Shown: positions 1-46,142 of the stretch, piece after piece | How positions within the stretch are numbered: position 1 is the first letter of the stretch | Layout: every line of letters starts with the position of its first letter | Source: Escherichia phage ULINTec7 | DNA length: 46,142 nt | Sequence record: MZ997841.1 | Reading direction: 5' to 3' (one strand) | The notes under the pieces: model-generated | The model's database searches: none | The model's input: the letters and a program-made list of their open reading frames with translations, nothing else | What the model was told of the DNA's origin: nothing | Translations under genes and position numbers: made by a program

Positions 1-634
1 CCATATGGGGTCGGTCGGCGGTTGACCTAGGAATTGGGCGGGGCGGGTCCGTCTTCAACCTGCTGCCGCAGGAAGCTCGACGGGTGGGCGAGGGCTTGCC
101 TTGTACTCGCTTAGTGGTACACAAGGAGAACGCCTAGGAAGCGCTAGGGCACGCCTTAGTATTGGACAAGGTGATTGCCTTAGTTCAACCGCTTAGGGCT
201 TACACGGGCCGTTTTAGGGCCATTCCTGAGCGTTTGACAGGGTGTGAGGGCGTGGGCTATCTGTTCGTTTCGTTCACTCCGCTTGCGCTACGTTCACTCG
301 CTCACGTGTACCTTAGGTTATTCCTTGATGGATAGCTTAGATTAGCCTTAGTGGATTACCTTAGTTAAAGCCTTAGTGCTTCACTTAGTATCAGCTTAGT
401 AGTGTACCTTAGTAAGTCTTAGTGTCTTCTCTTAGTGATTGCACATGCAAGCATGTAAGATGCCATTAGGTCGCGGTCGGTAGACCGCTAAAAGAAGGAG
501 AATAGTAATAAGATGCAGTAGGAGGAACACCAGAAGCCTAGCCAACCTAGCCTATCCTAGCTCTGTATCTATTGCTTTTCCTTAGTCTAACACGTTAGAC
601 AACCTATCTTATTCTTAGTGATGGTAACTTAGTG

Positions 635-663
635 TTGACAAGATAATCTTAGTGTAATACTAT
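635..663 (+). promoter_or_regulatory. Candidate host sigma70-type early promoter
   Basis: TTGACA at 635-640, 17-nt spacer, TACTAT at 658-663, upstream of the first early ORFs. Analogous to the T7 A-promoters. Confidence 0.45.
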
Positions 664-735
664 GCATCACGTAGGCGGTGCTGAGGCACCTAGTAGCCAG
701 CTAGTAAGGCATATGAAGAGACTAGCGCTTACATT

Positions 736-760
736 GCTCTTTAACAATTTGCTTAGTGTA
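736..760 (+). promoter_or_regulatory. Early-region conserved element, copy 1 (GCTCTTTAACAAT core, partial)
   Basis: Core GCTCTTTAACAAT at 736-748, lying 17 nt upstream of the ATG at 765. Confidence 0.4.
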
Positions 761-764
761 ACCT

Positions 765-989
765 ATGTATGCCGTGGTTAACTACTTATTGAATGAGGTA
801 TTAACTATGACATTAAACAACCGTGAACTGTCCGTTATCTTCACTCTGTTATGCTACATGATTCGTAACAACGAATTGCTTACAGATGATGAGTTGGCAC
901 TATATCACCGCTTTCTTAACGAAGGTTGGACAGATACAGTTAACCATAAACGTGACTTGATGAAGGAGTTAAGCAATGTATCAGCATGA
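765..989 (+). CDS. Hypothetical early protein
   Basis: ORF in early region. The ATG at 765 has no obvious SD; an internal ATG at 807 with GAGG 8 nt upstream is an alternative start giving 60 aa. Confidence 0.4.
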   Translation: MYAVVNYLLNEVLTMTLNNRELSVIFTLLCYMIRNNELLTDDELALYHRFLNEGWTDTVNHKRDLMKELSNVSA

Positions 990-1200
990 GGTTTTCTTTG
1001 AATCAGCTAAAGAAGCTATTCGATTGCATGATGATATGAAGTTAGCAGATATGAAGGTTGGCTTGACCAGCTTCCTGCTGGATTACAACATGGAATATCA
1101 CCGAGTTACCTTAGTATCTGAGTATGACAACCAAGTCATTACTGAGTATCTAGGTAGTGAAGATTATGATTACGATGAAGTAATCACGACAAATCTCTAA
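976..1200 (+). CDS. Hypothetical early protein, acidic C-terminus
   Basis: 74-aa ORF with AGGAG 7 nt upstream of the ATG. Confidence 0.5.
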   Translation: MYQHEVFFESAKEAIRLHDDMKLADMKVGLTSFLLDYNMEYHRVTLVSEYDNQVITEYLGSEDYDYDEVITTNL

Positions 1201-1208
1201 ATTAACTA

Positions 1209-1237
1209 TTGACAACCACGGCATACAAGGTTACATT
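1209..1237 (+). promoter_or_regulatory. Candidate host sigma70-type early promoter
   Basis: TTGACA at 1209-1214, 17-nt spacer, TACATT at 1232-1237. Confidence 0.4.
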
Positions 1238-1270
1238 AAGCATCAAGACGGCGACGTCTTTAAACATCCC

Positions 1271-1308
1271 GCTCTTTAACAATCTGGCTAGTGCCTTGGT
1301 AGGCTAAC
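1271..1308 (+). promoter_or_regulatory. Early-region conserved element, copy 2
   Basis: Core GCTCTTTAACAAT at 1271-1283 followed by CTTGGTAGGCT, 44 nt upstream of the ATG at 1327. Confidence 0.4.
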
Positions 1309-1326
1309 TACTTACTAAGGTGAAAT

Positions 1327-1539
1327 ATGAACTACTGCGACATCGCTCACGAATTACGCATGGAACGTGAGAAACAAGAAAGGCGGATTATCAAGAAGAT
1401 GGCTGTACTGCTTGCACACTATAAGGCAGACAAACAGCCAACACATGATGAGTTCGTGGACTTCTGTAACATGTATCTTAATGTGAGTAAGGCCACTGGT
1501 TACAGATGGCTTAAAGCACTGAATGATGGAGAATTGTAG
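1327..1539 (+). CDS. Hypothetical early protein
   Basis: 70-aa ORF with AAGGTGA SD, downstream of conserved element copy 2. Confidence 0.5.
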   Translation: MNYCDIAHELRMEREKQERRIIKKMAVLLAHYKADKQPTHDEFVDFCNMYLNVSKATGYRWLKALNDGEL

Positions 1540-1561
1540 CAATAAGCCAGCTTAATAGCTG

Positions 1562-1616
1562 GCCTATCAAGGCACTAACCTAGCTCTTTAACAATCTGGT
1601 TTGTGTCTTGATAGGC
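1562..1616 (+). promoter_or_regulatory. Early-region conserved element, copy 3, with flanking inverted repeat (candidate RNase III-type stem-loop)
   Basis: GCCTATCAAGG at 1562-1572, core at 1583-1595, CTTGATAGGC at 1607-1616. The two arms are reverse complements, giving a ~10-bp stem around the core. Confidence 0.45.
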
Positions 1617-1638
1617 TTACTAACAAAGGTGAACTATC

Positions 1639-1803
1639 ATGACTAACGCACAACGTAAACGCTATGATGCATTGCAAGAGAAACTTGCTGTTGCTTATGC
1701 CGCTTGGCAAGCTAACACAGATAAGAGCAAACACGATAAACTTTATAGTAAAGTGGTTGCAATTAATGCTAAAATAGATAAACTTGTGAATAGTATCTTA
1801 TGA
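1639..1803 (+). CDS. Hypothetical small early protein (54 aa)
   Basis: Hand-translated ORF below the 60-aa track cutoff, with SD AAAGGTGA and placed like its neighbours after conserved element copy 3. Confidence 0.4.
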   Translation: MTNAQRKRYDALQEKLAVAYAAWQANTDKSKHDKLYSKVVAINAKIDKLVNSIL

Positions 1804-1824
1804 GATAGTTGCTGGCACTAGCCA

Positions 1825-1888
1825 GCCTATCAAGGCACAAGCCACGCTCTTTAACAATATGGGTAGTCGCTTCTTAGTCTGGATAGGT
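1825..1888 (+). promoter_or_regulatory. Early-region conserved element, copy 4, with flanking imperfect inverted repeat
   Basis: GCCTATCAAGG at 1825-1835, core at 1846-1858, CTGGATAGGT at 1879-1888. Confidence 0.4.
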
Positions 1889-1956
1889 TAAACCTAGGGT
1901 ATTCTTTTGAGTTCCCTATAATGTAACCTAACTAACTAACTAATGAGGATTAAATC

Positions 1957-2283
1957 ATGGAACGCAATGCTAACGCTTACTACAACCTTCTGGCTGCAAC
2001 TGTTGAAGCATTTAACGAGCGCATTCAGTACGGTGCAATTCGTGAAGGTGATGATTATTCTGATGCACTTCACGAGGTTGTAGATAGCAATGTTCCAGTT
2101 TATTACAGTGAAATCTTTACTGTGATGGCTGCTGATGGGATTGATATTGAATTTGAGGATGCTGGTTTGATTCCTGACACGAAGGATGTAACCAAGATTC
2201 TACAAGCTCGCATCTATGAGTCTCTTTATAATGATGTACCAAATGATAGTGATGTAGTTTGGTATGAAGACGAGGAAAAATAA
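1957..2283 (+). CDS. ocr: Ocr-like DNA-mimic anti-restriction protein (T7 gene 0.3 homolog)
   Basis: Translation [45 protein letters not shown] aligns closely by eye with recalled T7 Ocr ([45 protein letters not shown]). Highly acidic, 108 aa. Confidence 0.88.
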   Translation: [108 protein letters not shown]

Positions 2284-2284
2284 G

Positions 2285-2398
2285 ATGGAAAGGCAATATA
2301 ACTTCATCTTCTCAGACGGTGTAACCTTGAAATGCTCCTTACGATTTGCGCAGATTCGTGAGGAAGTGCTAGGTACTACATACAAGCTATTTAGTTGA
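2285..2398 (+). CDS. Hypothetical small protein (37 aa)
   Basis: Short ORF immediately after ocr with GAGGA upstream. Confidence 0.25.
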   Translation: MERQYNFIFSDGVTLKCSLRFAQIREEVLGTTYKLFS

Positions 2399-2412
2399 CA
2401 CTATAAGAGAAG
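2389..2412 (+). promoter_or_regulatory. Phage-RNAP promoter-like sequence (variant)
   Basis: ATTTAGTTGACACTATAAGAGA matches the window consensus at most positions and resembles the SP6 promoter ATTTAGGTGACACTATAGAAG. Confidence 0.45.
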
Positions 2413-2474
2413 GCTTAACAAGGCGTTGCTACGGTAGCGCCTGATTAAACTTTCACTTACTAGAGGTTAAGATT

Positions 2475-2600
2475 ATGAAACTATCGCCATCAACTAAAGG
2501 TCTTATTGCAGAACTTAAAGACTCTTTGAGGAATCCAATCATTTGGGCACTTATCTACATACCTTATGGTATCTACCTGTTTCACCTCATCACTGAGTAA
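2475..2600 (+). CDS. Hypothetical small membrane protein (41 aa)
   Basis: Hydrophobic stretch IWALIYIPYGIYLFHLI, SD-like AGAGG upstream. Confidence 0.3.
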   Translation: MKLSPSTKGLIAELKDSLRNPIIWALIYIPYGIYLFHLITE

Positions 2601-2633
2601 CTAGCCTATAGCCTGCCTGTGTGGGCTATGTGA

Positions 2634-2654
2634 TATTTACTTACACTATATAAG
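2634..2654 (+). promoter_or_regulatory. Weak phage-promoter-like sequence
   Basis: ATTTACTTACACTATATAAGG, a degenerate match to the consensus. Confidence 0.25.
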
Positions 2655-2663
2655 GTGACTATT

Positions 2664-3548
2664 ATGACTACTGAAAACACCCTTCTGTCTGTTCGTGAAG
2701 CTGCAACCGCTGAAATCAAGCAGCACTTAGACAATATCGGCACTTCTTACATCAAAGTTGGCGCTTGTCTGAATGAATTACGCGGTGATTTCGAAGGTCA
2801 AAAAGACTTTTTAGCTTATGTAGAATCAGAGTTCGGCATCAAGAAGGCACAATGCTACAAGCTGATGAGTGTAGCCCGTGTCTTTGAAGGAGACGAACGC
2901 TTTAAAGGTGTGGCTATGCGTGTAATGCTGGCGCTTGTTCCTTTCGCTGATGAAAATATAATCATGGAGAAGGCCGCAGAACTCGCCGCAGATGGCAAGC
3001 TGGACACTAACGCCGTAAACGCCCTGATTGATCCTAAGAAAGAGACAAAGGCCGAGACGGTACAATCTAAGGCTGAGACAGTAAAACCGCAGGAGAACGC
3101 TACTGAGGCCGCAGAATCACAGGAAATGCAAGCGCCGCAGGTAGTTCCACCCGCTAGCGAGCAGGATGCCGACGAATCAGCACCGTGGGATGAGGAAAGC
3201 AAGCCGGAAGCGCCAAAGGCAGCGCCGCTGGATAACACGGCTAATACCGAAAACGCCGCTATATCTGGCCTACTGGCACAAATTAAGGCACTGACTGAGC
3301 AATTACAGGCAGCTAATGACCGCATCGCCTCCTTAAGTAGTGCACGCGAAAGCAAGAAGGCAGCCGCGCCTATGCTGCCGCAATTCAAATCTTCCTGCTT
3401 CTATGCTCGCTTAGGTTTAAGCGCTGAGGAGGCAACGAAGAAAACAGCAGTTAACAAGGCACGCCGCGAACTGGTTAAGCTAGGCTACGGTGAAGGCCAT
3501 GAAGCATGGCCCTTAATCTCTGAGGCAGTAGAAGAGTTGACTAAGTAA
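2664..3548 (+). CDS. Early protein of unknown function, in the slot occupied by kinase 0.7 in T7
   Basis: 294 aa from the ATG at 2664 (TAAGG 8 nt upstream); the ORF-track start at 2655 is a GTG. No kinase motifs seen. Has a central Ala/Glu/Pro/Lys-rich low-complexity linker. Confidence 0.6.
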   Translation: MTTENTLLSVREAATAEIKQHLDNIGTSYIKVGACLNELRGDFEGQKDFLAYVESEFGIKKAQCYKLMSVARVFEGDERFKGVAMRVMLALVPFADENIIMEKAAELAADGKLDTNAVNALIDPKKETKAETVQSKAETVKPQENATEAAESQEMQAPQVVPPASEQDADESAPWDEESKPEAPKAAPLDNTANTENAAISGLLAQIKALTEQLQAANDRIASLSSARESKKAAAPMLPQFKSSCFYARLGLSAEEATKKTAVNKARRELVKLGYGEGHEAWPLISEAVEELTK

Positions 3549-3611
3549 CCTTATCGGTGGCATCTTCTTAGGTGTCACCTATTAAGGTTTCTTTCACTAG
3601 GAGTAAACAAG

Positions 3612-6239
3612 ATGCAAGACCTACACGCTATTCAACTTCAACTTGAAGAAGAAATGTTTAACGGCGGTATCCGTCGCTTTGAAGCGGACCAACAACGCCA
3701 GATTGCATCCGGTAATGAATCAGACACGGCATGGAATCGCCGCTTATTGTCCGAGTTAATCGCGCCAATGGCTGAAGGTATTCAGGCATACAAGGAAGAG
3801 TATGAAGGTAAAAGAGGCCGTGCACCACGTGCATTAGCTTTCATTAACTGCGTAGGGAATGAAGTAGCAGCATATATCACCATGAAAATCGTTATGGATA
3901 TGCTGAATACAGACGTTACCTTACAAGCCATCGCTATGAATGTAGCCGACCGAATCGAGGACCAAGTACGTTTTAGCAAGCTGGAAGGTCACGCAGCTAA
4001 GTACTTTGAGAAAGTGAAGAAGTCGCTTAAGGCTAGCAAGACTAAATCTTATCGTCATGCGCACAACGTAGCGGTAGTAGCTGAGAAGTCTGTTGCTGAC
4101 CGTGACGCGGATTTCTCCCGTTGGGAGGCATGGCCTAAAGACACCTTGTTGCAAATAGGCATGACCTTGCTAGAAATCTTGGAGAATAGCGTATTCTTCA
4201 ATGGTCAACCTGTCTTCCTTCGTACCTTGCGCACTAACGGCGGAAAGCATGGTGTTTACTATTTACAGACCAGTGAACATGTTGGCGAGTGGATAACTGC
4301 ATTTAAGGAACATGTAGCGCAGCTCAGCCCTGCCTATGCACCTTGCGTTATACCTCCCCGCCCTTGGGTATCACCTTTTAACGGCGGTTTCCACACTGAG
4401 AAAGTAGCAAGCCGTATTCGTCTGGTAAAAGGAAACCGCGAACACGTCCGCAAGCTGACCAAAAAGCAAATGCCAGCGGTTTACAAGGCTGTTAACGCTT
4501 TGCAGGCGACTAAGTGGCAGGTTAATAAAGAAGTTTTGCAGGTAGTAGAGGACGTTATCCGTCTCGACCTTGGTTATGGTGTACCTTCCTTTAAACCACT
4601 CATCGACCGCGAAAACAAACCAGCTAATCCGGTGCCGCTAGAATTTCAGCACCTGCGAGGCCGTGAACTGAAAGAGATGCTAACGCCGGAACAGTGGCAA
4701 TCCTTCATTAACTGGAAAGGTGAATGCACCAAGCTGTACACCGCAGAAACTAAGCGTGGCAGCAAGTCGGCGGCTACGGTCCGCATGGTTGGTCAGGCCC
4801 GTAAATATAGCCAGTTCGACGCAATCTACTTCGTGTATGCACTGGACAGCCGCAGCCGTGTATATGCGCAATCTAGCACGCTCTCACCGCAATCAAACGA
4901 CTTAGGCAAGGCACTCCTACGGTTTACCGAAGGGCAGCGCCTTGATAGCTCTGAGGCGCTTAAATGGTTTTTGGTGAACGGGGCTAATAACTGGGGTTGG
5001 GATAAGAAAACTTTCGACGTGCGCACCGCTAACGTGTTAGATGGTGAATTCCAAGACATGTGCCGCGACATTGCAGCGGATCCTCTGACCTTCACTCAAT
5101 GGGTAAATGCCGACTCCCCTTACGGCTTCCTTGCTTGGTGCTTTGAATATGCGCGTTATCTGGATGCACTGGATGAAGGCACGCAAGACCAATTCATGAC
5201 GCACCTCCCAGTCCATCAAGATGGTAGTTGTTCTGGTATCCAGCACTACAGTGCTATGCTACGCGATGCAGTAGGTGCGAAAGCGGTAAACCTTAAGCCC
5301 TCTGACTCCCCTCAAGATATTTATGGTGCCGTTGCGCAGGTAGTAATTCAGAAGAATTATGCATACATGAATGCAGAGGATGCGGAAACCTTCACTTCTG
5401 GCAGCGTGACTTTAACAGGTGCAGAACTTCGTAGCATGGCTAGTGCGTGGGATATGATAGGAATCACTCGCGGCCTGACCAAAAAGCCTGTAATGACACT
5501 ACCTTATGGCAGCACACGTCTAACCTGCCGTGAATCAGTGATTGATTATATCGTTGATTTGGAAGAAAAAGAGGCCCAACGGGCTATTGCGGAAGGGCGT
5601 ACCGCCAATCCTGTACATCCTTTTGATAATGACCGCAAAGACAGCCTGACACCTAGCGCAGCTTATAACTATATGACAGCTTTAATCTGGCCTTCTATTT
5701 CGGAAGTGGTTAAAGCTCCTATAGTGGCAATGAAAATGATTCGTCAGCTTGCACGTTTCGCAGCTAAAAGAAACGAAGGCTTAGAATATCCCTTACCAAC
5801 TGGCTTCATCTTGCAACAAAAGATAATGGCTACCGATATGCTCCGCGTATCCACTTGCTTGATGGGTGAAATCAAGATGAGTCTCCAGATTGAAACAGAT
5901 GTAGTTGATGAAACGGCAATGATGGGTGCGGCTGCTCCTAACTTCGTCCATGGTCACGATGCTAGCCACCTGATTCTGACTGTATGTGACCTAGTGGATA
6001 AAGGTATTACATCCATTGCAGTCATCCATGATTCTTTCGGTACTCATGCAGGACGTACCGCAGACCTGCGGGATAGCTTAAGGGAAGAAATGGTTAAGAT
6101 GTATCAAAACCATAATGCCCTGCAAAACCTGCTAGATGTGCACGAAGAGCGTTGGTTAGTAGACACCGGAATCCAAGTACCAGAGCAAGGAGAGTTTGAC
6201 CTTAACGAAATCTTAGTTTCAGACTATTGTTTCGCATAA
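3612..6239 (+). CDS. Single-subunit DNA-dependent RNA polymerase (T7/SP6 type)
   Basis: 875 aa with [16 protein letters not shown] and [13 protein letters not shown] motifs matching the T7 RNAP catalytic region. Confidence 0.97.
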
Positions 6240-6313
6240 TATTAATAGGCCATTCCTTAGGGAGTGGCCTTTTTCTTTACCTACTACCTGTAACATTTCA
6301 TTAACATAAAAGT

Positions 6314-6329
6314 GTCTCACATGTGAGAC
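6314..6329. promoter_or_regulatory. Conserved palindrome GTCTCACATGTGAGAC, copy 1
   Basis: Perfect 16-bp palindrome immediately 5' of the promoter at 6331. Confidence 0.6.
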
Positions 6330-6330
6330 T

Positions 6331-6352
6331 TATTTACCGGACACTATAGGAT
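6331..6352 (+). promoter_or_regulatory. Phage-RNAP promoter
   Basis: TATTTACCGGACACTATAGGATAG matches the consensus. Confidence 0.7.
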
Positions 6353-6500
6353 AGCCGTCGGAGACGGGAAAGAAAGGGAAGATAAAGGATATAAAGGAAG
6401 TAATAGGTATTAAAGGTTATATAGGTTATCTAGGAATACCTAGGAATACCTATTACCTTCTTCCTTCCTCTTATTACCACTTAGAGGAAGGGCAGACCTA
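6353..6500. promoter_or_regulatory. AT-rich dyad-symmetric region, candidate primary replication origin
   Basis: Purine-rich arm at 6366-6411 and complementary pyrimidine-rich arm at 6445-6478, with direct repeat TAGGAATACC x2 at 6431-6450. Lies between two promoter copies just downstream of the RNAP gene, the position of the T7 primary origin. Confidence 0.45.
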
Positions 6501-6503
6501 GGT

Positions 6504-6520
6504 TGTCTCACATGTGAGAC
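6504..6520. promoter_or_regulatory. Conserved palindrome TGTCTCACATGTGAGAC, copy 2
   Basis: Same palindrome as at 6314, followed by a promoter-like sequence. Confidence 0.6.
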
Positions 6521-6522
6521 TT

Positions 6523-6547
6523 CGTATTTACCGGACAGTATAGATAA
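6523..6547 (+). promoter_or_regulatory. Phage-promoter-like sequence (degenerate: ACAGTATAGATAAG)
   Basis: GTATTTACCGGACAGTATAGATAAG differs from the consensus in the conserved CACTATAGAAG core. Confidence 0.35.
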
Positions 6548-6573
6548 GACTAACTTACTTTGGAGATTTAACC

Positions 6574-6711
6574 ATGCGTAACGTAGAAAAGATTACCCGT
6601 AGAAGCCGTCATGAGTGCGATGTAGATATTAGCACCCTTAAGAATCGTGCCAAAAAGTGGGTACAACAACGCGGCGGTGTCAATCGTAATATGAAACGTA
6701 ATTGGAACTAA
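6574..6711 (+). CDS. Small basic protein (45 aa), T7 gp1.1-like
   Basis: Hand-translated MRNVEKITRRSRHECDVDISTLKNRAKKWVQQRGGVNRNMKRNWN resembles recalled T7 gp1.1 (MRNFEKMTKRSNRN...). Confidence 0.5.
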   Translation: MRNVEKITRRSRHECDVDISTLKNRAKKWVQQRGGVNRNMKRNWN

Positions 6712-6721
6712 AGGGCAGACC

Positions 6722-7875
6722 ATGGCTATTATTAATAACATCCCATGTCCTCAATGTCAGAAGAATGGACACGATAAATCAGGCAACCACCTTATGATAT
6801 TCGAGGATGGTGCTGGGTACTGTAACCGTGGTCACTTCCATGATAATGGCAGACCTTACTACCATAAGCCTGAAGGGGGCATCGAGATAACCGAGTTGCC
6901 TATTACTGGCAATATCAAATATACACCTTCCCAGTTTAAAGAGATGGAGAAGGAAGGGAAGATTAGCGACCCTAAGCTACGCGCCATCGCACTTGGTGGT
7001 ATGCGTATGAAAGACCGTTGGGAGGTTATGAATGAGCAAGAAAGGGCAGACCAAGAAACAGAGTGGAAACTTGATGTTGAATGGTTCCTCACGCTTAAGC
7101 GTAAGAATCTTGTTTCCCGACACATTCGCGGCGACATTTGCGCATTGTATGATGTACGGGTCGGACACGATGAAGAAGGTAGAGTCTCACGGCATTACTA
7201 TCCACGCTTCGAAAAATGTGAGCTAGTAGGCGCTAAGTGTCGCACATTACCTAAAGACTTTAAGTTTGGTCATTTAGGTAAACTATTTGGTATGCAAGAT
7301 CTTTTCGGTATGAATACTTTGTCTCACGTGTTAGACAAGGGAAGACGAAAGGATTGCTTGCTTATTGTCGGCGGCGAACTGGATGCACTAGCAGCACAGC
7401 AAATGCTCCTTGATTCTGCCAAGGGTACTAAGTGGGAAGGCCAGCCTTACCATGTATGGTCTGTCAATAAAGGTGAGTCTTGCCTTGAAGAGATAGTACA
7501 GAACCGTGAACACATCGCCCAATTTAAGAAGATTATATGGGGTTTTGATGGAGATGAGGTAGGGCAGAAGCAGAATCAGCAAGCGGCTCGCCTGTTTCCT
7601 GGCAAATCCTATATCCTTGAGTACCCTTCTGGTTGCAAAGATGCCAACAAGGCATTGATGGCTGGCAAGGCTAAAGAGTTTGTTGATGCATGGTTTAATG
7701 CCAAGTCATCTGATGAAGTCTTTGGTAGCCAGATTAAATCTATCGCATCTCAAAGGGATAAGCTCAAGGCTGCACGTCCAGAGCAAGGACTATCATGGCC
7801 TTGGCCTAAGCTGAACAAGGTAACGCTAGGTATTCGTAAGAACCAACTTATCATTGTAGGCGCAGGCTCTGGCGT
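6722..7875 (+). CDS. DNA primase-helicase, exon 1 (zinc ribbon, TOPRIM, start of helicase Walker A)
   Basis: CPQC...C..GHFH zinc ribbon and LLIVGGELDALAAQQ TOPRIM resemble T7 gp4. The ORF continues to ...LIIVGAGSGV and then runs into a stop at 7895-7897 within inserted sequence; the proposed exon ends at 7875. Confidence 0.7.
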
Positions 7876-8662
7876 TAACATTAGCGCCGCCATGTAGTAA
7901 TACATGGGCAATAATCGTGTGAACTCAGGGGAAGACTAGAACAGTTAATCCTGAGCCAAGCTAGGCACACCTCAAATTCAAAGGAGGTGTTATGCAATTT
8001 AAAGAAGTACCAGATCACAGTAATTATATTTGTTATGAGAATGGCACGGTTGTTAATCGTAAGACTGGAAAGGTCTTGAAAGAAGATACAACTAACCGAG
8101 GTTATAAGCGGATTACAGTAAGCAAGGGCAACAAGGTAACACGTTGGAGTGTGCACCGTTTAGTTGCTTTACTGTTTATCCCTAACCCTCATAATTATGA
8201 AACTGTTAATCACATATCGGGAGATAAGACGGATAACTCTGTTAGTAATCTTGAGTGGATGAGCCAAGAACAGAACCAAGCCCATGCTAAATATACAGGA
8301 CTGTGTCCTAAAGGTGAGGCTGTTGGCACTAATAAGTTCAAAGAGGCAACTATTCATCAAGTGTGCAAGCTAATAGAGAAAGGTTTATCTCGCGGTGAAA
8401 TTATGAAAGCAACGAGCATCTCTAAAGCAACCTTTGATGACATTCGTAGAAGGAAGACTTGGAAGCACGTATCTTGTTCATATAAATGGTGACAATCTGG
8501 TGTGCCTAGAAGGTGCAACGACTATCCCGAAAGGGAGTACAGCCAAGCGGCTGGAAGCGCACGACACCCATCGTGGGTGATGATATAGTCTGGTCTATAT
8601 GGGGACATATAGCAGTTCATAAGAGAACGGGCGTGGCTTAGCGAACCACGTCGAACATAACG
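7876..8662 (+). mobile_element. Putative group I intron carrying an HNH homing endonuclease ORF, inserted in the helicase Walker A codons
   Basis: The 5' exon ends in U (7875) and the insert ends in G (8662). Exon 3' end GGCGU can pair with intron GCGCC at 7884-7888 (P1 with a U.G wobble). The downstream frame opens right after a stop at 8658-8660 with GKTEF and no start codon. Joining gives the contiguous P-loop GAGSGVGKTEF. Confidence 0.6.
7992..8492 (+). CDS. HNH homing endonuclease (intron-encoded)
   Basis: 166 aa with HRLVALLFIPNP...VNHISGDKTDNSVSNLEW, a typical HNH/AP2-type motif; AGGAGG SD upstream; a paralog of the ORF at 10976. Confidence 0.85.
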   Translation: MQFKEVPDHSNYICYENGTVVNRKTGKVLKEDTTNRGYKRITVSKGNKVTRWSVHRLVALLFIPNPHNYETVNHISGDKTDNSVSNLEWMSQEQNQAHAKYTGLCPKGEAVGTNKFKEATIHQVCKLIEKGLSRGEIMKATSISKATFDDIRRRKTWKHVSCSYKW

Positions 8663-9497
8663 AGGTAAGACTGAGTTCCTTCGTGAAGTAGTTAAGCACC
8701 TCATTGAAGAACACGGTGAATCTGTAGGCATCATTTCTACAGAAGACCCGATGGTCAAGGTGTCCCGTGCTTTTATCGGCAAGTGGATTGATAAGCGTAT
8801 TGAGTTACCGCCAACCAACGACCCGAAAGAAGATGGATACCGTGAGGTGTTCGACTACACCGAGGAAGAAGCTAACGCCGCCATTGATTATGTAGCTGAT
8901 ACAGGTAAGCTGTTTGTGGCTGACCTAGAGGGTGACTATTCGATGGAAAAGGTAGAGCAAACTTGCCTAGAGTTTGAGGCTATGGGCATTTCTAATATCA
9001 TCATTGATAACTTAACGGGGATTAAATTAGATGAGCGTGCTTTTGGTGGGAAGGTTGGTGCACTTGATGAATGCGTCAAGCGGATTGGTACTATCAAAGA
9101 CCGACACCCGGTTACTATATTCCTTGTATCACACCTTACACGTCCTCCGGCAAACCGTACCCAACATGAAGAAGGTGGCGAAGTTATCCTTTCTGACTTC
9201 CGAGGCTCAGGCGCTATCGGATTCTGGGCATCTTACGCCTTGGGGATTGAGCGTAATACAAGAGCTGAAACGCTTGACGAAAGGACTACCACGTACATCT
9301 CATGTGTCAAAGACCGCGACCAAGGTATCTGGACTGGAACCAAGGTCATGCTTAAGGGTGACATTCAAACCGGACGTTTAATGGAACCACAAGCCCGTAC
9401 TAAGTCATTTGATACAGGTGAAGCAAGGCAACAAGAAGTGCCGGATTTACCGGACACTATAGAAGAGACAACCTTTGACGATGAACAGGAGTTTTAA
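8663..9497 (+). CDS. DNA primase-helicase, exon 2 (helicase RecA-like domain)
   Basis: Frame reads GKTEFLREVV... from 8663, through the ORF-track ATG at 8751, to DDEQEF. FLVSHLTRP and SDFRGSGAIGF...LGIERN resemble T7 gp4 helicase motifs. Exon 1 plus exon 2 is 1989 nt, a 662-aa product. Confidence 0.7.
9445..9467 (+). promoter_or_regulatory. Phage-RNAP promoter inside the helicase 3' coding region
   Basis: ATTTACCGGACACTATAGAAGAG matches the consensus. Confidence 0.65.
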
Positions 9498-9658
9498 TGG
9501 AAATTATTAAACCAGTATTGAATATCGGTATTGAGATCCTATTCATGCTTGTGATCGCAGATTATGCTGCACGATATGGATTCAAGAAAGCTGTGAAACT
9601 TATCGTTGCATCTGGTTTTCTTATGTCAATGTTCTTTATTGTAACACGCCTTATCTAG
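9497..9658 (+). CDS. Hypothetical small membrane protein (53 aa)
   Basis: ATG overlaps the helicase stop (TAATG); hydrophobic segments present. Confidence 0.35.
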   Translation: MEIIKPVLNIGIEILFMLVIADYAARYGFKKAVKLIVASGFLMSMFFIVTRLI

Positions 9659-9671
9659 TGTATTTATCAGG

Positions 9672-9695
9672 GCTTGTCTCACATGTGAGACAGGC
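9672..9695. promoter_or_regulatory. Conserved palindromic hairpin GCTTGTCTCACATGTGAGACAGGC, copy 3
   Basis: Extended 11-bp stem around the 16-bp core, located at a gene end. Confidence 0.6.
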
Positions 9696-9730
9696 TCTTA
9701 TTAAGTACATTAAATAACTGGAGATTGATT

Positions 9731-10453
9731 ATGTATAAATTAGTATTGAATGTAGGTGATTATGTTCGTAACATCAATGAAGCCTCACGTCGTTATCGTT
9801 GCCGTGGTGTAGTGGCTCGTGTAAGTGAGAACATGTATCATGTAGAATATGAGGATGGTATTAAGGCTTCTTACCACAAGAAAACAGCACATAAATATCT
9901 TGAAAAGATTGTAGAGATAAACAATCAATGTAAGTGCATACATGATGAGGTTTGCGATAAGTGTGCACGTCAGGCAGTTAAAGCCTTTACCTTTGCTCAA
10001 CGTTATGGTTCTATGTATGGCGCTGGTCACAAGACCCTTGCAGAAGCAGCTTGGAAGACATTACAGTTTGAGCGTTCAAATGGACGACGCACCACAATTA
10101 AGAAAGAGCGCCGCAATGTAATCACTGGTAAGACTCAAAGTGAAATGATTAAGCAATGTGGCACTGCACTAGGTGTTACGCAGTTTAACACTCGTGCTCT
10201 TGGTAAATCCACAGGACAAGCTATGGTAAAGATTGGCGAAGCCATGATGCATCCAAATGTACCTGTACGAATCAGGGATGTTGACCATGCAATCACAGAA
10301 CACGGTACGCAACGACGTGTAATTAATAAGCATTTTGCCGACACTATAGAAGGTATTATTCGTAAGCAAGGGTTGAAAGGTCTTCACATCTTGAATGATG
10401 AAGAGTTACTGTACCTCCCTATTGTTACTGAAGAAACCTACGTGAATATCTAA
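9731..10453 (+). CDS. Hypothetical protein (240 aa)
   Basis: ORF with GGAG 7 nt upstream of the ATG at 9731; several Cys pairs in the N-terminal part. Confidence 0.55.
   Translation: MYKLVLNVGDYVRNINEASRRYRCRGVVARVSENMYHVEYEDGIKASYHKKTAHKYLEKIVEINNQCKCIHDEVCDKCARQAVKAFTFAQRYGSMYGAGHKTLAEAAWKTLQFERSNGRRTTIKKERRNVITGKTQSEMIKQCGTALGVTQFNTRALGKSTGQAMVKIGEAMMHPNVPVRIRDVDHAITEHGTQRRVINKHFADTIEGIIRKQGLKGLHILNDEELLYLPIVTEETYVNI
10334..10354 (+). promoter_or_regulatory. Phage-promoter-like sequence inside the ORF
   Basis: TTTTGCCGACACTATAGAAGG. Confidence 0.4.
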
Positions 10454-10463
10454 GGAGTTAATC

Positions 10464-10682
10464 ATGACTAAAGTATTAATTTATATGCGTGGACCTCATA
10501 AATGCTATGCAGTTGTAGCACCAAATGGTGTTAAGCCCTATAGTACTTCAAAAGGATTGGCATTAATAGGTGCTAGTAGTAGTGCAAGTTTCCAAATGGA
10601 ACTTTTTGGTCATTGGAATGAAAGGCAATTCCGTGAGGATTTTAAAGTCATTGGCAGCTTCATGGTGAAACATGCAGAATAA
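10464..10682 (+). CDS. Hypothetical protein (72 aa)
   Basis: Strong SD TAAGGAG before the ATG. Confidence 0.55.
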   Translation: MTKVLIYMRGPHKCYAVVAPNGVKPYSTSKGLALIGASSSASFQMELFGHWNERQFREDFKVIGSFMVKHAE

Positions 10683-10848
10683 ACATAGTCTTAAAATGTT
10701 CGATGGTCATGAAGACCTGCAAGCCAAGATTACTAACCAAGCCTTCCTGTTTGCACAGTTAACTATGGCTGAAGCAAAGAAGAATAGCCTGACGCGTGAA
10801 CAGGTTATCAAGGAAAGTGAAGTGAAACGTAAGATTCGCAGTCGATAA
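10672..10848 (+). CDS. Hypothetical small protein (58 aa)
   Basis: Hand-translated ORF overlapping the end of the upstream gene. Confidence 0.3.
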   Translation: MQNKHSLKMFDGHEDLQAKITNQAFLFAQLTMAEAKKNSLTREQVIKESEVKRKIRSR

Positions 10849-10854
10849 GTCAAG

Positions 10855-10878
10855 GGTTGTCTCACACGTGAGACAGCC
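10855..10878. promoter_or_regulatory. Conserved palindromic hairpin, copy 4 (loop variant CACACGTG)
   Basis: GGTTGTCTCACACGTGAGACAGCC: the stem is conserved while the central dinucleotide differs. Confidence 0.55.
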
Positions 10879-10908
10879 TTTCATCATATTGATTGGAGGA
10901 TTAACTTT

Positions 10909-11016
10909 ATGAATAACTACGACTCTGATTGGGATTTCTACGATTCAATGCAATCTAAACCAGAAAGGAGGGAGGATGAGTTCGAAACAGATCAAATGTA
11001 CGAGGATTTTTACTAA
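10909..11016 (+). CDS. Hypothetical small acidic protein (35 aa)
   Basis: Short ORF that overlaps the start of the HNH gene; weak call. Confidence 0.2.
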   Translation: MNNYDSDWDFYDSMQSKPERREDEFETDQMYEDFY

Positions 11017-11455
11017 CTACATCCTCTACTCTGATGGTCGAGTTCTTAACGAGAAAACCGGACAATATCTAAGAGGTTACTTAGATAAAGATGGGTATCA
11101 TATTATGAATATTAAAGGGAAACACCTTAAAGTTCATCGATTAGTTGCTATCCATTTCATACCTAACCCTAATAATTTACCTGAAGTTAACCATAAAGAT
11201 CATGACCGTCTAAACAATAATGATTGGAATCTAGAGTGGTGTACTCATCAAGATAACAACAAGCATAGCTTACATTTAGTAATAGCTTCTTGTGCTAAAC
11301 GCTATGACTTTATATCACCACAAGGTGTCCATGTAGAAGTCTATAACTTACGTGAGTTTTGTAGGAATAACAACCTACAGCAATCTCATATGGTTAAGGT
11401 GGCTAAAGGTAAAGTAAGACATCATAAAGGTTGGACTAATTATGCTAGATGTTGA
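10976..11455 (+). CDS. HNH homing endonuclease (free-standing)
   Basis: 159 aa with HRLVAIHFIPNP...VNHKDHDRLNNNDWNLEW; AGGAGGGAGG SD; paralog of the intron ORF at 7992. Confidence 0.85.
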   Translation: MSSKQIKCTRIFTNYILYSDGRVLNEKTGQYLRGYLDKDGYHIMNIKGKHLKVHRLVAIHFIPNPNNLPEVNHKDHDRLNNNDWNLEWCTHQDNNKHSLHLVIASCAKRYDFISPQGVHVEVYNLREFCRNNNLQQSHMVKVAKGKVRHHKGWTNYARC

Positions 11456-13988
11456 TTGGAAAGAATTTGGAAAGAATCGCATACTTGTCATGGATGCTGA
11501 AAGTAAAGGTTTACTTGATGCTATCCGATATGGACACCGTGAAGATGTGCATATCATTTGCTGTATGGATTTGCTTACTACCGAGGAGTTTCTCTTCTTT
11601 GACCCGTATGAGATGCGTGACCCTGAAGCAAGAGAACGCCTGAAGGAATGGGAAGGTCATCAAGATGGAACCTTGGTTGACGGTGTTAACTTCCTGAAGC
11701 ACTGTGAGGCTATTGTGTCGCAGAACTTCCTAGGGTATGACGGTCTTCTCTTTGAGAAAGCATTCCCTGATATTTGGAAAGGCTTTAACTATACCGAGAA
11801 GCGCGGTAAGGGCAGACTCCGTGCTGACCTGTGTCCTATCCGTGTTGTAGATACGCTGGTGATGAGTCGTCTGCTAAACCCAGATAGACGCCTTCCTCCG
11901 CAAGCATATGCCAAAGGCATGGGTAACGTCGCCCCTCACTCAATTGAGGCGCACGGCATCCGTATAGGCCGCTATAAACCAGAGAATGAGGACTGGTCTA
12001 AACTAACTGACCACATGGTTCACCGTGTACGTGAAGACGTGGCAATTGGTCGTGACCTTTTCCTATGGCTTTACAACGGAGAGTGGACGGAGCACAAACG
12101 CCGTGGCGTGAATAAACGTACTGGCCTAGGTATTGAGACAGCCTTCCACATGGAGTCCATTGTGGCGCTGGAGATGAGCCGTCAGGCCGAGCGCGGGTTC
12201 CGTCTGGACATCGACAAGGCTTTGTCCCGATGCGAAGAATTGGACGCTAAGATTGACGAGACAGTCGCAGCGTTCCGCCCTCACATGCCTATGCGTATCA
12301 AGTCTAAACCTTTTAAACCGGAAGAAAAGAATGAAGTATGCCAACGCGCAAATGAGTATGGAGCTAGCAACAATATACCTACTGTCCTTGACCCCTCACA
12401 CTTTCTTCATGCCGAGAGACGAGGAGATCGCAAGACAGTATGGAGTGTCACTACTAAGTCTGGTGATTGGTCGGCTAGTGTCAAGAAAGACTTTCCTCAC
12501 CTTAGAGGAAACCGTAATGACACGCCAAGCATCAAGTGGATTGGCGCTTACTCGCCTGTTACTTTCGAAGAGATTCCCTTGGGTAACAGGGATACAGTTA
12601 AGCAAGTGCTCTATGATTATGGATGGAAAGGTGTTGAATTTAACGATACCGAGCAAGCGCATCTCGATGAGCACGGAGTGTTACCCAAACCTTGGAGTGG
12701 TAAGATAAATGAAAAGTCCCTTACTTTATGGCAAGAAAGAGCCGCACGTGAAGGTAAAACAGTCCCTGATTGGTGCTTGGGTATCGCTGCATGGTACATA
12801 CTCGTATCCCGTCGTGGTCAGATACTCAACCGTGGTGACGTTGAAGCCTTCAACGAGAAGGGAACGTGGCCCTCGCAGGCTGGTGTACGAAAGTGTCGCG
12901 GCCTTGTACCTGTAGCATTCAACAAGGAGCTAGGAATCAATGCGCAGCAATACTACGAGAGGTACGGATATTGGCCTACGTCTGACAAAGATGACGGAGA
13001 GTGGCGTGTTCCAGCTGTTGCTATTAGTATTGGCACTTCTACGTTCCGTATGCGTCATCGTAACGTGGTTAATATTCCTGCCCGTGGCTTGTATCCTTTA
13101 CGTGATTTATTCATAGCAGGGAAAGGCAAGCTAATCCTTGGTTGTGACGGTGCAGGTCTTGAACTGCGTGTCCTGTCTCACTTCATGAATGACCCTGAGT
13201 ACCAAGAGATTGTACTGCACGGTGATATTCATACGCATAACCAGATGAAGGCTGGTCTTCCTAAGCGTGATATGGCGAAGACGTTTATATACGCCTTCCT
13301 CTATGGCTCTGGTATAGCCAACCTTGCAGCAGTATGTGGTGTTACTGAGGAGGAAATGAAGGAAGTTGTGGCAAGATTCGAGATTGAACTGCCGTCTCTT
13401 GCACGTCTTCGTGAGAATGTTATCGCACAAGGTAACAAGTTTGGCTACCTGCAAGCACCTGATGGGCATTGGGGTCGCATCCGCATGTCTGGTGGTGAAC
13501 TTAAAGAGCACACTATGCTTAACGTATTACTCCAGATGACTGGCTCTTTGTGTATGAAATATGCATTAGTAAAGGCATTTGCAGTAATGCGCAAGGAAGG
13601 TGTAGCCTTGGATGCTATGGGAAGCCCTTGTGGTGTGGCTAACGTCCACGATGAAATCCAGATGGAAGTTCCTGAAGAAGAGGTCTTGTACCTTAACTAT
13701 GACCTACCTTTCACCTTAGAAGGGTTTGAAACAGAGAAGGCTGCTGTGAAAGCAGTGTTCGATGCAGAAGAGAAACGTGTTCATGTGGATTCTGAAGGAC
13801 GTATGTGGTCTGCTGCAAACCTCGTTAGTGTTGATGCTGATGCTGGTGTACTTCATTGTCAGCGCCGTTATCACCGTGCTGGGCATATCATTGCCGACGC
13901 CATGACTTGGGCTGGTCAGTATCTGAAGATGCGTTGCCCGATGGCAGGAGAATATAAGATTGGCACAAGTTGGAAGGAAACACACTGA
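11442..13988 (+). CDS. DNA polymerase (family A, T7 gp5-like)
   Basis: N-terminal exo motif ILVMDAESKG resembles T7 MIVSDIEAN; GCDGAGLELRVLSHF, GDIHTHNQ...AKTFIYAFLYG and HDEIQ polymerase motifs. Start is uncertain between 11442 and 11490. Confidence 0.93.
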   Translation: MLDVDWKEFGKNRILVMDAESKGLLDAIRYGHREDVHIICCMDLLTTEEFLFFDPYEMRDPEARERLKEWEGHQDGTLVDGVNFLKHCEAIVSQNFLGYDGLLFEKAFPDIWKGFNYTEKRGKGRLRADLCPIRVVDTLVMSRLLNPDRRLPPQAYAKGMGNVAPHSIEAHGIRIGRYKPENEDWSKLTDHMVHRVREDVAIGRDLFLWLYNGEWTEHKRRGVNKRTGLGIETAFHMESIVALEMSRQAERGFRLDIDKALSRCEELDAKIDETVAAFRPHMPMRIKSKPFKPEEKNEVCQRANEYGASNNIPTVLDPSHFLHAERRGDRKTVWSVTTKSGDWSASVKKDFPHLRGNRNDTPSIKWIGAYSPVTFEEIPLGNRDTVKQVLYDYGWKGVEFNDTEQAHLDEHGVLPKPWSGKINEKSLTLWQERAAREGKTVPDWCLGIAAWYILVSRRGQILNRGDVEAFNEKGTWPSQAGVRKCRGLVPVAFNKELGINAQQYYERYGYWPTSDKDDGEWRVPAVAISIGTSTFRMRHRNVVNIPARGLYPLRDLFIAGKGKLILGCDGAGLELRVLSHFMNDPEYQEIVLHGDIHTHNQMKAGLPKRDMAKTFIYAFLYGSGIANLAAVCGVTEEEMKEVVARFEIELPSLARLRENVIAQGNKFGYLQAPDGHWGRIRMSGGELKEHTMLNVLLQMTGSLCMKYALVKAFAVMRKEGVALDAMGSPCGVANVHDEIQMEVPEEEVLYLNYDLPFTLEGFETEKAAVKAVFDAEEKRVHVDSEGRMWSAANLVSVDADAGVLHCQRRYHRAGHIIADAMTWAGQYLKMRCPMAGEYKIGTSWKETH

Positions 13989-14104
13989 TGGATAGGCTTG
14001 ACATTGTTTGCCTGTTCTTCACTTTCTTTCTTACACTCCTTATGCTTGCTTGTTATGGGAGTGTGAGACTAGATATACCTGATGAAGAAGAGGGTTACGA
14101 CTAA
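13988..14104 (+). CDS. Hypothetical small hydrophobic protein (38 aa)
   Basis: ATG overlaps the polymerase stop; hand-translated. Confidence 0.25.
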   Translation: MDRLDIVCLFFTFFLTLLMLACYGSVRLDIPDEEEGYD

Positions 14105-14202
14105 TGCAAACTGCTTTTATTATTCTTGGTGTCGTATTATTTATGGTAGTACTCTGGGCCTTCTCTGGCATTGACCCGGATTGTGATGGTAACTACGACT
14201 GA
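14104..14202 (+). CDS. Hypothetical small membrane peptide (32 aa)
   Basis: TAATG overlap with the previous ORF; single hydrophobic segment. Confidence 0.25.
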   Translation: MQTAFIILGVVLFMVVLWAFSGIDPDCDGNYD

Positions 14203-14259
14203 GTTATACTCAAGGTCACTTACGAGTGGCCTTTATGAATAACTTAACTGGAGAGTATT

Positions 14260-14520
14260 ATGATTAAATCACAGAAGTATTTCTCAACTAAAGATCGTAA
14301 GGTAGGTTTTGAAATCAAAGTTTGGGAAGACGGACACATTACTATTATTTATGAAGGTAAAGGTTCTAATGGTATGATGCTACGCAGATGCCGTACATTC
14401 ACAAAGAAAGAATGTATGCATATGTCTGAATGCATGTTTCTTTACATCATTGCTGATGATATTAAAGGTATGAAGCTAATTGTATCTCTACCTTTAATAC
14501 CTAAATCTTTGTTAGGTTGA
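14260..14520 (+). CDS. Hypothetical protein (86 aa)
   Basis: ORF with GGAG SD. Confidence 0.5.
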   Translation: MIKSQKYFSTKDRKVGFEIKVWEDGHITIIYEGKGSNGMMLRRCRTFTKKECMHMSECMFLYIIADDIKGMKLIVSLPLIPKSLLG

Positions 14521-14543
14521 TTTACTGGACACTATAGAAGGAA
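14521..14543 (+). promoter_or_regulatory. Phage-RNAP promoter
   Basis: TTTACTGGACACTATAGAAGGAA. Confidence 0.75.
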
Positions 14544-14606
14544 AGCCTAGACAATCTAGGTTTATAAGGTAGTATAGGTAATTAAGTAAATATAGGAGAT
14601 ATAAAC

Positions 14607-14984
14607 ATGTCTATGGTAACTACTCTGGTATTTGTAGCTCAATACTTTCGTGGTCTGGCTAATAAGTTCAAGTCCAAGGCTATCAAAGCTATTGAGTCTC
14701 GCATCGAGGTAGTACAGGCAGAGCAAGTTAAAGTTGAAGAACATCGTAGTTCTCAAATGATTGACTGCCATAACCGCTACTATGCATCTCGTGATGACCT
14801 TAATGCACGCCAAGTCAAAGAGGTTGAAGATATGATGGCACGTCACCAGCAAGAGCGTGACAGCATGAAAGCTGAATTTGAAGAGAACAAGGCATCCATT
14901 GCTCTGGTACACCAATCTGCATCTGACAGTCTGAAGAAAGAGATTGTTATGCTTGAAATCGAACTGGACAACCTGACCAAATAA
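14607..14984 (+). CDS. Hypothetical protein (125 aa)
   Basis: ORF downstream of the promoter with AGGAG SD. Confidence 0.55.
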   Translation: MSMVTTLVFVAQYFRGLANKFKSKAIKAIESRIEVVQAEQVKVEEHRSSQMIDCHNRYYASRDDLNARQVKEVEDMMARHQQERDSMKAEFEENKASIALVHQSASDSLKKEIVMLEIELDNLTK

Positions 14985-14990
14985 GGAATT

Positions 14991-15290
14991 ATGATGGAAG
15001 AAGTAATTCAAGCTAAACATGTAGGTATCATTTTTCGTGATCTAGAGCAGCGTAAAGTTGCAGGTCACACTCGTCTGGCTAAAGAGGAAGACACCGCAAT
15101 CACTACGGTAGAACAAGCAGATGCCTATCGTGGGCCGGAGTTCACTCAAGGTGAAACTTGTCACCAATTGAGCCTATCACTTTGTGACACTATGGCTATT
15201 GTAAATGTGCAAGAAGCCGAAGAAGGTGAGTGTGTCAGTTACATCTACCCTTTAGATACTATTTCACGCATTAAGGTAATCCATAAGTAA
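14991..15290 (+). CDS. Hypothetical protein (99 aa)
   Basis: ORF with AGGAA SD. Confidence 0.5.
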   Translation: MMEEVIQAKHVGIIFRDLEQRKVAGHTRLAKEEDTAITTVEQADAYRGPEFTQGETCHQLSLSLCDTMAIVNVQEAEEGECVSYIYPLDTISRIKVIHK

Positions 15291-15312
15291 TTACTGGACA
15301 CTATAGAACAAT
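15291..15312 (+). promoter_or_regulatory. Phage-RNAP promoter
   Basis: TTACTGGACACTATAGAACAAT. Confidence 0.7.
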
Positions 15313-15459
15313 AGGTCGGCTTAGTTCGGCCTATGATTGTAAAGTGTTGTTGATGTTGAACCATTGTGCATCTTGCACAACCCGATACCGTATCGGGCTT
15401 TCTAGTGAGTACATGCTTGTGCTCAGTACAAAGCTAACTGACAATAGGAGACTAAATAA

Positions 15460-16266
15460 ATGGCACGTGGTGATTTTGATTTTGGTGCTTCCGTATCTAA
15501 AGCTGAAGGTAAAGTCTTTAAGAACCCAGAAGTAGGTGATCATGAAGCAGTAATCTCTGGCATCATTCATGTTGGTTCCTTCCAAGACATCTTTAAGAAA
15601 GGTAATACCACTGAAGTTAAGAAGCCAGCAAACTTTGTTCTAGTTAAGATTGTCCTGATGGGCGACGATGACAAGAACGAAGATGATTCTCGCATGGAAC
15701 AATGGATGGCTGTTCCTCTGAAGTCTGGTGATAAGGCAACACTGACTAAGTTCCTAAATGCAGTTGACCCAAAAGAATTGCTTGGTGGCTTCGATGATTT
15801 TATCGGGGAATGCCTGACTGCAACTATGGTTGGCTCTGGTGACAAGAATGACGATGGTTCATTCAAGTATGTTAACTGGAAAGGATTCGGTGGTATGCCT
15901 GACAAGCTTAAGAAACTTGTCATTGCTCAGGTTGAAGAAGAGGGTCTGTCTATGACAGGTCACATCACCTTCGACAAGCTGACCAAAGAAATCCTTGATG
16001 ACATTCCTGCTAACTTGGTACGCCAATACTTCCTGAATGAAACGCCTCGTGGTAAGAACCTGTCTGTTGCTGGCTCTCATGTAGAAGCAATCATTAAAGC
16101 TGCTCGTGAAGAAGACCCAGAGTGGAAGAAGGCCAAGAAGAAAGATGATGAGGATGCCACTCCAGCTAATCGTAAATCTCTGGACACTGGTGAGTCTGTT
16201 CCGCAGGAAGTACCTGAAGCAGAAGATACGCCTGCACCGGAGATGGATGAGGACGCAGAATATTAA
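15460..16266 (+). CDS. Putative ssDNA-binding protein (gp2.5-like by architecture)
   Basis: 268 aa with an acidic C-terminal tail ending in an aromatic residue (PEMDEDAEY), as in the T7 gp2.5 tail. The assignment is an inference from architecture only. Confidence 0.4.
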   Translation: MARGDFDFGASVSKAEGKVFKNPEVGDHEAVISGIIHVGSFQDIFKKGNTTEVKKPANFVLVKIVLMGDDDKNEDDSRMEQWMAVPLKSGDKATLTKFLNAVDPKELLGGFDDFIGECLTATMVGSGDKNDDGSFKYVNWKGFGGMPDKLKKLVIAQVEEEGLSMTGHITFDKLTKEILDDIPANLVRQYFLNETPRGKNLSVAGSHVEAIIKAAREEDPEWKKAKKKDDEDATPANRKSLDTGESVPQEVPEAEDTPAPEMDEDAEY

Positions 16267-16275
16267 GGAGAACTG

Positions 16276-16494
16276 ATGAAAGTACAAATCGTAACTCTGC
16301 ATTGCAAGAAAGGAATCACCACGCTTGGCGGCAATACTTTCCACTCCTTCTCCGAGGGGGAGGTTTATTCTGACCTGCACTACATCTGGCGCGATGGACA
16401 GCACGTGGTGAACTACAGCGACCCAGCTACGGGTAAACGCCACGGCGTATCGCTTCCGGCGCATGACATTGCTCAGGTGAACACAGTTTTATAA
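16276..16494 (+). CDS. Hypothetical protein (72 aa)
   Basis: ORF with AGGAG SD. Confidence 0.45.
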   Translation: MKVQIVTLHCKKGITTLGGNTFHSFSEGEVYSDLHYIWRDGQHVVNYSDPATGKRHGVSLPAHDIAQVNTVL

Positions 16495-16495
16495 A

Positions 16496-16511
16496 GTCTC
16501 ACATGTGAGAC
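16496..16511. promoter_or_regulatory. Conserved palindrome GTCTCACATGTGAGAC, copy 5
   Basis: Lies 15 nt upstream of the promoter at 16526. Confidence 0.6.
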
Positions 16512-16525
16512 AAATCGGTGTCCGG

Positions 16526-16549
16526 TATTTACTGGACACTATAGAAGAG
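16526..16549 (+). promoter_or_regulatory. Phage-RNAP promoter
   Basis: TATTTACTGGACACTATAGAAGAG. Confidence 0.8.
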
Positions 16550-16598
16550 AAGAATTTTAATCGGCGATAATGCCACAACTAACAAAGGAGAATTTAAT

Positions 16599-16976
16599 AT
16601 GTTCAAGATTGAAACTATCGTAAACCGTGTTGTTAAAGGTGCTGCTCTGGTATCCGTTGAGTCTTTCATTATCGTCGATGAAGCTGATCAACTGGTAGCT
16701 GGTACTAAGGCTTACGATACCCGTGAAGAAGCTCAGGCTAAGATTGACAGCATGGGTAACTTCGCTGCTGGTCTGGAGTTCGCTCGTGCTTGCTTCCCTG
16801 AGCAGGCTGACAAAGCTCAGATTGGTAAGGCTAATATCGTAGCTGAATATCTGGATTGGATTGCTGCTGGTAAGCCGGTGAAAGAAGTTAAGTCTGCTGA
16901 AGAAGCTGAAGCTCAGGCAGTAGAAGAAGTAGCTGCACCGGTAGATGCTCCGGTAAGCGAAGAAGAAGAGTTTTAA
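16599..16976 (+). CDS. Hypothetical acidic protein (125 aa) with C-terminal SEEEEF tail
   Basis: Bracketed by a consensus promoter upstream and a hairpin plus T-run downstream; AAGGAG SD. Confidence 0.65.
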   Translation: MFKIETIVNRVVKGAALVSVESFIIVDEADQLVAGTKAYDTREEAQAKIDSMGNFAAGLEFARACFPEQADKAQIGKANIVAEYLDWIAAGKPVKEVKSAEEAEAQAVEEVAAPVDAPVSEEEEF

Positions 16977-16982
16977 TTGATG

Positions 16983-17014
16983 CCCTGTCTGCCTTAGTGT
17001 AGGCAGGGTCTTTT
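16983..17014 (+). terminator. Putative intrinsic terminator
   Basis: Stem CTGCCT/AGGCAG with a 6-nt loop, followed by GGTCTTTTG. Confidence 0.45.
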
Positions 17015-17040
17015 GCGTAATAGTTATTGGAGAATGAATT

Positions 17041-17346
17041 ATGCCGACTATTAAATCTCGTTTAGTAGCAGACTATGTGTATGGTCGTGACTTAAAGTTA
17101 ATGCAAGATTACTTTAAAGTAATCATCCTGCTGGATGGAGAAGTGTTTCACACTAAAACATTCACCCTTCCTGAATTGTTTGATTTAGGTTATTGGGTTT
17201 ATACATATCAGGCCATAGCAGACAAGGTGCTACTCAGTGTATTAGAGGAGTGGCCTACATGCGACCAAACTTCGACTTCGGAGCTACAGTATCGGAAGAC
17301 AATAATCTCATCTTGTGGCCAACTGAAGGTAATAGAATCGCTTTAA
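17041..17346 (+). CDS. Hypothetical protein (101 aa)
   Basis: ORF with GGAG SD that overlaps the exonuclease start by about 88 nt. Confidence 0.3.
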   Translation: MPTIKSRLVADYVYGRDLKLMQDYFKVIILLDGEVFHTKTFTLPELFDLGYWVYTYQAIADKVLLSVLEEWPTCDQTSTSELQYRKTIISSCGQLKVIESL

Positions 17347-18287
17347 TAGATGCTGATATGCTACCCTACATCGTAGCTTATACAATCAGTGACATGACTT
17401 ATGTGCGAGCCACAACTCGTGTTAAGTCAGGACAAGTCCCATCAATCAAAGATACACCTGAGTGTAAGCAAGCGTGTGACCGTGTGAACTCCTTGCTCAA
17501 CTCTTGGGTGTATGCAGCAGAGTGTGATGCAGCTAAGTTATTCATGACGAAATCAGAAGCTAACTTCCGTGTTCGCCTAGCCTTCACCAAGCCTTATAAG
17601 GGTCAACGTAAGACCGAGAAGCCTCCGTTCTTCTATGAATTGCGAGAGCATCTCTTAGAGGTTCATGGTGCAATCTTGGCAGATGGAGAAGAGGCTGATG
17701 ACCTCATGAGCATTGCACAATGGGACAGCCACCGCCGCTTCCAGCAAGATACAGGTAACGAGTTCCCTATCGGTAGTCCAGAGCATAAAGCATTCTCTGA
17801 TACTTGCATCGTTTCCTTAGATAAGGATTTGATGATTGTTCCCGGTTGGCATCTTCAGCCGGGTCAAGAGAAGAAATGGGTAGAGCCTATGGGTTGGCTT
17901 GAGTTACGCCGTAAGGCTAATGGTCAGGTTAAAGACCTTAAAGGTGCTGGCCTCATGTTTCATTATGCACAGATGATTATCGGTGATGATATTGATAACT
18001 ATGCTGGCATACCTGGACGTGGTGCTAAATACGCCTATGATCTTCTCAAAGATTGTAAGACAGAGAAAGAGTTGTACATGGCAGTGCTTGGTGCTTACAA
18101 GGCTAAGTTCGGACATGGACAAGTTAAGATTAAGAATTACCGAGGTGGTTATCGTATCGGCAAGGCCTTTGACCTGATGCTCGAATGTGGTCGCCTAGCT
18201 CACATGGCAAGATTCAAAGGTGATATATGGCGAGCCGATAAGAACCCAATCTTGTGGGGAGATGATGCGGAATGGTTAGCAAATTAA
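17259..18287 (+). CDS. 5'-3' exonuclease (T7 gp6 / FEN-like)
   Basis: IALIDADMLPYIVAY, IVSLDKDLMIVPG and GDDIDNYAGIPGRG resemble T7 gp6 ILVMDGDWLV, IISCDKDFKTIP and GDITDGYSGIAGWG. Start at 17259 has AGAGGAG SD; an alternative ATG lies at 17193. Confidence 0.85.
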   Translation: MRPNFDFGATVSEDNNLILWPTEGNRIALIDADMLPYIVAYTISDMTYVRATTRVKSGQVPSIKDTPECKQACDRVNSLLNSWVYAAECDAAKLFMTKSEANFRVRLAFTKPYKGQRKTEKPPFFYELREHLLEVHGAILADGEEADDLMSIAQWDSHRRFQQDTGNEFPIGSPEHKAFSDTCIVSLDKDLMIVPGWHLQPGQEKKWVEPMGWLELRRKANGQVKDLKGAGLMFHYAQMIIGDDIDNYAGIPGRGAKYAYDLLKDCKTEKELYMAVLGAYKAKFGHGQVKIKNYRGGYRIGKAFDLMLECGRLAHMARFKGDIWRADKNPILWGDDAEWLAN

Positions 18288-18682
18288 AATCATCGGAGGT
18301 AGCAGCTTATAAGAGGGAATTGCTAGAGAAGCAAGGATGGAAGTGCCCACTATGTGGCGGCAGTCTCAAGGCTGTTACTCCTATAAACCGTGTACTTGAC
18401 CATGACCATGAGACAGGATTCTGCCGTGCTGTTGTATGCCGAGGCTGCAATGGTGCAGAAGGAAAGATTAAGGGTGTTATCTCTGGTTACGGTAAGGCTG
18501 GTAACAACCGTTACTTCCAGCTTCAATGGTTAGAGCGGCTATATGAATACTGGAAGTTACATAGTACGCCTCAGACAGATAAGTTATATCACAAACACCA
18601 AACGGAGGCAGAGAAGCGCGAGGCTAAGAACCGTAAGGCACGCCTTGCTTATGCAAGAAAGAAGGAGGTTAAAGTTGGGTAA
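18272..18682 (+). CDS. Endonuclease VII-type Holliday junction resolvase
   Basis: CPLCGG...LDHDHETG...CRGCNGAEGKIKG resembles T4 endo VII (CLICQ...LDHDHEL...CNLCNAAEGQMKH). Confidence 0.8.
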   Translation: MVSKLKSSEVAAYKRELLEKQGWKCPLCGGSLKAVTPINRVLDHDHETGFCRAVVCRGCNGAEGKIKGVISGYGKAGNNRYFQLQWLERLYEYWKLHSTPQTDKLYHKHQTEAEKREAKNRKARLAYARKKEVKVG

Positions 18683-19682
18683 GCTTCGCAGCTTGTACAA
18701 AGACTCCGAGGTACTTGATGCAATTGAGCAAGCTACCGACGAGAAAGGTAATGTTAATTACAATGAGATGGCACGTGTATTATCGTGTCACCCTGTGGGT
18801 AAGAAGATTACCCGCCAGTTGGCTCGATACTGGCATGGTCAATTCAAGAAGACCAAGAAGAATGGTGATTATTACCAGACCCTTCTGCAAGAAGATAAGC
18901 GTATCAAAGAAGAGCGTAAGCTCAGGACTCCTGACCGCTACGAGGATTTGGCTATTGTACCATTGCCTGACTCGCCTCATCGAAGTGTACTGGTAATCCC
19001 TGATACTCATGCACCTTATGAGCATCCAGATACCTTAGAGTTCCTTGCAGCAGTCGCGGCACGTTACCGTCCAGATACAGTGGTTCACTTAGGAGATGAG
19101 GCAGATAAACACGCCCTCTCCTTCCATGACTCTGACCCGAATCTGGATAGTGCTGGCATGGAGCTAGAGAAGGCTCGTGTCTTCATGCACAAGTTGCACA
19201 AGATGTTCCCTGTGATGCGCCTGTGTCATTCTAATCACGGCTCTATGCACTTCCGTAAGGCAAGCGCCAAGGGTATTCCAGTGCAATATCTTCGCACCTA
19301 CCGTGAAGTCTTCTTCCCAAATGGAGGTGGCGACCAGTGGGATTGGCAGCATACACATGTTCTTGAGTTGCCGAATGGCGAACAAGTGGCATTCAAGCAT
19401 CAACCTGCTGGCTCTGTCCTAGCAGATGCAGCGCATGAGCGTATGAACCTTGTGTGTGGTCACTTGCACGGTAAGATGTCTGTGGAGTACGCACGTAATA
19501 CACATGAACAGTATTGGGCTGTGCAAGGTGGCTGCTTAATTGATGAGTCGTCCCGTGCATTTGCCTATGGGCGTGAGTCTAAATACAAGCCAGCATTAGG
19601 TTGTGTGGTTATTCTGGAGGGTGTACCTCATATTGTCCCGATGCAAACCAATAGCGACAACCGTTGGATTGGCAAGATTTAG
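18675..19682 (+). CDS. Calcineurin-like metallophosphoesterase
   Basis: Motifs VIPDTHAPYEH, HLGDEAD, SNHG and CGHLHG. Proposed TTG start at 18675 with GAAGGAGG 6 nt upstream; the ORF track extends to 18543, overlapping the endo VII gene. Confidence 0.6.
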   Translation: MGKLRSLYKDSEVLDAIEQATDEKGNVNYNEMARVLSCHPVGKKITRQLARYWHGQFKKTKKNGDYYQTLLQEDKRIKEERKLRTPDRYEDLAIVPLPDSPHRSVLVIPDTHAPYEHPDTLEFLAAVAARYRPDTVVHLGDEADKHALSFHDSDPNLDSAGMELEKARVFMHKLHKMFPVMRLCHSNHGSMHFRKASAKGIPVQYLRTYREVFFPNGGGDQWDWQHTHVLELPNGEQVAFKHQPAGSVLADAAHERMNLVCGHLHGKMSVEYARNTHEQYWAVQGGCLIDESSRAFAYGRESKYKPALGCVVILEGVPHIVPMQTNSDNRWIGKI

Positions 19683-19700
19683 TTGACACTATAGAACAAA
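19677..19700 (+). promoter_or_regulatory. Phage-RNAP promoter (variant)
   Basis: ATTTAGTTGACACTATAGAACAAA. Confidence 0.6.
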
Positions 19701-19782
19701 GGGCTAGGTAAGACTTTATCGGCTGGCGTATTCAAATGATATTGCACTAGCCCTTGATTGTATAGTGAATGGAGGATTCAAT

Positions 19783-20286
19783 ATGTCACACTATGAATGT
19801 AAGAAGTGTCATAAGCGTTATGATTACTGTACTTGTGGTCAAGAGAAAACATCTTTTAAAGTTGGAGACAAGGTATTTCGTAATGAAAAAGATTCTATTC
19901 CTTGGAATCAATACTGCAAAGAAGCTGGTATTGACCCTGATAGCCCTGTAACCATAGATGATATTGATGGCATTAACTTGTGCTTTCGTGAGGTGAGGGG
20001 TACAGGTTGGGATTCCAAAAAATTCAAACTTGCATCTGATAAGTTAGACAACAATATGGTAACTCAGCCTAAGCACTACGAGTTCTTTGATGGCGTAGAA
20101 GCAATTACTATCATCGCCCGTAGTATGACCGAGAAGCAATTCGCGGGGTATTGCATGGGTAATGCTTTGAAGTATCGTCTGCGTGCAGGTAAGAAGTTCA
20201 ATACTGAAGAAGACCTGAAGAAAGCAGACTACTACAAAGAGTTATTCCAGAAGCACCGTCACGAATGTATTGATGAGGATATTTGA
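19783..20286 (+). CDS. Hypothetical protein, DUF3310-like
   Basis: PKHYEFFDGVEAITIIARSMT...GNALKYRLRAGKK resembles the DUF3310 family from memory. Start at 19783 with GGAGGA SD. Confidence 0.45.
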   Translation: MSHYECKKCHKRYDYCTCGQEKTSFKVGDKVFRNEKDSIPWNQYCKEAGIDPDSPVTIDDIDGINLCFREVRGTGWDSKKFKLASDKLDNNMVTQPKHYEFFDGVEAITIIARSMTEKQFAGYCMGNALKYRLRAGKKFNTEEDLKKADYYKELFQKHRHECIDEDI

Positions 20287-20287
20287 T

Positions 20288-21235
20288 ATGAATATCTTTG
20301 AGTTCCTAGGTCTTCCAGAAGACCACCGCAATCACCCATTCATGCTGGTGAAGCATCGCGGTGAAGTTCCTGAGAAGAAATTAACTTTTCCATGTTATGC
20401 ACAGGTGAAACGAGATGGTATCTTTTCTGCTGTTGTTGTTCGCACTGATGGTATCGTTGGCATTTTTGGTCGCACTGGTAAGAAATTGGCAAACACTGAA
20501 GGACTCGAACAAGCCTTTGCTACCTTTCCGGTTGGCATTTATCTTGGTGAGCTTCAGTCTATGGCCATTGATATCTACCTTGAGGCAATCTCTGGGGTTG
20601 TGAACCCCAATCGCACTGAGCCACTTGATTTCATAGGCCAGCAGATTAAAGACAACCTGTATATCGACTTCTTCGATATGTTAACTATTAAGGCATTCCA
20701 TGATGGATTCACTGATGTTTCTTATCTCAAACGTTACGATGCTTTACATCGTCGTATCGGCGCTCATCTTAGCGGGTGCAACGCTATCCTTCCTATCACT
20801 CCTTGCCATAATGAGCGAGAAGTTGAAGCGTTTGCGCAAGAGCAAATAGATGCAGGACGTGAGGGTGCTGTATTCAAACTAGACTGCGATTATGAAGCAG
20901 GACACAAAGGTTATCGTCAGACTAAAGAAGTCCGTAAGGTAACCTATGACCTTACTTGTATTGGCTTTGAAGAAGGTAAAGGCAAATACAAAGGTAAGGT
21001 AGCTAACCTCATTTTCAAATGGAAAGGAGGCAAGACAATCAAAGCTATGTTAGGTAAGGGGTGGACTCATGCAGATGCAGAACAGATGTTCCACGACATT
21101 AAACATGGTGGACGATTGAATGTCATTGGTAAAATCTTTGAAGTCAAAGGTCTTCAGGATTCAAGCAAGGGCAACATTCGTCTGCCCAAAGCGGGAGAAT
21201 TAAGACATGACAAAGATGAACCAGATTTCTTTTGA
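20288..21235 (+). CDS. ATP-dependent DNA ligase
   Basis: Candidate adenylation motif I K-x-D-G-I at QVKRDGIFS; size and position fit a phage ligase. Start at 20288 follows the upstream stop. Confidence 0.7.
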   Translation: MNIFEFLGLPEDHRNHPFMLVKHRGEVPEKKLTFPCYAQVKRDGIFSAVVVRTDGIVGIFGRTGKKLANTEGLEQAFATFPVGIYLGELQSMAIDIYLEAISGVVNPNRTEPLDFIGQQIKDNLYIDFFDMLTIKAFHDGFTDVSYLKRYDALHRRIGAHLSGCNAILPITPCHNEREVEAFAQEQIDAGREGAVFKLDCDYEAGHKGYRQTKEVRKVTYDLTCIGFEEGKGKYKGKVANLIFKWKGGKTIKAMLGKGWTHADAEQMFHDIKHGGRLNVIGKIFEVKGLQDSSKGNIRLPKAGELRHDKDEPDFF

Positions 21236-21422
21236 TAGCATGAAGGCAACTCGTGCAGTTGAGGTAGCAGAAGCTATCTTCGAAACTTTATCCTGTGGCA
21301 TGGAAGTGCCATATACTTTACTTGCTGATGCAGAAGAACTTGGTCTTTCTGTAGAAGCTATCCAAGAGAAGGTTGACGAATTATATGGTACAGACGAAGA
21401 AGAAACCGACGATTTCATTTGA
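21207..21422 (+). CDS. Hypothetical acidic protein (71 aa)
   Basis: ORF overlapping the ligase 3' end. Confidence 0.4.
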   Translation: MTKMNQISFDSMKATRAVEVAEAIFETLSCGMEVPYTLLADAEELGLSVEAIQEKVDELYGTDEEETDDFI

Positions 21423-21426
21423 AGGA

Positions 21427-21555
21427 ATGGAGATGCTTGAGATGATTCTCAAGCCTTCTTCTCCGAAGGTGACTAAGACTCATGAAGAGTTAATCGTTGA
21501 TGAAGTGAAGCGTTACATCATGGATTGTGTCAGAGCACAACTGGTGGTCCAATGA
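21427..21555 (+). CDS. Hypothetical small protein (42 aa)
   Basis: GAAGGA SD before the ATG at 21427; weak call. Confidence 0.25.
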   Translation: MEMLEMILKPSSPKVTKTHEELIVDEVKRYIMDCVRAQLVVQ

Positions 21556-22013
21556 TACGTCCAGCTTCCTTCCTAGATATTCCTGAGATTATAAACCTTG
21601 GGAATAAATATGTGGAAGAGGAAGTCAAGGTAGTGGCCCATCACTCAGCCTCATGGAATGCAGAACAAAGCGCACATAACCTTTGCGCATCTCTTAGTAG
21701 AGAAGATTTATTCCTATGGGTTGCTGTAGATGAAGGGCGGATTGTAGGGTTCCTGTGGGCTGGCTATCACGAGTTGGCCCCTTGGACACCTGTAAGGGTT
21801 GCCTCTGACATTCTCTTTTATATTATACCAGAGAAGCGAGGAACCCTACTTGGTATGCGTCTCATCAAAGCCCTAAAGCAATGGGCTAGTGATAATGAAT
21901 GCTCTGAGGTTCGCCTGTCTATCGCCTCTGGTATTAATGAAGAACGTGTCGGACGTATGTATAAGCGACTTGGCTTTGAACCGTTTGGCACTGTGTACAA
22001 CCTGAAGTTCTAA
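21552..22013 (+). CDS. GNAT-family N-acetyltransferase
   Basis: Fold-like pattern ...ILFYIIPEKRGTLLGMRLIKALKQWA...EVRLSI...ERVGRMYKRLGFEP. Confidence 0.55.
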   Translation: MIRPASFLDIPEIINLGNKYVEEEVKVVAHHSASWNAEQSAHNLCASLSREDLFLWVAVDEGRIVGFLWAGYHELAPWTPVRVASDILFYIIPEKRGTLLGMRLIKALKQWASDNECSEVRLSIASGINEERVGRMYKRLGFEPFGTVYNLKF

Positions 22014-22022
22014 GGAGATAAC

Positions 22023-22232
22023 ATGGGTGTTGTAAAGAAAGCATTTAAGGCTATCGGTCTTGCTCAAGATGCACCACGTATTGAAGCCAAAGTCCCAGCA
22101 CAGCAGCTTGAGCGTAAGCCTGAAACTGAAGCTGAAGATATTCAAATTGGTGCAGGTGGTGATGATGCGACTGCATCTGCAAAAGGTAAGCGCGGCCTTG
22201 TCCGTCCGGTAGCTTCTAGCTTGAAGGTGTAA
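22023..22232 (+). CDS. Hypothetical protein (69 aa), possibly a virion protein
   Basis: ORF with AGGAG SD immediately upstream of the portal gene. Confidence 0.45.
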   Translation: MGVVKKAFKAIGLAQDAPRIEAKVPAQQLERKPETEAEDIQIGAGGDDATASAKGKRGLVRPVASSLKV

Positions 22233-22233
22233 T

Positions 22234-23784
22234 ATGAAACAGAGCACAGATTTGGAGTATGGAGGTAAGCGGTCTAAGATACCTAAGCTATGGGAGAAGT
22301 TCTCCACTAAACGTAGCTCTTTCCTTGATAGGGCGAAGCATTACTCCAAATTAACCTTGCCCTATCTGATGAATGACAAAGGTGATAACGAGACTTCGCA
22401 GAATGGATGGCAAGGTGTAGGTGCTCAGGCAACTAATCATCTAGCCAACAAGCTAGCGCAAGTACTATTTCCTGCACAGCGTGCCTTCTTCCGTGTAGAC
22501 TTAACTGCACAAGGTGAGAAGGTTCTTAATCAGCGTGGCCTGAAGAAGACAGAGCTAGCTACCATCTTCGCTCAAGTGGAAACACGGGCAATGAAAGAGT
22601 TAGAGCAACGTCAATTCCGGCCTGCTGTAGTGGAAGCATTCAAGCATCTTATTGTTGCTGGTAGCTGTATGCTATACAAGCCGAGCAAAGGTGCAATCAG
22701 TGCTATCCCAATGCATCACTATGTAGTTAACCGTGATACCAATGGCGACCTGTTAGACATTATCTTACTGCAAGAGAAAGACTTACGCACCTTTGACCCA
22801 GCTACACGTGCTGTAGTAGAGGTTGGCCTGAAAGGTAAGAAGTGCAAGGAAGATGACAGCGTTAAGCTGTACACACATGCTAAGTATCTTGGTGATGGAT
22901 TTTGGGAACTCAAGCAATCTGCTGATGATATCCCTGTGGGTAAGGTGAGTAAAATCAAATCAGAAAAGCTACCCTTCATCCCATTAACTTGGAAGCGAAG
23001 CTATGGTGAGGATTGGGGTCGCCCTCTTGCAGAGGATTACTCCGGTGATTTATTCGTTATCCAATTCTTATCTGAAGCGGTTGCCCGTGGTGCTGCGCTG
23101 ATGGCAGATATCAAGTACCTGATTCGTCCGGGTGCTCAAACTGATGTTGACCACTTTGTTAACTCTGGCACTGGTGAGGTTGTCACTGGTGTAGAAGAAG
23201 ACATCCATATTGTACAGTTAGGTAAGTACGCAGACCTCACACCTATTAGCGCGGTTCTAGAGGTATACACTCGCCGTATCGGTGTTGTCTTCATGATGGA
23301 GACAATGACACGCCGTGACGCCGAACGTGTTACTGCTGTAGAAATCCAGCGAGATGCGTTAGAGATTGAGCAGAACATGGGTGGTGTATACTCCCTCTTT
23401 GCTACTACTATGCAATCGCCAGTAGCGATGTGGGGTCTGCTGGAGGCAGGGGAGTCCTTCACTAGTGACTTAGTGGACCCTGTGATTATCACAGGTATTG
23501 AAGCTTTAGGACGCATGGCTGAGTTGGATAAACTGGCTAACTTTGCTCAGTATATGTCACTGCCATTACAATGGCCTGAGCCTGTCCTAGCTGCTGTGAA
23601 ATGGCCTGACTATATGGATTGGGTGCGTGGTCAAATCTCTGCTGAACTGCCGTTCCTTAAATCGGCTGAAGAGATGGCACAAGAACAGGAAGCACAGATG
23701 CAAGCACAGCAAGCACAGATGCTTGAAGAAGGTGTGGCTAAGGCCGTGCCGGGTGTAATTCAACAAGAACTTAAGGAGGCGTAA
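22234..23784 (+). CDS. Portal (head-tail connector) protein
   Basis: 516 aa, placed before scaffold and capsid as T7 gp8 is; size consistent. Confidence 0.8.
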   Translation: MKQSTDLEYGGKRSKIPKLWEKFSTKRSSFLDRAKHYSKLTLPYLMNDKGDNETSQNGWQGVGAQATNHLANKLAQVLFPAQRAFFRVDLTAQGEKVLNQRGLKKTELATIFAQVETRAMKELEQRQFRPAVVEAFKHLIVAGSCMLYKPSKGAISAIPMHHYVVNRDTNGDLLDIILLQEKDLRTFDPATRAVVEVGLKGKKCKEDDSVKLYTHAKYLGDGFWELKQSADDIPVGKVSKIKSEKLPFIPLTWKRSYGEDWGRPLAEDYSGDLFVIQFLSEAVARGAALMADIKYLIRPGAQTDVDHFVNSGTGEVVTGVEEDIHIVQLGKYADLTPISAVLEVYTRRIGVVFMMETMTRRDAERVTAVEIQRDALEIEQNMGGVYSLFATTMQSPVAMWGLLEAGESFTSDLVDPVIITGIEALGRMAELDKLANFAQYMSLPLQWPEPVLAAVKWPDYMDWVRGQISAELPFLKSAEEMAQEQEAQMQAQQAQMLEEGVAKAVPGVIQQELKEA

Positions 23785-24704
23785 TGTCTTTCTCATTTAC
23801 TGAACCGTCAACCACTCACCCTACTGCTGAAGAGGGTCCGGTAGAAACCAAGGAGGTAACAACTGATGCTGCTACTACTGATGCTCCTGCTGACGCTGGC
23901 ACTGCTGTACAAGATGACAATGCTGGTGCACAACCTACTGAAGACACCGGAGGAGAAGCTTCTGGACAGCCTTCAGAAAAAGGAGACAATGGCGGAGAGA
24001 ATGGTGAACCTAAGCCAGATGATACCGCGACCGACACTGAGGAAGTGCAATACTTCTTCGGAGAACATGAAGTAACAGTAGACATCCCACAGGATGTAAC
24101 TGACAGCCTTAAAGAGAAAGGCATTGATGCCAAGCAGGTTGCCAAGGAACTCTATTCCAAAGGTGGCAAGTTTGAACTGTCAGATGCAACCAAGCAGAAA
24201 TTGTATGATGCTTTTGGCAAGTTTGCGGTAGATGCTTACCTGTCAGGTCTTAAGGCTCAAAATGAAGCCTTCTTCCTGAAAGAAGCCAACGTAGCTAAAG
24301 AGTTGGAAGCAGCTAACACCCAACGCTTCTCTGATGTTTCTAAGGAAATTGGTGGCGAAGAAGGTTGGTCCCGTCTTGAGGCATGGGCGCTTGAAGCGCT
24401 GTCCGATGATGAACTAACGGCATTCAATGCGGTGATGGAATCTGGCAATCAGTACCTCCAGCAGTACGCTGTGCGTGAACTGGAGAGCCGCCGTAAGGCT
24501 GCACAGGGTGATGACAAGCCAAACTTGATTGAACCATCTGCACCTGCTGCTGCATCTGAAGATAACGGCCCTCTCTCTCGTGAGCAATATCTGCGTGAGA
24601 TGATGACCCTTAGCTCTCGCTTCGGTACAGACAAGAAAGCTGCTGCTGAGTATCAGGCTAAGCTGGATGCTCGACGCCGTGCGGGTATGGCTCGCGGACT
24701 TTAA
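23784..24704 (+). CDS. Capsid assembly scaffolding protein
   Basis: 306 aa, acidic and low-complexity N-terminus, between portal and capsid. Confidence 0.7.
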   Translation: MSFSFTEPSTTHPTAEEGPVETKEVTTDAATTDAPADAGTAVQDDNAGAQPTEDTGGEASGQPSEKGDNGGENGEPKPDDTATDTEEVQYFFGEHEVTVDIPQDVTDSLKEKGIDAKQVAKELYSKGGKFELSDATKQKLYDAFGKFAVDAYLSGLKAQNEAFFLKEANVAKELEAANTQRFSDVSKEIGGEEGWSRLEAWALEALSDDELTAFNAVMESGNQYLQQYAVRELESRRKAAQGDDKPNLIEPSAPAAASEDNGPLSREQYLREMMTLSSRFGTDKKAAAEYQAKLDARRRAGMARGL

Positions 24705-24708
24705 TCAG

Positions 24709-24733
24709 TATTTACTGGACACTATAGAAGGGA
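24709..24733 (+). promoter_or_regulatory. Phage-RNAP promoter upstream of the capsid gene
   Basis: TATTTACTGGACACTATAGAAGGG. Confidence 0.8.
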
Positions 24734-24780
24734 GAAATGTCTCCCTAAGTTATCAATTTGATTTATAAGGAGGTTTATTA

Positions 24781-25986
24781 ATGTCTACACCGAATACTCT
24801 GACCAACGTTGCAGTCTCCGCTTCCGGTGAGGTAGACAGCTTGCTCATTGAGAAATTCAATGGTAAGGTGAATGAGCAGTACCTGAAAGGTGAGAACATC
24901 ATGTCCTACTTCGATGTTCAGACTGTTACTGGTACTAACACGGTAAGCAACAAATACTTGGGTGAAACAGAGTTGCAGGTTCTGGCACCGGGCCAGTCTC
25001 CGGCTGCAACCTCTACTCAGGCCGATAAAAACCAGCTGGTAATTGATGCCACTGTTATCGCTCGTAACACCGTTGCACACCTGCATGATGTACAGGGTGA
25101 CATTGATAGCCTGAAGCCGAAACTGGCAACCAACCAAGCTAAGCAACTGAAGCGTATGGAAGATGAAATGCTGATTCAGCAGATGCTGCTGGGCGGTATT
25201 GCTAACACTCAGGCTAAGCGTACCAATCCGCGTGTGAAAGGCCATGGCTTCTCTATCAACGTAGAGGTCAATGAAGGGGAAGCGCTGGTTAATCCGCAGT
25301 ATGTAATGGCTGCTGTAGAGTTCGCTCTGGAACAGCAGCTTGAGCAGGAAGTTGACATCTCCGATGTAGCCATCCTGATGCCGTGGCGCTATTTCAACGT
25401 ACTGCGTGATGCGGATCGTATCGTTGACAAGAGCTACACTATTAGCCAGTCTGGTGCAACCATTCAGGGCTTCGTACTGTCTTCCTACAACTGTCCAGTT
25501 ATCCCATCTAACCGATTCCCGAAATTTGCTCAAGGTCAGAAGCATCACCTGTTGTCTAACGAAGACAACGGCTACCGCTATGACCCTATTGCAGAGATGA
25601 ACGGCGCGATTGCTGTACTGTTCACTGCCGATGCACTGTTGGTGGGGCGCTCCATTGATGTTACTGGTGATATCTTCTATGAGAAGAAAGAGAAGACCTA
25701 CTACATCGACACCTTTATGTCTGAGGGTGCAATCCCTGATCGTTGGGAAGCAGTTTCTGTTGTGACCACTAAGCGTAATGTCACCACTGGTGCTGCTGAC
25801 AGTACCGCTGCTGCACAGCATACTCAGGTTCTTAACCGTGCACAGCGCAAAGCTGTATACGTCAAGAATGCTGCTCCGGCAGGTGATGCCGCTGCTGCTA
25901 CTCTTTCTGCTGAAGACTTGGTTGCTGCTGTTCGTGCTGTAATGGCAAATGACATTAAGCCGACTGCAATGAAACCTACTGAGTAA
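24781..25986 (+). CDS. Major capsid protein
   Basis: 401 aa with strong SD and codon usage that looks highly optimised; followed by a terminator. Confidence 0.85.
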   Translation: MSTPNTLTNVAVSASGEVDSLLIEKFNGKVNEQYLKGENIMSYFDVQTVTGTNTVSNKYLGETELQVLAPGQSPAATSTQADKNQLVIDATVIARNTVAHLHDVQGDIDSLKPKLATNQAKQLKRMEDEMLIQQMLLGGIANTQAKRTNPRVKGHGFSINVEVNEGEALVNPQYVMAAVEFALEQQLEQEVDISDVAILMPWRYFNVLRDADRIVDKSYTISQSGATIQGFVLSSYNCPVIPSNRFPKFAQGQKHHLLSNEDNGYRYDPIAEMNGAIAVLFTADALLVGRSIDVTGDIFYEKKEKTYYIDTFMSEGAIPDRWEAVSVVTTKRNVTTGAADSTAAAQHTQVLNRAQRKAVYVKNAAPAGDAAAATLSAEDLVAAVRAVMANDIKPTAMKPTE

Positions 25987-25994
25987 TACCTATG

Positions 25995-26028
25995 CCCTAT
26001 CTACCCTGCGTAGGTAGGGTTCTTTTTG
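25995..26028 (+). terminator. Intrinsic-type terminator after the capsid gene
   Basis: 10-bp stem (25995-26004 pairing with 26010-26019), 5-nt loop, then TTCTTTTTGTT. Confidence 0.7.
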
Positions 26029-26040
26029 TTAGGAGGGTTC

Positions 26041-26778
26041 ATGCCTGTAATTAGACAAACCAGTAAAGTAGGACATATGATGGAAGATGTGGCCTTCCAG
26101 ATTATTGATAGTAAGCTGGAAGCGGTAAACTTGTGCATGCGAGCTATTGGTCGTGAGGGTGTGGATTCTCTCGACTCAGGTGACTTGGACGCAGAAGACG
26201 CAAGCAAGATGATCGACATCGTATCTCAGAGGTTCCAGTACAACAAAGGAGGTGGCTGGTGGTTCAATCGTGAACCAAACTGGCAGATTGCACCTGATAC
26301 CAATGGTGAAGTCAACTTACCTAACAACTGCCTAGCAGTATTGCAATGTTACGCTTTGGGTGAGAAGAAAGTACCCATGACTATGCGAGCAGGTAAGCTC
26401 TACTCTACATGGAGTCATACCTTTGATATGCGTAAGCATGTGAATGCTAATGGTATGATTCGTCTTACCTTACTCACCTTACTTCCATATGAGCATCTAC
26501 CTACTAGTGTAATGCAGGCTATTGCCTATCAAGCTGCTGTAGAGTTTATTGTGTCTAAGGATGCAGATCAGACTAAGTTAGCCACTGCACAGCAGATTGC
26601 TACTCAGCTTCTTATGGATGTGCAATCAGAACAAATGTCACAAAAGCGATTGAATATGCTTGTGCATAATCCTACGCAGCGTCAGTTCGGTATTATGGCT
26701 GGTGGTTCTCAGAATGTACCTGCTTACTCTCATTCACCATATGATAGTTGGACTCTTCGTCCGTGGGAGGATCGGTAA
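26041..26778 (+). CDS. Tail tubular protein A (gp11-like)
   Basis: AGGAGGG SD and position after the capsid gene. Confidence 0.7.
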   Translation: MPVIRQTSKVGHMMEDVAFQIIDSKLEAVNLCMRAIGREGVDSLDSGDLDAEDASKMIDIVSQRFQYNKGGGWWFNREPNWQIAPDTNGEVNLPNNCLAVLQCYALGEKKVPMTMRAGKLYSTWSHTFDMRKHVNANGMIRLTLLTLLPYEHLPTSVMQAIAYQAAVEFIVSKDADQTKLATAQQIATQLLMDVQSEQMSQKRLNMLVHNPTQRQFGIMAGGSQNVPAYSHSPYDSWTLRPWEDR

Positions 26779-29180
26779 TGGAAGTACAAGGTTCATTAGG
26801 GAGGCAAATCCAAGGGATTAGCCAGCAACCTCCAGCAGTACGTCTTGATGGTCAATGCACGACTATGGTGAACATGGTCCCCGATGTAGTGAATGGGACT
26901 CAGTCCCGCATGGGTACAACTCACATTGCTAAGCTCTTGGATGAAGGTACAGATAATATGGCAACGCACCACTATCGCAGGGGCGAGGGGGATGAAGAGT
27001 ATTTCTTCACCTTAAAGAAAGGGCAAGTGCCAGAGATATTTGATAAGCATGGACGCAAGTGCAATGTCGTCTCTCAAGATGCACCTATGACCTACCTTTC
27101 TGAAGTTGTCAGCCCTAGGGAAGATGTGCAATTCATGACTATAGCTGATGTTACTTTTATGCTTAACCGTAGGAAAGTGGTTAAAGCTAGTAATAGGAGG
27201 TCACCTAAAGTCGGAGATAAAGCCATTGTGTTTTGTGCATATGGTCAATATGGTACATCTTATTCTATCATAATTGATGGAACTACAGCTGCTAGTTTTA
27301 AAACACCAGACGGTGGAAGTGCAGAACATGTTGAACAAATCCGAACAGAGCATATCACTTCTGAATTGTACTCCAAGTTACAGCAATGGAGTGGCGTAGA
27401 CGGCTATGAAATACAAAGAGATGGTACGAGTATATTTATAGAGAGACGCGATGGTACAAGTTTCACAGTAACAACTACCGATGGTGCAAAAGGTAAGGAT
27501 TTAGTGGCTATCAAGAATAAAGTTAGCTCTACTGACCTACTCCCTTCTCGTGCGCCTGCTGGCTATAAAGTGCAAGTGTGGCCTACTGGCAGCAAGCCTG
27601 AGTCTCGTTACTGGCTGCAAGCTGAGCCTAAAGAGGGAAACCTTGTGTCTTGGAAAGAAACAATAGCTGCTGATGTATTACTTGGGTTTGATAAAGACAC
27701 CATGCCTTACATTATTGAACGTACAGGTATTATTGACGGCATAGCTCAATTCACGATAAGACAAGGTGATTGGGAAGATCGTAAAGTAGGGGATGACTTG
27801 ACTAACCCTATGCCCTCTTTTATTGATGAGGAAGTGCCCCAGACAATAGGTGGAATGTTCATGGTGCAGAACCGCCTATGCTTTACAGCAGGCGAAGCGG
27901 TTATTGCTTCTCGTACATCATACTTCTTCGATTTCTTTCGTTATACGGTTATCTCTGCATTGGCAACTGACCCATTTGATATTTTCTCAGATGCGAGTGA
28001 AGTCTACCAGCTAAAACATGCAGTGACCTTAGATGGCGCTACCGTGTTGTTCTCTGATAAGTCACAATTCATTTTGCCAGGAGATAAACCGCTAGAGAAA
28101 TCCAACGCCCTACTCAAGCCTGTCACAACATTTGAAGTCAACAATAAAGTTAAACCAGTGGCTACTGGTGAGTCTGTAATGTTTGCTACGAATGACGGTG
28201 CTTACTCTGGTGTCCGAGAGTTCTATACAGACTCTTATAGTGACACTAAGAAGGCACAAGCAATCACAAGTCATGTGAATAAACTTATCGAAGGTAACAT
28301 TACCAACATGGCAGCAAGTACCAATGTCAACCGATTGCTTGTCACTACAGATAAATATCGTAACATAATTTACTGCTACGATTGGTTATGGCAAGGCACA
28401 GATCGTGTACAATCAGCATGGCATGTATGGGAGTGGCCTATGGGTACAAAGGTGCGAGGTATGTTTTACTCTGGTGAATTACTTTATCTACTCCTTGAGC
28501 GAGGCGGTGGCGTCTATCTGGAGAAGATGGACATGGGGGATGCACTAACCTATGGTTTGAAGGACCGCATCCGAATGGATAGGCAAGCAGAGTTGATCTT
28601 CAAGCATTTTAAAGCAGAAGATGAGTGGGTATCTGAACCACTTCCTTGGACTCCTACTAACCTAGAACTTTTGGATTGCATCTTAATAGAAGGGTGGGAT
28701 TCCTATATTGGAGGTTCTTTCCTATTCAAATATAACCCTAGTGATAATACCTTGTCTACAACCTTTGATATGTATGATGATAACCGCGTAAAAGCGAAGG
28801 TTATTGTTGGGCAGATTTACCCTCAAGAGTTTGAACCTACACCTGTAGTCATCAGAGACAGACAAGACCGTGTATCCTATATTGATGTACCTGTTGTGGG
28901 GTTAGTTCACCTTAATCTTGATATGTATCCTGATTTCTCCGTGGAGGTTAAGAATGTGAAGAGCGGTAAAGTACGCAAGGTGCTAGCGTCAAACCGCATA
29001 GGTGGTGCTCTCAACAATACAGTAGGTTATGTTGAACCAAGAGAGGGTGTCTTCAGATTCCCACTGAGGGCTAAGAGTACGGATGCTGTTTATCGTATTA
29101 TTGTAGAATCACCTCACACATTCCAGCTCCGCGATATTGAGTGGGAAGGGAGCTACAATCCAACCAAAAGGAGGGTCTAA
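26778..29180 (+). CDS. Tail tubular protein B (gp12-like)
   Basis: 800 aa; ATG overlaps the upstream stop (TAATG). Confidence 0.7.
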   Translation: MEVQGSLGRQIQGISQQPPAVRLDGQCTTMVNMVPDVVNGTQSRMGTTHIAKLLDEGTDNMATHHYRRGEGDEEYFFTLKKGQVPEIFDKHGRKCNVVSQDAPMTYLSEVVSPREDVQFMTIADVTFMLNRRKVVKASNRRSPKVGDKAIVFCAYGQYGTSYSIIIDGTTAASFKTPDGGSAEHVEQIRTEHITSELYSKLQQWSGVDGYEIQRDGTSIFIERRDGTSFTVTTTDGAKGKDLVAIKNKVSSTDLLPSRAPAGYKVQVWPTGSKPESRYWLQAEPKEGNLVSWKETIAADVLLGFDKDTMPYIIERTGIIDGIAQFTIRQGDWEDRKVGDDLTNPMPSFIDEEVPQTIGGMFMVQNRLCFTAGEAVIASRTSYFFDFFRYTVISALATDPFDIFSDASEVYQLKHAVTLDGATVLFSDKSQFILPGDKPLEKSNALLKPVTTFEVNNKVKPVATGESVMFATNDGAYSGVREFYTDSYSDTKKAQAITSHVNKLIEGNITNMAASTNVNRLLVTTDKYRNIIYCYDWLWQGTDRVQSAWHVWEWPMGTKVRGMFYSGELLYLLLERGGGVYLEKMDMGDALTYGLKDRIRMDRQAELIFKHFKAEDEWVSEPLPWTPTNLELLDCILIEGWDSYIGGSFLFKYNPSDNTLSTTFDMYDDNRVKAKVIVGQIYPQEFEPTPVVIRDRQDRVSYIDVPVVGLVHLNLDMYPDFSVEVKNVKSGKVRKVLASNRIGGALNNTVGYVEPREGVFRFPLRAKSTDAVYRIIVESPHTFQLRDIEWEGSYNPTKRRV

Positions 29181-29902
29181 TGGCTATAGGTTCAGCCGTT
29201 ATGTCTGGTATGTCTTCTATTGGTAGTATGTTTGCAGGCAGCGGTGCAGCAGCCGCTGCTGGAGGTACTGCCGCAGGTGGCGGAGGTTTGCTAGGTTCAC
29301 TAGGCGGATTCCTAAGTGGCTCCACTGCTGGCTTCTCTAATGCTGGCCTCCTTGGTGCTGGCCTTCAAGGGTTAGGCTTGATTGGTGATCTCTTTGGTGG
29401 AAGTGATGAAGCCAAGGCAATGAAGAAAGCACAAGAAGAGCAATGGCGGCAGCAGCTTATTGCTACACAAGAGGCATACAAGACAGTGGCAGACGCAGAG
29501 CGTTCTGCTGCTAAACAGTATCATGCAGATGCAATAAGCAATCAGGCTTCACTACTACAGCAGCGAGCACAGGTTGCATTACTAGCAGGTGCTACTGGTA
29601 CTGGTGGTAACTCTGTATCTTCTATGCTGAATGACTTAGCAGCAGAGGGTGGGAGGAACCAGAGTACAATTATTGATAACTATGAGAATCAGAAGATTAA
29701 CTTCACTAATCAGCTTAAGTCCATCCAGCGAGGTGGGCAGATGCAGATGCGTGAGTTTAAGAAACCTTCTGCTGTGAGCACCTTGGTTCAAGGTATCCCA
29801 AGTCTGGCTTCTGCTTATGTAACTGGTAGCAAGTCGGGTATGGCTTTAGGTAAAGCTCTAACGGATTCTCGTACATATTCATCTGGAACAAGAGGTATTT
29901 AA
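29180..29902 (+). CDS. Internal virion protein
   Basis: Gly/Ala-rich N-terminal region; AGGAGGG SD; position. Confidence 0.55.
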   Translation: MAIGSAVMSGMSSIGSMFAGSGAAAAAGGTAAGGGGLLGSLGGFLSGSTAGFSNAGLLGAGLQGLGLIGDLFGGSDEAKAMKKAQEEQWRQQLIATQEAYKTVADAERSAAKQYHADAISNQASLLQQRAQVALLAGATGTGGNSVSSMLNDLAAEGGRNQSTIIDNYENQKINFTNQLKSIQRGGQMQMREFKKPSAVSTLVQGIPSLASAYVTGSKSGMALGKALTDSRTYSSGTRGI

Positions 29903-32850
29903 TGGCAATTGAGCGACAAGCAGTACAAGGTCTGCCACAAGTGCAGGCCACTTCTCCTAATGTCATGACCTTTGCACCTCAGCAAGCTGGAGGTGTGGAG
30001 GCTGGCGTAGCTTCTACCTCCGGTAGTCGATTTATCGAAGACCTTATTCGAGCAGCCAGTAGTGTAGCTGATGTAACCACTGGTATCCTTAATCAAAAGA
30101 TTGAGGAAGATAAGGTTGTTCAAATGGAACGGGCATATAATGGACTGATGCCTTCTGAGGATGCAACTCGTGGTGGCGCTCGTGCTAACATGCTTGTCAA
30201 AGCTCAACTGCTAGCTAATGATGAAGCAGCACGAATGAAAGACATGGCTACTCGTTTCCAAGGAACAGATGACGAGTGGACACAACTCATGGTTGACTCT
30301 CGTAATGAGATGCAGAATAAGCTGTTCCAGCAATACCCTGAGTTGCAAGGTGACAAAGATACTATGCGTATGGTCACTAATGTCTTCCAAGAACAGCAGC
30401 CTCAAATTTGGGCTACACGAACCCAGCATAAACTTGACCGTGAACAAGCAGACCGTGAGGACACCTTTGACGGGCGAGTGGCTTCTACTTGGGATTCTAG
30501 TATTGACCCAGAGGCTTCTGGTTATGCCCTACAGGAGCGAATCCGCGAGGGGTTTACTCAAGGGCTATTACCTGAGCAGATGCATAAGAAGCTGGTAGAG
30601 CGAGCTATTTCACTTGCTCAGGGTGGTGATATTAGCATGGCTGAAGCCTTGAAGTACGTGAAGGACGACAAGGGTGTTTCTGTCTATGCTAAGAATCCGC
30701 AGCTTATCACAGCTATCACTAGTGGTAATGCAGTTTGGGCTAGGAATAATGTTGCTGATGTGACTCGCATGTCTTTTGAAGTCAAAGAATCCTATCTTGC
30801 AGGTGACTTGACGGATGAAGAATTACTGGAGCGAGCACAGCACATTAATAGCCTGACAGGAAACTCTGTCTTCTCTAATCCAGAACTAGAAGCACTGATG
30901 CGTCAACGAGCTAAGCAGAATGCAGAGCTAGGTGCAATGCAGGATATGCGACGTGAACTTTACTCTGACCGCATGACTGGCTTCCAAGGTAAGACAGATA
31001 AAGAGAAGAAAGCCTACATTGATGTTATCAAACAGGATAGCCAACTATATGCAGACCAGCAAATCAAGCAGCGCGGATTGGACCCTTACAGCCAAGAGGC
31101 TGAAGCTATCCGTGGTGCAGTAGAAGTGCAGCGCCTGCAATTCATGAACTCCAAAGGCTTAGTGGATGATACCTTTGAGTCTCGTATCAAAGCCATGGAG
31201 TCTATGCTATCACCTGAGCACTTCGCTAAAGGCGAACCACAGGAGTTAATGACTATTCGTCAGTTGTGGGAACAGTTACCAGAAGAAAGCCGAGGTGTCT
31301 TTGGTGATACGGTGAATGGCTATATGGATAACTACAACACTGCATTACAAATGGGGGAGACGCCTTTGCAGGCTGCAAGGTTTGCCCGTGAAGCACAGCA
31401 GAAATTCTCTCGTACTGAGAAAGAAACCAAGAAGTTCAACTCAGCTATTGGAGATGCACTGGATGAGGTATCGGGTGCTGGCTGGTTTGATGGTAAAACC
31501 GAAGTGTCTGACTTAGGTAAAGCTATTGCAGAAGAAGAGTTACGAGCTAAGGCCAATATGCTGTGGTCTAGCGGTATGCGTAACATGGATTCCATCAAGA
31601 AGGCTTTAATTACTTGGGGCAATAAACGCTACACTCAATCAGAGGATGCAAAGACTTCCGGTGGTTATTTCATTAAAGGTGATTACACTTCTGCATCTGA
31701 CATGCTTATGTCTGTTGGGAAAGGTGTAAACCCTACCGATGTACCTCTGGCTCTTGGTAGGTATGTAGAAACACAAATGCCAGAATTGAAGAAGGAACTT
31801 CAAGAGTGGGAAACTAAGGATGATGTATACATTGATTACAATGAACAGAAAGGTACTTTCGTGATTCGTGCTGGTGCAGCAGGTCGCCCTCTTTCTGGAG
31901 TAATCCCTGTCACCTCTTTAGATACCACTTCACTGCTAGACTCTGCCTATCAGAAGAAAGTAGAAGAACGAGATAAAGGTGAATATGTTCACCCATATCG
32001 TACAGATATCGGTGCACAAGAACCCATGCCAGCTAAGCCAACTGCCAAGGATATTGGTAAATTTGGACTAGCTAATTTCCTCATGTCTTCTGCCTTTGCT
32101 TCTGGTGAGAACCTACCTTCTAACTTCGAGATTAACTATAGAGGCAATATGCAACAATTCTATGACAAGCTAGCTATGGATGAGAATGGCGATAAGCTGG
32201 GCTTCAACAAAGCCACAGGAACCTTCACACCGTACAAAGATGCACATGGCGAGTCGGTAGGCTATGGTCACTTCCTTACGGAAGAAGAAAAGAGAAATGG
32301 GTACATTAAGATTGGCGACGAACTAGTCCCGTATCGCGGCTCTATGTCTCAGCTCACTGAGAGTAAGGCCCGTGCTCTTATGGAACAAGATGCCAAGAAG
32401 CATGTACCTCCAACTCGTGATTGGAAAATCCCATTCGACCAGATGCATCCGGCACAGCAGCGCGGTTTAATGGATTTAACCTATAACTTAGGTAAAGGTG
32501 GAATCCAGAATGCACCGCGTGCTCTTGCTGCATTCAAGGCAGGTAAGCTTACAGAAGGCTTTATCGAAATGTTGGGTACTGCATCAAGTGAAGGTAAGCG
32601 TATTCCTGGTTTACTGAAGCGACGCGCTGAGGCTTACAATATGGCAGCTGCCGGTGGTGTACCTAAGATTACCGAAGTAGAGACTCGTGAAGATGGGTCT
32701 ATGTGGGTTAAGTTCGGTGGACCTATGCCAGCAGGTTCTGTATCTGCATGGACTCATAAACGTATTGGCGCTGATGGCTGGTATCAGGTTTATGAGGCTG
32801 CACCTACCAAGTTAGCTAAAGGCTCTAAGGTGGGTAAAGTTAAGTTGTAG
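29902..32850 (+). CDS. Internal virion protein with C-terminal lysozyme-like domain
   Basis: 982 aa; C-terminal YKDAHGESVGYGHFLT...LTYNLGKGGI resembles the T4 lysozyme segment YKDTEGYYTIGIGHLLT...MVFQMGETGV. Confidence 0.65.
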   Translation: MAIERQAVQGLPQVQATSPNVMTFAPQQAGGVEAGVASTSGSRFIEDLIRAASSVADVTTGILNQKIEEDKVVQMERAYNGLMPSEDATRGGARANMLVKAQLLANDEAARMKDMATRFQGTDDEWTQLMVDSRNEMQNKLFQQYPELQGDKDTMRMVTNVFQEQQPQIWATRTQHKLDREQADREDTFDGRVASTWDSSIDPEASGYALQERIREGFTQGLLPEQMHKKLVERAISLAQGGDISMAEALKYVKDDKGVSVYAKNPQLITAITSGNAVWARNNVADVTRMSFEVKESYLAGDLTDEELLERAQHINSLTGNSVFSNPELEALMRQRAKQNAELGAMQDMRRELYSDRMTGFQGKTDKEKKAYIDVIKQDSQLYADQQIKQRGLDPYSQEAEAIRGAVEVQRLQFMNSKGLVDDTFESRIKAMESMLSPEHFAKGEPQELMTIRQLWEQLPEESRGVFGDTVNGYMDNYNTALQMGETPLQAARFAREAQQKFSRTEKETKKFNSAIGDALDEVSGAGWFDGKTEVSDLGKAIAEEELRAKANMLWSSGMRNMDSIKKALITWGNKRYTQSEDAKTSGGYFIKGDYTSASDMLMSVGKGVNPTDVPLALGRYVETQMPELKKELQEWETKDDVYIDYNEQKGTFVIRAGAAGRPLSGVIPVTSLDTTSLLDSAYQKKVEERDKGEYVHPYRTDIGAQEPMPAKPTAKDIGKFGLANFLMSSAFASGENLPSNFEINYRGNMQQFYDKLAMDENGDKLGFNKATGTFTPYKDAHGESVGYGHFLTEEEKRNGYIKIGDELVPYRGSMSQLTESKARALMEQDAKKHVPPTRDWKIPFDQMHPAQQRGLMDLTYNLGKGGIQNAPRALAAFKAGKLTEGFIEMLGTASSEGKRIPGLLKRRAEAYNMAAAGGVPKITEVETREDGSMWVKFGGPMPAGSVSAWTHKRIGADGWYQVYEAAPTKLAKGSKVGKVKL

Positions 32851-32862
32851 TACCTAACTCAA

Positions 32863-32888
32863 GGCTTGTCTCACATGTGAGACAGGTC
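32863..32888. promoter_or_regulatory. Conserved palindromic hairpin, copy 6
   Basis: GGCTTGTCTCACATGTGAGACAGGTC, between the internal virion protein genes. Confidence 0.6.
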
Positions 32889-32914
32889 TTTATGATAGGC
32901 ACTATGGAGGAACT

Positions 32915-35900
32915 ATGGAACAAGATATTAATACTAATTGGGCTGGTTATGTCCAGTCTACTCCTGAGCCGTTTTCTATTGAGGCGGCTCCGGTATCGGC
33001 TCCTACGATACGCCAGCGTAATGAGCTACAAGAGCAAGTCCTTGAAGCTAAAGCAGACGCGGATATCATAGGTGCTGTAGGTGCTGCCTTCCAGAATGAG
33101 TGGTTGGCATTCGGAGGTAAGAGATGGTATGACCGTGCCACTGCTGACTTCACACCTCAACCTGATTTTGAAATCCAACCAGAGCAACGTGAAGCTCTTC
33201 GCTTCAAATACGGAACGGATATGATGCAGACAATCACTGAGGGTGTTCGTTCTGAGGATGAATTAAACTTCCGTATTCAGAATGCTGATGAAGATCTTGA
33301 GCGCAATAAGCGCATTGCTCAGGCTGGCTGGGCTGGTTCTGTGGCAACTATTGGCGCTGCTGTGCTTGACCCTGTAGGCTGGGTTGCCTCTATACCAACT
33401 GGCGGTGCAGCTAAAGTTGGCCTTGTAGGCCGTGCTGTGCGTGGCGCTATTGCCGCTGGCGTGAGTAACGCCGCTATTGAATCCGTGTTAGTCCAAGGTG
33501 ACATGACCCGTGATTTAGATGACATTATGGTAGCACTAGGCTCAGGTATGGCTATGGGTGGTGTTATCGGCGCTGTGGCGCGTGGCAGGGCCGCCAAACT
33601 CAGCGACCAAGGGGATGACAGGGCTGCGAGCGTTGTGCGAAGTGCAGACGCAGGTGATCGGTATATCCGTGCTGTTGCGGATGACAGTATAGGTGCGATG
33701 CGCGTTAAGGGCGAGGAGGTGCTTACTGAGGGCGCATTTGATATATCTAGTAAAGGCGAAGACTTGCTGAAAACATTGCAGAGGGAAGGAAACTCTATTG
33801 ATATGGCCCCTCGCCGCTGGGCCGGAACTCTGTCTGCCCTTGGTACTGTCGTACATTCCTCTCAGGATGCAAGTGTACGCGGTCTTGGTGCTCGTCTGTT
33901 TGAGTCCCCGCAAGGCTTAGGTGCACAGAAGGCATCGGCTAGTCTCATGCAGAATACTAACTTGAACCGTCTGAAATCTGCTGATATGAATCGTTTCAAC
34001 GATGGGTTCGATTTATGGCTCAAAGAGAATAATATCAATCCGGTTGCAGGTCATACTAACTCTCACTATGTGCAGCAATATAATGAGAAGGTATGGGAGG
34101 CTGTACGCATCGGTATGAATGAGTCTACGCCTAAGTCTATCCGTATGGCAGCAGAGGGGCAGCAAGCTATGTATCGTGAAGCCTTAGCATTACGTCAACG
34201 CTCTGGTGAAGCTGGGTTTGAAAAGGTTAAAGCAGATGATAAGTACATGCCTGATATTTTTGACAGTATGAAGGCTCGTCGTCAATTCGGTATGCACGAT
34301 AAAGAGGACATCATTGAGCTATTCTCTCGTGCATACCAGAATGGTTCTCGTAAGGTTCCAAAGGAAGTGGCTGATGATATTGCACGTGCACAAGTAAACC
34401 GTGTTGTGGATGCCACCCTGACAGGACGTATGAGTTTCGAAAAAGCTATGTCTGGTCAGACTAAGGCAGAATATGAAGCAATAATGCGCAAGGCAGGCTT
34501 CAGTGATGAAGAAATTGAAAAGATGGTAGAAGCTCTGGATAATAAAGAAACCAGAGATAATATCTCTAACCGAGCTAAGATGAGTTTAGGCTTAGATGTT
34601 ACTCAAGAATACAATGGCATTCGTATGCGTGACTTTATGAATACTAACGTGGAAGAGTTAACAGATAACTACATGAAGGAAGCGGCAGGTGGTGCTGCCT
34701 TGGCTCGTCAAGGTTTCTCTACCTATCAGGCTGCACTTAATGCAATTGACCTTGTAGAGCGAAATGCACGAAATGCAACTAAAGATACAAAAGCACACGC
34801 ACAATTTGAAGCGGAGTCTGCTAATATTCGTCAATCAGAACCTGATTACAAGAAGGCACAAGAGAAGATTGAAGAGTTAAAGAAGAGACTTAAATTGAAA
34901 GAGAAAGATGAAGCAGCAGGTCTGGCTATTGATGAAGAAATCCGTCAAATGCGAGAAGGTCTTCGCCTAATTATGGGTAAATCTATTGATGCGGACCCAC
35001 AGGCTTTGTCTACTAAAATGCTGCGTCGTGGTCGTGACATTACAGGTGTACTTCGCTTAGGTCAGATGGGCTTCGCACAGCTAGGTGAACTTGCTAACTT
35101 CATGGGTGAGTTTGGTATTGCTGCAACCACTATAGCTTTAGGTAAGCAATTCCGCTTTACATCTAAAGCTTTGCGGAGCGGGGATGGCTTCTTCCGAGAT
35201 AAGAACTTGGCAGAAGTAGAGAGGATGGTAGGTTACATTGGTGAGGATAACTGGATAACAACCAAGGGTGCACGTCCAGATGAGTTTGGTGATGTAACCA
35301 CAGTAAGAGGGATGATGGCTCACTTTGACCAATCCATGAACTCAATACGTCGTGCTCAGACCAACCTATCGCTCTTCCGCATGGCACAGGGTTCTCTGGA
35401 GCGAATGACTAATAGGCAAATAGCCTTGTCTTTCATTGACCACCTTGAAGGCAAGAAGATTATTCCTCAGAAGAAACTGGAGGAACTTGGTCTTACTCAG
35501 GGGTTCATGACTAACCTACAGAAGCACTATGATGCTAACTCTAAGGGTTCTGGCTTGCTTGGATTTGATACAATGCCTTATGCCATGGGTGAAACTTTAG
35601 CTAATGCTATTCGTCGTAAGTCAGGTCTAATTATCCAACGTAACTTCATTGGTGATGAAGGGATCTGGATGAACAAAGCGCTTGGTAAAACTTTTGCACA
35701 GCTTAAGTCTTTCTCTTTGGTATCTGGTGAGAAGCAATTTGGTCGAGGTATTCGCCACGATAAGATTGGTCTTGCTAAGAAGACAGCCTATGGGTTTGCT
35801 TTAGGTTCCATAGTATATGCAGCGAAAGCTTATGTGAACTCTATTGGACGAGAAGACCAAGATGAATATCTGGAAGAGAAACTATCCCCTAAAGGGTTGG

Positions 35901-36223
35901 CTTTTGGCGCTATGGGTATGATGAGTACAACTGCTGTGTTCAGCTTAGGTGGAGACTTCTTAGGCGGCCTAGGTGTTCTCCCTTCTGAGTTAGTACAATC
36001 CCGTTATGAGGCTGGCTTTCAGACTAAGGGTTTGATAGACCAAATACCACTAGTAGGTGTTGGTCAAGATGCATATCGTTTAGCAGATTCTATAACTAAA
36101 TATGCAGAGGGTGATACAGAAGGTGTAGATGTGGCACGTAGGGCTTTACGCTTAGTGCCTCTAACTAATGTAATAGGAATCCAGAACGCATTGCGTTATG
36201 GCTTAGATGAACTGGAGGATTGA
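32915..36223 (+). CDS. Large internal virion protein (gp16-like)
   Basis: 1102 aa, called by position and size. Confidence 0.65.
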   Translation: MEQDINTNWAGYVQSTPEPFSIEAAPVSAPTIRQRNELQEQVLEAKADADIIGAVGAAFQNEWLAFGGKRWYDRATADFTPQPDFEIQPEQREALRFKYGTDMMQTITEGVRSEDELNFRIQNADEDLERNKRIAQAGWAGSVATIGAAVLDPVGWVASIPTGGAAKVGLVGRAVRGAIAAGVSNAAIESVLVQGDMTRDLDDIMVALGSGMAMGGVIGAVARGRAAKLSDQGDDRAASVVRSADAGDRYIRAVADDSIGAMRVKGEEVLTEGAFDISSKGEDLLKTLQREGNSIDMAPRRWAGTLSALGTVVHSSQDASVRGLGARLFESPQGLGAQKASASLMQNTNLNRLKSADMNRFNDGFDLWLKENNINPVAGHTNSHYVQQYNEKVWEAVRIGMNESTPKSIRMAAEGQQAMYREALALRQRSGEAGFEKVKADDKYMPDIFDSMKARRQFGMHDKEDIIELFSRAYQNGSRKVPKEVADDIARAQVNRVVDATLTGRMSFEKAMSGQTKAEYEAIMRKAGFSDEEIEKMVEALDNKETRDNISNRAKMSLGLDVTQEYNGIRMRDFMNTNVEELTDNYMKEAAGGAALARQGFSTYQAALNAIDLVERNARNATKDTKAHAQFEAESANIRQSEPDYKKAQEKIEELKKRLKLKEKDEAAGLAIDEEIRQMREGLRLIMGKSIDADPQALSTKMLRRGRDITGVLRLGQMGFAQLGELANFMGEFGIAATTIALGKQFRFTSKALRSGDGFFRDKNLAEVERMVGYIGEDNWITTKGARPDEFGDVTTVRGMMAHFDQSMNSIRRAQTNLSLFRMAQGSLERMTNRQIALSFIDHLEGKKIIPQKKLEELGLTQGFMTNLQKHYDANSKGSGLLGFDTMPYAMGETLANAIRRKSGLIIQRNFIGDEGIWMNKALGKTFAQLKSFSLVSGEKQFGRGIRHDKIGLAKKTAYGFALGSIVYAAKAYVNSIGREDQDEYLEEKLSPKGLAFGAMGMMSTTAVFSLGGDFLGGLGVLPSELVQSRYEAGFQTKGLIDQIPLVGVGQDAYRLADSITKYAEGDTEGVDVARRALRLVPLTNVIGIQNALRYGLDELED

Positions 36224-37185
36224 TGAGTTATACTTTCACAGAACATATAGCCAACGGTACGCAAGTAACCTATCCCTTTAGCTTTGCTGGTAGGGATAAA
36301 GGTTATCTTCGTGCCTCAGATGTGATAGTGGAATCTCTTCAAGGTAACACTTGGATTGAGGTTACATCTGGCTGGCAACTAACTGGCACGCACCAGATTA
36401 CTTTTGATGTAGCACCAGTTGCAGGTTTGAAGTTCCGTATTCGAAGGGAAGTACAAAAGGAATATCCATACGCTGAGTTTGACCGTGGTGTTACCTTGGA
36501 TATGAAGTCTTTAAATGGTTCTTTCATTCATATACTGGAGATTACACAGGAGTTACTTGACGGGTTTTATCCAGAAGGGTACTTCATTAAACAGAATGTA
36601 AGCTGGGGCGGCAATAAGATTACTGATTTGGCTGATGGCACAAATCCGGGAGATGCAGTAAATAAAGGGCAGCTTGATGCCGTTGACAAGAAGCATACAG
36701 ATTGGAACACCAAACAGGATATTGAGATTGCTGGCCTTAAAGCAGGTATGACTTCTGGTATTGCGCACAGAACTATCCCTTGGTACACGATCGCCCAAGG
36801 AGGTGAGGTTTCCGTAAAACCTCCTTATGAATTTCAAGATGCACTAGTTTTCCTTAATGGGGTCTTGCAACACCAAATCGTAGGCGCATACTCTATAAGC
36901 AGCAACACTATCACTTTCGCAGAGCCACTTGTGGCTGGCACAGAGGTGTATGTGCTGGTTGGTAGTCGTGTGGCTACATCTGAACCTAATATTCAGTTAG
37001 AGTTGAACTTTGACTTAGTAGAAGACCAACAAGTAGTACAGATTGGCTCTGCATTTAAGTACATTGAGGTCTACCTTGATGGATTATTACAACCTAAACT
37101 TGCTTATCAGGTAGACGGTGACATTGTTACTTTCTCAGAAAGAGTACCAGAATGCCGGATGACTGCTAAGATTATCACAGCATAA
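36223..37185 (+). CDS. Tail fibre N-terminal-domain protein (tailspike adaptor)
   Basis: N-terminus TQVTYPFSFAGRDKGYLRASDV resembles the T7 gp17 N-terminal tail-attachment domain. The ORF-track start at 36220 is a TTG. Confidence 0.6.
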   Translation: MSYTFTEHIANGTQVTYPFSFAGRDKGYLRASDVIVESLQGNTWIEVTSGWQLTGTHQITFDVAPVAGLKFRIRREVQKEYPYAEFDRGVTLDMKSLNGSFIHILEITQELLDGFYPEGYFIKQNVSWGGNKITDLADGTNPGDAVNKGQLDAVDKKHTDWNTKQDIEIAGLKAGMTSGIAHRTIPWYTIAQGGEVSVKPPYEFQDALVFLNGVLQHQIVGAYSISSNTITFAEPLVAGTEVYVLVGSRVATSEPNIQLELNFDLVEDQQVVQIGSAFKYIEVYLDGLLQPKLAYQVDGDIVTFSERVPECRMTAKIITA

Positions 37186-37194
37186 GGAGGTGGG

Positions 37195-37389
37195 ATGATT
37201 AACTCCGAACTGGTAGATAGTGGTGTGAAGCTTGCGCCACCTGCACTCGTATCAGGTGGGTACTTCCTCGGTATCAGTTGGGATAATTGGGTGTTAATAG
37301 CAACATTCATTTATACCGTGTTGCAAATTGGGGACTGGTTTTATAATAAGTTCAAGATTTGGAGGGAGAAGCGTGAGCGTACACAATAA
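37195..37389 (+). CDS. Holin (T7 gp17.5-like)
   Basis: 64 aa; IATFIYTVLQIGDWFYNKFKIWREKRE resembles T7 gp17.5 VAAIAYTVVQIGAKVVDKMIDWKKANKE; one transmembrane segment and a charged C-terminus. Confidence 0.75.
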   Translation: MINSELVDSGVKLAPPALVSGGYFLGISWDNWVLIATFIYTVLQIGDWFYNKFKIWREKRERTQ

Positions 37390-37672
37390 ACATGCAGCTA
37401 CAGAGGACGAGGTTGGCATTCTGCATGGTGCTATTACCAAAATCTTTAATAAGAAAGCACAGGCAATACTGGACACTATAGAAGAAGACCCAGATGCAGC
37501 ATTGCATTTAGTGTCTGGTAAAGACATTGGAGCTATGTGTAAGTGGGTTCTTGATAATGGTATTACCGCTACACCTGCTGCACAGCAGGAAGAGTCCAAG
37601 TTATCTAAGCGCCTCAAGGCTATCCGAGAGGCATCCAGTGGTAAGATAATTCAATTCACTAAGGAGGATTGA
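37373..37672 (+). CDS. Terminase small subunit (putative)
   Basis: GTG start at 37373 with GGAGGGA SD; sits immediately before the large terminase. Confidence 0.5.
   Translation: MSVHNKHAATEDEVGILHGAITKIFNKKAQAILDTIEEDPDAALHLVSGKDIGAMCKWVLDNGITATPAAQQEESKLSKRLKAIREASSGKIIQFTKED
37466..37488 (+). promoter_or_regulatory. Phage-RNAP promoter inside the small terminase gene
   Basis: AATACTGGACACTATAGAAGAAG. Confidence 0.6.
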
Positions 37673-39570
37673 TGGCTAAGGCAAGAGAATCACAAGCGGA
37701 GGCTCTTGCCAGATGGGAGATGCTACAGGAGTTACAGCAGACCTTTCCCTATACAGCGGAAGGTTTGCTTCTCTTTGCAGATACAGTTATCCATAACTTG
37801 ATTGCAGGCAACCCTCATCTGATTCGTATGCAGGCTGATATCTTGAAGTTCCTATTCTACGGACATAAGTATCGCCTCATCGAAGCGCCTCGTGGTATCG
37901 CTAAGACAACACTATCAGCAATCTATACGGTATTCCGTATTATCCACGAACCGCATAAGCGTATCATGGTTGTATCCCAAAACGCTAAGCGAGCAGAGGA
38001 AATCGCTGGTTGGGTGGTGAAAATCTTCCGTGGCCTAGACTTCCTTGAGTTTATGCTGCCGGATATCTACGCAGGGGACCGTGCATCCGTTAAAGCATTT
38101 GAGATTCATTACACCCTACGTGGTAGTGATAAGTCTCCCTCTGTATCCTGTTACTCAATCGAAGCAGGTATGCAGGGTGCTCGTGCTGATATTATTCTAG
38201 CGGATGACGTAGAGTCGATGCAGAATGCTCGTACGGCAGCGGGCCGTGCCTTGCTTGAGGAACTGACTAAGGAGTTTGAATCTATCAACCAGTTTGGGGA
38301 TATCATTTACCTTGGTACGCCTCAGAACGTAAACTCTATCTACAACAACCTACCTGCTCGTGGCTACTCTGTTCGTATCTGGACTGCACGTTACCCCTCA
38401 GTGGAGCAGGAGCAATGCTATGGTGACTTCCTTGCACCTATGATTGTGCAGGATATGAAGGACAACCCCGCACTTCGCTCTGGTTATGGGTTGGATGGTA
38501 ATAGTGGTGCACCTTGTGCCCCTGAAATGTATGATGATGAAGTCCTGATTGAGAAGGAAATCTCTCAGGGTGCAGCTAAGTTCCAGCTTCAGTTCATGCT
38601 TAACACTCGCATGATGGATGCAGACCGCTACCCACTACGCCTGAACAACCTCATCTTCACCTCATTTGGTACAGAGGAAGTCCCTGTGATGCCTACGTGG
38701 AGCAATGACTCCATCAACATCATCGGTGATGCACCGAAGTATGGCAATAAGCCTACAGACTTCATGTATAGACCTGTGGCTCGCCCGTATGAATGGGGTG
38801 CTGTTACACGCAAGATTATGTATATTGACCCTGCTGGTGGTGGTAAGAATGGTGACGAAACAGGCGTGGCTATAGTCTTTCTGCACGGCACATTCATTTA
38901 CGTGTATCAGTGCTTCGGTGTGCCAGGCGGATACCGTGAATCGTCCCTGAATCGCATTGTGCAGGCCGCAAAGCAGGCGGGTGTTAAAGAGGTATTCATT
39001 GAGAAGAACTTTGGTCATGGCGCGTTTGAGGCCGTTATAAAGCCATACTTTGAACGAGAGTGGCCTGTAACTCTGGAAGAGGATTACGCCACAGGACAGA
39101 AAGAGTTGCGTATCATTGAGACGCTGGAGCCACTCATGGCGGCGCACAGGCTCATCTTCAATGCCGAGATGGTCAAGTCTGACCTTGAGTCAGTACAGCA
39201 CTATCCACTTGAACTACGCATGTCCTACAGCCTTTTCAATCAAATGTCGAACATCACGATTGAGAAGAACAGCCTCCGGCACGATGACCGCTTAGACGCT
39301 CTGTATGGCGCTATACGGCAATTAACTTCTCAGATAGACTATGACGAGGTTACACGGATTAATCGCCTCAGAGCGCAGGAGATGCGCGATTACATCCATG
39401 CTATGAACACACCTCACCTCCGTAGGGCGATGCTCTATGGAGATTATGGCACTGAGCGAAGAGTAACCAACACTTCCGTGGCTATGCAGCAAAGAGTGTA
39501 CGGTCAGAATTACAGGAGTAAATCGGCCAACCGAAATACACTTTCTGCAAGGATTTCAAGGACTTATTAA
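37669..39570 (+). CDS. Terminase large subunit
   Basis: 633 aa; ATPase and nuclease region with IILADDVES; position and size match T7 gp19. Confidence 0.85.
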   Translation: MMAKARESQAEALARWEMLQELQQTFPYTAEGLLLFADTVIHNLIAGNPHLIRMQADILKFLFYGHKYRLIEAPRGIAKTTLSAIYTVFRIIHEPHKRIMVVSQNAKRAEEIAGWVVKIFRGLDFLEFMLPDIYAGDRASVKAFEIHYTLRGSDKSPSVSCYSIEAGMQGARADIILADDVESMQNARTAAGRALLEELTKEFESINQFGDIIYLGTPQNVNSIYNNLPARGYSVRIWTARYPSVEQEQCYGDFLAPMIVQDMKDNPALRSGYGLDGNSGAPCAPEMYDDEVLIEKEISQGAAKFQLQFMLNTRMMDADRYPLRLNNLIFTSFGTEEVPVMPTWSNDSINIIGDAPKYGNKPTDFMYRPVARPYEWGAVTRKIMYIDPAGGGKNGDETGVAIVFLHGTFIYVYQCFGVPGGYRESSLNRIVQAAKQAGVKEVFIEKNFGHGAFEAVIKPYFEREWPVTLEEDYATGQKELRIIETLEPLMAAHRLIFNAEMVKSDLESVQHYPLELRMSYSLFNQMSNITIEKNSLRHDDRLDALYGAIRQLTSQIDYDEVTRINRLRAQEMRDYIHAMNTPHLRRAMLYGDYGTERRVTNTSVAMQQRVYGQNYRSKSANRNTLSARISRTY

Positions 39571-39590
39571 TTACTGGACACTATAGAAGG
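39567..39590 (+). promoter_or_regulatory. Phage-RNAP promoter
   Basis: TTAATTACTGGACACTATAGAAGG. Confidence 0.8.
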
Positions 39591-39690
39591 AAGGCCCAGA
39601 TAATAAGAGAAATAACAAGGATAATATAGGTTAACCTAGGTTATATAGGTATGCCTTAGTATGGGTGTACTCCTGTACACCCTATTCCTT
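39591..39690. promoter_or_regulatory. AT-rich repeat region related to the 6353-6500 origin-like element
   Basis: Shares the 12-mer GGTTATATAGGT (39639-39650 and 6415-6426) plus ATAGGTTA and CCTAGG motifs; palindrome GGGTGTAC-TCCT-GTACACCC at 39663-39682. Confidence 0.4.
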
Positions 39691-39728
39691 ACTTCCTTAC
39701 TATACTCACATAATAGGAGAGAGAGAGA

Positions 39729-40007
39729 ATGTCTAATAGTTATAGCACACAACCCCTTACAGGTAAGTCTGCTCGTAAGCAGATACAACCTGTGAGTGAA
39801 GCCCTGATGCTTCCTGTAGTTTACGAGGACACTGTTGAGAAGAAAGGTGATGTTATTAATGATGCCACCAAATCAGGTAAGCAGAAAGGAGCCATGGTGT
39901 GTCTTGATACACATGATACACTGGTTATTGCTATCGCAGTTGATGGCAAAGAAGATTCCAATTGGCTGACCACGTTATTAGCGGTCACGACTATTACCCC
40001 AGCTTAA
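39729..40007 (+). CDS. Hypothetical protein, paralog A of a tandem pair
   Basis: 92 aa; shares MSN..., LKKK.D.IN, SGKQKG.MV, IAIA and TP.A with the next ORF. Confidence 0.55.
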   Translation: MSNSYSTQPLTGKSARKQIQPVSEALMLPVVYEDTVEKKGDVINDATKSGKQKGAMVCLDTHDTLVIAIAVDGKEDSNWLTTLLAVTTITPA

Positions 40008-40019
40008 GAGGAGAATTAC

Positions 40020-40307
40020 ATGTCTAATTATGGAAACGCAGGTACTGTTACTGGTCAAGCTTTTCGAGTAAAAACTGTACAAACCACTGCAACGGCAATC
40101 CCTTTGCCTATTGTTGCTGAAGCAGACCTTAAGAAGAAAGATCACCCTATCAACATTAAACACCTATCTGGCAAACAGAAAGGCTCCATGGTTGCTGTAG
40201 AGAAAGCAGACAACTCCTTGTACATCGCTATTGCACGTGGTAGTGAACCAACTGACCCTTGGGATGCAACCACTATGGAGACGGAACCTGTAACACCTGT
40301 AGCTTAA
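40020..40307 (+). CDS. Hypothetical protein, paralog B of a tandem pair
   Basis: 95 aa; see paralog A. Confidence 0.55.
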   Translation: MSNYGNAGTVTGQAFRVKTVQTTATAIPLPIVAEADLKKKDHPINIKHLSGKQKGSMVAVEKADNSLYIAIARGSEPTDPWDATTMETEPVTPVA

Positions 40308-40328
40308 TTGTAACAGATGAGGTCAATA

Positions 40329-40673
40329 ATGCTTAACAAATATTTCAAGCGACGCGAGTTCGCTTGCCGTTGTGGGTGCGGTACATCCACTGTTGATGCT
40401 GAGGTTGATGCTGAGTTATTACATGTGCGTGAGCACTTTGGTGCTCCTGTAGTTATTACTTCTGGACACCGCTGTGCTAAGCACAATGCCAATGTAGGTG
40501 GCGCTAAGAACTCCATGCATCTTACTGGTAAGGCTGCTGACATTAAAGTGTCTGGCATATTACCTTCTGAAGTGCATAAGTATCTTACTAGCAAATACCA
40601 AGGCAAGTATGGTATCGGTAAGTATAACTCCTTCACTCACATCGATGTACGGGATGGTTGTGCACGATGGTAA
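40329..40673 (+). CDS. Endolysin, peptidase M15 (zinc D-Ala-D-Ala carboxypeptidase / L-Ala-D-Glu peptidase type)
   Basis: ITSGHRCAKHN...MHLTGKAADI...FTHIDVRD matches the His/Asp/His zinc-ligand pattern of the family. Confidence 0.7.
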   Translation: MLNKYFKRREFACRCGCGTSTVDAEVDAELLHVREHFGAPVVITSGHRCAKHNANVGGAKNSMHLTGKAADIKVSGILPSEVHKYLTSKYQGKYGIGKYNSFTHIDVRDGCARW

Positions 40674-40798
40674 GATGTGTTGAATGGTGTGAGCGTATGG
40701 TTGCCCAAGCTGCCGAGGATGGCAACTATGATGACTGGAAGAACTACTCTGACTTGTTAGCTCAATGGAAAGGGAGATGCAATGAAAAAGCTGTTTAA
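40667..40798 (+). CDS. Hypothetical small Cys-rich protein (43 aa)
   Basis: Hand-translated ORF overlapping the endolysin stop. Confidence 0.25.
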   Translation: MVRCVEWCERMVAQAAEDGNYDDWKNYSDLLAQWKGRCNEKAV

Positions 40799-40931
40799 GT
40801 CTAAGAAGGTTGTAGGTGCACTGGTTGCACTTGTTATTGCTCTTGTTTCTGTAGGTCTTGGTGTAGACCTTGGCTCTGGCACGGAATCCTCTGTGACAGA
40901 TGTGGTCTGCCAAGTGATTACCTGTGAATAA
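40782..40931 (+). CDS. Small membrane protein (49 aa), lysis-associated candidate
   Basis: N-terminal basic stretch then transmembrane segment VVGALVALVIALVSVGLGV; GGGAG SD. Confidence 0.35.
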   Translation: MKKLFKSKKVVGALVALVIALVSVGLGVDLGSGTESSVTDVVCQVITCE

Positions 40932-41145
40932 GTTTCTAGAAGTGCTGGCAGGTCTTATTGGCCTGCTTGTCTCTGCTAAGAAGAAACAAGAAGAGAAGGA
41001 GGCACAAAGTGAAGCGAATCATGTTAGTGACAATCCTGCTGATTGGTTCGCTGACCACTTCCGGGTGTCAGCAGGCGTTACCAGAGAAAGCAATGGTGAA
41101 ACCTCTGAGGCCGACGCTGACGGAAGTTTACGAGGTAGACGATAA
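40924..41145 (+). CDS. Candidate i-spanin-like membrane protein
   Basis: GTG start; N-terminal transmembrane segment FLEVLAGLIGLLVSA then a charged region; contains an out-of-frame embedded ORF. Confidence 0.3.
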   Translation: MNKFLEVLAGLIGLLVSAKKKQEEKEAQSEANHVSDNPADWFADHFRVSAGVTRESNGETSEADADGSLRGRR

Positions 41146-41218
41146 GGTCTGCTTTAGTAAGCCTGACGCTACAAAATTAGGTTTGTATATTCTTTCGCTA
41201 GAACGCGGATATAATTAA
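40958..41218 (+). CDS. Candidate o-spanin-like lipoprotein overlapping the previous ORF
   Basis: Signal-like region ending in lipobox-like LTTSGC. Start uncertain between 40958 and the internal ATG at 41021. Confidence 0.35.
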   Translation: MACLSLLRRNKKRRRHKVKRIMLVTILLIGSLTTSGCQQALPEKAMVKPLRPTLTEVYEVDDKVCFSKPDATKLGLYILSLERGYN

Positions 41219-41247
41219 TACATAGCTTTATGTATCAGTGTCTTACG

Positions 41248-41270
41248 ATTTACTGGACACTATAGAAGAG
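41248..41270 (+). promoter_or_regulatory. Phage-RNAP promoter upstream of the tailspike genes
   Basis: GATTTACTGGACACTATAGAAGAG. Confidence 0.8.
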
Positions 41271-41349
41271 GTAAGATAGCGCCGTTCTTTTGAGCGGCCT
41301 ATTACTAGCCAATCTTCATAGGGAGGGTTGGAAAGTAATAGGAGATAGC

Positions 41350-43248
41350 ATGGCTAAATTAACCAAACCTAATACTGAAGGAATCTTGCATAAAGGACAA
41401 TCTTTGTATGAGTACCTTGATGCGAGAGTTTTAACATCAAAGCCATTTGGTGCTGCAGGTGACGCCACTACTGATGATACGGAGGTTATAGCTGCTTCAT
41501 TAAACTCTCAGAAAGCTGTCACAGTCTCAGATGGTGTATTCTCTAGCTCTGGTATTAATAGTAATTACTGTAACTTAGACGGTAGGGGTAGTGGCGTGCT
41601 AAGTCACCGTTCCAGTACAGGTAATTACTTAGTATTTAACAATCTACGTGCAGGTCGCTTAAGTAATATTACGGTAGAAAGTAATAAGGAGACTGATACA
41701 ACTCAGGGGCAGCAGGTATCTCTTGCTGGTGGAAGTGATGTTACTGTAAGTGACGTTAACTTCTCAAACGTTAAAGGTACTGGTTTCAGTTTAATCGCAT
41801 ACCCTAATGATGCGCCACCTGATGGACTTATGATTAAAGGCATTCGAGGTAGCTATTCCGGCTATGCTACTAATAAGGCAGCAGGATGCGTACTTGCTGA
41901 CTCCTCAGTTAACTCACTCATAGATAACGTCATTGCTAAGAACTACCCTCAGTTCGGAGCAGTAGAGTTGAAAGGTACAGCCAGTTACAACATAGTCAGT
42001 AATGTTATAGGGGCAGATTGCCAGCATGTAACTTACAACGGCACTGAAGGGCCAATAGCCCCTTCTAATAACCTTATCAAGGGGGTGATGGCTAATAACC
42101 CTAAGTATGCAGCGGTTGTTGCAGGCAAAGGAAGTACGAACTTAATCTCAGACGTGCTAGTAGATTACTCAACTTCTGATGCTAGGCAGGCTCATGGTGT
42201 TACCGTAGAAGGGTCTGATAACGTCATAAATAATGTGCTTATGTCAGGATGTGATGGTACTAACTCTTTAGGACAAGGGCAGACTGCTACAATTGCACGC
42301 TTTATAGGTACAGCTAATAACAACTATGCGTCTGTATTTCCTAGCTACAGTGCTACAGGTGTTATTACTTTCGAATCCGGCTCTACCCGTAACTTCGTAG
42401 AGGTAAAGCACCCTGGCAGGAGAAACGACCTTCTCAGTTCTGCTAGTACTATTGACGGTGCAGCTACTATTGACGGCACTAGTAATAGTAACGTAGTGCA
42501 CGCACCTGCCTTAGGGCAGTACATAGGTAGTATGTCAGGCAGGTTCGAATGGCGGATTAAGTCCATGTCACTCCCTTCAGGAGTTCTTACTTCTGCTGAT
42601 AAGTACAGAATGCTTGGAGATGGTGCTGTGTCATTAGCTGTAGGTGGGGGCACTTCTTCTCAAGTTCGCCTATTTACTTCTGATGGTACTTCTCGGACAG
42701 TGGCCTTCACCAACGGTAACGTGCGTCTTTCTACCAGTAGCACAGGCTATTTGCAGTTAGGTGCTGATGCAATGACCCCAGATAGTACTGGTACATACGC
42801 ATTAGGTTCCGCCAGTCGAGCATGGTCTGGCGGTTTTACTCAAGCAGCATTCACTGTTACCTCAGATGCTCGGTGTAAAACAGAACCTCTTACTATCTCA
42901 GATGCCTTACTGGATGCTTGGTCTGAAGTTGACTTTGTGCAGTTTCAGTATTTGGATCGGGTTGAGGAGAAGGGTGCAGACTCAGCTAGATGGCACTTTG
43001 GTGTCATCGCTCAGCGAGCTAAGGAAGCTTTCGAACGTCACGGCATAGATGCACACCGCTATGGCTTCTTGTGCTTCGACAGTTGGGATGCTGTATACGA
43101 GGAAGATGCCAATGGCTCTCGTAAGCTGATTACACCAGCAGGTTCCCGCTACGGTATTCGTTACGAGGAAGTACTGATATTAGAGGCTGCATTGATGCGG
43201 CGGACTATTAAGCGTATGCAGGAAGCACTAGCTGCCCTTCATAAGTAA
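41350..43248 (+). CDS. Tailspike 1: beta-helix polysaccharide depolymerase-like protein with C-terminal intramolecular chaperone domain
   Basis: 632 aa from the ATG at 41350 (AGGAG SD). Repetitive Gly/Ser/Thr/Asn/Val-rich beta-helix-like sequence. C-terminus SDARCK...GIRYEEVLILEAA is homologous to the endosialidase C-terminus. Confidence 0.7.
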   Translation: MAKLTKPNTEGILHKGQSLYEYLDARVLTSKPFGAAGDATTDDTEVIAASLNSQKAVTVSDGVFSSSGINSNYCNLDGRGSGVLSHRSSTGNYLVFNNLRAGRLSNITVESNKETDTTQGQQVSLAGGSDVTVSDVNFSNVKGTGFSLIAYPNDAPPDGLMIKGIRGSYSGYATNKAAGCVLADSSVNSLIDNVIAKNYPQFGAVELKGTASYNIVSNVIGADCQHVTYNGTEGPIAPSNNLIKGVMANNPKYAAVVAGKGSTNLISDVLVDYSTSDARQAHGVTVEGSDNVINNVLMSGCDGTNSLGQGQTATIARFIGTANNNYASVFPSYSATGVITFESGSTRNFVEVKHPGRRNDLLSSASTIDGAATIDGTSNSNVVHAPALGQYIGSMSGRFEWRIKSMSLPSGVLTSADKYRMLGDGAVSLAVGGGTSSQVRLFTSDGTSRTVAFTNGNVRLSTSSTGYLQLGADAMTPDSTGTYALGSASRAWSGGFTQAAFTVTSDARCKTEPLTISDALLDAWSEVDFVQFQYLDRVEEKGADSARWHFGVIAQRAKEAFERHGIDAHRYGFLCFDSWDAVYEEDANGSRKLITPAGSRYGIRYEEVLILEAALMRRTIKRMQEALAALHK

Positions 43249-43255
43249 GCAACAG

Positions 43256-43285
43256 GCAGTGCGCAAGCACTGCTTTTCGCGCAAC
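43256..43285 (+). terminator. Putative intrinsic terminator between the tailspike genes
   Basis: Stem GCAGTGC / GCACTGC with loop GCAA, followed by TTTTCGCGCAACTTTTC. Confidence 0.5.
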
Positions 43286-43333
43286 TTTTCTTAAAGGTTA
43301 TCATGATGGTAGCCTTTCAGAAAAGGAGGTTAC

Positions 43334-45769
43334 ATGATTCAAAGACTAGGTTCTTCATTAGTTAAATTCAAGAGTAAGATAGCGGGTGCAATCTGGCGCA
43401 ACTTGGATGACAAGCTCACCGAGGTTGTATCTCTTAAGGACTTTGGGGCCAAAGGTGATGGTAAGACTAACGACCAAGATGCAGTAAATGCAGCGATGGC
43501 TTCAGGTAAGAGAATTGACGGTGCTGGTGCTACTTACAAAGTATCATCTTTACCTGATATGGAGCGGTTCTATAATACACGCTTCGTATGGGAACGTTTA
43601 GCGGGTCAACCTCTTTACTATGTGAGTAAAGGTTTTATCAATGGTGAACTCTATAAAATCACGGATAATCCTTATTACAATGCTTGGCCTCAAGACAAAG
43701 CGTTTGTATATGAGAATGTGATATATGCACCTTACATGGGTAGCGACCGTCACGGTGTTAGTCGTCTGCATGTATCATGGGTTAAGTCTGGTGACGATGG
43801 TCAAACATGGTCTACTCCAGAGTGGTTAACTGCCCTGCATCCAGATTACCCTACAGTGAACTATCATTGTATGAGTATGGGTGTATGTCGCAACCGTCTG
43901 TTTGCCATGATTGAAACACGTACTTTAGCCAAGAACGCACTAACCAATTGTGCATTGTGGGACCGCCCCATGTCTCGTAGTCTGCATCTCACTGGTGGTA
44001 TCACTAAAGCTGCAAATCAGCGATATGCAACAATACATGTACCAGATCACGGACTATTCGTGGGTGATTTTGTTAACTTCTCTAACTCTGCGGTAACAGG
44101 TGTATCAGGTGATATGGCTGTTGCAACTGTAATAGATAAGGACAACTTCACGGTTCTTACACCTAACCAGCAGACTTCAGATTTGAATAACGCTGGAAAA
44201 AGTTGGCACATGGGTACTTCTTTCCATAAGTCTCCATGGCGTAAGACAGATCTTGGTCTAATCCCTCGTGTCACAGAGGTGCATAGCTTTGCTACTATTG
44301 ATAATAATGGCTTTGTTATGGGCTATCATCAAGGTGATGTAGCTCCACGAGAAGTTGGGCTTTTCTACTTCCCTGATGCTTTCAATAGCCCATCTAATTA
44401 TGTTCGTCGTCAGATACCATCTGAGTATGAACCAGATGCGTCAGAACCATGCATCAAGTACTATGACGGTGTATTATACCTTATCACTCGTGGCACTCGT
44501 GGTGACAGACTTGGAAGCTCTTTGCATCGTAGTAGAGATATAGGTCAGACTTGGGAGTCACTAAGATTTCCACATAATGTGCATCATACTACTTTACCGT
44601 TTGCTAAGGTAGGAGATGACCTTATTATGTTTGGTTCAGAACGTGCAGAAAACGAATGGGAAGCAGGTGCACCAGATGATCGTTACAAGGCATCTTATCC
44701 TCGTACCTTCTATGCACGATTGAATGTAAACAAATGGAATGCAGATGATATTGAATGGGTTAACATCACAGACCAAATCTATCAGGGTGACATTGTGAAC
44801 TCTAGTGTAGGTGTAGGTTCTGTTGTAGTTAAAGACAGCTACATTTACTATATCTTTGGTGGTGAAAACCATTTCAACCCAATGACTTATGGTGACAACA
44901 AAGATAAAGATCCATTTAAAGGCCACGGACACCCTACTGATATATACTGCTATAAGATGCAGATTGCAAATGACAATCGTGTATCTCGTAAGTTTACATA
45001 TGGTGCAACTCCTGGTCAAGCTATACCTACTTTCATGGGTACTGATGGTGTTCGTATTATCCCTGCTCCACTTCACTTAGCAGGAGAGGTGGTTGCAGCA
45101 GATATTACTGTCGAACATCTTACCCTGAAGGCAAGTACAAGTGCTGATATTCGCTCAGAGATGCTGATGGAAGGTGAGTATGGGTTTATTGGTAAAACTA
45201 TACCAACGGATAACCCGACAGCCCAACGTGTTATCATATCTGGTGGAGATGGTACAGCAGCAGATAAAGGTGCGCAAATTACCTTACACGGAGCAGGTTC
45301 TAGTACCTCTAGACGCGCAGTATATAATGCCAATGAGCACTTGTTCCAAAGTGGGGCCATTATGCCATACAATGATAACGTGTACCCTGCTGGCGGTCCT
45401 CGTAATAGATTCACTACTATCCACCTTACAAGTGACCCTATTATTACGTCTGATGCCACTCATAAGTACGGCTCACAAGGTATTGATGAGCAAGTACTAA
45501 AGGCATGGGGTAAGGTTTACTTCAAGCAGTACAAGTTGATTGGCGAGATGTCTCGTGGTGTACATCACACTCACTTTGGTGTATTGGCACAAGATATTGT
45601 AGCTGCTTTTGCATCCGAAGGGTTAGATGCAATCGACTTCGGCATTGTCTCCTTCGAAGAAGGTCAGTTTGGTGTTAGATATAGTGAAATCTTAATCTTG
45701 GAAGCTGCCTATACTCGCTATCGTCTTGATAAATTAGAGGAGATGTATGCCGCTAATAAAATCAGTTAA
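43334..45769 (+). CDS. Tailspike 2: endosialidase-like (endo-N-acetylneuraminidase) with C-terminal intramolecular chaperone domain
   Basis: 811 aa. Two Asp-box motifs, SGDDGQTW and SRDIGQTW. N-terminal DFGAKGDGKTNDQDAVNAA. C-terminal TSDATHK...GVRYSEILILEAA chaperone-like region. AAGGAGG SD. Confidence 0.8.
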   Translation: MIQRLGSSLVKFKSKIAGAIWRNLDDKLTEVVSLKDFGAKGDGKTNDQDAVNAAMASGKRIDGAGATYKVSSLPDMERFYNTRFVWERLAGQPLYYVSKGFINGELYKITDNPYYNAWPQDKAFVYENVIYAPYMGSDRHGVSRLHVSWVKSGDDGQTWSTPEWLTALHPDYPTVNYHCMSMGVCRNRLFAMIETRTLAKNALTNCALWDRPMSRSLHLTGGITKAANQRYATIHVPDHGLFVGDFVNFSNSAVTGVSGDMAVATVIDKDNFTVLTPNQQTSDLNNAGKSWHMGTSFHKSPWRKTDLGLIPRVTEVHSFATIDNNGFVMGYHQGDVAPREVGLFYFPDAFNSPSNYVRRQIPSEYEPDASEPCIKYYDGVLYLITRGTRGDRLGSSLHRSRDIGQTWESLRFPHNVHHTTLPFAKVGDDLIMFGSERAENEWEAGAPDDRYKASYPRTFYARLNVNKWNADDIEWVNITDQIYQGDIVNSSVGVGSVVVKDSYIYYIFGGENHFNPMTYGDNKDKDPFKGHGHPTDIYCYKMQIANDNRVSRKFTYGATPGQAIPTFMGTDGVRIIPAPLHLAGEVVAADITVEHLTLKASTSADIRSEMLMEGEYGFIGKTIPTDNPTAQRVIISGGDGTAADKGAQITLHGAGSSTSRRAVYNANEHLFQSGAIMPYNDNVYPAGGPRNRFTTIHLTSDPIITSDATHKYGSQGIDEQVLKAWGKVYFKQYKLIGEMSRGVHHTHFGVLAQDIVAAFASEGLDAIDFGIVSFEEGQFGVRYSEILILEAAYTRYRLDKLEEMYAANKIS

Positions 45770-45896
45770 GCAATCTGCTGTACGCCAGAACACAGAAGAA
45801 CCCATTCAATCAGGACGTGACCCTAAGCAGGCTCATGCCATTGCAAAGGATGTACAACGTCGTGCCTTGAATAAACCTTCTGCATCTTCTGCTTAA
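45747..45896 (+). CDS. Hypothetical small protein (49 aa)
   Basis: Hand-translated ORF overlapping the endosialidase stop; weak call. Confidence 0.2.
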   Translation: MPLIKSVKQSAVRQNTEEPIQSGRDPKQAHAIAKDVQRRALNKPSASSA

Positions 45897-45904
45897 GCAG
45901 GTTA

Positions 45905-46030
45905 ATATCTTAGTGTACACAAGGGCAGACTTAGGTTTGCTCTTAGTGTCCTCAAAGGAGGTTGTAGGTATGTTATCGTTGTTGTGTATACTAAGTGATG
46001 TCCTAGGTCGTAAGAGGTACATTCTTAGTG
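45905..46030. repeat. Right-end copies of the CTTAGTG short repeat
   Basis: TCTTAGTG at 45908-45915, 45941-45948 and 46023-46030; ACTTAGG at 45929-45935; an inverted copy CTAAGTG near 45991. Confidence 0.6.
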
Positions 46031-46142
46031 AAGACCAAATAAGGGACGAGAAGATACGGAGGTCGCTCACAAAGTAACCAAAGTCAAAATTTTGATACAG
46101 GCGTGTGTGAGGTGTCTCGCCCTCGCCCTCGCCGGGTTGTCC

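Follow-up and report, generated by a model that had tools for sequence, protein, structure and literature searches.

Introduction

The closest described counterparts of the repeat array analyzed here lie at the ends of the T7 and T3 genomes. Elements of this kind have reportedly been known in T7 since the genome sequencing of Dunn and Studier in 1983, and the arrays of short repeats on either side of the T7 and T3 terminal repetition were reportedly named SRL and SRR in that work. In a side-by-side reading of the sequences, the ends of T7 were found to carry CCTAAAG-type heptamers on one strand only, with three in the 160-bp terminal repeat (DTR), approximately 15 at a spacing of 12–13 bp at 175–355 and a further four in the last 145 bp ahead of the right DTR. 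The sequence ATCTGTT follows immediately after the DTR, and a CTTAAAG overlaps the bases directly 5' of position 498, where the A1 promoter is annotated. T3 shares both the words and the boundary signal.

A number of papers describe ATCTGTT as the invariant core of the class II pause/termination signals of T7 RNA polymerase and place a natural class II signal at the T7 concatemer junction. According to the secondary literature, gp18 recognizes pacB in T7 concatemers, and maturation is started by an interaction of gp18 and gp19 with the polymerase–lysozyme complex that has paused at the junction. The gp18 proteins of T3 and T7 are interchangeable, whereas the specificity of packaging has been mapped to gp19 and to the terminal 5% of the genome. 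The mechanism by which T3 and T7 generate their ends is listed as poorly understood in a 2026 review, and the repeats described below therefore have some value as an experimental handle.

The DNA analyzed is the whole 46,142-nucleotide stretch of the Escherichia phage ULINTec7 record (MZ997841.1), referred to here as the window. From its letters it had been proposed that the first 760 bp lack open reading frames and carry about 20 CTTAGTG-type short repeats interleaved with host-type promoter candidates, forming an array analogous to, but distinct in sequence from, that of T7. The CTTAGT repeats are real, strongly conserved and one-directional, and they bracket the terminal repeat. By its layout the array is the SP6/K1-5-lineage counterpart of the T7/T3 short-repeat arrays: four copies lie in the DTR, ten phased copies after it and four before it, with ATCTGTT at the boundary, whilst the word itself is CTTAGT(G) and not CCTAAAG, so that the proposed analogy and the proposed difference in sequence both hold. 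No mention of CTTAGT in phages, and nothing relevant on the short repeats at the T7 left end, was returned by a literature search whose coverage did not extend to the genome papers on SP6 and K1-5 (Dobbins 2004; Scholl 2004).

Results

The ULINTec7 genome and its termini

Sequence comparison places the window in Vectrevirus, within the K1E/K1-5/SP6 group (Autographiviridae, Molineuxvirinae). Its first 3 kb are 90–95% identical to K1E, K1-5 and other Vectrevirus genomes, identity between K1E and the window is approximately 94%, and its gene content is typical of a lytic SP6-like phage. Exact DTRs of 288, 286, 234 and 174 bp are present in K1E, mutPK1A2, K1-5 and SP6, respectively. These start at TCTCGCC(C/T) or 1–2 bases further in, and all four end at GGGCTA with TCTGTT following. 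Alignment with these relatives predicts a ULINTec7 DTR of approximately 287 bp, composed of 46115–46142 and 1–259, of which a single copy is present in the window and no second copy was found there. The features at the junction are as follows.

46115–46142, + strand: predicted DTR, first 28 bp (TCTCGCCCTCGCCCTCGCCGGGTTGTCC), by homology to the K1E, mutPK1A2, K1-5 and SP6 repeats
1–259, + strand: predicted DTR, remainder, by homology, ending in GGGCTA with TCTGTT next
259–265, + strand: ATCTGTT, candidate class II pause/termination signal of T7-type RNA polymerase ('CJ' site), at the right DTR boundary

Read in this way, the window is a complete genome with its DTR collapsed and opened 28 bp inside the DTR. 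Position 1, in what had been described as the left end, is consequently not the physical end but lies 28 bp inside the predicted DTR, which reaches approximately 259, and as the DTR spans to this point, four of the CTTAG(T/G) copies fall within it. The ATCTGTT is also found at the DTR boundary of T7, T3, SP6, K1E and K1-5 and is a candidate pause signal in ULINTec7. The absence of open reading frames from the first 760 bp held in practice, those present being all 57 amino acids or shorter and unannotated in relatives, with the first gene starting from 807.

Enrichment and polarity of CTTAGT

Between positions 100 and 770 of the window CTTAG occurs 19 times, all on one strand (groups a to d below), in good agreement with the array of about 20 copies proposed for 110–760. 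Longer or overlapping words are also frequent in this region (CTTAGT 16, CTTAGTG 9 and CCTTAG 8 copies), whilst the reverse complement CTAAG, present 76 times genome-wide, has no copy between 100 and 770. When the region was subjected to 2000 dinucleotide-preserving shuffles, CTTAG was found 2.35 ± 1.44 times with a maximum of 9, and the expectations for CTTAGT and CTTAGTG were 0.80 and 0.15, all far below the observed counts. The rate in the rest of the genome predicts 0.71 copies of CTTAG rather than 19 (Poisson P = 6e-21), and CTTAG ranked as the most enriched of all 5-mers of the region. Outside the junction the word is at chance, with 44 copies in 801–45800 against 44.1 expected under a second-order Markov model. 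The enrichment is restricted to approximately 1.2 kb around the junction, where each sub-cluster is significant by itself.

In a de novo word search no hexamer was more enriched at the junction of the window than CTTAGT (P = 2e-27), and it likewise ranked first in K1E, SP6 and Pm5460. An information profile built from 146 copies in nine genomes gave the same 6 bp as the conserved core, with a weak preference for C before and G after. The CTTAGTG-type unit originally named is thus a genuine repeat, although its conserved part is the hexamer and the flanking G is merely preferred. Orientation is uniform for all copies, with zero or one reverse-complement copy in the window and in relatives. The copies fall into five groups.

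45909–46029, + strand: group e, right flank, CTTAG(T/G) at 45909, 45930, 45942 and 46024, 206–91 bp upstream of the DTR
110–197, + strand: group a, CTTAG(T/G) at 110, 155, 179 and 192, within the DTR
312–437, + strand: group b, main post-repeat array of ten CTTAG(T/G) at 312, 336, 347, 360, 372, 384, 395, 408, 418 and 431, beginning 53 bp past the DTR
581–653, + strand: group c, CTTAGT at 581, 614, 628 and 648, around the first host promoter
752–758, + strand: group d, CTTAGTG at 752, in the first CTCTTTAACAAT box of the early leader, an RNase III-like box

Group b contributes the strongest signal, with ten copies observed against 0.18 expected (P = 7e-15), the last nine of which are spaced 11.9 ± 1.05 bp apart. 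Four copies were observed in the 287-bp DTR against 0.28 expected (group a, P = 2e-4), at positions kept in Vectrevirus relatives, and four in the right flank against 0.21 expected (group e, P = 7e-5), where the triplet CTTAGTGTA..CTTAGGTT..CTTAGTGT occupies the same place in SP6, K1-5, K1E and mutPK1A2. Groups c and d were pooled (441–800) and gave five copies against 0.35 expected (P = 3e-5). The copy at 581 overlaps a 16-bp palindrome.

The single copy of group d is probably part of an RNase III-like element rather than of the array. Four CTCTTTAACAAT boxes, at 737, 1272, 1584 and 1847, resemble the RNase III sites of T7/T3 early leaders; the same box is present upstream of T7 gene 0.3, and in the matching region of T3 there is an annotated RNase III recognition site (R0.3). 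Copy 752 is set apart because it sits at a fixed offset in a box whose three paralogues have other words at the equivalent offset (GCTAGTG, GTTTGTG and GGTAGTC in the boxes at 1272, 1584 and 1847, respectively).

Conservation of individual sites across the lineage

A CTTAGT array was found in every relative examined. Its location is unchanged in SP6 (Zindervirus, Salmonella), Pm5460 (Acadevirus, Proteus), K1-ULIP33 (Klebsiella), VEc3 and a Raoultella phage, and 20 further IMG/VR contigs, retrieved by means of a conserved hairpin that follows the array, also contain it. When 25 unique relative sequences were aligned, the hexamer columns were 94% conserved and the spacers between them 69–71% (Mann-Whitney P ~ 1e-13). 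The register of the copies relative to the downstream hairpin is nearly fixed, and the offsets of group c from the main array (approximately 149 and then 33 bp) are conserved all the way from K1E-type phages to SP6, with copy number varying slightly between relatives. The contrast between hexamers and spacers, together with the fixed register to downstream landmarks, indicates selection on individual sites and on their polarity, and not on the stretch as a whole.

These observations bear directly on the least probable of the explanations considered, in which the array has no sequence-specific function and is a by-product of slippage or duplication in a non-coding spacer. The copies probably did arise by duplication, as Tandem Repeats Finder reports periods of 13 and 23–25 bp in group b, and the slight differences in copy number between relatives would also be expected of such a process. 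A by-product of this type can nevertheless hardly be credited with sites so much better conserved than their spacers, nor with the strict polarity and the dispersed copies held at conserved positions on both sides of the DTR across genera.

The word tracks the lineage of the phage and not its host. Phages of this group that infect E. coli, Salmonella, Proteus and Klebsiella all use CTTAGT, whilst T7 and T3, which share E. coli with the K1E-type phages, use CCTAAAG/CTTAAAG. Its dependence on lineage suggests that the word is read by a factor which the phage itself encodes. Binding sites of a host protein, for instance a nucleoid-associated protein, would be superficially in keeping with phased short repeats near a promoter, which resemble the site clusters of architectural proteins. 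Such sites would, however, have to account for one hexamer across four host genera and for differing words in T7/T3 and K1E-type phages on E. coli, and the rest of the phage genome shows no excess of the word. Host-factor sites were rejected on this host-versus-lineage pattern and are considered very improbable.

A candidate for the first host promoter

A promoter scan of the region returned one strong sigma-70 candidate.

635–663, + strand: candidate sigma-70 early promoter, TTGACA at 635–640, 17-bp spacer, TACTAT at 658–663

This candidate has 10/12 matches, and the orthologous site in Proteus phage Pm5460 is annotated as a putative host promoter. Host-type promoter candidates had been proposed to be interleaved with the repeats. 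That stands for this one site, the scan having found no other good candidate. The copy at 628 adjoins the -35 hexamer and the copy at 648 lies within the promoter spacer. At least one copy is likewise beside or within the orthologous promoter in SP6, Pm5460, VEc3 and Raoultella P3a, and the T7 CTTAAAG near the A1 promoter position is similarly placed. This arrangement is what would be expected if a different phage protein bound the copies for a purpose unrelated to packaging, such as shut-off of the host polymerase at the first promoter, or capping and protection of the genome end, and a lineage-dependent motif would suit any phage-encoded binder. However, 18 of the 23 copies are distant from any promoter, and they occupy both flanks of the DTR including the far right genome end. 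The small early proteins also gave no convincing DNA-binding domain, the single hit being HTH_23 (E = 0.009, below the Pfam cut-off), and the feature is common to T7, T3, phiKMV and Era103, whose early genes are different. A binder of this kind is considered unlikely.

A role in genome entry was also considered. In T7, about the first 850 bp must enter without transcription. If the left end of ULINTec7 enters first, the repeats could act as a ratchet, a brake or a handle for ejected internal virion proteins until host polymerase is engaged at 635, and all left-end copies of the array do lie upstream of or within the first promoter, on DNA that would enter without transcription. The cluster at the right end weakens this reading, and genome entry in T7 is not known to be sequence-specific; little likelihood is attached to a role in entry. 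Since copies bracket the DTR on both sides, it is the concatemer junction and not the leading end as such to which the repeats appear to relate.

Possible transcription across the junction

The array is followed by a pair of hairpins, by a triplet of CCTAGC and by a second ATCTATT. The hairpins, identified by eye and by folding, have stems of 6–7 bp whose pairing is kept through differing sequences; a search for inverted repeats with a minimum length of 12 found none. A perfect TTGACA (234–239 in the window) is present upstream of the junction in most relatives. According to a 2026 preprint, the T7 junction sequence acts as a promoter in E. coli depending on context; the preprint calls the T7 region after the junction 'unassigned' and suggests a role for it at the RNA level. 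Together with the strict strand polarity of the repeats, these features would fit an array that works as RNA, in which a host-polymerase transcript started at the junction would carry ten CUUAGU copies and the two hairpins and would serve early in infection as a protein sponge or regulatory RNA.

Several observations speak against such a transcript. Relatives differ in the distance between TTGACA and the would-be -10, which ranges from approximately 18 to more than 23 nt, and the ULIP33 group lacks TTGACA. In place of the extended -10 (TGnTA) that was invoked for T7, the window reads TGTTCGTTT, and the promoter scan calls no promoter at the junction. Copies upstream of and inside the DTR would be off the transcript, and the same preprint reports that stable transcripts from the T7 region are not abundant. 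No Rfam match was obtained up to E = 1 (positions 1–1400, both strands); on this result and the variable spacing of TTGACA at the junction a structured RNA was rejected, and a function of the array as RNA is regarded as improbable.

The repeats were also compared with the phage's own promoters. There are 14 phage promoters in the window (consensus ATTTACTGGACACTATAGAAG), none of them in 1–2380, with the first (..ACACTATAG) at approximately 2384. An origin of the repeats as phage-promoter fragments was rejected, as the upstream half of the promoter is unlike CTTAGT and no promoter is present in 1–2380; T3 and T7, moreover, have different promoters and the same heptamer.

Candidate reader of the repeats

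The window encodes a terminase pair of the T7 type, identified by Pfam matches.

37328–37672, + strand: T7-type small terminase (gp18 family, PF11123; E = 5e-16)
37669–39570, + strand: T7-type large terminase (PF22530; E = 1.6e-35)

These proteins are candidates for partners that act on the repeats in trans. If any component reads the heptamer shared by T3 and T7, gp18 would fit better than gp19 or the polymerase, because the two phages can exchange gp18 whilst differing in promoter and packaging specificity. The small terminase is approximately 85–90% identical between the window and SP6 or Pm5460, which share the motif, and approximately 55% identical to that of Era103, which has other repeats. 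The identities of the polymerase, large terminase and capsid protein fall as that of the small terminase does, tracking genome-wide divergence, and there is consequently no signal of co-variation between motif and small terminase.

Discussion

A proposed platform at the concatemer junction

The sequences show the existence, polarity, phasing and location of the copies, the selective conservation of the hexamer and its dependence on phage lineage and not on host, whereas binding by a protein, the identity of that protein and a role in packaging, suggested here as in T7 by position, are inferred. The copies would act as DNA, forming a polar multi-site platform for a phage-encoded protein, of which the likeliest candidate is the oligomeric gp18-family small terminase, which would work alongside the large terminase and a phage RNA polymerase held at the pause signal. 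In concatemers, neighboring genomes would share one DTR, bracketed by four copies upstream, with four inside and ten past ATCTGTT. A complex assembled there could mark the junction, fix its geometry and help to place the cuts and the duplication of the DTR that give unit genomes, with the early promoter becoming covered late in infection as a by-product. That the repeats are a polar platform on which the small terminase organizes processing of the concatemer junction is put forward tentatively, as a reading to which we assign somewhat less than an even chance.

The direction of packaging places a constraint on this platform. The T7 genome is packaged leftward, starting at a cut on the right DTR edge. 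Were packaging of ULINTec7 to be leftward as in T7, the large post-repeat array would be on DNA that is not packaged from that cut, and it would then have to contribute to termination, to duplication of the repeat or to protection of the end, and not to initiation.

A more specific and wider version of the small-terminase platform is doubtful. In this version the arrays of the SP6/K1-5 lineage and the related CTTANNG words of T7/T3, and perhaps of Era103, would all be recognition platforms of the gp18 family. The small-terminase ring would be parked beside the polymerase paused at ATCTGTT, with about ten polar sites at 12-bp spacing wrapping once around it, whilst the upstream and in-DTR clusters would hold the other arm. 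The geometry of the junction would then direct a nick and strand-displacement synthesis that duplicates the DTR, and the early promoter would be occluded late in infection. If true, this version would provide a defined, mutable cis element for the poorly understood step in which T7-like phages make terminally redundant ends. A structure search returned no solved structure for the gp18 family, and a geometry of one hexamer per subunit is accordingly conjecture.

The repeats are the most conspicuous unexplained cis feature of the concatemer junction. With their conservation at the level of the hexamer, their dependence on lineage and the presence of comparable repeats in several subfamilies, they present a well-defined target for mutagenesis, for footprinting and for assays of plasmid packaging. 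Their layout also offers a means of placing true genome ends, from sequence only, in assemblies opened inside a collapsed DTR, and it defines what should be kept in packaging-competent phagemids for SP6/K1-5-type phages.

Comparison with known systems

Among better-characterized packaging sites, the cosB R sites and the cosQ of lambda, the pacL and pacR of SPP1 and the pac of P22 resemble the ULINTec7 array in placing multiple short sites beside a terminase cut, and in a review the reader of cos and pac sites is given as an oligomeric small terminase, which sets the position of the large subunit. Binding has been demonstrated in lambda, SPP1 and P22, whereas the ULINTec7 repeats are known as sequence. 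The array also differs from those of cos and pac phages in its approximately 23 sites, in its strict polarity and in serving a genome with exact DTR ends that need repeat duplication. The comparison is one of mechanism by analogy and not of homology.

Plasmid iterons and partition centromeres such as R1 parC likewise have about ten direct repeats with a spacing of 11–13 bp and a partial promoter overlap, an architecture that nucleates cooperative protein filaments or rings. The ULINTec7 element differs in lying at a phage concatemer junction and in having a core of only 6 bp. No Rep, ParA/ParB or ParR-type gene was found near the array when the six nearest open reading frames were searched with Pfam, and an iteron or centromere reading was rejected on the lack of a partner gene and the lytic SP6-like gene content. 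The KOPS of FtsK and the Chi of RecBCD are, as here, strictly one-stranded short words readable by a one-way motor, which in ULINTec7 would be the packaging motor nearing the left end. KOPS and Chi are nevertheless distributed genome-wide with a skewed orientation, whilst CTTAG is at chance outside the junction.

Within the Autographiviridae, polar short repeats were present beside the DTR in all lineages sampled, with a word that differs by lineage. Era103, a more distant member of the Molineuxvirinae, is enriched in CTAGGC and CTTATG after its 277-bp DTR, together with longer repeats, and in phiKMV a 414-bp DTR is followed by words of the CCTGG(C) type, almost all of them on the same strand. 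CTTAGTG is identical at 5/7 positions to the T3/T7 variant CTTAAAG, and CTTA..G is common to both of these and to the CTTATGG of Era103. The three words may be related by divergence and not have arisen independently.

The closest match is that with T7 and T3. They belong with ULINTec7 to the Autographiviridae and have the same terminase type (PF11123/PF22530). All three carry polar 6–7-bp units in the DTR and a phased array past the DTR and ATCTGTT, with fewer copies clustered ahead of the right DTR and others extending as far as the first host promoter. ULINTec7 differs from T7/T3 in its unit, CTTAGT(G) instead of CCTAAAG, so that by sequence these are not the same repeat family. It differs from T7 also in a spacing of about 12 bp as opposed to about 13 and in having no phage promoter, equivalent to phiOL, behind the array. 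The presence of the array in one more K1E-like genome is by itself unsurprising: the ULINTec7 array is ordinary for its phage family, and its counterparts have long been known in T7.

Genome ends and the junction signal

The window is the entire phage genome, in which the predicted ~287-bp direct terminal repeat is present as a single collapsed copy. The record was opened 28 bp into this repeat and the physical left end therefore does not lie at window position 1. The repeat and the features within and after it are:

46115-46142 plus 1-259: predicted direct terminal repeat
234-239: perfect TTGACA, upstream of the junction signal
259-265: ATCTGTT, the junction signal, a class II pause signal of T7-type polymerase
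442-456: first hairpin, CACATGC-aa-GCATGT
473-488: second hairpin, GCGGTC-ggta-GACCGC
537-561: three CCTAGC words spaced by 9-10 bp (CCTAGCCAACCTAGCCTATCCTAGC)
567-573: ATCTATT, a second near-copy of the junction signal
585-600: perfect 16-bp palindrome GTCTAACACGTTAGAC

The pause signal falls exactly on the terminal-repeat boundary, and its near-copy lies ~310 bp downstream, immediately ahead of the promoter-proximal repeats. In VEc3 the counterpart of this near-copy reads ATCTGTT. The words found at the terminal-repeat boundary itself are ATCTATT in K1-ULIP33 and ATCTATC in Era103, suggesting that the fifth base of the signal may be tolerant in this subfamily. The TTGACA upstream of the junction is present in most relatives including Era103 and absent from the ULIP33 group; its spacing to a would-be -10 element varies among relatives from 18 to >23 nt, which makes a promoter role for this sequence doubtful.

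Elements between the repeat array and the first promoter

Both small hairpins are contained within 438-488, immediately after the last copy of the CTTAGT array of one-strand short repeats. Pairing in the first is retained in relatives with changed sequence (CATAGC/GCTATG; ACAAGC/GCTTGT), and the same is true of the second in Pm5460 (AGCTTGC/GCAAGC). A search of Rfam with 1-1400 on both strands gave no match for either hairpin up to E = 1. The word AAGATGC follows the first hairpin at 457 and occurs a second time at 510. The CCTAGC triplet is kept in Vectrevirus and SP6 relatives. The palindrome overlaps the CTTAGT copy at 581 and lies ~35 bp upstream of the -35 element of the first promoter. 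Its counterpart in Pm5460 and K1-ULIP33 is GTCCAACA(T/C)GTTGGAC, with both arms changed and symmetry retained, and the palindrome looks like a candidate operator for a dimeric protein.

Tailspike-type genes and possible insertions

Four further open reading frames were considered:

7992-8492: 166-aa ORF
10976-11455: 159-aa ORF
41290-43248: first large tailspike-type ORF
43334-45769: second large tailspike-type ORF, in tandem with the first

The second tailspike-type ORF has an 89% match to the K1E endosialidase and the first is nearly unmatched in K1E (34% over 27% of its length), suggesting a dual-spike arrangement at 41290-45769, a layout resembling that of K1-5. The 166-aa and 159-aa ORFs are each ~47% identical to Era103 sequences, and no counterpart of either was found in SP6 or Pm5460; the latter ORF has a 45% match in K1E covering just 30% of its length. 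These two may represent inserted homing-endonuclease genes.

Comparison with other Autographiviridae

Four CTCTTTAACAAT boxes are located between early genes:

737-748: first box
1272-1283: second box
1584-1595: third box
1847-1858: fourth box

A matching box is present upstream of gene 0.3 in T7, and the corresponding region of T3, also upstream of gene 0.3, carries an annotated RNase III recognition site (R0.3). The boxes are likely early-transcript processing sites. Past its terminal repeat, Era103 (277-650) carries CTTATGG/CCTTATG on one strand only, together with GGCTAGGCTA-type words and a ~37-bp unit in three copies. Similarly, phiKMV (414-860) carries CCTGG(C)/CTCCCTGG past its terminal repeat, on one strand in nearly all cases. 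As both phages have their own short repeats at this location, repeats adjoining the terminal repeat look to be a general feature of the Autographiviridae.

Follow-up and report, generated by a model that had tools for sequence, protein, structure and literature searches.

The early operon of this K1E-like phage is probably a mimic of an rrn operon, in which the host machinery for rRNA transcription and processing would be borrowed for a set of small phage genes. We put the probability of this reading at about 0.65 for the window, i.e., the whole stretch of 46,142 nt that was analyzed. A boxA is already known in the early leader of T7, and the core of the repeat described here is ordinary by itself. 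What is new is the architecture: a boxA is joined to a covarying helix arm, the helix closes before the next boxA, and this arrangement occurs three times within 1.2 kb (Table 1).

The repeated core matches the E. coli rrn boxA

The 13-base core GCTCTTTAACAAT, which the first-pass annotation had placed at positions 736, 1271, 1583 and 1846, was found exactly there, on the + strand only and nowhere else in the 46 kb. The four GCTCTTTAACAAT copies are real and non-random: a search with a 12-mer of the core allowing at most one mismatch gave 4 matches against 0.27 expected, and this number was reached in none of 100 shuffles. By its sequence, the core is the E. coli rrn boxA, i.e., a predicted NusB/NusE site of the kind that nucleates the rRNA antitermination complex. 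All four copies fit GYTCTTTAANA / UGCUCUUUAACAA exactly (0.23 expected), GYTCTTTAANA being the gamma-proteobacterial boxA consensus (PMC5725501). Furthermore, the region of copy 1, TGCTCTTTAACAATTT (735-750), is identical to the boxA region of the E. coli rrnB leader (16/16 nt), and copies 2 and 3 have AATCTGG in common with the boxA of the rrnB 16S-23S spacer. The MG1655 rrnB leader and spacer were taken directly for this comparison, and a 41-nt BLAST against E. coli genomes missed the match. Concerning the sequence following boxA, only the rrnB spacer match is claimed, the "NTGG" extension being partly an artefact of an IMG/VR search pattern that required NTG.

All four copies lie between putative host promoters and the first phage-polymerase promoter, and boxA1 and boxA2 are located 66 and 27 nt past the predicted starts of two sigma70-like promoters. 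T7-type polymerases are reported to be unresponsive to Nus factors (PMC5725501). At sites equivalent to P1, the annotations of Proteus phage Pm5460 and of K30 list putative host promoters. The distance from the core to the start codon is 43, 43 and 98 nt for copies 2, 3 and 4. For copy 1 it is 58 nt to the ATG at 807, a start chosen by homology to the K1-5 gene 1 annotation, or 16 nt to the ATG at 765 given in the ORF list. These values agree with the 17-99 nt reported earlier.

The repeat had also been described as a conserved element of about 60 nt, a description that has to be abandoned: the 13-mer alone is common to the four copies, and the rest is made up, like a mosaic, of flank modules that meet at boxA. 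Identity among copies 2 to 4 is 61-77% over 62 nt, and the stretch that copy 1 has in common with copies 3 and 4 is just 35 nt long. In relatives, the 5' and 3' flank types are combined differently around boxA.

Long-range helices bracket the small early genes

Three helices of 20-30 bp, with dG values of -40 to -48 kcal/mol, bracket genes 1-2, 2.5 and 2.8. In each case, the 5' arm begins 1-3 nt after a boxA (boxA1, 2 or 3), and 0-28 nt separate the end of its partner from the next one. Helices A, B and C measure 29, 20 and 21 bp, exceeding the 17-20 bp expected of an rRNA stalk, and the ORFs enclosed by them encode 54-74 aa. Helix backgrounds in the window were about -14 to -16 +/- 5-6 kcal/mol. 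The best partner of the boxA1 3' flank within 500-2700 was found at 1205-1244, with a dG of -48.1 compared to a background of -14.0 +/- 5.0, and helix A was recovered in both the unconstrained global MFE and the centroid folds of 1291 nt. Helix B reached -40.5, and none of 192 background windows did better. Helix C consists of 21 contiguous bp with a dG of -41.4/-42.0, compared to -36.9 for the local partner. These partners come from an unrestricted downstream scan; a search limited to the 45 nt before the next boxA missed the a-type partner where a hairpin intervenes (z about -2). The two arms of a-type helices lie 430-850 nt apart.

The arms lie outside coding sequence and do not extend as far as the ribosome-binding sites. 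The helices end at the boxA boundary and leave boxA outside, boxA3 later becoming a hairpin loop. boxA was unpaired when copies 3 and 4 were folded locally and in the centroid folds of copies 1 and 2; in the global fold, boxA1 was partly paired in the MFE structure and unpaired only in the centroid. Because two b-type cassettes follow each other, pairing within the window is ambiguous: the global MFE pairs the 3' flank of boxA2 with the 5' flank of boxA4, and a local hairpin forms around boxA3. With boxA3 in the loop of a stable hairpin, access of factors could be limited once the 3' arm has been made. Since the 3' arm of helix A overlaps P2, an RNA started at P2 would not carry this arm. For the sequence after boxA4, a search for a long-range partner gave none, the best distant pairing reaching only about -26.

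Table 1. Promoters, boxA copies, helix arms, genes and hairpins of the early region, in order of position
Feature	Position	Strand	Basis or remark
Host sigma70-type promoter P1, predicted	635-663	+	TTGACA-17-TACTAT; 10/12 consensus matches; start near 670
boxA copy 1	736-748	+	exact core match; rrnB leader identity
Helix A 5' arm, a-type	750-779	+	starts 2 nt after boxA1
Early genes 1 and 2, small ORFs	807-1200	+	ORF list; inside helix A
Host promoter P2, predicted	1209-1237	+	TTGACA-17-TACATT; start near 1244
Helix A 3' arm	1214-1242	+	pairing scan, covariation, global fold; overlaps P2
Small hairpin AAGACG-GCGA-CGUCUU, boxB-like position	1245-1260	+	folds; between P2 start and boxA2
boxA copy 2	1271-1283	+	exact core match, consensus fit
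Helix B 5' arm, b-type	1285-1305	+	pairs with 1561-1581
Early gene 2.5, 70 aa	1327-1539	+	ORF list; inside helix B
Hairpin GCCAGC-UUAAUA-GCUGGC	1546-1563	+	folds; adjoins inner end of helix B
Helix B 3' arm; also left arm of copy 3 local hairpin	1561-1581	+	ends 1 nt before boxA3
boxA copy 3	1583-1595	+	exact core match, consensus fit
Helix C 5' arm, b-type	1597-1617	+	pairs with 1824-1844
Early gene 2.8, 54 aa	1639-1803	+	ORF list; inside helix C
Hairpin GCUGGC-ACUA-GCCAGC	1811-1826	+	folds; adjoins inner end of helix C
Helix C 3' arm	1824-1844	+	ends 1 nt before boxA4
boxA copy 4, last copy	1846-1858	+	exact core match, consensus fit
Irregular local hairpin, +1 after boxA4 to ocr start codon	1859-1958	+	dG -29.4, z = -2.8
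First phage-RNA-polymerase promoter	2392-2410	+	promoter pattern scan
RNA polymerase gene (gene 7)	3612-6239	+	ORF list
Intrinsic-terminator-like hairpin and T run	6247-6270	+	directly after RNA polymerase gene

The helices covary in related phages

More than 30 early regions from phages of six host genera show one spacing, with a 5' arm beginning at +1 to +3 after boxA and a partner ending 0-28 nt ahead of the next boxA. The host genera with covarying helices are Escherichia, Salmonella, Proteus, Klebsiella, Edwardsiella and Pectobacterium. Pairing of the 3' flank with the 5' flank of the next copy had a mean of -42 kcal/mol, compared to -19 for the two flanks of the same copy, and it was the stronger one in 47/47 distinct flank pairs. 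In the a-type helix, 97.5% of the cells were paired and 13/29 pairs had changed on both sides, while register-shifted controls were 25-41% paired. The corresponding values for the b-type helix were 94.7%, 12/21 pairs and 25-44%. This b-type figure is conservative, since MAFFT failed to mirror the arm indels in 4/18 b-type rows and these rows were kept. For either type, the observed covariation was reached in 0/500 shuffles. The helices are also biased toward one strand, with 59 G·U against 13 A·C combinations and an RNA duplex that is more stable for the + strand than for the - strand in 36/47 pairs; the sequences entering the shuffle and strand tests are related, so that these counts do not represent independent events.

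The boxA-plus-helix design was also found in L104 and L022, phages of two unrelated lineages. Coupling of the two elements is not obligatory, since some relatives harbor a helix with no boxA after it (Lelidair, ECBP5 and the K13PH07 copy at 4005) and the last boxA of the window is followed by a local hairpin only.

Alternative explanations of the repeats

The RNase III sites of T7 are local hairpins, and the first-pass annotation had compared the repeats with them, placing the core in the loop or bulge of a stem. Each repeat would then be a local RNase III stem-loop of the T7 type, with the complementarity between neighbors arising as a by-product of the repeated hairpin. Copy 3 has this appearance: its inverted repeat (1562-1580 / 1598-1616; 19 nt, 89% complementary) folds into a strong local-site hairpin with the core in a 17-nt loop (dG -36.9, z = -5.3), which the global MFE retains. 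Additionally, the halves of T7 RNase III hairpins cross-pair as well (T7 boxA 3' flank against 1420-1455, -27.3). However, the other copies lack a significant local fold. The inverted repeat had been announced for copy 4 too, but there the left arm GCCTATCAAGG (1825-1835) faces a degenerate right arm, TCTGGATAGGT, and the local fold is no better than shuffles (z = -1.0); a local stem is absent from copies 1 and 2 (z = +0.9 and -1.2). The core is thus located in a stem loop in copy 3 and not in copies 1, 2 and 4, and the T7-type form, a local intergenic hairpin of about 40-60 nt that in most cases contains an internal loop, is matched by copy 3, loosely by 1859-1958 and not by copies 1 and 2. 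An a-type helix can only be long-range, and in seven relatives (K1-5, SP6, UAB78, Pm5460, F4M1D, ECBP5 and L115) compensatory changes occur in paired arms for which no local partner exists at all. As a general rule, the local hairpin was rejected on the stronger next-copy pairing, and we consider this explanation unlikely. What survives of the T7 comparison is that processing signals made of double-stranded RNA are plausible between early genes; the core itself corresponds to boxA and is not an RNase III site, and the helices bracket genes, as they do in pre-rRNA, and not the repeat.

A role at the DNA level appears about equally improbable. Here, boxA and its arms would serve exchangeable gene cassettes as junctions for recombination or as terminal inverted repeats, and RNA pairing would be incidental. 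The reshuffling of flank types around boxA between genomes would fit, as would two further observations: K30 and PHB19, both T7-like phages, contain the gene 2.8 cassette together with its borders, and 1583-1647 is the sole segment still alignable in Pectobacterium phages. On the other hand, a DNA repeat would not show the G·U and + strand bias described above, every copy lies on the transcribed strand of host-polymerase units, and the arms keep clear of coding sequence and ribosome-binding sites. Cassette exchange at the conserved boxA likely arises secondarily, alongside the RNA function.

A further possibility is that boxA acts negatively, as it can when it lies near a ribosome-binding site in suhB (PMC5725501, PMC12360218). 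The suhB 5' UTR resembles the window in that a consensus boxA in a non-rRNA leader recruits Nus factors (PMC5725501), but it harbors a single site without adjacent long-range helices. Applied to the phage, Nus factors bound close to the ribosome-binding sites would keep translation of the small early genes down and favor Rho-dependent polarity, thereby tuning or timing expression. Copies 2 and 3, 43 nt before their start codons, do fall inside the 50-nt suhB-like window (PMC5725501, PMC12360218). Nevertheless, a lytic phage would defeat its own purpose by promoting termination before ocr and its polymerase gene, the T7 boxA acts genetically as an antiterminator (PMC3709561), and the copies follow promoters or helices while their distance to the start codon varies (16/58, 43, 43 and 98 nt). 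We therefore rate a suhB-like role as slightly less probable than the two preceding explanations.

Finally, a reading of the repeats as weak host promoters, in which TTAACA would be the -35 and TAGGCT/TAGTCT, about 18 nt downstream, the -10, is very improbable and was rejected: TTAACA equals TTGACA at 5/6 positions and a TAnnnT hexamer does occur 18 nt downstream in b- and c-type flanks, but the promoter scan calls none of the repeat sites, a-type flanks carry TATGTA, CATGTA or TGTATG, some c-type spacings are 14 nt, all 12-13 core positions are invariant, including a GCTCT before TTAACA that a -35 does not need, and the 16-nt identity with the rrn leader, together with sites past strong promoters in T7, K30, L104 and L022, fits a transcribed RNA signal.

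A proposed rRNA-like route for the early transcript

Returning to the rrn-operon mimic, we infer from these sequence features that Nus factor binding, antitermination, RNase III cleavage and reloading could follow each other along the early transcript. Host RNA polymerase would start at P1 and P2, and NusB-NusE(S10) would attach to boxA in the nascent RNA. With NusA, NusG and SuhB joining in, the polymerase would take on the rrnTAC form, which is fast, withstands Rho and is used by the cell for rRNA. With boxA tethered to the polymerase, the 5' arm would still be close to the RNA exit channel when the 3' arm comes out; the tethering would chaperone the long-range helix, and genes 1-2, 2.5 and 2.8 would each be looped out like 16S rRNA. 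The helices are plausible RNase III substrates on the basis of their predicted pairing, and RNase III probably cuts them, which would free small mRNAs with their ends still paired. Such cleavage would disconnect the boxA concerned from the growing RNA, and we propose that a fresh boxA follows each helix because the previous one has been cut off. In rrn operons, boxA is likewise supplied in the leader and again in the spacer, and the resupply proposed here would follow that logic. With the help of the last boxA, the polymerase would pass ocr and reach the gene of the phage RNA polymerase.

The same design in unrelated lineages suggests a broader idea, which we hold only tentatively: unrelated phage lineages, lytic and other, may model their host-transcribed early operons on rrn operons and hijack the whole rrnTAC as antiterminator, accelerator and looping chaperone for the co-transcriptional formation of gene-bracketing mRNA helices and their cleavage by RNase III, the complex being reloaded by a fresh boxA after each cut.

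Comparison with known boxA systems

In rrn operons, boxA is both required and enough for the rrnTAC to form, and another set lies ahead of the 23S gene (PMC10250234). The rrnTAC doubles the elongation speed and suppresses Rho, and it bridges the 5' arm to the polymerase, boosting co-transcriptional cleavage by RNase III (bioRxiv 10.64898/2026.03.17.712431). Besides the boxA sequence itself, rrn operons and the window have in common that boxA lies about 30-70 nt past a strong sigma70 promoter, a predicted one in the window, that the 5' arm of a helix begins 1-3 nt past boxA, that the downstream RNA is looped out and that another boxA comes next. In an E. coli control, the rrnB 16S leader-trailer helix began at +1 after boxA (dG -53.1). 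A further likeness is provided by small hairpins before some of the phage copies, L104 carrying a boxB-like GCUGAGAAAUCAGC. There are also differences. Two units in 5 kb are found in rrn, compared to four in 1.2 kb in the window; one and the same sequence acts as the 3' arm of helix A and as a predicted promoter; and no boxC consensus was identified in the window. The rrn helices enclose stable RNAs, whereas those of the window enclose short protein-coding genes, and because of this we regard the window as a mimic and not as a member of the rRNA leader-trailer class. The enclosed RNAs being translated mRNAs, which counts against a mimic, ribosomes could hinder looping.

T7 harbors a 17-mer, GCTCTTTAACAATCTGG, that is identical to the one in the window and lies between promoter A3 and gene 0.3. 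As in the window, boxA comes after the host promoters and before ocr, and the T7 order of boxA, R0.3 and gene 0.3 is the order of boxA4, the local hairpin at 1859-1958 and ocr. However, a single boxA is present within the first 3.3 kb of T7 examined, in contrast to the four copies and three gene-bracketing long-range helices of the window. According to PMC3709561, which cites Savalia 2010, mutation of the T7 boxA antitermination element makes Gp2 dispensable.

The nut sites of lambda are similar to the window in that a phage boxA RNA recruits, or in the window is predicted to recruit, host Nus factors for processive antitermination by host polymerase. A lambda-type nut site was nevertheless rejected for the window, as boxA is of the rrn type and is followed by a helix arm in place of a conserved hairpin. 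A boxA with the full rrn consensus requires no phage protein, although its effect is limited to Rho-dependent terminators. The window boxA has this full consensus, whereas the lambda boxA is the weaker CGCUCUUA and needs phage N on a downstream boxB (PMC2724277).

CRISPR arrays offer a further parallel. Their leaders, which carry boxA, differ from the window in having a single site without an adjacent long-range helix. Use of antitermination by CRISPR arrays is reported (PMC7665894).

Implications for the phage and its host

Our literature search found no experiment on this phage group and no RNA end-mapping for SP6, K1-5 or K1E. In a full-text search excluding the SP6, K1-5/SP6 and K1F genome papers, boxA or RNase III sites were likewise undescribed for this group. 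If the looping mechanism is true, it would be the first natural case of rRNA-type looping and processing of protein-coding transcripts, and it would account for the position of boxA at the edges of early-gene cassettes that can be exchanged. If the rrnTAC assembles, it would explain how poorly translated leaders and tiny ORFs are protected from Rho and how the host polymerase moves faster toward ocr and the phage polymerase gene. In T7, early transcription also pulls the genome into the cell. Assembly would, in addition, make the units of 300-550 nt handy natural substrates for studying the recently proposed RNA-looping model of co-transcriptional RNase III processing, compared to 1.5-kb rRNA, would turn Nus factors, SuhB and RNase III into host dependencies of therapeutic K1 and Klebsiella phages, and would single out boxA as a hotspot where early-gene cassettes are exchanged.

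Other features of the early region

An Rfam scan of positions 1-4000 at E <= 10 returned only spurious miRNA/snoRNA matches, one of which was the hairpin at 2398-2468. The phage promoter pattern gave 12 + strand matches compared to 0.23 expected, and the terminator-like hairpin following the RNA polymerase gene likely marks the end of early transcription by host polymerase. In relatives, GCC-GAGA-GGC takes the place of the small hairpin between P2 and boxA2. The hairpin adjoining the inner end of helix B covaries, with GGCUUGC/GCAAGCC in L115 and G·U pairs in SP6.

The repeated core is an rrn-type boxA

ULINTec7, a Vectrevirus resembling K1E and K1-5, belongs to the SP6 supergroup and is 95-96% identical to K1E and ULINTec4 over 500-3600. 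In the curated K1E and K1-5 records, the early genes are gp1, 2, 2.5, 2.8 and the ocr-like gp3, on to the RNA polymerase gp7, and no regulatory features are annotated in this region. The first-pass annotation had described a conserved element of about 60 nt repeated four times. We confirmed four exact copies of its core, GCTCTTTAACAAT, at 736, 1271, 1583 and 1846, all on the + strand and with no other copy in the 46 kb. Permitting one mismatch to the 12-mer returned the same four sites only (0.27 expected), and none of 100 shuffles reached four. What all four copies share is a 13-mer; the remainder is a mosaic of flanks belonging to a few types, combined differently from genome to genome.

Judged by its sequence, the repeated core is boxA of the rrn operons. 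In MG1655, the sequence of the rrnB leader is ...GCCGCTGAGAAAAAGCGAAGCGGC-AC-TGCTCTTTAACAATTT-ATCAGACAATCTGTGTGGG..., and copy 1 (735-750) is an exact match to the leader 16-mer. The AATCTGG of copies 2 and 3 recurs in the boxA of the rrnB 16S-23S spacer, TGCTCTTTAAAAATCTGGAT. Each of the four copies conforms to the published gamma-proteobacterial consensus GYTCTTTAANA (PMC5725501). The core is thus a further instance of an already known boxA, as in T7, which carries GCTCTTTAACAATCTGG (813-829) in the interval from promoter A3 to gene 0.3. In the literature the T7 boxA is treated as a functional element: as PMC3709561 relates, mutations in this antitermination element 3' of the early promoters make Gp2 dispensable (Savalia 2010). 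Exact copies are also present in SP6 (two, plus a one-base variant), K1-5 (three) and K1E (three, plus a one-base-insertion variant).

The predicted starts of two sigma70-like promoters, P1 and P2, lie ~66 and ~27 nt upstream of copies 1 and 2. Since the boxA copies are downstream of P1 (copies 2-4 also of P2) and upstream of the first phage promoter, they occupy the part of the genome that needs the host polymerase, and Nus factors are expected to act on this polymerase alone (PMC5725501).

Features of the ULINTec7 early region and polymerase gene end
Feature	Position	Strand	Remarks
Sigma70-like promoter P1	635-663	+	TTGACA-17-TACTAT; promoter scan, predicted
Sigma70-like promoter P2	1209-1237	+	TTGACA-17-TACATT; promoter scan, predicted
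Helix A (a-type)	750-779:1214-1242	+	encloses genes 1-2
Helix B (b-type)	1285-1305:1561-1581	+	encloses gene 2.5
Helix C (b-type)	1597-1617:1824-1844	+	encloses gene 2.8
First phage-polymerase promoter	2392-2410	+	first of 12 + strand matches
Terminator-like hairpin, 3' of polymerase gene	6247-6270	+	scan; predicted

boxA flanks form helices that bracket early genes

A local stem around the core, also proposed in the first-pass annotation, was found for copy 3 (1562-1580/1598-1616; dG -36.9, z = -5.3); copies 1, 2 and 4 folded no better than shuffled sequences. A repeat finder revealed complementarity between the 3' flank of a boxA copy and the 5' flank of one further downstream. We scanned every boxA 3' flank against all 40-nt windows in 500-2700. 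The best partner of the boxA1 flank was 1205-1244 (dG -48.1 kcal/mol; background -14.0 ± 5.0), that of boxA2 the boxA3 5' flank (-40.5; ~-16 ± 6) and that of boxA3 the boxA4 5' flank (-41.4, compared to -36.9 for its own local partner; ~-14 ± 5). No strong partner was found in this range for boxA4 (best ~-26; ~-15 ± 4).

The helix arms lie in untranslated regions and end before the ribosome-binding sites. P2 coincides with the 3' arm of helix A, so that both arms would be present only in P1 read-through RNA, P2 RNA beginning just past the arm. Helix A was recovered in both the MFE and the centroid of an unconstrained fold of 670-1960. In the same fold the b-type arms were nested: the boxA2 3' flank was paired to the 5' flank of boxA4, and boxA3 was enclosed by a hairpin of its own. 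As modeled, the pairing of the b arms is thermodynamically ambiguous in ULINTec7, with its two consecutive b cassettes. Speculatively, each 21-bp b-type helix could be extended to ~27 bp by stacking of the 6-bp hairpin that abuts its inner end.

The helices covary in related phages

We sampled early regions from IMG/VR and GenBank, covering Vectrevirus, Zindervirus (SP6, UAB78, Kenya-K31), Acadevirus (Pm5460, PM93), several Klebsiella Molineuxvirinae, an Edwardsiella phage, Pectobacterium Lelidair, ECBP5 and the T7-like phages K30 and PHB19. In all of them, pairing of a boxA 3' flank with its best downstream partner begins at +1 to +3; the gap between the end of the partner and the next boxA is 0-5 nt for the b-type and 10-28 nt for the a-type. 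For the final boxA, which precedes ocr, no strong downstream partner was found in these regions. In some relatives, helices occur without a boxA after them. The long-range duplexes (mean -42.2 vs -19.1 for own-flank pairing) were the stronger in 47/47 distinct flank pairs, which rules out repeated local hairpins as a general explanation.

In the a-type family (17 sequences, 29 pairs), 97.5% of cells were paired, with 13 pairs changed on both sides and 31 compensatory cells; in the b-type family (18 sequences, 21 pairs), the values were 94.7%, 12 and 35. None of 500 shuffles matched either family, and shifted controls were 25-41% (a-type) and 25-44% (b-type) paired. Pairing was kept despite near-complete arm divergence in Pm5460 (GGUUAGGUGUAUUC/GAAUACACUUAACC), in F4M1D (GGAAGGUGUAG/CUACACCUUCC) and in two unrelated helices of one further locus (L115). 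Non-Watson-Crick cells comprised 59 G·U and 13 A·C, and the + strand duplex was stabler than its - strand version in 36/47 pairs, counts that, like those of pairing and covariation, come from related sequences and are not independent events. The excess of G·U over A·C and the strand bias therefore indicate selection on the sense RNA and not on a DNA repeat.

One-base boxA variants in K1E (GCTCTTTTAACAAT, ~2238-2251), SP6 (GATCTTTAACAAT, ~1537) and F4M1D (ACTCTTTAACAAC, ~2431) all lie at the position expected after a helix, and could be weakened sites or sequencing differences. The stretch 1583-1647 (boxA3, its 3' arm and the ribosome-binding site) can still be aligned (~89% over 64 nt), alone in the early region, with Pectobacterium phages (Nobby, Lelidair, Clickz), ECBP5, PHB19 and some of the Klebsiella phages. 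K1E-type cassettes (boxA, arm, gene, arm, boxA) also occur in the T7-like Studiervirinae K30 (668-931) and PHB19 (405-794), inserted upstream of their own T7-type boxA, R0.3 and ocr region. The gene in the K30 cassette is annotated as K1E gene 2.8. These cassettes point to exchange between subfamilies at boxA borders.

Comparison with rrn and proposed mechanism

The 40 nt that follow boxA in the rrnB leader pair with a sequence 8 nt past the 16S 3' end (dG -53.1). This leader-trailer helix is the RNase III substrate helix, and it starts at +1 after boxA, the same geometry as in the phage helices. On these sequence grounds, the boxA-coupled, covarying, gene-bracketing helices represent the rrn design in a variant form, used here on phage mRNAs. 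We found no prior description of this design in the literature searched; the original SP6 and K1-5 genome papers may already list boxA copies.

For the complex that antiterminates rRNA transcription (rrnTAC), boxA is necessary and sufficient for nucleation, and a second boxB-A-C set lies upstream of the 23S gene (PMC10250234). The assembled complex doubles elongation speed, suppresses Rho, and strongly raises co-transcriptional RNase III cleavage by bridging the leader to the polymerase, which keeps the 5' half of the helix near the 3' half (bioRxiv 10.64898/2026.03.17.712431). Antitermination of the rrn type is effective on Rho-dependent terminators only (PMC2724277), and rrn-type complexes do not override intrinsic ones.

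By analogy, we infer Nus binding, antitermination and cleavage in ULINTec7. Host polymerase that has started at P1 or P2 would become a fast, Rho-resistant complex at boxA, and the tethered 5' arm would pair with its partner once this is transcribed. Cleavage of this helix by RNase III is probable and would free small mRNAs whose two ends are paired. It would also detach the used boxA from the RNA still being made, which would explain why another boxA follows every helix. With the last boxA, the polymerase would be carried past ocr, into the polymerase gene and up to the predicted intrinsic terminator at 6247.

boxA designs in unrelated phages

Among 121 other boxA flanks from IMG/VR, boxA combined with a gene-bracketing helix was found in two unrelated phages, L104 and L022. 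The repeated unit of L104 consists of a sigma70-like promoter, a GCUGAGAAAUCAGC hairpin, comparable to rrnB boxB GCUGAGAAAAAGC, and boxA. Of three boxA copies, the first and second are preceded by the hairpin; for the second and third, an arm starting at +1 and a strong partner for it were found. A 202-aa ORF and a tRNA-like sequence lie inside one of the L104 helices (dG -44.4, z = -7.8). In L022, from a 99-kb contig, the order is boxA, arm at +1, 156-aa ORF, partner arm, TTGACA promoter and next boxA (helix dG -38.9, z = -7.3).

Other arrangements were also observed. In three loci (L088, L089, L121), a strong sigma70-like promoter is followed within ~10-25 nt by an rrn-type boxA, with tRNA genes immediately after it; the rRNA antitermination signal appears to be put to use in these phage tRNA arrays. 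Divergent promoters ~140 nt apart, in another type of phage (L032/L039), are each followed by their own boxA, on opposite strands. A prophage family (L011, L016, L025, L034, L073, L024 and ~25 other IMG/VR loci) has a hairpin, AAAAAAGCGCCCTACAGGACGCTT, directly 5' of boxA, and its post-boxA CUGGAUAUCC... pairs with ...GGGGAUAUCCAGA ~650 nt downstream (dG -29 to -34, z ~-5), which might relate to P4-like immunity RNA pairing.

Other features of the ULINTec7 genome

A terminator-like hairpin with a T-rich tail lies between genes 5 and 6 (2607-2630), within the stretch that host polymerase crosses on its way to the RNA polymerase gene. A strong local hairpin at 2395-2475 (dG -30.1, z = -5.7), a candidate local RNase III site, carries the first phage-polymerase promoter in its 5' arm. 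As with P2 inside the helix A 3' arm, both arms are expected only in host-polymerase read-through RNA. Finally, an array of CTTAGT short repeats, reminiscent of those beside the T7 genome ends, has 15 + strand copies at the left end, upstream of P1 and extending into it (110-648), and 3 more at the right end (45909-46024); CCTTAGT occurs 17 times vs 6.7 expected. The CTTAGT motif is also found within a-type arms and those of a third class, the c-type.

Follow-up and report, generated by a model that had tools for sequence, protein, structure and literature searches.

A Conserved Protein of SP6-Type Phages as a Candidate KorB-Like Reader of Dispersed Genomic Palindromes

Introduction

KorB of plasmid RK2 (structures 1r71 and 8qa8) combines a helix-turn-helix (HTH) DNA-binding fold with a ParB/Srx-type CTPase domain and a C-terminal dimerization domain, and the ParB/Spo0J proteins (1vz0 and 6s6h), which act with parS in partition systems, have a CTPase domain and a ParA partner. 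The subject of this report, gp6 of an SP6-type phage, is predicted to share the HTH fold with KorB. Unlike KorB, gp6 has no ParB/Srx-type CTPase domain, no KorB C-terminal dimerization domain, and no detectable sequence similarity to the plasmid protein; it carries a putative coiled coil and a J-like domain, and its candidate sites adjoin promoters of a single-subunit phage RNA polymerase (RNAP). From ParB/Spo0J and parS it differs in the spacing of its candidate half-sites, which are set 2–3 extra bases apart, in having neither the CTPase domain nor ParA, and in its setting, which is a lytic phage and not a partition system. Judged from its predicted structure, gp6 is KorB/ParB-like in logic, yet it is not a strict member of the ParB/KorB family.

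The second point of reference is phage T7, in which gene 0.7 lies directly upstream of the RNAP gene and downstream of ocr. As an earlier note on the same DNA had proposed, gp6 occupies this slot, and gene position alone is common to gp6 and T7 gp0.7; sequence, fold, and kinase motifs differ. Phages of the SP6/K1-5 type are the source of a standard laboratory RNA polymerase and figure in therapy against K1 Escherichia coli, Klebsiella, and Salmonella. The DNA analyzed here (the window) is the 46,142-nucleotide record MZ997841.1 of Escherichia phage ULINTec7, a Vectrevirus genome that is K1E/K1-5-like and belongs to the SP6 supergroup; positions 2400–3800 are 95–97% identical to many such phages. 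In the searchable literature we found no characterization of the gp6 family or of the palindromes described below, and the 2004 SP6/K1-5 genome papers might mention the repeats.

The gp6 Gene and Its Family

The gp6 open reading frame (ORF) runs from 2664 to 3548 on the plus strand (294 aa plus a stop codon), starts with ATG, and has a ribosome-binding site, AAGGTG, 7 nt 5′ of that codon. Only 63 nt separate its end from the gene for the single-subunit RNAP (3612–6239, plus strand, 875 aa). Upstream lies an Ocr homologue (1957–2283; Pfam ocr, E = 5.7e-31), which is a separate gene. A strong sigma-70-like early promoter is located near the left end (635–663), and a phage-RNAP-type promoter, ATTTAGTTGACACTATA, stands at 2389–2405 on the plus strand, ahead of gp5, gp6, and the gene for RNAP. 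This promoter is an exact match to the pattern ATTTANNNNACACTATA, which is matched 17 times in the window, where 1.9 matches are expected. A previously considered phage promoter at 2636 (ATTTACTTACACTATAT) was discarded since its spacer is one base short and it does not match the pattern; the real match is the one at 2389. The label "early" for gp6, which derives from position, is plausible, and with a phage-type promoter upstream at 2389 its expression probably continues once the phage RNAP appears. An antisense ORF (2855–3388, 177 aa) was judged to be a mirror of the low-complexity linker of gp6 and not a gene.

That the 294-aa ORF is real and conserved is borne out by its match to PHROG 4571 (function unknown; E = 4e-132) and by full-length homologues in 213 phage records, down to ~31% identity and all from genomes of ~42–48 kb. 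The protein is the orthologue of K1E gp6 and SP6 gene 6, and its family comprises 135 representatives at 50% clustering. The phages concerned infect Escherichia, Klebsiella, Salmonella, Proteus, Erwinia, Pectobacterium, Vibrio, Aeromonas, Pseudomonas, and Ralstonia. Across seven host genera, represented by eight annotated genomes that were inspected, gp6 is conserved and syntenic, with its gene one or two genes upstream of RNAP. No plasmid homologues of the N-domain were found, and as far as sequence searches reach the family is phage-specific.

The expectation that this protein is no kinase also stood. No kinase family in Pfam is matched at E ≤ 10, the best BLASTP alignment to T7 gp0.7 has E = 4.8 over 15 residues, and tblastn of gp0.7 against the whole window is empty, so a gp0.7-type kinase was rejected. 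Homologues of T7 gp2, gp3.5, and gp5.5 were likewise not detected in the window. The earlier note had named clear homology to a characterized housekeeping phage protein as the finding that would overturn its view of gp6, and none was found. When the single protein was compared with Pfam, PDB sequences, PADLOC, and NCBIfam, no significant or useful match emerged; the DUF3102 and DnaJ signals discussed below became visible only when Pfam was scanned with 101 representatives of the gp6 family.

Domain Architecture of gp6

Structure prediction of the N- and C-terminal domains had been suggested in the earlier note, and an AlphaFold2 model built from a 101-sequence alignment (mean pLDDT 82.9) gave a ParB/KorB-type fold for the former and a J-like fold for the latter. 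The three-part layout put forward in that note holds for the two folded domains (residues 10–122 and 236–294), whereas the proposed linker of about 100 residues resolves into ~73 disordered residues followed by a 36-residue helix. The N-terminal helical domain (2664–3029, plus strand) spans residues 1–122, is folded from about residue 10, and has pLDDT >90 over residues 10–122. Next comes an acidic tether rich in Ala, Glu, Pro, Lys, and Thr (3030–3248, plus strand; residues 123–195), which is predicted to be disordered (pLDDT ~50) and has a net charge of −10. Across the family this linker is acidic, with a median net charge of −6, and varies in length from 17 to 92 residues, while the N- and C-domains are conserved. 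The amphipathic helix (3249–3356, plus strand; residues 196–231, pLDDT 93–94) gives profile matches to coiled-coil chains and shows the 3–4 spacing of I204, L207, L211, A214, I218, and L221; on the model it is a probable coiled-coil oligomerization element. The protein ends with the J-like domain (3369–3545, plus strand; residues 236–294, pLDDT ~97), which opens with a conserved PxLPQF motif.

In the predicted structure, residues 10–122 match the DNA-binding domains of ParB, KorB, and SopB. The scores are 5.6 for Spo0J (1vz0), 5.2 for KorB in both 1r71 (2.6 Å over 88 aa) and 8qa8, 4.9 for ParB (6s6h), 4.4 for P1 ParB (1zx4), and 4.3 for both SopB (3mky) and VirB (3vwb); KorB and VirB had already been hinted at by Foldseek. 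These scores are modest, and Raf1 alpha-domains score as high, for which we have no explanation. The predicted HTH (2799–2885, plus strand) consists of a helix at residues 46–57, a turn at 58–60, and a recognition helix at 61–74 (KAQCYKLMSVARVF) that contains Lys66 (codon 2859–2861, plus strand). Counting against DNA binding, the N-domain is mildly acidic (net charge −4; family median pI 5.3). The Pfam family DUF3102 (PF11300) is matched by 32 of the 101 family representatives at E ≤ 0.01 (best 1.5e-7) and not by the window protein, and on the strength of those 32 matches we regard the gp6 N-domain as a divergent DUF3102 relative. DUF3102 itself carries no functional assignment.

What distinguishes this protein from ParB is the absence of the ParB/Srx N-terminal CTPase domain: only about ten residues precede the HTH domain, and neither the query nor the listed family matches include a ParBc-type Pfam match. 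Many distant gp6 homologues have added a helical N-terminal extension of 70–150 residues, and instead of ParB-N these extensions form short helical segments. No ParA-like partner is annotated in the related genomes that were listed.

The C-domain could be assigned by several routes. Pfam DnaJ matches 10 of the 101 family members (best E = 1e-5), 35 of the 37 PDB matches of a profile made from the C-domain alone are J-domain proteins (best E = 1.8e-4), and hhalign gives 94% probability against seven canonical J-domains. The hairpin of helices I–III that makes up the J-domain fold is present in the model, and helix IV is absent. Not one of the 101 family sequences has the HPD motif in its C-domain. 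The loop that replaces it is GYGEGH in the SP6/K1E, Vibrio, and Pseudomonas clades and HYTPETN, HYNPDTN, IYTAxxN, or IWNKDSN in others. Helix II is of the KAYR type in the family and reads KARR in the clade of the window, with loss of the conserved Tyr. Because HPD is lost, and in this clade the helix II Tyr with it, canonical stimulation of the Hsp70/DnaK ATPase by gp6 is not expected, and from its sequence the C-domain is J-like without being a functional J-domain protein.

Described proteins offer several comparisons for such a domain. SV40 large T antigen carries a J-domain and a DNA-binding domain on one viral protein, which is the arrangement proposed for gp6. Tim16/Pam16 (2guz_B) is also an HPD-less J-like protein; it serves in mitochondrial import, with the true J-protein Tim14 as its partner, and no such partner is known for gp6. 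To our knowledge, Rki of phage RB43 is the sole characterized phage J-protein. Rki is described as having a functional J-domain and as interacting with DnaK (PMC3486835). Both Rki and gp6 place a J-fold on a viral protein, and they differ in that Rki acts on DnaK and gp6 is without HPD.

Dispersed Palindromes in the Window and in Related Phages

A palindromic site was sought because the N-domain fold is of the ParB/KorB type. The window contains eight copies of GTCTCAC-NN-GTGAGAC against 0.26 expected; five are exact and three have 1–3 partly compensatory changes. Seven of the eight are intergenic, and three end at a distance of 2–15 bp from a phage promoter, on its upstream side. A terminator scan first revealed the perfect 16-bp palindrome GTCTCACATGTGAGAC, which occurs twice just 3′ of the RNAP gene, at 6314–6329 (2 bp upstream of the promoter at 6332, a phage promoter) and at 6505–6520 (5 bp upstream of the promoter at 6526), and the third promoter-linked copy lies at 16496–16511, 15 bp upstream of the promoter at 16527. 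At the left end, the variant GTCTAACACGTTAGAC (585–600) is placed 35 bp upstream of the −35 hexamer of the 635–663 promoter. A degenerate copy, GTCTCACGTGTTAGAC, falls within the primase gene (7321–7336). The remaining three lie inside longer hairpins on the mRNA strand: 9676–9691 (intergenic, with a hairpin that needs G·U pairs), 10859–10874 (GTCTCACACGTGAGAC, intergenic), and 32868–32883 (between two large late genes). These palindromes are candidate gp6 sites.

Each of the eight complete gp6-bearing genomes (SP6, PM93, phiEa100, Nerthus, Vc1, ECBP5, Reminis, and the window) carries 5–10 copies of a related palindrome of the GT(C/T) type, where shuffled sequences give at most 1–2. The SP6 palindrome is GTC(C/T)AAC-NN-GTTGGAC (nine copies), with GTCCAACGTGTTGGAC as the full SP6-type form, and that of PM93 is GTCCAAC-N3-GTTGGAC (six copies). 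The phiEa100 genome shares GTCTCAC-NN-GTGAGAC (nine copies), Nerthus has GTCTCAC-N3-GTGAGAC (ten), and Vibrio phage Vc1 has GTTTCAC-N3-GTGAAAC (ten). The inner bases change further in ECBP5 (GTCTAGT-NN-ACTAGAC, 6–8 copies) and Reminis (GTCTC(T/C)T-AT-A(G/A)GAGAC, 5–7 copies). A second palindrome family is present in ECBP5, in Reminis, and in a distant gp6 locus, L049. T7 and K1F were found to have neither gp6 nor dispersed palindrome repeats. In the 14–21 kb of the distant gp6 homologue loci L049, L050, and L053, no dispersed palindrome was found.

Across the eight genomes, 45 of 65 palindromes are fully non-coding, against 6.2 expected (p ~5e-31), and their positions are syntenic, at ~0.01, 0.14, 0.14, 0.16, 0.21, 0.24, 0.35, and 0.71 of genome length. 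Synteny across genera ruled out mobile repeats as the source of the palindromes. The chromosomal parS consensus is TGTTNCACGTGAAACA (PMC7022226), and the half-site GT(C/T)TCAC resembles the chromosomal parS half-site, with 2–3 extra central bases.

Covariation of the Recognition Helix and the Half-Site

With 41 further viral-contig loci included (~50 loci altogether), the half-site partitions perfectly with the recognition helix of gp6. Helices of the form AQxYKLM (Lys66) accompany GTCTCAC, AQCY(N/H)LM accompanies GTCCAAC or GTCTAAC, and AQASKLM accompanies GTTTCAC; the helices AWAYRLM, AWAFKLM, and AYVYRLM go with GTCTAGT, GTCTC(C/T)T, and GTCTACA, respectively. Residue 66 corresponds to half-site position 5, where Lys goes with C and Asn, His, or Arg with A. 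Residue 63 corresponds to positions 6–7, where Gln goes with A6-C7, Trp with (G/Y)6-T7, and Tyr with C6-A7. Residue 65 pairs Ser with T at position 3, in Vc1 only. In the predicted recognition helix, residues 63, 65, and 66 take positions 3, 5, and 6, which are the usual base-contacting faces.

As a control for shared ancestry, six TCAC phages were compared with six CAAC phages over 246 gp6 and 857 RNAP columns (1103 ungapped columns in all). Residue 66 is the only one of the 1103 columns that has one residue common to all TCAC phages and found in no CAAC phage. The RNAP of Vectrevirus (Lys/TCAC) is 85–86% identical to those of SP6 and L024, 60% to that of phiEa100, and 43–46% to those of the Pseudomonas and Vibrio phages. 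Judged by the identity of its RNAP, the Lys/TCAC Vectrevirus group is thus nested in the Asn/CAAC clade, which implies that residue 66 and base 5 have switched together at least twice. The pairing of Asn66 with A at position 5 was set as a prediction beforehand, and it held in an unrelated clade of three environmental loci (L055–L057), which had been retrieved with distant Asn66 representatives and are 27–28% identical to the query P0144, itself a distant Asn66 representative. These loci carry GTCTAAC-N3-GTTAGAC in 9, 4, and 6 copies, and their helix is KKAQAYNLVKIY. Shared ancestry can still inflate the covariation between gp6 and the half-site, and another conserved phage protein could be the true reader of the palindromes.

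Proposed Mechanism and Alternatives

On balance, we consider it reasonably probable that gp6 binds the DNA of its own phage sequence-specifically, is KorB-like in logic, and is equipped with a J-like effector domain. Its N-terminal ParB/KorB-type HTH would read GTCTCAC-NN-GTGAGAC on phage DNA, with gp6 probably acting as a dimer held by the coiled coil at residues 196–231. About eight sites would be occupied: at the left end by the early promoters, at two places after the RNAP gene where the first phage promoters lie, and at the boundaries of gene clusters. The acidic tether would present the J-like domain, which we regard as an effector that docks proteins. Most likely, transcription units would come under global control or be insulated in the manner of KorB, through modulation of promoters or a block to read-through. 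Transcription is the process that we infer because the sites abut phage promoters and flank the early promoters, because the gp6 gene stays linked to the RNAP gene, and because homologues of T7 gp0.7, gp2, gp3.5, and gp5.5 are not detectable. A more specific version, which we put forward only tentatively, is that the J-like domain, at palindromic operators, has the phage RNAP as its direct target, or else host RNAP or DnaK. Together, gp6 and these operators would then form an unrecognized cis/trans system of SP6-type phages that replaces the gp0.7/gp2/gp3.5 circuit of T7.

The main alternative is that gp6 binds the palindromes as an organizer of a replication origin or primosome, with the J-like domain remodeling or recruiting replication proteins. 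It takes this rank because the two site–promoter pairs that follow the RNAP gene resemble in their layout the primary origin of T7, which consists of phi1.1A/1.1B and an AT-rich region; in the window the two pairs flank an AT-rich, repeat-containing stretch at 6350–6500. Proteins of replication also furnish precedents for a DNA-binding domain combined with a J-fold domain, as in gp6: SV40 large T antigen joins a J-domain to an origin-binding domain and plasmid initiators are activated by DnaJ/DnaK. Furthermore, GTC, the recognition triplet of T7-type primases, opens the sites on both strands (the Vc1 half-site is GTTTCAC). Set against these likenesses, the sites are spread over the genome and reach both into the late region and to the extreme left end, and the absence of HPD speaks against canonical activation of DnaK. 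On the whole we consider an origin role unlikely.

A little less likely again, in our estimation, is that the palindromes work as RNA-level elements (terminators, attenuators, or hairpins that stabilize 3′ ends), with gp6 binding RNA or being unrelated to them and the covariation reflecting lineage history. The evidence here divides the sites into two sets. Seventeen of the 65 gain 3–8 flanking pairs only when G·U is allowed on the mRNA strand, compared with five that do so on the other strand and one with Watson–Crick pairs alone, and the extended sites stand at the 3′ ends of genes and are syntenic in the window (9676, 10859, and 32868), SP6, and PM93. None of the other 48 is extended, and hairpins with 7-bp arms and a spacer of 2–3 nt are poor ones. 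It is the sequence, and not pairing alone, that is conserved across Escherichia, Erwinia, and Pseudomonas phages; residue 66 switches together with base 5 in independent clades, the predicted case among them; and ParB-type HTH domains bind duplex DNA. RNA hairpins or terminators were therefore rejected as a general explanation of the palindromes and kept for the subset: the sequences of the 17 sites with longer hairpins point to an RNA-level role there, possibly as attenuators or 3′ stabilizers.

The earlier note had suggested a host-takeover or anti-defense factor, in which case the N-domain would bind a protein and the J-like domain would sequester DnaK or DnaJ, for instance, or act on host RNAP or a defense protein. 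Several features would suit such an effector: the location of gp6 among the early genes, where an Ocr homologue is its neighbor, its acidic character overall, and the lack of gp0.7 and gp2 homologues in the phage. The J-fold also suggests contact with Hsp70, and Rki of RB43 is a phage J-domain protein known to act on DnaK (PMC3486835). The conservation and synteny of gp6 across the eight inspected genomes and seven host genera are at odds with this role. Accessory anti-defense genes are usually less stable in synteny. No PADLOC family is matched at E ≤ 1, HPD is missing in all members, and the ParB/KorB-type fold, the palindromes on the phage genome, and their covariation with the HTH would be left unexplained. 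As an account of the whole protein we now think this improbable, and a host target for the J-like C-domain in particular is possible. Lastly, a role as a ParB-like centromere or condensation protein, by which phage genomes would be clustered or compacted with no direct part in transcription, would fit the ParB-like fold, the multiple parS-like palindromes of 16–17 bp, and a coiled coil that could bridge DNA-bound dimers, but we give it very little credence in a strictly lytic 45-kb podophage that has no obvious need for partition, whose gp6 is without the ParB N-terminal CTPase/spreading domain, in which no ParA partner was noticed, and whose sites sit tight against promoters in a way that suggests a link to transcription.

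Implications

The characterization of gp6 bears on how phages of the SP6/K1-5 type control transcription without T7 gp0.7, gp2, and lysozyme. At the level of annotation, it corrects misleading database names for members of this family, which include "endolysin", "VLTF-4", and "periplasmatic protein". If gp6 does bind the palindromes, a conserved "hypothetical protein" would become the reader of a genome-wide operator set. The recognition code would then be Lys66 for C, Asn66 for A, and Gln, Trp, or Tyr at residue 63 for the inner dinucleotide, which is simple enough for re-engineering, and orthogonal operator/repressor pairs for circuits built on SP6-type RNAP would come within reach. A lytic phage would have put a ParB-type DNA-binding domain to new use without the CTPase module, and an HPD-less J-fold would gain a candidate function. 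Should the J-like domain act at the operators, an RNA polymerase of the T7 family would, with gp6, for the first time have a dedicated DNA-bound transcription factor or insulator.

Genes around gp6

The early region that houses gp6, the 294-aa protein encoded at 2664-3548 (+), also contains a clear homologue of Ocr, the DNA-mimic anti-restriction protein. This acidic protein of 108 aa (1957-2283, +) matches Pfam PF08684 with E = 5.7e-31, and its gene occupies the same relative position as gene 0.3 of T7. Upstream of gp6, the phage promoter at 2389 is followed by gp5 (2475-2600, +), an ORF of 41 aa with a hydrophobic C-terminal half, IIWALIYIPYGIYLFHLI, for which a Pfam search returned no match. 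A hairpin with a 10-bp stem (2607-2630, +) separates gp5 from gp6. Overlapping the gp6 linker region, an Ala/Ser-rich antisense ORF of 177 aa (2855-3388, −) was considered as a gene and set aside as an apparent mirror of the low-complexity coding strand.

Homologues in other phages

Many distant gp6 homologues (P0129-P0229) are extended at the N-terminus by 70-150 residues of helical structure, in which the motifs 'TLK(D/A)AK' and 'RTK(A/K)AF' recur. The SP6/K1E clade, to which the gp6 of ULINTec7 belongs, is without this extension. GenBank names for gp6 homologues include 'andolysin'/'endolysin', 'late transcription factor VLTF-4', and 'periplasmatic protein', all of which are probably artefacts arising from the low-complexity linker. 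Vibrio phage Vc1 is assigned to the Drexlerviridae in its taxonomy line, yet its genome is that of an RNAP-encoding podophage. Within the Trp63 clade, whose gp6 homologues have Trp at residue 63, a second family of dispersed palindromes (GTACTAG-N4-CTAGTAC or TGTACTAGTACA) was observed besides the GTC-type sites, the candidate gp6 targets. Its members are located at 5995, 6061, 14590, and 43196 in ECBP5, at 30493, 39429, 39624, and 39708 in Reminis, and at 5830 and 6023 in a third locus (L049).

Downstream of the RNAP gene

The primase-helicase (6722-9497, +) appears to be split in two, with a free-standing endonuclease ORF containing HNH_3 and HTH_7 (7992-8492, +) separating the Toprim part (6722-7897, +) from the DnaB_C helicase part (8751-9497, +). 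A second HNH_3 ORF is found at 10976-11455. Directly 3′ of the RNAP stop codon, a strong terminator-like hairpin is followed by a T-run (6247-6270, +), a sequence arrangement that is likely to serve as an early terminator. Also just 3′ of the RNAP gene, two pairs of a palindrome and a downstream phage promoter (6314..6329 with 6332; 6505..6520 with 6526) flank a stretch rich in AT and purines (6350-6500) that includes a tandem CTAGGAATAC repeat. This arrangement recalls the primary origin of T7, which comprises phi1.1A/B and an AT-rich region.

What the first reader, a model, noticed from the sequence alone, without database searches (positions are those of the whole stretch)
6314..6329. Conserved 16-bp palindrome GTCTCACATGTGAGAC placed immediately upstream of three phage promoters
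Identical palindromes precede promoter-like sequences at 6314-6329 (promoter 6331), 6504-6520 (promoter-like 6523) and 16496-16511 (promoter 16526). A perfect dyad adjacent to promoters suggests either an operator for a dimeric DNA-binding protein or an RNA hairpin marking the end of the upstream transcript. Two of the three flank the putative origin.
Basis: seen in the sequence. Interest (0 to 1): 0.6.

Follow-up and report, generated by a model that had tools for sequence, protein, structure and literature searches.

The report
Phage operator palindrome and its binder
The 16-base palindrome is real, occurs eight times rather than three, is conserved across SP6/K1E-like phages, and is most likely the DNA docking site of a previously unrecognised KorB/ParB-like early phage protein (gp6), pointing to an unstudied regulatory layer in these phages.

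Summary
The window is a K1E/K1-5-like Vectrevirus genome. GTCTCACATGTGAGAC occurs 5 times exactly. With the variants at 585, 7321 and 10859 the family (GTCYMACRYGTKRGAC) has 8 copies, against 0 expected by chance.

The same sites recur at the same genome positions in Vectrevirus, Zindervirus, and Klebsiella, Erwinia, Proteus, Vibrio and Pseudomonas phage relatives. Each lineage has its own half-site (GTCTCAC, GTCYAAC, GTCTAGT, GTCTACA, GTCTAYT) and a 2- or 3-nt centre.

There are two classes:
- **Embedded copies (9676, 10859, 32868).** These cap covariation-supported hairpins with two stems and the T7 RNase III-site consensus (CUCAAGG…CUUUAUGAU).
- **Stand-alone copies.** These precede promoters or lie inside genes. 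About 30% of them break RNA pairing but keep family half-sites, with no strand bias. That pattern fits reading as double-stranded DNA.

Best reading (about 0.6): these are operator sites for gp6. What binding achieves (insulation, repression or origin control) is inferred, not shown.

The parts
585..600 (.). Family copy 1 (GTCTAACACGTTAGAC). It lies at the left end, 34 nt upstream of the -35 of the first sigma-70-like early promoter (635-663).
   Evidence: An orthologous copy is present at the left end of all relatives. In Proteus and Erwinia phages it abuts a phage promoter.
6314..6329 (.). Stand-alone copy 2. It follows the early terminator (6247-6270) and lies 2 nt upstream of promoter 6332.
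   Evidence: It is orthologous in K1E, K1-5, SP6, Klebsiella, Erwinia and distant groups.
6505..6520 (.). Stand-alone copy 3. It lies 5 nt upstream of promoter 6526, after the purine-rich inverted-repeat region 6349-6504.
7321..7336 (.). In-gene copy 4 (GTCTCACGTGTTAGAC) inside the primase/helicase gene, encoding S-H-V-L-D. The T at position 12 is forced, because a G would create a TGA stop.
   Evidence: It arose by substitution, not insertion. The surrounding two-stem fold is not conserved.
9676..9691 (+). Embedded copy 5. It forms the apex of the two-stem RNA hairpin 9656-9712 upstream of gene 10.
10859..10874 (+). Embedded copy 6 (centre AC). It forms the apex of hairpin 10839-10895.
   Evidence: K1-5 carries the GTCCAAC variant at this position.
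16496..16511 (.). Stand-alone copy 7. It starts 1 nt after the gene 17 stop codon and lies 15 nt upstream of promoter 16527.
32868..32883 (+). Embedded copy 8. It forms the apex of hairpin 32845-32907 (ACTCAAGGCTT-core-AGGTCTTTATGAT), which carries the T7 RNase III-site consensus, upstream of gene 36.
6332..6354 (+). SP6-type phage promoter (equivalent of T7 phi1.1A).
   Evidence: synteny.
6526..6548 (+). SP6-type phage promoter (equivalent of T7 phi1.1B), upstream of the gene 1.1 homologue 6574-6711.
16527..16549 (+). SP6-type phage promoter upstream of gene 18.
2664..3548 (+). Gene 6, the candidate cognate binding protein. It has an N-domain with a KorB/ParB-type DNA-binding fold (residues 10-125), a disordered linker, a long helix 193-232 taken as a coiled coil, and a J-domain-like C-terminus without the HPD motif.
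14199..14246 (+). Canonical T7-like RNase III-type hairpin without the palindrome (TCAAGGTCACTTACGAGTGGCCTTTATGA). It serves as a comparator showing that the palindrome is a separable module.

Best explanation
The 16-bp palindrome is an operator-type site on double-stranded DNA. It has two inverted 8-bp half-sites (GTCYMACR), each read by one subunit of a dimeric early phage protein, gp6 (window 2664-3548). The N-terminal domain of gp6 has the helix-turn-helix DNA-binding fold of KorB/ParB proteins. A long predicted helix, taken here as a coiled coil, would hold two subunits together.

A genome carries about 8-10 sites. They lie just upstream of promoters: the two promoters of the origin-like region after the RNA polymerase gene, the gene 18 promoter, and the first early promoter. 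They also lie inside long early or middle genes. Where intergenic space is already taken by an RNase III-type hairpin, the site sits at the apex of that hairpin, the one place a palindrome fits without breaking the RNA structure.

Shown here: the sites, their conservation, their promoter-upstream bias, half-site-wise evolution, the fold of gp6, and the co-variation between gp6 and the sites.

Inferred: that gp6 binds the sites, and that binding acts as a roadblock, insulator or repressor at these promoters and at the origin-like region.
For: 1. The sites are far above chance. There are 8 family copies against 0.00-0.26 expected.

2. They recur at the same eight genome positions across Vectrevirus, Zindervirus, and Klebsiella, Erwinia and Proteus phages. 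The family extends to distant relatives whose primase is 45% identical.

3. In 202 unique contexts, 49 of 163 stand-alone copies contain a non-pair inside the 'stem' yet keep family half-sites. Only 1 of 39 hairpin-embedded copies does (Fisher p = 1e-4).

4. At positions 4/13 the T..G (17) and C..A (14) arrangements are equally common in stand-alone copies. There is therefore no plus-strand G·U preference.

5. Locus L083 has an asymmetric site (GTCTACT/GTCTATT) in both orientations, 5 + 4 copies.

6. The in-gene copies arose by substitution and follow the lineage's half-site: His to Asn tracks C5 to A.

7. Stand-alone copies have a phage promoter core within 50 nt downstream in 77 of 210 contexts. 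Three control windows give 4-8 of 210.

8. About 4,975 aligned columns of 11 conserved proteins were scanned. Only one column has a single residue in all GTCTCAC-type genomes and different residues in the other types: gp6 residue 66.

9. With residue 63 it forms five helix classes that match five half-site classes: Q..K = GTCTCAC (7 lineages), Q..N/H = GTCYAAC, W..R = GTCTAGT, Y..R = GTCTACA, Y..N = GTCTAYT. The K = GTCTCAC rule held in four lineages fetched afterwards.

11. T7, which lacks gp6, has no family member.
Against: - No binding experiment exists.
- The sequence family of the N-domain (DUF3102) has no known function.
- Spacings of 16 and 17 bp coexist in Proteus phage PM93. A rigid dimer would not tolerate this. 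The explanation needs the long disordered linker to give slack.
- The census is not corrected for shared ancestry.
- Embedded copies clearly obey RNA pairing, so an RNA-level role of the core itself is not excluded.
- Only 3 of the 12 promoter-like sites on the + strand within 4 mismatches of the promoter 18-mer carry the site, so it is not a general promoter element.
- No gene's presence or absence tracks the number of sites.
Confidence: 0.6

Rival explanations
1. All copies act as RNA. A small conserved hairpin (6-7 bp stem, 3-4 nt loop) in the plus-strand transcript marks transcript boundaries. It would be recognised by host RNase III or by another RNA-binding factor. It would give stable 3' ends to upstream messages and define 5' ends next to promoters, as T7 RNase III sites do.
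For: Three copies form the apex of long two-stem hairpins with strong covariation: 94.5% of cells paired, 15 of 24 pairs changed on both sides, 0 of 500 shuffles as good, and slid controls 31-44% paired. These hairpins carry the T7 RNase III-site consensus CUCAAGG…CUUUAUGAU. In T7, RNase III sites sit beside promoters (positions recalled from Dunn and Studier 1983; sequences checked). SP6 copies show a U·G wobble at positions 4/13 in the plus sense. Centres of 2 or 3 nt are easy for a hairpin.
Against: Stand-alone copies fold only as about -7 kcal/mol mini-hairpins with no lower stem. That is too short for RNase III by established knowledge. About 30% of them carry mismatches in the stem, and wobble orientation shows no strand bias. 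An asymmetric variant occurs in both orientations. Copies at the left end and behind the early terminator lie in poorly transcribed DNA. A canonical RNase III-type hairpin exists without the core (14199-14246). The Erwinia orthologue of site 8 also lacks it, so the core is not needed for that scaffold. No Rfam family matches.
Confidence: 0.17
2. The palindrome is a DNA structural signal for replication. It would extrude as a small cruciform, or fold on the displaced strand, behind transcribing phage RNA polymerase at promoter-origins. There it would serve as an entry or priming site for the primase/helicase. The invariant outer GTC on both strands resembles the T7 primase recognition triplet.
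For: Two copies bracket the homologue of the T7 primary origin region, and one lies at the left end, where T7 has a secondary origin (established knowledge). GTC…GAC is the only part invariant in every lineage. The sites lie upstream of promoters, where transcription generates negative supercoiling (plus established knowledge). The 2- or 3-nt centre variation is compatible with hairpins.
Against: Mismatched arms in 30% of stand-alone copies would weaken extrusion. The conserved, lineage-specific inner bases (positions 4-8) are not explained by a three-base primase signal. The co-variation is with gp6, and no clean co-varying column was found in the primase/helicase. GC skew gives no clear origin signal.
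Confidence: 0.1
3. The palindrome is a selfish or neutral repeat: a small mobile palindromic element, or conserved 'linker' sequence that merely promotes recombination between phage modules.
For: K1-5, L009 and L014 carry a foreign half-site variant at single positions, which suggests module exchange at or near the sites. HNH endonuclease genes lie nearby.
Against: In-gene copies arose by substitution without insertions or deletions. Positions are conserved for as long as the primase has diverged to 45% identity. All copies in a genome share the lineage's variant, and that variant tracks a protein residue.
Confidence: 0.04

Closest known systems
KorB and its OB operators on IncP plasmid RK2 (ParB family)
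   Different: gp6 has no detected ParB/Srx CTPase domain and no KorB-type C-terminal dimerisation domain. Instead it has a long predicted helix taken as a coiled coil and a J-domain-like C-terminus lacking HPD. The site is 16-17 bp GTCT…AGAC rather than the 13-bp TTTAGCSGCTAAA. The replicon is a lytic phage, where partition is irrelevant. Binding and function are untested.
ParB-parS and SopB-sopC partition sites
   Different: The parS half-sites abut, whereas here they are separated by 2-3 bp. No ParA-type partner, CTPase domain or spreading is evident. The half-site resemblance is recalled, not tested.
T7 RNase III processing sites (R0.3, R0.5, R1.1, R4.7, R18.5)
   Same: Copies at 9676, 10859 and 32868 sit in two-stem hairpins with an asymmetric internal loop. 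The hairpin at 32868 carries the T7 flanking consensus ACUCAAGG…CUUUAUGAU. All three are intergenic, 31-34 nt before the next start codon.
   Different: The upper stem is 13 bp, against 7-10 bp in T7, because the palindrome is nested at the apex. The other five copies lack the lower stem and the consensus altogether. Cleavage is untested.
Lambdoid phage operators (dimeric HTH repressor sites at promoters)
   Same: Both show dyad symmetry, half-site reading and a position next to promoters.
   Different: The sites here do not overlap the polymerase contact region consistently: the palindrome's 3' edge lies from about -16 to about -36 relative to +1. They serve a single-subunit phage RNA polymerase. 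They are scattered genome-wide, and the phage is strictly lytic.

Membership tests
T7-type RNase III processing site | Hairpin with two stems (upper stem, internal loop, lower stem) | tested here: met
   Met for 9676, 10859 and 32868, with covariation in 15 of 24 pairs. Not met for 585, 6314, 6505 and 16496, which have only a 6-bp stem. For 7321 the fold is not conserved in relatives.
T7-type RNase III processing site | Flanking consensus CUCAAGG … CCUUUAUGAU shared by T7 R0.3, R0.5, R1.1, R4.7 and R18.5 | tested here: met
   32868 reads ACTCAAGGCTT-core-AGGTCTTTATGAT. 10859 and 9676 are looser (TCAAGGG…CCTTTCATCAT; TCAGGGC…CTCTTATTAAG). It is absent at the stand-alone copies.
T7-type RNase III processing site | Cleavage by host RNase III | not testable with these tools
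   Needs in vitro cleavage or end mapping in rnc+ and rnc- hosts.
Rho-independent (intrinsic) terminator | Stable G+C-rich hairpin followed directly by a U tract | tested here: not met
   The consensus scan lists 6314 and 6505 only at the minimum threshold: 6 pairs, 3 G-C pairs, and tails TTATTTAC and TTCGTATTTA. Their dG is about -7 kcal/mol. 16496 and 585 have no U tract. A real terminator lies separately at 6247-6270.
Operator for a dimeric helix-turn-helix protein (KorB/ParB-like) | Dyad-symmetric site whose half-sites are conserved as sequence, independently of each other | tested here: met
   49 of 163 stand-alone copies break pairing but keep family half-sites, and there is no strand bias; an asymmetric variant occurs in both orientations.
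Operator for a dimeric helix-turn-helix protein (KorB/ParB-like) | A cognate DNA-binding protein encoded in the same genome, with specificity residues that change with the site | tested here: met
   The gp6 fold matches KorB/ParB DNA-binding domains. Residues 63 and 66 of helix 61-74 track five half-site classes. The prediction held in new lineages. This is correlation only.
Operator for a dimeric helix-turn-helix protein (KorB/ParB-like) | Physical binding of the protein to the site | not testable with these tools
   Needs EMSA, footprinting or ChIP.
ParB family proper | N-terminal ParB/Srx CTP-binding domain | tested here: not met
   No Pfam ParB match in gp6 or in 55 relatives. The model begins directly with the DNA-binding domain. 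gp6 is therefore not filed as a ParB/KorB family member, only as sharing the DNA-binding fold.
J-domain co-chaperone | HPD tripeptide between helices II and III | tested here: not met
   None of 55 relatives has HPD/HPE in the C-terminal domain, despite weak DnaJ profile and fold matches.
Any Rfam RNA family | Covariance-model match | tested here: not met
   No match at any copy at E <= 1.

The most novel reading that the evidence does not exclude
gp6 and its roughly 8-10 palindromes form a KorB-like genome-wide control system in SP6/K1E-type and related phages. An early protein docks upstream of the origin-region promoters, the gene 18 promoter and the first early promoter, and inside the polymerase and primase genes. 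It acts as a roadblock or insulator that times the switch from early and middle to late transcription, and shields the replication origin from read-through. In doing so it would fill the regulatory roles that T7 covers with gp0.7, gp2 and lysozyme, which these phages lack.
Probability: 0.3. Interest if true: 0.8.

Novelty: new variant of a known kind. Interest (0 to 1): 0.68.

Why it matters
SP6-type phages supply a standard laboratory RNA polymerase, and K1E/K1-5-type phages are used in therapy work. Their transcription programme is nonetheless assumed to be 'T7-like', run by promoters, terminators and RNase III sites alone.

A conserved set of operator-like sites, paired with a conserved early protein of KorB/ParB DNA-binding fold, would add a protein-DNA regulatory layer not described in any paper the searchable library returned. 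The two primary genome papers on SP6 and K1-5 were not available to check.

It would also give a function to the DUF3102 domain family. It offers a natural protein/site specificity series: five helix classes matched to five half-site classes. And it yields a compact orthogonal DNA-binding module that sits next to orthogonal phage promoters.

Everything needed for a direct test is small: a 294-residue protein and a 16-bp site.

Tried and rejected
**Literature**
- Full-text searches for the palindrome and its variants, and for SP6, K1-5, RNase III, palindrome and DUF3102 terms, found nothing relevant.
- The SP6 genome paper (Dobbins 2004) is not held.
- GenBank records of K1E, K1-5 and SP6 carry no feature at the sites.

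**RNA and composition**
- Rfam gave no match at any copy.
- The two-stem fold around the in-gene copy 7321 is not conserved in relatives, so it was dropped as an RNase III site.
- GC skew is uniformly positive and not informative about an origin.

**Finding the binding protein**
- Gene presence or absence against the number of sites points to no gene.
- Pfam and PHROG scans of ten conserved unknown proteins showed no DNA-binding domain by sequence.
- A PDB sequence-profile search found no DNA-binding relative for gp6.
- The first AlphaFold run on a shallow alignment gave pLDDT 54, and its Foldseek matches were meaningless.
- A homologue search with a distant gp6 N-domain found nothing.

**Ideas considered and set aside**
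- A host transcription-factor site: the variants do not follow host genus.
- A restriction or methylation site: these are normally avoided by phages, not conserved.
- A class II pause signal for T7-type polymerases: only a partial ATCTGT match next to site 7 in SP6.
- Long-range pairing of copies 6314 and 6505 into a 16-22 bp duplex: RNAfold predicts it, but it needs read-through of the early terminator.

Full report
**What the window is.** The 46,142-bp window is a complete or near-complete genome of a K1E/K1-5-like phage (Vectrevirus, Molineuxvirinae). Its best match is Escherichia phage ULINTec6, at 99.3% identity over the region tested. Gene order follows K1E and K1-5. All genes are on the + strand. 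SP6-type promoter-like sequences occur at 6332, 6526, 9445, 10332, 14520, 15289, 16527, 19677, 24710, 37464, 39569 and 41248.

**Checking the observation.** Promoters begin 2, 5 and 15 nt downstream.
- 10859: GTCTCACACGTGAGAC
- 7321: GTCTCACGTGTTAGAC
- 585: GTCTAACACGTTAGAC

Eight matches with up to 3 mismatches compare with 0.26 expected. The family pattern GTCYMACRYGTKRGAC gives 8 matches against 0.00 in shuffles.

**Conservation in relatives.** K1E and K1-5 have the same copies at the same places. I fetched 37 IMG/VR loci through the primase/helicase and 39 through gp6, plus SP6, Proteus PM93, Klebsiella VLCpiA2a and Erwinia VyarbaL. The family occupies the same positions throughout:
- the left end, before the first early promoter;
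- after the RNA polymerase terminator;
- before the second promoter of that region;
- inside the primase/helicase gene;
- before gene 10;
- before gene 12;
- before the gene 18 promoter;
- before gene 36;
- in many lineages, a further copy inside the RNA polymerase gene.

Each lineage has its own variant:

| Half-site and centre | Lineages |
|---|---|
| GTCTCAC, 2-nt centre | Vectrevirus, Erwinia phages |
| GTCTAAC/GTCCAAC, 2-nt centre | SP6-like, Klebsiella phages |
| GTCCAAC, 3-nt centre | Proteus phages, which keep one 16-mer at the left end |
| GTCTCAC, 3-nt centre | a distant group including contigs the length of Vibrio phage VEN and Pseudomonas phage uligo |
| GTCTAGT | L033, L038, L039 |
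| GTCTACA | L081 |
| asymmetric GTCTACT/GTCTATT | L083 |

T7 has none.

**Two classes of copy.** RNA folding with flanks splits the copies.

*Embedded copies.* Copies 9676, 10859 and 32868 sit at the tip of long hairpins with two stems. These have a 13-bp upper stem, a 2/3-nt internal loop and a lower stem of about 10 bp, with dG of -27 to -31 kcal/mol.
- On an alignment of 34 distinct orthologues, this structure pairs 94.5% of cells. Fifteen of 24 pairs change on both sides, 0 of 500 shuffles do as well, and slid controls pair 31-44%.
- I folded the ten T7 RNase III sites at the positions I recalled from Dunn and Studier 1983. This recovered the consensus (A)CUCAAGG-stem-loop-CCUUUAUGAU in R0.3, R0.5, R1.1, R4.7 and R18.5.
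- Window site 32868 reads ACTCAAGGCTT-[palindrome]-AGGTCTTTATGAT.
- The window also has a canonical hairpin of this kind without the palindrome at 14199-14246, conserved in K1E, K1-5 and SP6.
- The Erwinia orthologue of site 8 has a T7-like apex instead of the palindrome.

So the palindrome is a separable module nested in the apex of RNase III-type hairpins. It is not a requirement of them.

*Stand-alone copies.* Copies 585, 6314, 6505 and 16496 fold only into a 6-bp, roughly -7 kcal/mol mini-hairpin. The wider fold around the in-gene copy 7321 is not conserved.

**DNA or RNA?** I took a census of 202 unique contexts.
- Embedded copies almost never break pairing inside the core (1 of 39).
- Stand-alone copies do so in 49 of 163 cases while still keeping family half-sites (Fisher p = 1e-4, not corrected for phylogeny).
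- At positions 4/13, stand-alone copies show T..G 17 times and C..A 14 times. A plus-strand RNA stem would tolerate only the first. Embedded copies show 5 and 0.
- The L083 variant is asymmetric and occurs in both orientations, 5 + 4.
- The primase copy is not an insertion. The peptide TLSHVLDKGR aligns without gaps to TMTAFLDKGR in phages that lack the site.
- That copy's codons follow the lineage's half-site (CAC His in GTCTCAC phages, AAC Asn in GTCYAAC phages). The one mismatch in Vectrevirus is forced, because the pairing base would create TGA.

These features fit recognition of each half-site on double-stranded DNA. RNA pairing acts as an extra constraint only where the site is nested in a hairpin.

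The 16/17-bp spacing variation argues the other way for a rigid dimer. It has to be absorbed by flexibility in the protein.

**Position relative to promoters.** Across lineages, 77 of 210 stand-alone contexts have a phage promoter core within 50 nt downstream on the + strand. Three control windows give 4, 7 and 8. The +1 position lies roughly 16-36 nt from the palindrome's 3' edge. At the left end the site precedes either a phage promoter (Proteus and Erwinia phages) or sigma-70-type promoters.

The pair at 6314 and 6505 brackets 175 nt of structured purine-rich inverted repeat. This pair lies between the RNA polymerase gene and a homologue of T7 gene 1.1 (Pfam Phage_1_1). In T7 that position holds the phi1.1A/phi1.1B primary origin (established knowledge).

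**A candidate partner.** All copies in a genome share that lineage's variant, so a phage-encoded factor evolving with them was expected. I scanned about 4,975 aligned columns of 11 conserved proteins. I looked for columns that separate GTCTCAC-type from GTCYAAC-type genomes.
- Twenty-seven columns were disjoint between the two types.
- Only one had a single residue in all GTCTCAC genomes, which belong to three unrelated lineages. It had other residues in the other types: gp6 residue 66 is K, against N/H, against R.
- Together with residue 63, the segment K-K-A-x-x-Y-x-L-M gives five classes matching five half-site classes.
- The K = GTCTCAC rule held in four lineages fetched afterwards.
- Vectrevirus gp6 is overall closest to the gp6 of GTCYAAC-type phages (69-74% identity), yet it carries K66. 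The correlation is therefore not simple shared ancestry.

**What gp6 looks like.** gp6 (2664-3548) is encoded just upstream of the RNA polymerase gene.
- Fifty-five of the 118 representative relatives of its N-domain were scanned against Pfam. DUF3102 matched 18 of them, and a C-terminal DnaJ-like domain matched 8. None of the 55 keeps the HPD motif.
- With that alignment AlphaFold gave mean pLDDT 82.8, with both domains above 90. It predicts a disordered linker at about 130-190 and a long helix at 193-232.
- Foldseek was not significant, although KorB and VirB were among its top ten.
- Residues 63 and 66 lie on helix 61-74, the second helix of the helix-turn-helix-like pair 46-57/61-74.

**Explanation adopted.** The palindrome is an operator-type DNA site for gp6. 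gp6 is a KorB/ParB-fold DNA-binding protein that probably dimerises through the long helix, taken as a coiled coil, with a flexible linker that could tolerate 2- or 3-bp centres.

Shown here:
- the sites exist and are conserved;
- they are biased to lie upstream of promoters;
- their half-sites evolve independently;
- gp6 has a KorB/ParB-like DNA-binding fold;
- gp6 residues co-vary with the half-site.

Inferred:
- gp6 physically binds the sites;
- binding has a functional consequence.

The most likely consequence is a roadblock or insulator upstream of selected promoters and around the origin-like region, and within the polymerase and primase genes. Where the palindrome's edge reaches -16 to -23, it could also hinder promoter binding directly. 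I put 0.6 on the operator reading and about 0.3 on this specific regulatory scenario.

**Rivals.**
- An RNA-only role (0.17) is well supported for the three embedded hairpins but not for the stand-alone copies.
- A DNA-hairpin or priming role at origins (0.10) fits the positions. It does not fit the mismatched arms or the co-variation with gp6.
- A selfish or linker repeat (0.04) does not fit substitution-born in-gene copies or the long-term conservation of position.

**Comparison with known systems.** In working principle the closest system is KorB with its OB operators on plasmid RK2: dispersed palindromes, some abutting promoters and others inside genes. gp6 is not a member of that family. 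It lacks the ParB/Srx domain and KorB's C-terminal domain. The embedded copies belong, by structure and consensus, with the T7 RNase III sites, though cleavage is untested. None of the searches of the paper library returned a description of the palindrome family, of RNase III-type sites in these phages, or of a function for gp6 or DUF3102. The two primary genome papers (Dobbins 2004, Scholl 2004) were not available to check.

**Verdict.** The feature is real and far broader than the finding stated. I rate it a new variant of a known kind: operator sites of a ParB-fold protein, in a new setting and with a new protein architecture. Interest is 0.68.

Noticed in passing
window 7898-8750 (Rfam hit 8329-8612 +; ORF 7992-8492 +): The primase/helicase gene is split into ORFs 6722-7897 and 8751-9497 by an insert absent from K1E. 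The insert matches the group I intron model below its gathering score (37.2 bits against 50; E 1e-7 on the local search). It also carries an HNH_3 + HTH_7 endonuclease ORF. It looks like a mobile group I intron with a homing endonuclease.
   Followed up: partly
window 10976-11455 (+): A free-standing HNH endonuclease ORF (HNH_3; PHROG HNH families) lies between the site at 10859 and the DNA polymerase gene. It is not present in K1E at this position.
   Followed up: partly
window 14199-14246 (+): A canonical T7-like RNase III-type hairpin (TCAAGGTCACTTACGAGTGGCCTTTATGA) without the palindrome. It is conserved in K1E (13864), K1-5 (12519) and SP6 (12234). I found no annotation of RNase III sites in these records.
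   Followed up: partly
window 16517-16541 (+): The spacer between palindrome 16496 and its promoter (GGTGTCCGG) is the inverted repeat of the promoter's specificity region (CTGGACAC). The pairing co-varies with promoter type in SP6 (GTGTCTC/GGGGACAC, with a U·G) and in Proteus PM93 (GGTGGTCT/AGACCACT). A second hairpin therefore contains the promoter itself.
   Followed up: partly
window 6349-6504 (+): The 155-nt non-coding stretch between the two promoters is a purine-rich/pyrimidine-rich inverted repeat that folds strongly (-52.5 kcal/mol for 6349-6525, z -2.5). With both flanking palindromes included (6290-6560), RNAfold pairs the two palindromes into a duplex of about 22 bp (z -4.0). It could be an origin element or a structured RNA.
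   Followed up: partly
window 6574-6711 (+): A 45-residue basic protein matches Pfam Phage_1_1 (T7 gene 1.1 protein). This fixes the synteny of the region with the T7 gene 1 / phi1.1A-B / gene 1.1 region.
   Followed up: yes
window 15460-16266 and 16599-16976 (+): gp16 (268 aa, ends …EMDEDAEY) and gp18 (125 aa, ends …VSEEEEF) have acidic C-terminal tails ending in an aromatic residue. This resembles the T7 gp2.5 single-strand-binding protein tail that contacts the replisome. The resemblance is from memory and was not tested.
   Followed up: no
window 41290-43248 and 43334-45769 (+): There are two consecutive tailspike-type genes. The first carries a Peptidase_S74 intramolecular chaperone domain and is only 33% identical to the K1E endosialidase. 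The second is 89% identical to it. This is a dual-tailspike arrangement like that of K1-5.
   Followed up: partly
window 7370-7392 (+), inside the primase/helicase gene: About 35 nt after the in-gene palindrome, the codons for G-G-E-L-D-A-L spell GAACTGGATGCACTAGCAG. This resembles the Vectrevirus promoter core (ACTGGA-CACTATAG) with a 2-nt insertion. In SP6 the same codons spell GGAGGTGAGC, resembling the SP6 promoter's AGGTGA. It may be chance or a weak internal promoter.
   Followed up: no
L006 (Erwinia phage VyarbaL, reverse complement) 375-430: In the Erwinia phage the left-end palindrome forms the apex of a terminator-like hairpin (GGTCTGCCTT-core-TCTAGGTAGGCC followed by TTTTATTTT). This is another case of the palindrome nested in the tip of an RNA hairpin.
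   Followed up: no

Follow-up and report, generated by a model that had tools for sequence, protein, structure and literature searches.

A conserved leader with phased ATAGGTA repeats and predicted hairpins between two predicted promoters after the RNA polymerase gene of Escherichia phage ULINTec7

The analysis covered the whole sequence record of Escherichia phage ULINTec7 (MZ997841.1; 46,142 nucleotides, one strand, hereafter the genome) and focused on the segment 6353-6500, located in the intergenic region whose left border is the gene of the phage RNA polymerase. This region matches about 100 phage records, the best being K1E-like Vectrevirus genomes (98-99% identity), then K1-5 and K1E (about 94%) and the SP6-like Salmonella and Klebsiella phages (68-74%). 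On the basis of these matches, ULINTec7 is a K1E/K1-5-like genome of the SP6 group (Molineuxvirinae). The features of the locus are the following:

3612..6239, plus strand: gene of a single-subunit phage RNA polymerase (875 aa), from the list of open reading frames, with homologs annotated as RNA polymerase in K1E, K1-5 and SP6
6247..6279, plus strand: predicted intrinsic terminator for the host RNA polymerase (10-bp stem, 4-nt loop, T-run), from a terminator scan
6278..6286, minus strand: isolated inverted repeat unit, TAGTAGGTA on the minus strand, upstream of P1
6314..6329, no strand assigned: palindrome 1, GTCTCACATGTGAGAC, member of an eight-copy family
6332..6354, plus strand: predicted phage promoter P1, ATTTACCGGACACTATAGGATAG, with no mismatch to the pattern and a predicted +1 at G6349
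6355..6367, plus strand: 5' stem-loop CCGTC-GGA-GACGG, from predicted folds, at +7 to +19 of the P1 transcript
6370..6451, plus strand: eight units of about 9.6 nt with the consensus ..ATAGGTA.., from the AGG chain, including the C-less run 6366-6429
6394..6462, plus strand: long imperfect hairpin (the "dyad"), with 5 bp, a 1x1 mismatch, 12 bp and an inner 4-bp stem in predicted folds
6431..6450, plus strand: two copies of TAGGAATACC, a recent 10-bp duplication of one unit, from sequence comparison with relatives
6463..6491, plus strand: second predicted hairpin, CCTTCCTCT / AGAGGAAGG, 9 bp with an 11-nt loop (arms 6463-6471 and 6483-6491)
6505..6520, no strand assigned: palindrome 2, identical to palindrome 1, from a pattern match
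6526..6548, plus strand: predicted variant phage promoter P2, ATTTACCGGACAGTATAGATAAG, with C to G at -5 and a predicted +1 at G6543
6574..6711, plus strand: gene of a small basic protein of the gp1.1 family (45 aa), from Pfam PF08200 and BLASTP against T7 gp1.1

The terminator (6247-6270, plus the T-run) comes directly after the polymerase stop codon and is annotated at the same place in KAW1A4500; a hairpin with a T-run, of differing stem sequence, follows the polymerase gene in all relatives. A "220-bp insertion with an ORF" in ULINTec4 is a poly-T run in the terminator tail and was discarded as an assembly artefact. At the other end of the region, the 45-aa ORF scores 22.2 bits against PF08200 ("Bacteriophage 1.1 protein", Phage_1_1; cut-off 21), and its product shares 8 of 11 N-terminal residues with T7 gp1.1 in BLASTP (common pattern MRN.EK.T.RS). 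The locus order is consequently read as polymerase gene, terminator, palindrome 1, P1, the segment 6353-6500, palindrome 2, P2 and gp1.1-family gene, with about 30 nt between the predicted P2 start and this gene. A conserved small gene was sought in the segment, which holds only ORFs of 23-33 aa, none of them conserved; the ORFs annotated at the locus in Koku, SE29 and Mt1B1_P10 are not common to the relatives, and a hidden small gene was rejected. An Rfam scan of 6100-6800 with E up to 10 returned sub-threshold chance matches only, with no family reaching the threshold. From its sequence context, we regard the segment 6353-6500 as a transcribed leader between two predicted phage-polymerase promoters, and as a conserved non-coding module of SP6/K1E-type phages.

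The consensus core of P1, GGACACTATAG, is common to nine other promoters of ULINTec7. The -5 G of P2 is shared by every Vectrevirus relative and by the Proteus phage, the Zindervirus and Klebsiella phages have a -1 T variant at P2 instead, and Era103 is devoid of a second promoter at the post-polymerase locus. The sequence GTCTCACATGTGAGAC and its close variants give eight matches in ULINTec7 against 0.26 expected. An earlier note, made from the letters of the sequence, had described two palindrome-plus-promoter units, the second with a degenerate promoter core, and both observations stand: the palindrome occurs at 6314 and 6505, each time with a promoter-like sequence after it, and the degenerate core is ACAGTATAGATAAG at 6535. 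SP6 and the Klebsiella phages carry GTCCAACGTGTTGGAC at the position of palindrome 1, and SP6 has nine copies of GTC(C/T)AAC..GTTGGAC at corresponding positions; as the SP6 form differs in both halves, the half-sites have changed together between genera. At three intergenic palindromes the flanks lengthen the stem by G·U pairs and a U-rich tail comes after. Judging from these sequences, the palindromes could be hairpins in the RNA, serving as terminator, pause or processing signals, or else sites for a co-evolving factor.

In the T7 record, gene 1, phi1.1A (5848), phi1.1B (5923) and gene 1.1 (6007) follow each other. As in T7, the region of ULINTec7 is bordered by the RNA polymerase gene and a gp1.1-family gene and contains two rightward phage promoters (predicted here) with a hairpin-forming segment between them, and ACCTTCTTCC is present in both phages in the 3' side of the inter-promoter segment (the 3' arm of the long hairpin in ULINTec7). 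The presence of the gp1.1-family gene downstream and the T7-like order of genes and promoters show that the post-polymerase intergenic region is the SP6-group positional counterpart of the T7 gene 1/1.1 control region; the earlier remark that the segment is placed downstream of the RNA polymerase gene like the T7 primary origin is borne out by the same gene and by the two rightward predicted promoters. The two regions also differ in several respects. The host early terminator is directly after the polymerase gene in ULINTec7 and at 7588 in T7, the two start sites are 194 bp apart instead of 75 bp, a phased repeat array absent from T7 separates the promoters, a 16-nt palindrome stands ahead of each promoter, and no AT-rich stretch follows the second one. 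By our own count, the T7 sequence from the phi1.1B start to the gene 1.1 start codon is 71% AT; in ULINTec7 the same value is reached over the 63 nt after P1, while only about 30 nt are available after P2. The segment 6353-6500 had been called AT-rich, which is true to a moderate degree only, with 60.8% AT versus 54.9% in the genome (87th percentile of 148-nt windows). In T7, the segment between phi1.1A and phi1.1B is the R1.1 RNase III hairpin, the AT-rich origin segment coming after phi1.1B; because of this arrangement, the dyad matches T7 R1.1 by position, and not the AT-rich origin segment of T7.

The segment stands out in base composition. At 64 nt, its C-less run 6366-6429 is longer than any other in the genome, its G-less run 6445-6483 (39 nt) ranks second, and no other 60-nt windows are richer in purines (82%). 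What had been described as a purine arm is a phased repeat array, overlooked in the earlier note, which taken alone (6368-6430) is 71% AT and 75% purine on the non-template strand. AGG starts at 6375, 6386, 6395, 6405, 6414, 6423, 6432 and 6442, with spacings of 11, 9, 10, 9, 9, 9 and 10 nt. This eight-unit chain is unique in the ULINTec7 genome, no other trinucleotide or place having one as long at such spacing, and the longest simulated chains reached 5 units in 200 genome-wide simulations and 6 units in 2000 simulations with the local composition. The motif TA[AG]TAGGTA occurs four times in the genome, three of them in the post-polymerase intergenic region. Single inverted units are also present on both sides of P1, at 6278 and 6447, and the stretch CCTAYTACCTGTAAC around the first of them is conserved in relatives.

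The array after P1 is kept as 3-8 units in every SP6-group lineage examined, distributed as follows:

6 units: SP6, BP12B, UAB78, Kenya-K30 and Klebsiella phages
7 units: K1-5 and K1E
8 units: SE29 and Proteus phage
6 units, containing C: VLCpiA2b
About 8 units: Erwinia phage Era103
3-4 units: more distant metagenomic lineages

A logo built from 61 units of eight lineages displays a conserved 7-nt core, A-T-A-G-G-T-A, the T after AGG being present in 70% of the units. Counted directly, AT makes up about 44% of the Era103 repeat unit and about 56% of the VLCpiA2b array, and since the units of VLCpiA2b contain C, the purine bias is not the conserved property. Arrays grow or shrink by whole units: Vectrevirus phages have 7, 8 or 9 of them, and an array located after the terminase gene of Era103 reaches 22. 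The ULINTec7 array is one unit longer than that of K1-5, and T205P4 also has an extra unit. The tandem of TAGGAATACC announced in the earlier note is indeed found at 6431-6450, and it is restricted to ULINTec7, KAW1A4500 and ULINTec4, whereas K1-5, K1E and all other genera have the sequence only once. A TATATA expansion is visible in K44PH129C1.

The module recurs at two further places of the genome:

14516..14606, plus strand: mini version of the module, with a predicted promoter at 14527 (+1 at 14537), a 5' hairpin and an AGG chain
39565..39728, plus strand: second module, after the terminase large-subunit gene, with a predicted promoter (+1 at 39586) and four phased units

In the second module (AGG at 39618, 39628, 39638 and 39647), the consensus promoter and the units are followed by a GC hairpin (39663-39682) and by a 40-nt G-less tract (39676-39715), the longest of the genome; the array is present without the long hairpin and the fold is unremarkable. 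The exact 12-mer GGTTATATAGGT is found only at 6415 and 39639 in the genome. This second module is conserved in about 100 phages, with 4 units in ULINTec7, 7 in SP6 and 22 in Era103, the latter forming a 27-bp tandem repeat of three 9-nt units, and the hairpin after this Era103 array is a compensated variant of the post-polymerase hairpin of the same phage. The two longest AGG chains of the SP6 genome are likewise the post-terminase one (7 units) and the post-polymerase one (6 units). In the mini version, AGG occurs at 14558, 14567, 14576 and 14594, directly before a gene start, and SP6 has this arrangement after its promoter at 12542. The recurrent design is a promoter, an optional 5' hairpin, the ATAGGTA array, a hairpin, a pyrimidine tract, a ribosome-binding site and a gene.

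The position of the second module, directly after the terminase large-subunit gene, is like that of T7 phiOR (the promoter after gene 19), with the differences that T7 has no repeat array downstream of phiOR and that SP6-group phages have about 6 kb of further genes before the right end. An unbiased scan of the T7 genome found phased arrays only at the left-end SRL repeats and none at phi1.1A/B or phiOR, and the spacing of TAAG after phi1.1B is irregular; the array was therefore rejected as a feature common to the T7 origins. The SRL/SRR repeats of T7 (CCTAAAG arrays by the terminal repeat) share with the ATAGGTA arrays the character of short and regularly spaced repeats in a genome of the T7 group, but their period is about 12 bp and their motif and place are different, the ATAGGTA arrays being internal and always after a promoter. 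ULINTec7 has its own SRL/SRR counterpart, CTTAGT x10 at 312-440.

Several explanations of the array were weighed against these observations. The recent duplications and unit gains (ULINTec7 compared with K1-5, T205P4), together with the expansion seen in K44PH129C1, would fit neutral products of replication slippage, devoid of function, in a non-coding spacer. This is extremely improbable given that both loci have retained the array, its orientation and phase unchanged, all the way from Vectrevirus to Era103, where identity over the RNA polymerase C-terminus is 61% and the surrounding sequence has diverged beyond alignment. An improbable alternative, more in line with such persistence of a 7-nt core across 61 units and eight lineages, is that the units are head-to-tail double-stranded DNA sites for a sequence-specific protein of the phage or the host, which would act as an operator or roadblock on P1 (replication genes) and on the post-terminase promoter, or as replication iterons. 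The changes by whole units and the inverted units at 6278 and 6447 on either side of P1 argue in the same direction. The predicted intrinsic curvature of the array also does, being at the 93rd percentile and not exceptional (a wedge-model trace with approximate parameters, given low weight): as it is ordinary, a static bend fails to explain the phasing and DNA curvature was rejected as its cause. Iteron arrays of plasmid and lambdoid origins and the decamer operators of OmpR/PhoB are direct repeats with a conserved core and a near-helical spacing. The array resembles them as a series of core-conserved direct repeats (eight units, where at least three characterise iterons) adjoined by a dyad. 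Conversely, its units of 9-10 bp, with a period of 9.0-9.6 bp (a mean of about 9.6 bp in ULINTec7, exactly 9 bp or 27 bp per three units in the expanded Era103 array), are out of register with the helical repeat of about 10.5 bp, and they are always transcribed and in one orientation. No candidate binding protein was found. That the units always lie in sense orientation after a promoter is equally compatible with a DNA-binding array and with an RNA element.

The units could also act as RNA, in an abundant transcript from the consensus phage promoters in which a 5' and a 3' hairpin enclose 6-22 UAGGUA motifs, recruiting or sequestering either 30S subunits, AGGU resembling part of the Shine-Dalgarno sequence, or a host RNA-binding protein. 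The constant design from promoter to array, hairpin, pyrimidine tract and ribosome-binding site at three loci, the expansion to 22 units in Era103 and the first units being unpaired in the predicted folds are consistent with such a role, which we nevertheless hold to be distinctly improbable: it is wholly inferential, no Rfam family matches, and we know of no meaning of a 9-10-nt period for single-stranded RNA. A CsrA-type sponge (CsrB/RsmZ) was rejected in particular, as the core is AGGU (AGGT in the DNA) and not GGA, GGA is unconserved and no Rfam family reaches threshold. The core of the array is not a known protein or RNA motif, and the array is not well explained by any of the readings, including the RNA hairpin considered below.

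In the P1 transcript, the predicted 5' stem-loop covaries among relatives, its middle pair being G:C, A:T, C:G or T:A. The long hairpin is formed by the dyad, for which the earlier note had reported a purine-rich and a complementary pyrimidine-rich arm. The dyad does exist and is non-random (18 nt at 6394-6411 and 6445-6462, 89% complementary), with an exact complementary core of 12 bp, GTAATAGGTATT (6400) against AATACCTATTAC (6445); however, the string GGTAATAGGTATT given for its 5' arm is absent from the sequence, the base preceding GTAATAGG being A, an error of one base. The 3' arm is an inverted repeat unit within the G-less tract 6445-6483 and pairs with array units 3-4, while the predicted folds leave the first units unpaired, and a small internal loop is predicted between the 12-bp helix and the inner 4-bp stem. 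The DNA fold of 6353-6500 has a z of -4.2 (0 of 200 shuffles as stable), and the RNA fold of 6349-6500 a z of -2.3 (1 of 200). A second hairpin comparable to that of ULINTec7 is predicted in most SP6-like relatives. Prediction of the long hairpin covered ULINTec7, SP6, BP12B, SE29, Klebsiella, Proteus, VLCpiA2b and Era103, and an equivalent structure is predicted in all seven clades examined, with differing arm sequences:

Vectrevirus: TAATAGGTATT
SP6: TAATAGGAAG
Klebsiella phages: AATAAAGGGAAG
SE29: GGAGGTAAT
Proteus phage: AGGTAATAAGGTA
VLCpiA2b: TATAGGTATACC
Era103: AGGTAGGTTAGG

The plus-strand RNA folds more stably than the minus-strand RNA in 16 of 19 close relatives, the minus strand folding better in VLCpiA2b, K44PH129C1 and T205P4. 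In the Proteus phage the plus strand is favoured by 13 kcal/mol, in Era103 by 9 kcal/mol, and the helices have six G·U pairs each; a direct reading of the Era103 fold gives a 12-bp helix with four G·U pairs. This dependence on G·U pairs in the Proteus and Erwinia phages, two distant genera, points to an RNA hairpin in preference to a DNA cruciform, as far as folding models can tell. Against dinucleotide shuffles the RNA folds reach only modest z-scores (-1 to -2.5), as tracts of purines and of pyrimidines readily pair with each other. Column-by-column covariation of the long hairpin across genera was not obtained with MAFFT and RNAalifold, which recover the 5' stem-loop, the palindrome and fragments only, the alignment of the dyad failing because its arms are of low complexity. 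Substrates of E. coli RNase III typically span two helical turns, and internal loops give RNA-protecting 3' hairpins (PMC1540722). The predicted long hairpin has about two helical turns with an internal loop, and, like R1.1, it is intergenic, in a phage transcript, between predicted promoters similar to phi1.1A and phi1.1B.

We therefore favour, with a probability of roughly 45%, a function of the segment in the P1 transcript, as a 5' stabilising stem-loop combined with a processing or protecting hairpin of the R1.1 type. Transcription from P1 (+1 at 6349) would yield a leader made of the stem-loop, ATAGGTA-type units every 9-10 nt, the long hairpin and the second hairpin. The downstream pyrimidine tract with its inverted unit would fold back on units 3-4 into a two-turn imperfect hairpin, and the hairpins would define and protect transcript ends, most likely via RNase III as at T7 R1.1, while the P1 transcript would owe stability to its 5' stem-loop; this role and the cleavage by RNase III are both inferred. 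This interpretation agrees with the T7-equivalent position, where a host terminator precedes two predicted phage promoters, with the covarying 5' stem-loop and the long hairpin predicted in all seven clades in spite of different arms, with the plus-strand preference, the fit of the predicted helix to RNase III substrates and the ACCTTCTTCC common with T7, and with a non-coding status, without conserved ORF or Rfam family. It is weakened by the modest shuffle z-scores and the reversed strand preference in VLCpiA2b, K44PH129C1 and T205P4, by the 6-8 regularly spaced units, superfluous for a processing hairpin, and by the 39.6-kb module, which has the array but no long hairpin.

The primary origin of T7 is the gene 1/1.1 intergenic region (PMC8373140; PMC12796468), and phiOR is a secondary origin (PMC8373140). 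The earlier note had proposed the segment as a candidate primary replication origin built on the dyad. Its positional argument holds, and the intergenic position with tandem predicted promoters and the second module at the phiOR position, right after the terminase gene, extend it; the dyad as a specific origin element is unsupported, since it matches T7 R1.1 by position, depends on G·U pairs in two genera and comes with an AT-richness that is unconserved and a TAGGAATACC tandem that is lineage-specific. T7 primes its replication with transcripts from homologous promoters, which would make the post-polymerase region the best positional candidate for an origin, plausible by position only. In an origin of this type, the transcript from P1 or P2 would stay annealed in the repeat region as an R-loop and be extended by the phage DNA polymerase, the primase-helicase would load on the displaced plus strand, and the repeat array and the dyad would be DNA-level origin elements. 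From the comparison with T7, we consider this possible but somewhat unlikely. It would be compatible with the RNA hairpin, because both functions coexist in the T7 intergenic region.

Transcript-primed (R-loop) origins are known from ColE1 RNA II and T4 ori(uvsY) and ori(34). As in these, a promoter of ULINTec7 precedes a stretch from which the RNA might remain hybridised, the array just downstream of P1 having the AT content, the purine-rich non-template strand and the 64 nt without C given above, and purine-rich RNA forms very stable hybrids with DNA. The purine bias is, however, not kept in VLCpiA2b (C-containing units) or Era103, nor is the AT-richness (about 44% in the Era103 unit), which is modest in ULINTec7 itself. 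Moreover, no array is found at the origins of T7, Era103 has no second promoter at the locus and no AT-rich segment follows P2. The GC skew is lower to the left of about 6 kb (about 0.05) than to the right (about 0.11), in favour of an origin, but the cumulative skew used for origin mapping rises monotonically over the ULINTec7 genome, with no minimum or turning point, and its slope changes only near 6-7 kb, just where early genes give way to later ones. According to a passage of a secondary source (PMC4837284), Dobbins et al. 2004 are said to propose an SP6 origin at the DNA polymerase gene. No mapped replication origin or RNA-processing signal of SP6/K1E/K1-5-type phages was found in the searchable literature, and searching texts for the palindrome or an origin of SP6-group phages, with Dobbins 2004, Scholl 2004 and Romano 1981 outside the scope, gave no result.

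Beyond the processing hairpin that we prefer for the P1 leader, the arrays may represent an undescribed iterated element of the T7 supergroup which recruits or sequesters a specific factor. They would be served by dedicated consensus promoters at two loci matching the T7 phi1.1 and phiOR origins, with 4-8 units in ULINTec7 and up to 22 in Era103, and would either help the loading of the replisome at transcript-primed origins or yield an abundant RNA on which 30S subunits or a host RNA-binding protein land or are decoyed. This broader proposal is unlikely as it stands. No description of the array was found in the searchable literature; the genome papers of SP6 and K1-5 (Dobbins 2004, Scholl 2004) may hold parts of it.

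Phages of the SP6, K1E and K1-5 types serve in therapy and supply SP6 RNA polymerase. On sequence grounds, the region is the form that the T7 gene 1/1.1 control region takes in the SP6 group, supplemented with a conserved iterated element that T7 lacks. This repeat array is conserved, recurs after the terminase gene, reaches 22 copies in an Erwinia phage and has no equivalent in T7. The conserved sub-elements now pinned down, namely the 5' stem-loop, the phased ATAGGTA array, the long hairpin and an apparently deliberately off-consensus P2, give a short list of precise mutants for addressing origin function, RNA processing and the expression of the replication genes.

The second promoter downstream of the RNA polymerase gene (6526-6548) is off-consensus in most of the lineages compared (the window, L003-L010, L022 and L052-L054), with the position of the change varying among them, and it is consensus-like in a single one, the L054 lineage. 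The variants are distributed as follows.

-5 G: Vectrevirus and the Proteus phage
-1 T: Zindervirus and the Klebsiella phages
other changes: metagenomic lineages

This comparison of sequences suggests that selection has favoured a weak promoter here, as opposed to a promoter that is decaying.

The intergenic region between the polymerase and gp1.1-family genes has also repeatedly received homing-endonuclease genes in relatives, either within it or beside it (coordinates of each record).

PST_H2, 537-1040: homing-endonuclease insertion
UAB78, 893-1303: homing-endonuclease insertion
BP12B, 1004-1450: homing-endonuclease insertion
Mt1B1_P10, from 759: homing-endonuclease insertion

The PST_H2 insertion separates the long hairpin from the second palindrome, indicating that the distance between these elements is not critical. 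In the window the primase-helicase gene is split (6722-9497); K1-5 and mutPK1A2 carry it as one unsplit gene of 1989 bp.

6722-7897: Toprim-containing part of the primase-helicase
7992-8492: HNH/HTH homing-endonuclease ORF, between the two parts
8751-9497: DnaB_C helicase part

Concerning base composition, the earlier note had described the flagged region (6353-6500) as AT-rich; however, among all 148-nt windows of the genome the highest AT content (71%) is reached elsewhere, at 14456-14603, in the promoter and mini-array region at 14.5 kb. The string AAGGGCAGACC occurs in the window both 3' of the second hairpin (6487-6497) and directly before the primase start codon (6712-6722), and the terminators and gene 1.1 of relatives contain further strings resembling GGGCAGA; these recurrences may be due to chance.

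Close to its left end the window carries some ten copies of the motif CTTAGT at intervals of about 12 bp (312-440). This array precedes the early promoters and is the counterpart of the CCTAAAG repeats of the T7 SRL (T7 175-340). In the public ULINTec4 record, the terminator tail contains a poly-T stretch of about 220 nt (1575-1790) to which a 94-aa protein has been assigned; the stretch is probably an artefact of assembly.

Finally, a family of 16-nt palindromes occupies matching genome positions in the window and SP6, the two genomes compared, with one copy inside the primase-helicase gene.

Window, GTCTCACATGTGAGAC family: 585, 6314, 6505, 7321, 9676, 10859, 16496, 32868
SP6, GTC(C/T)AAC..GTTGGAC: 493, 6093, 6264, 7071, 8547, 9383, 14255, 17752, 30569

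Both half-sites differ between the genera of the window and of SP6, having changed jointly, and at 9676, 10859 and 32868 the stem is lengthened by flanking G·U pairs and followed by a U-rich tail. These palindromes may be RNA terminator or processing hairpins, or sites for a co-evolving factor.
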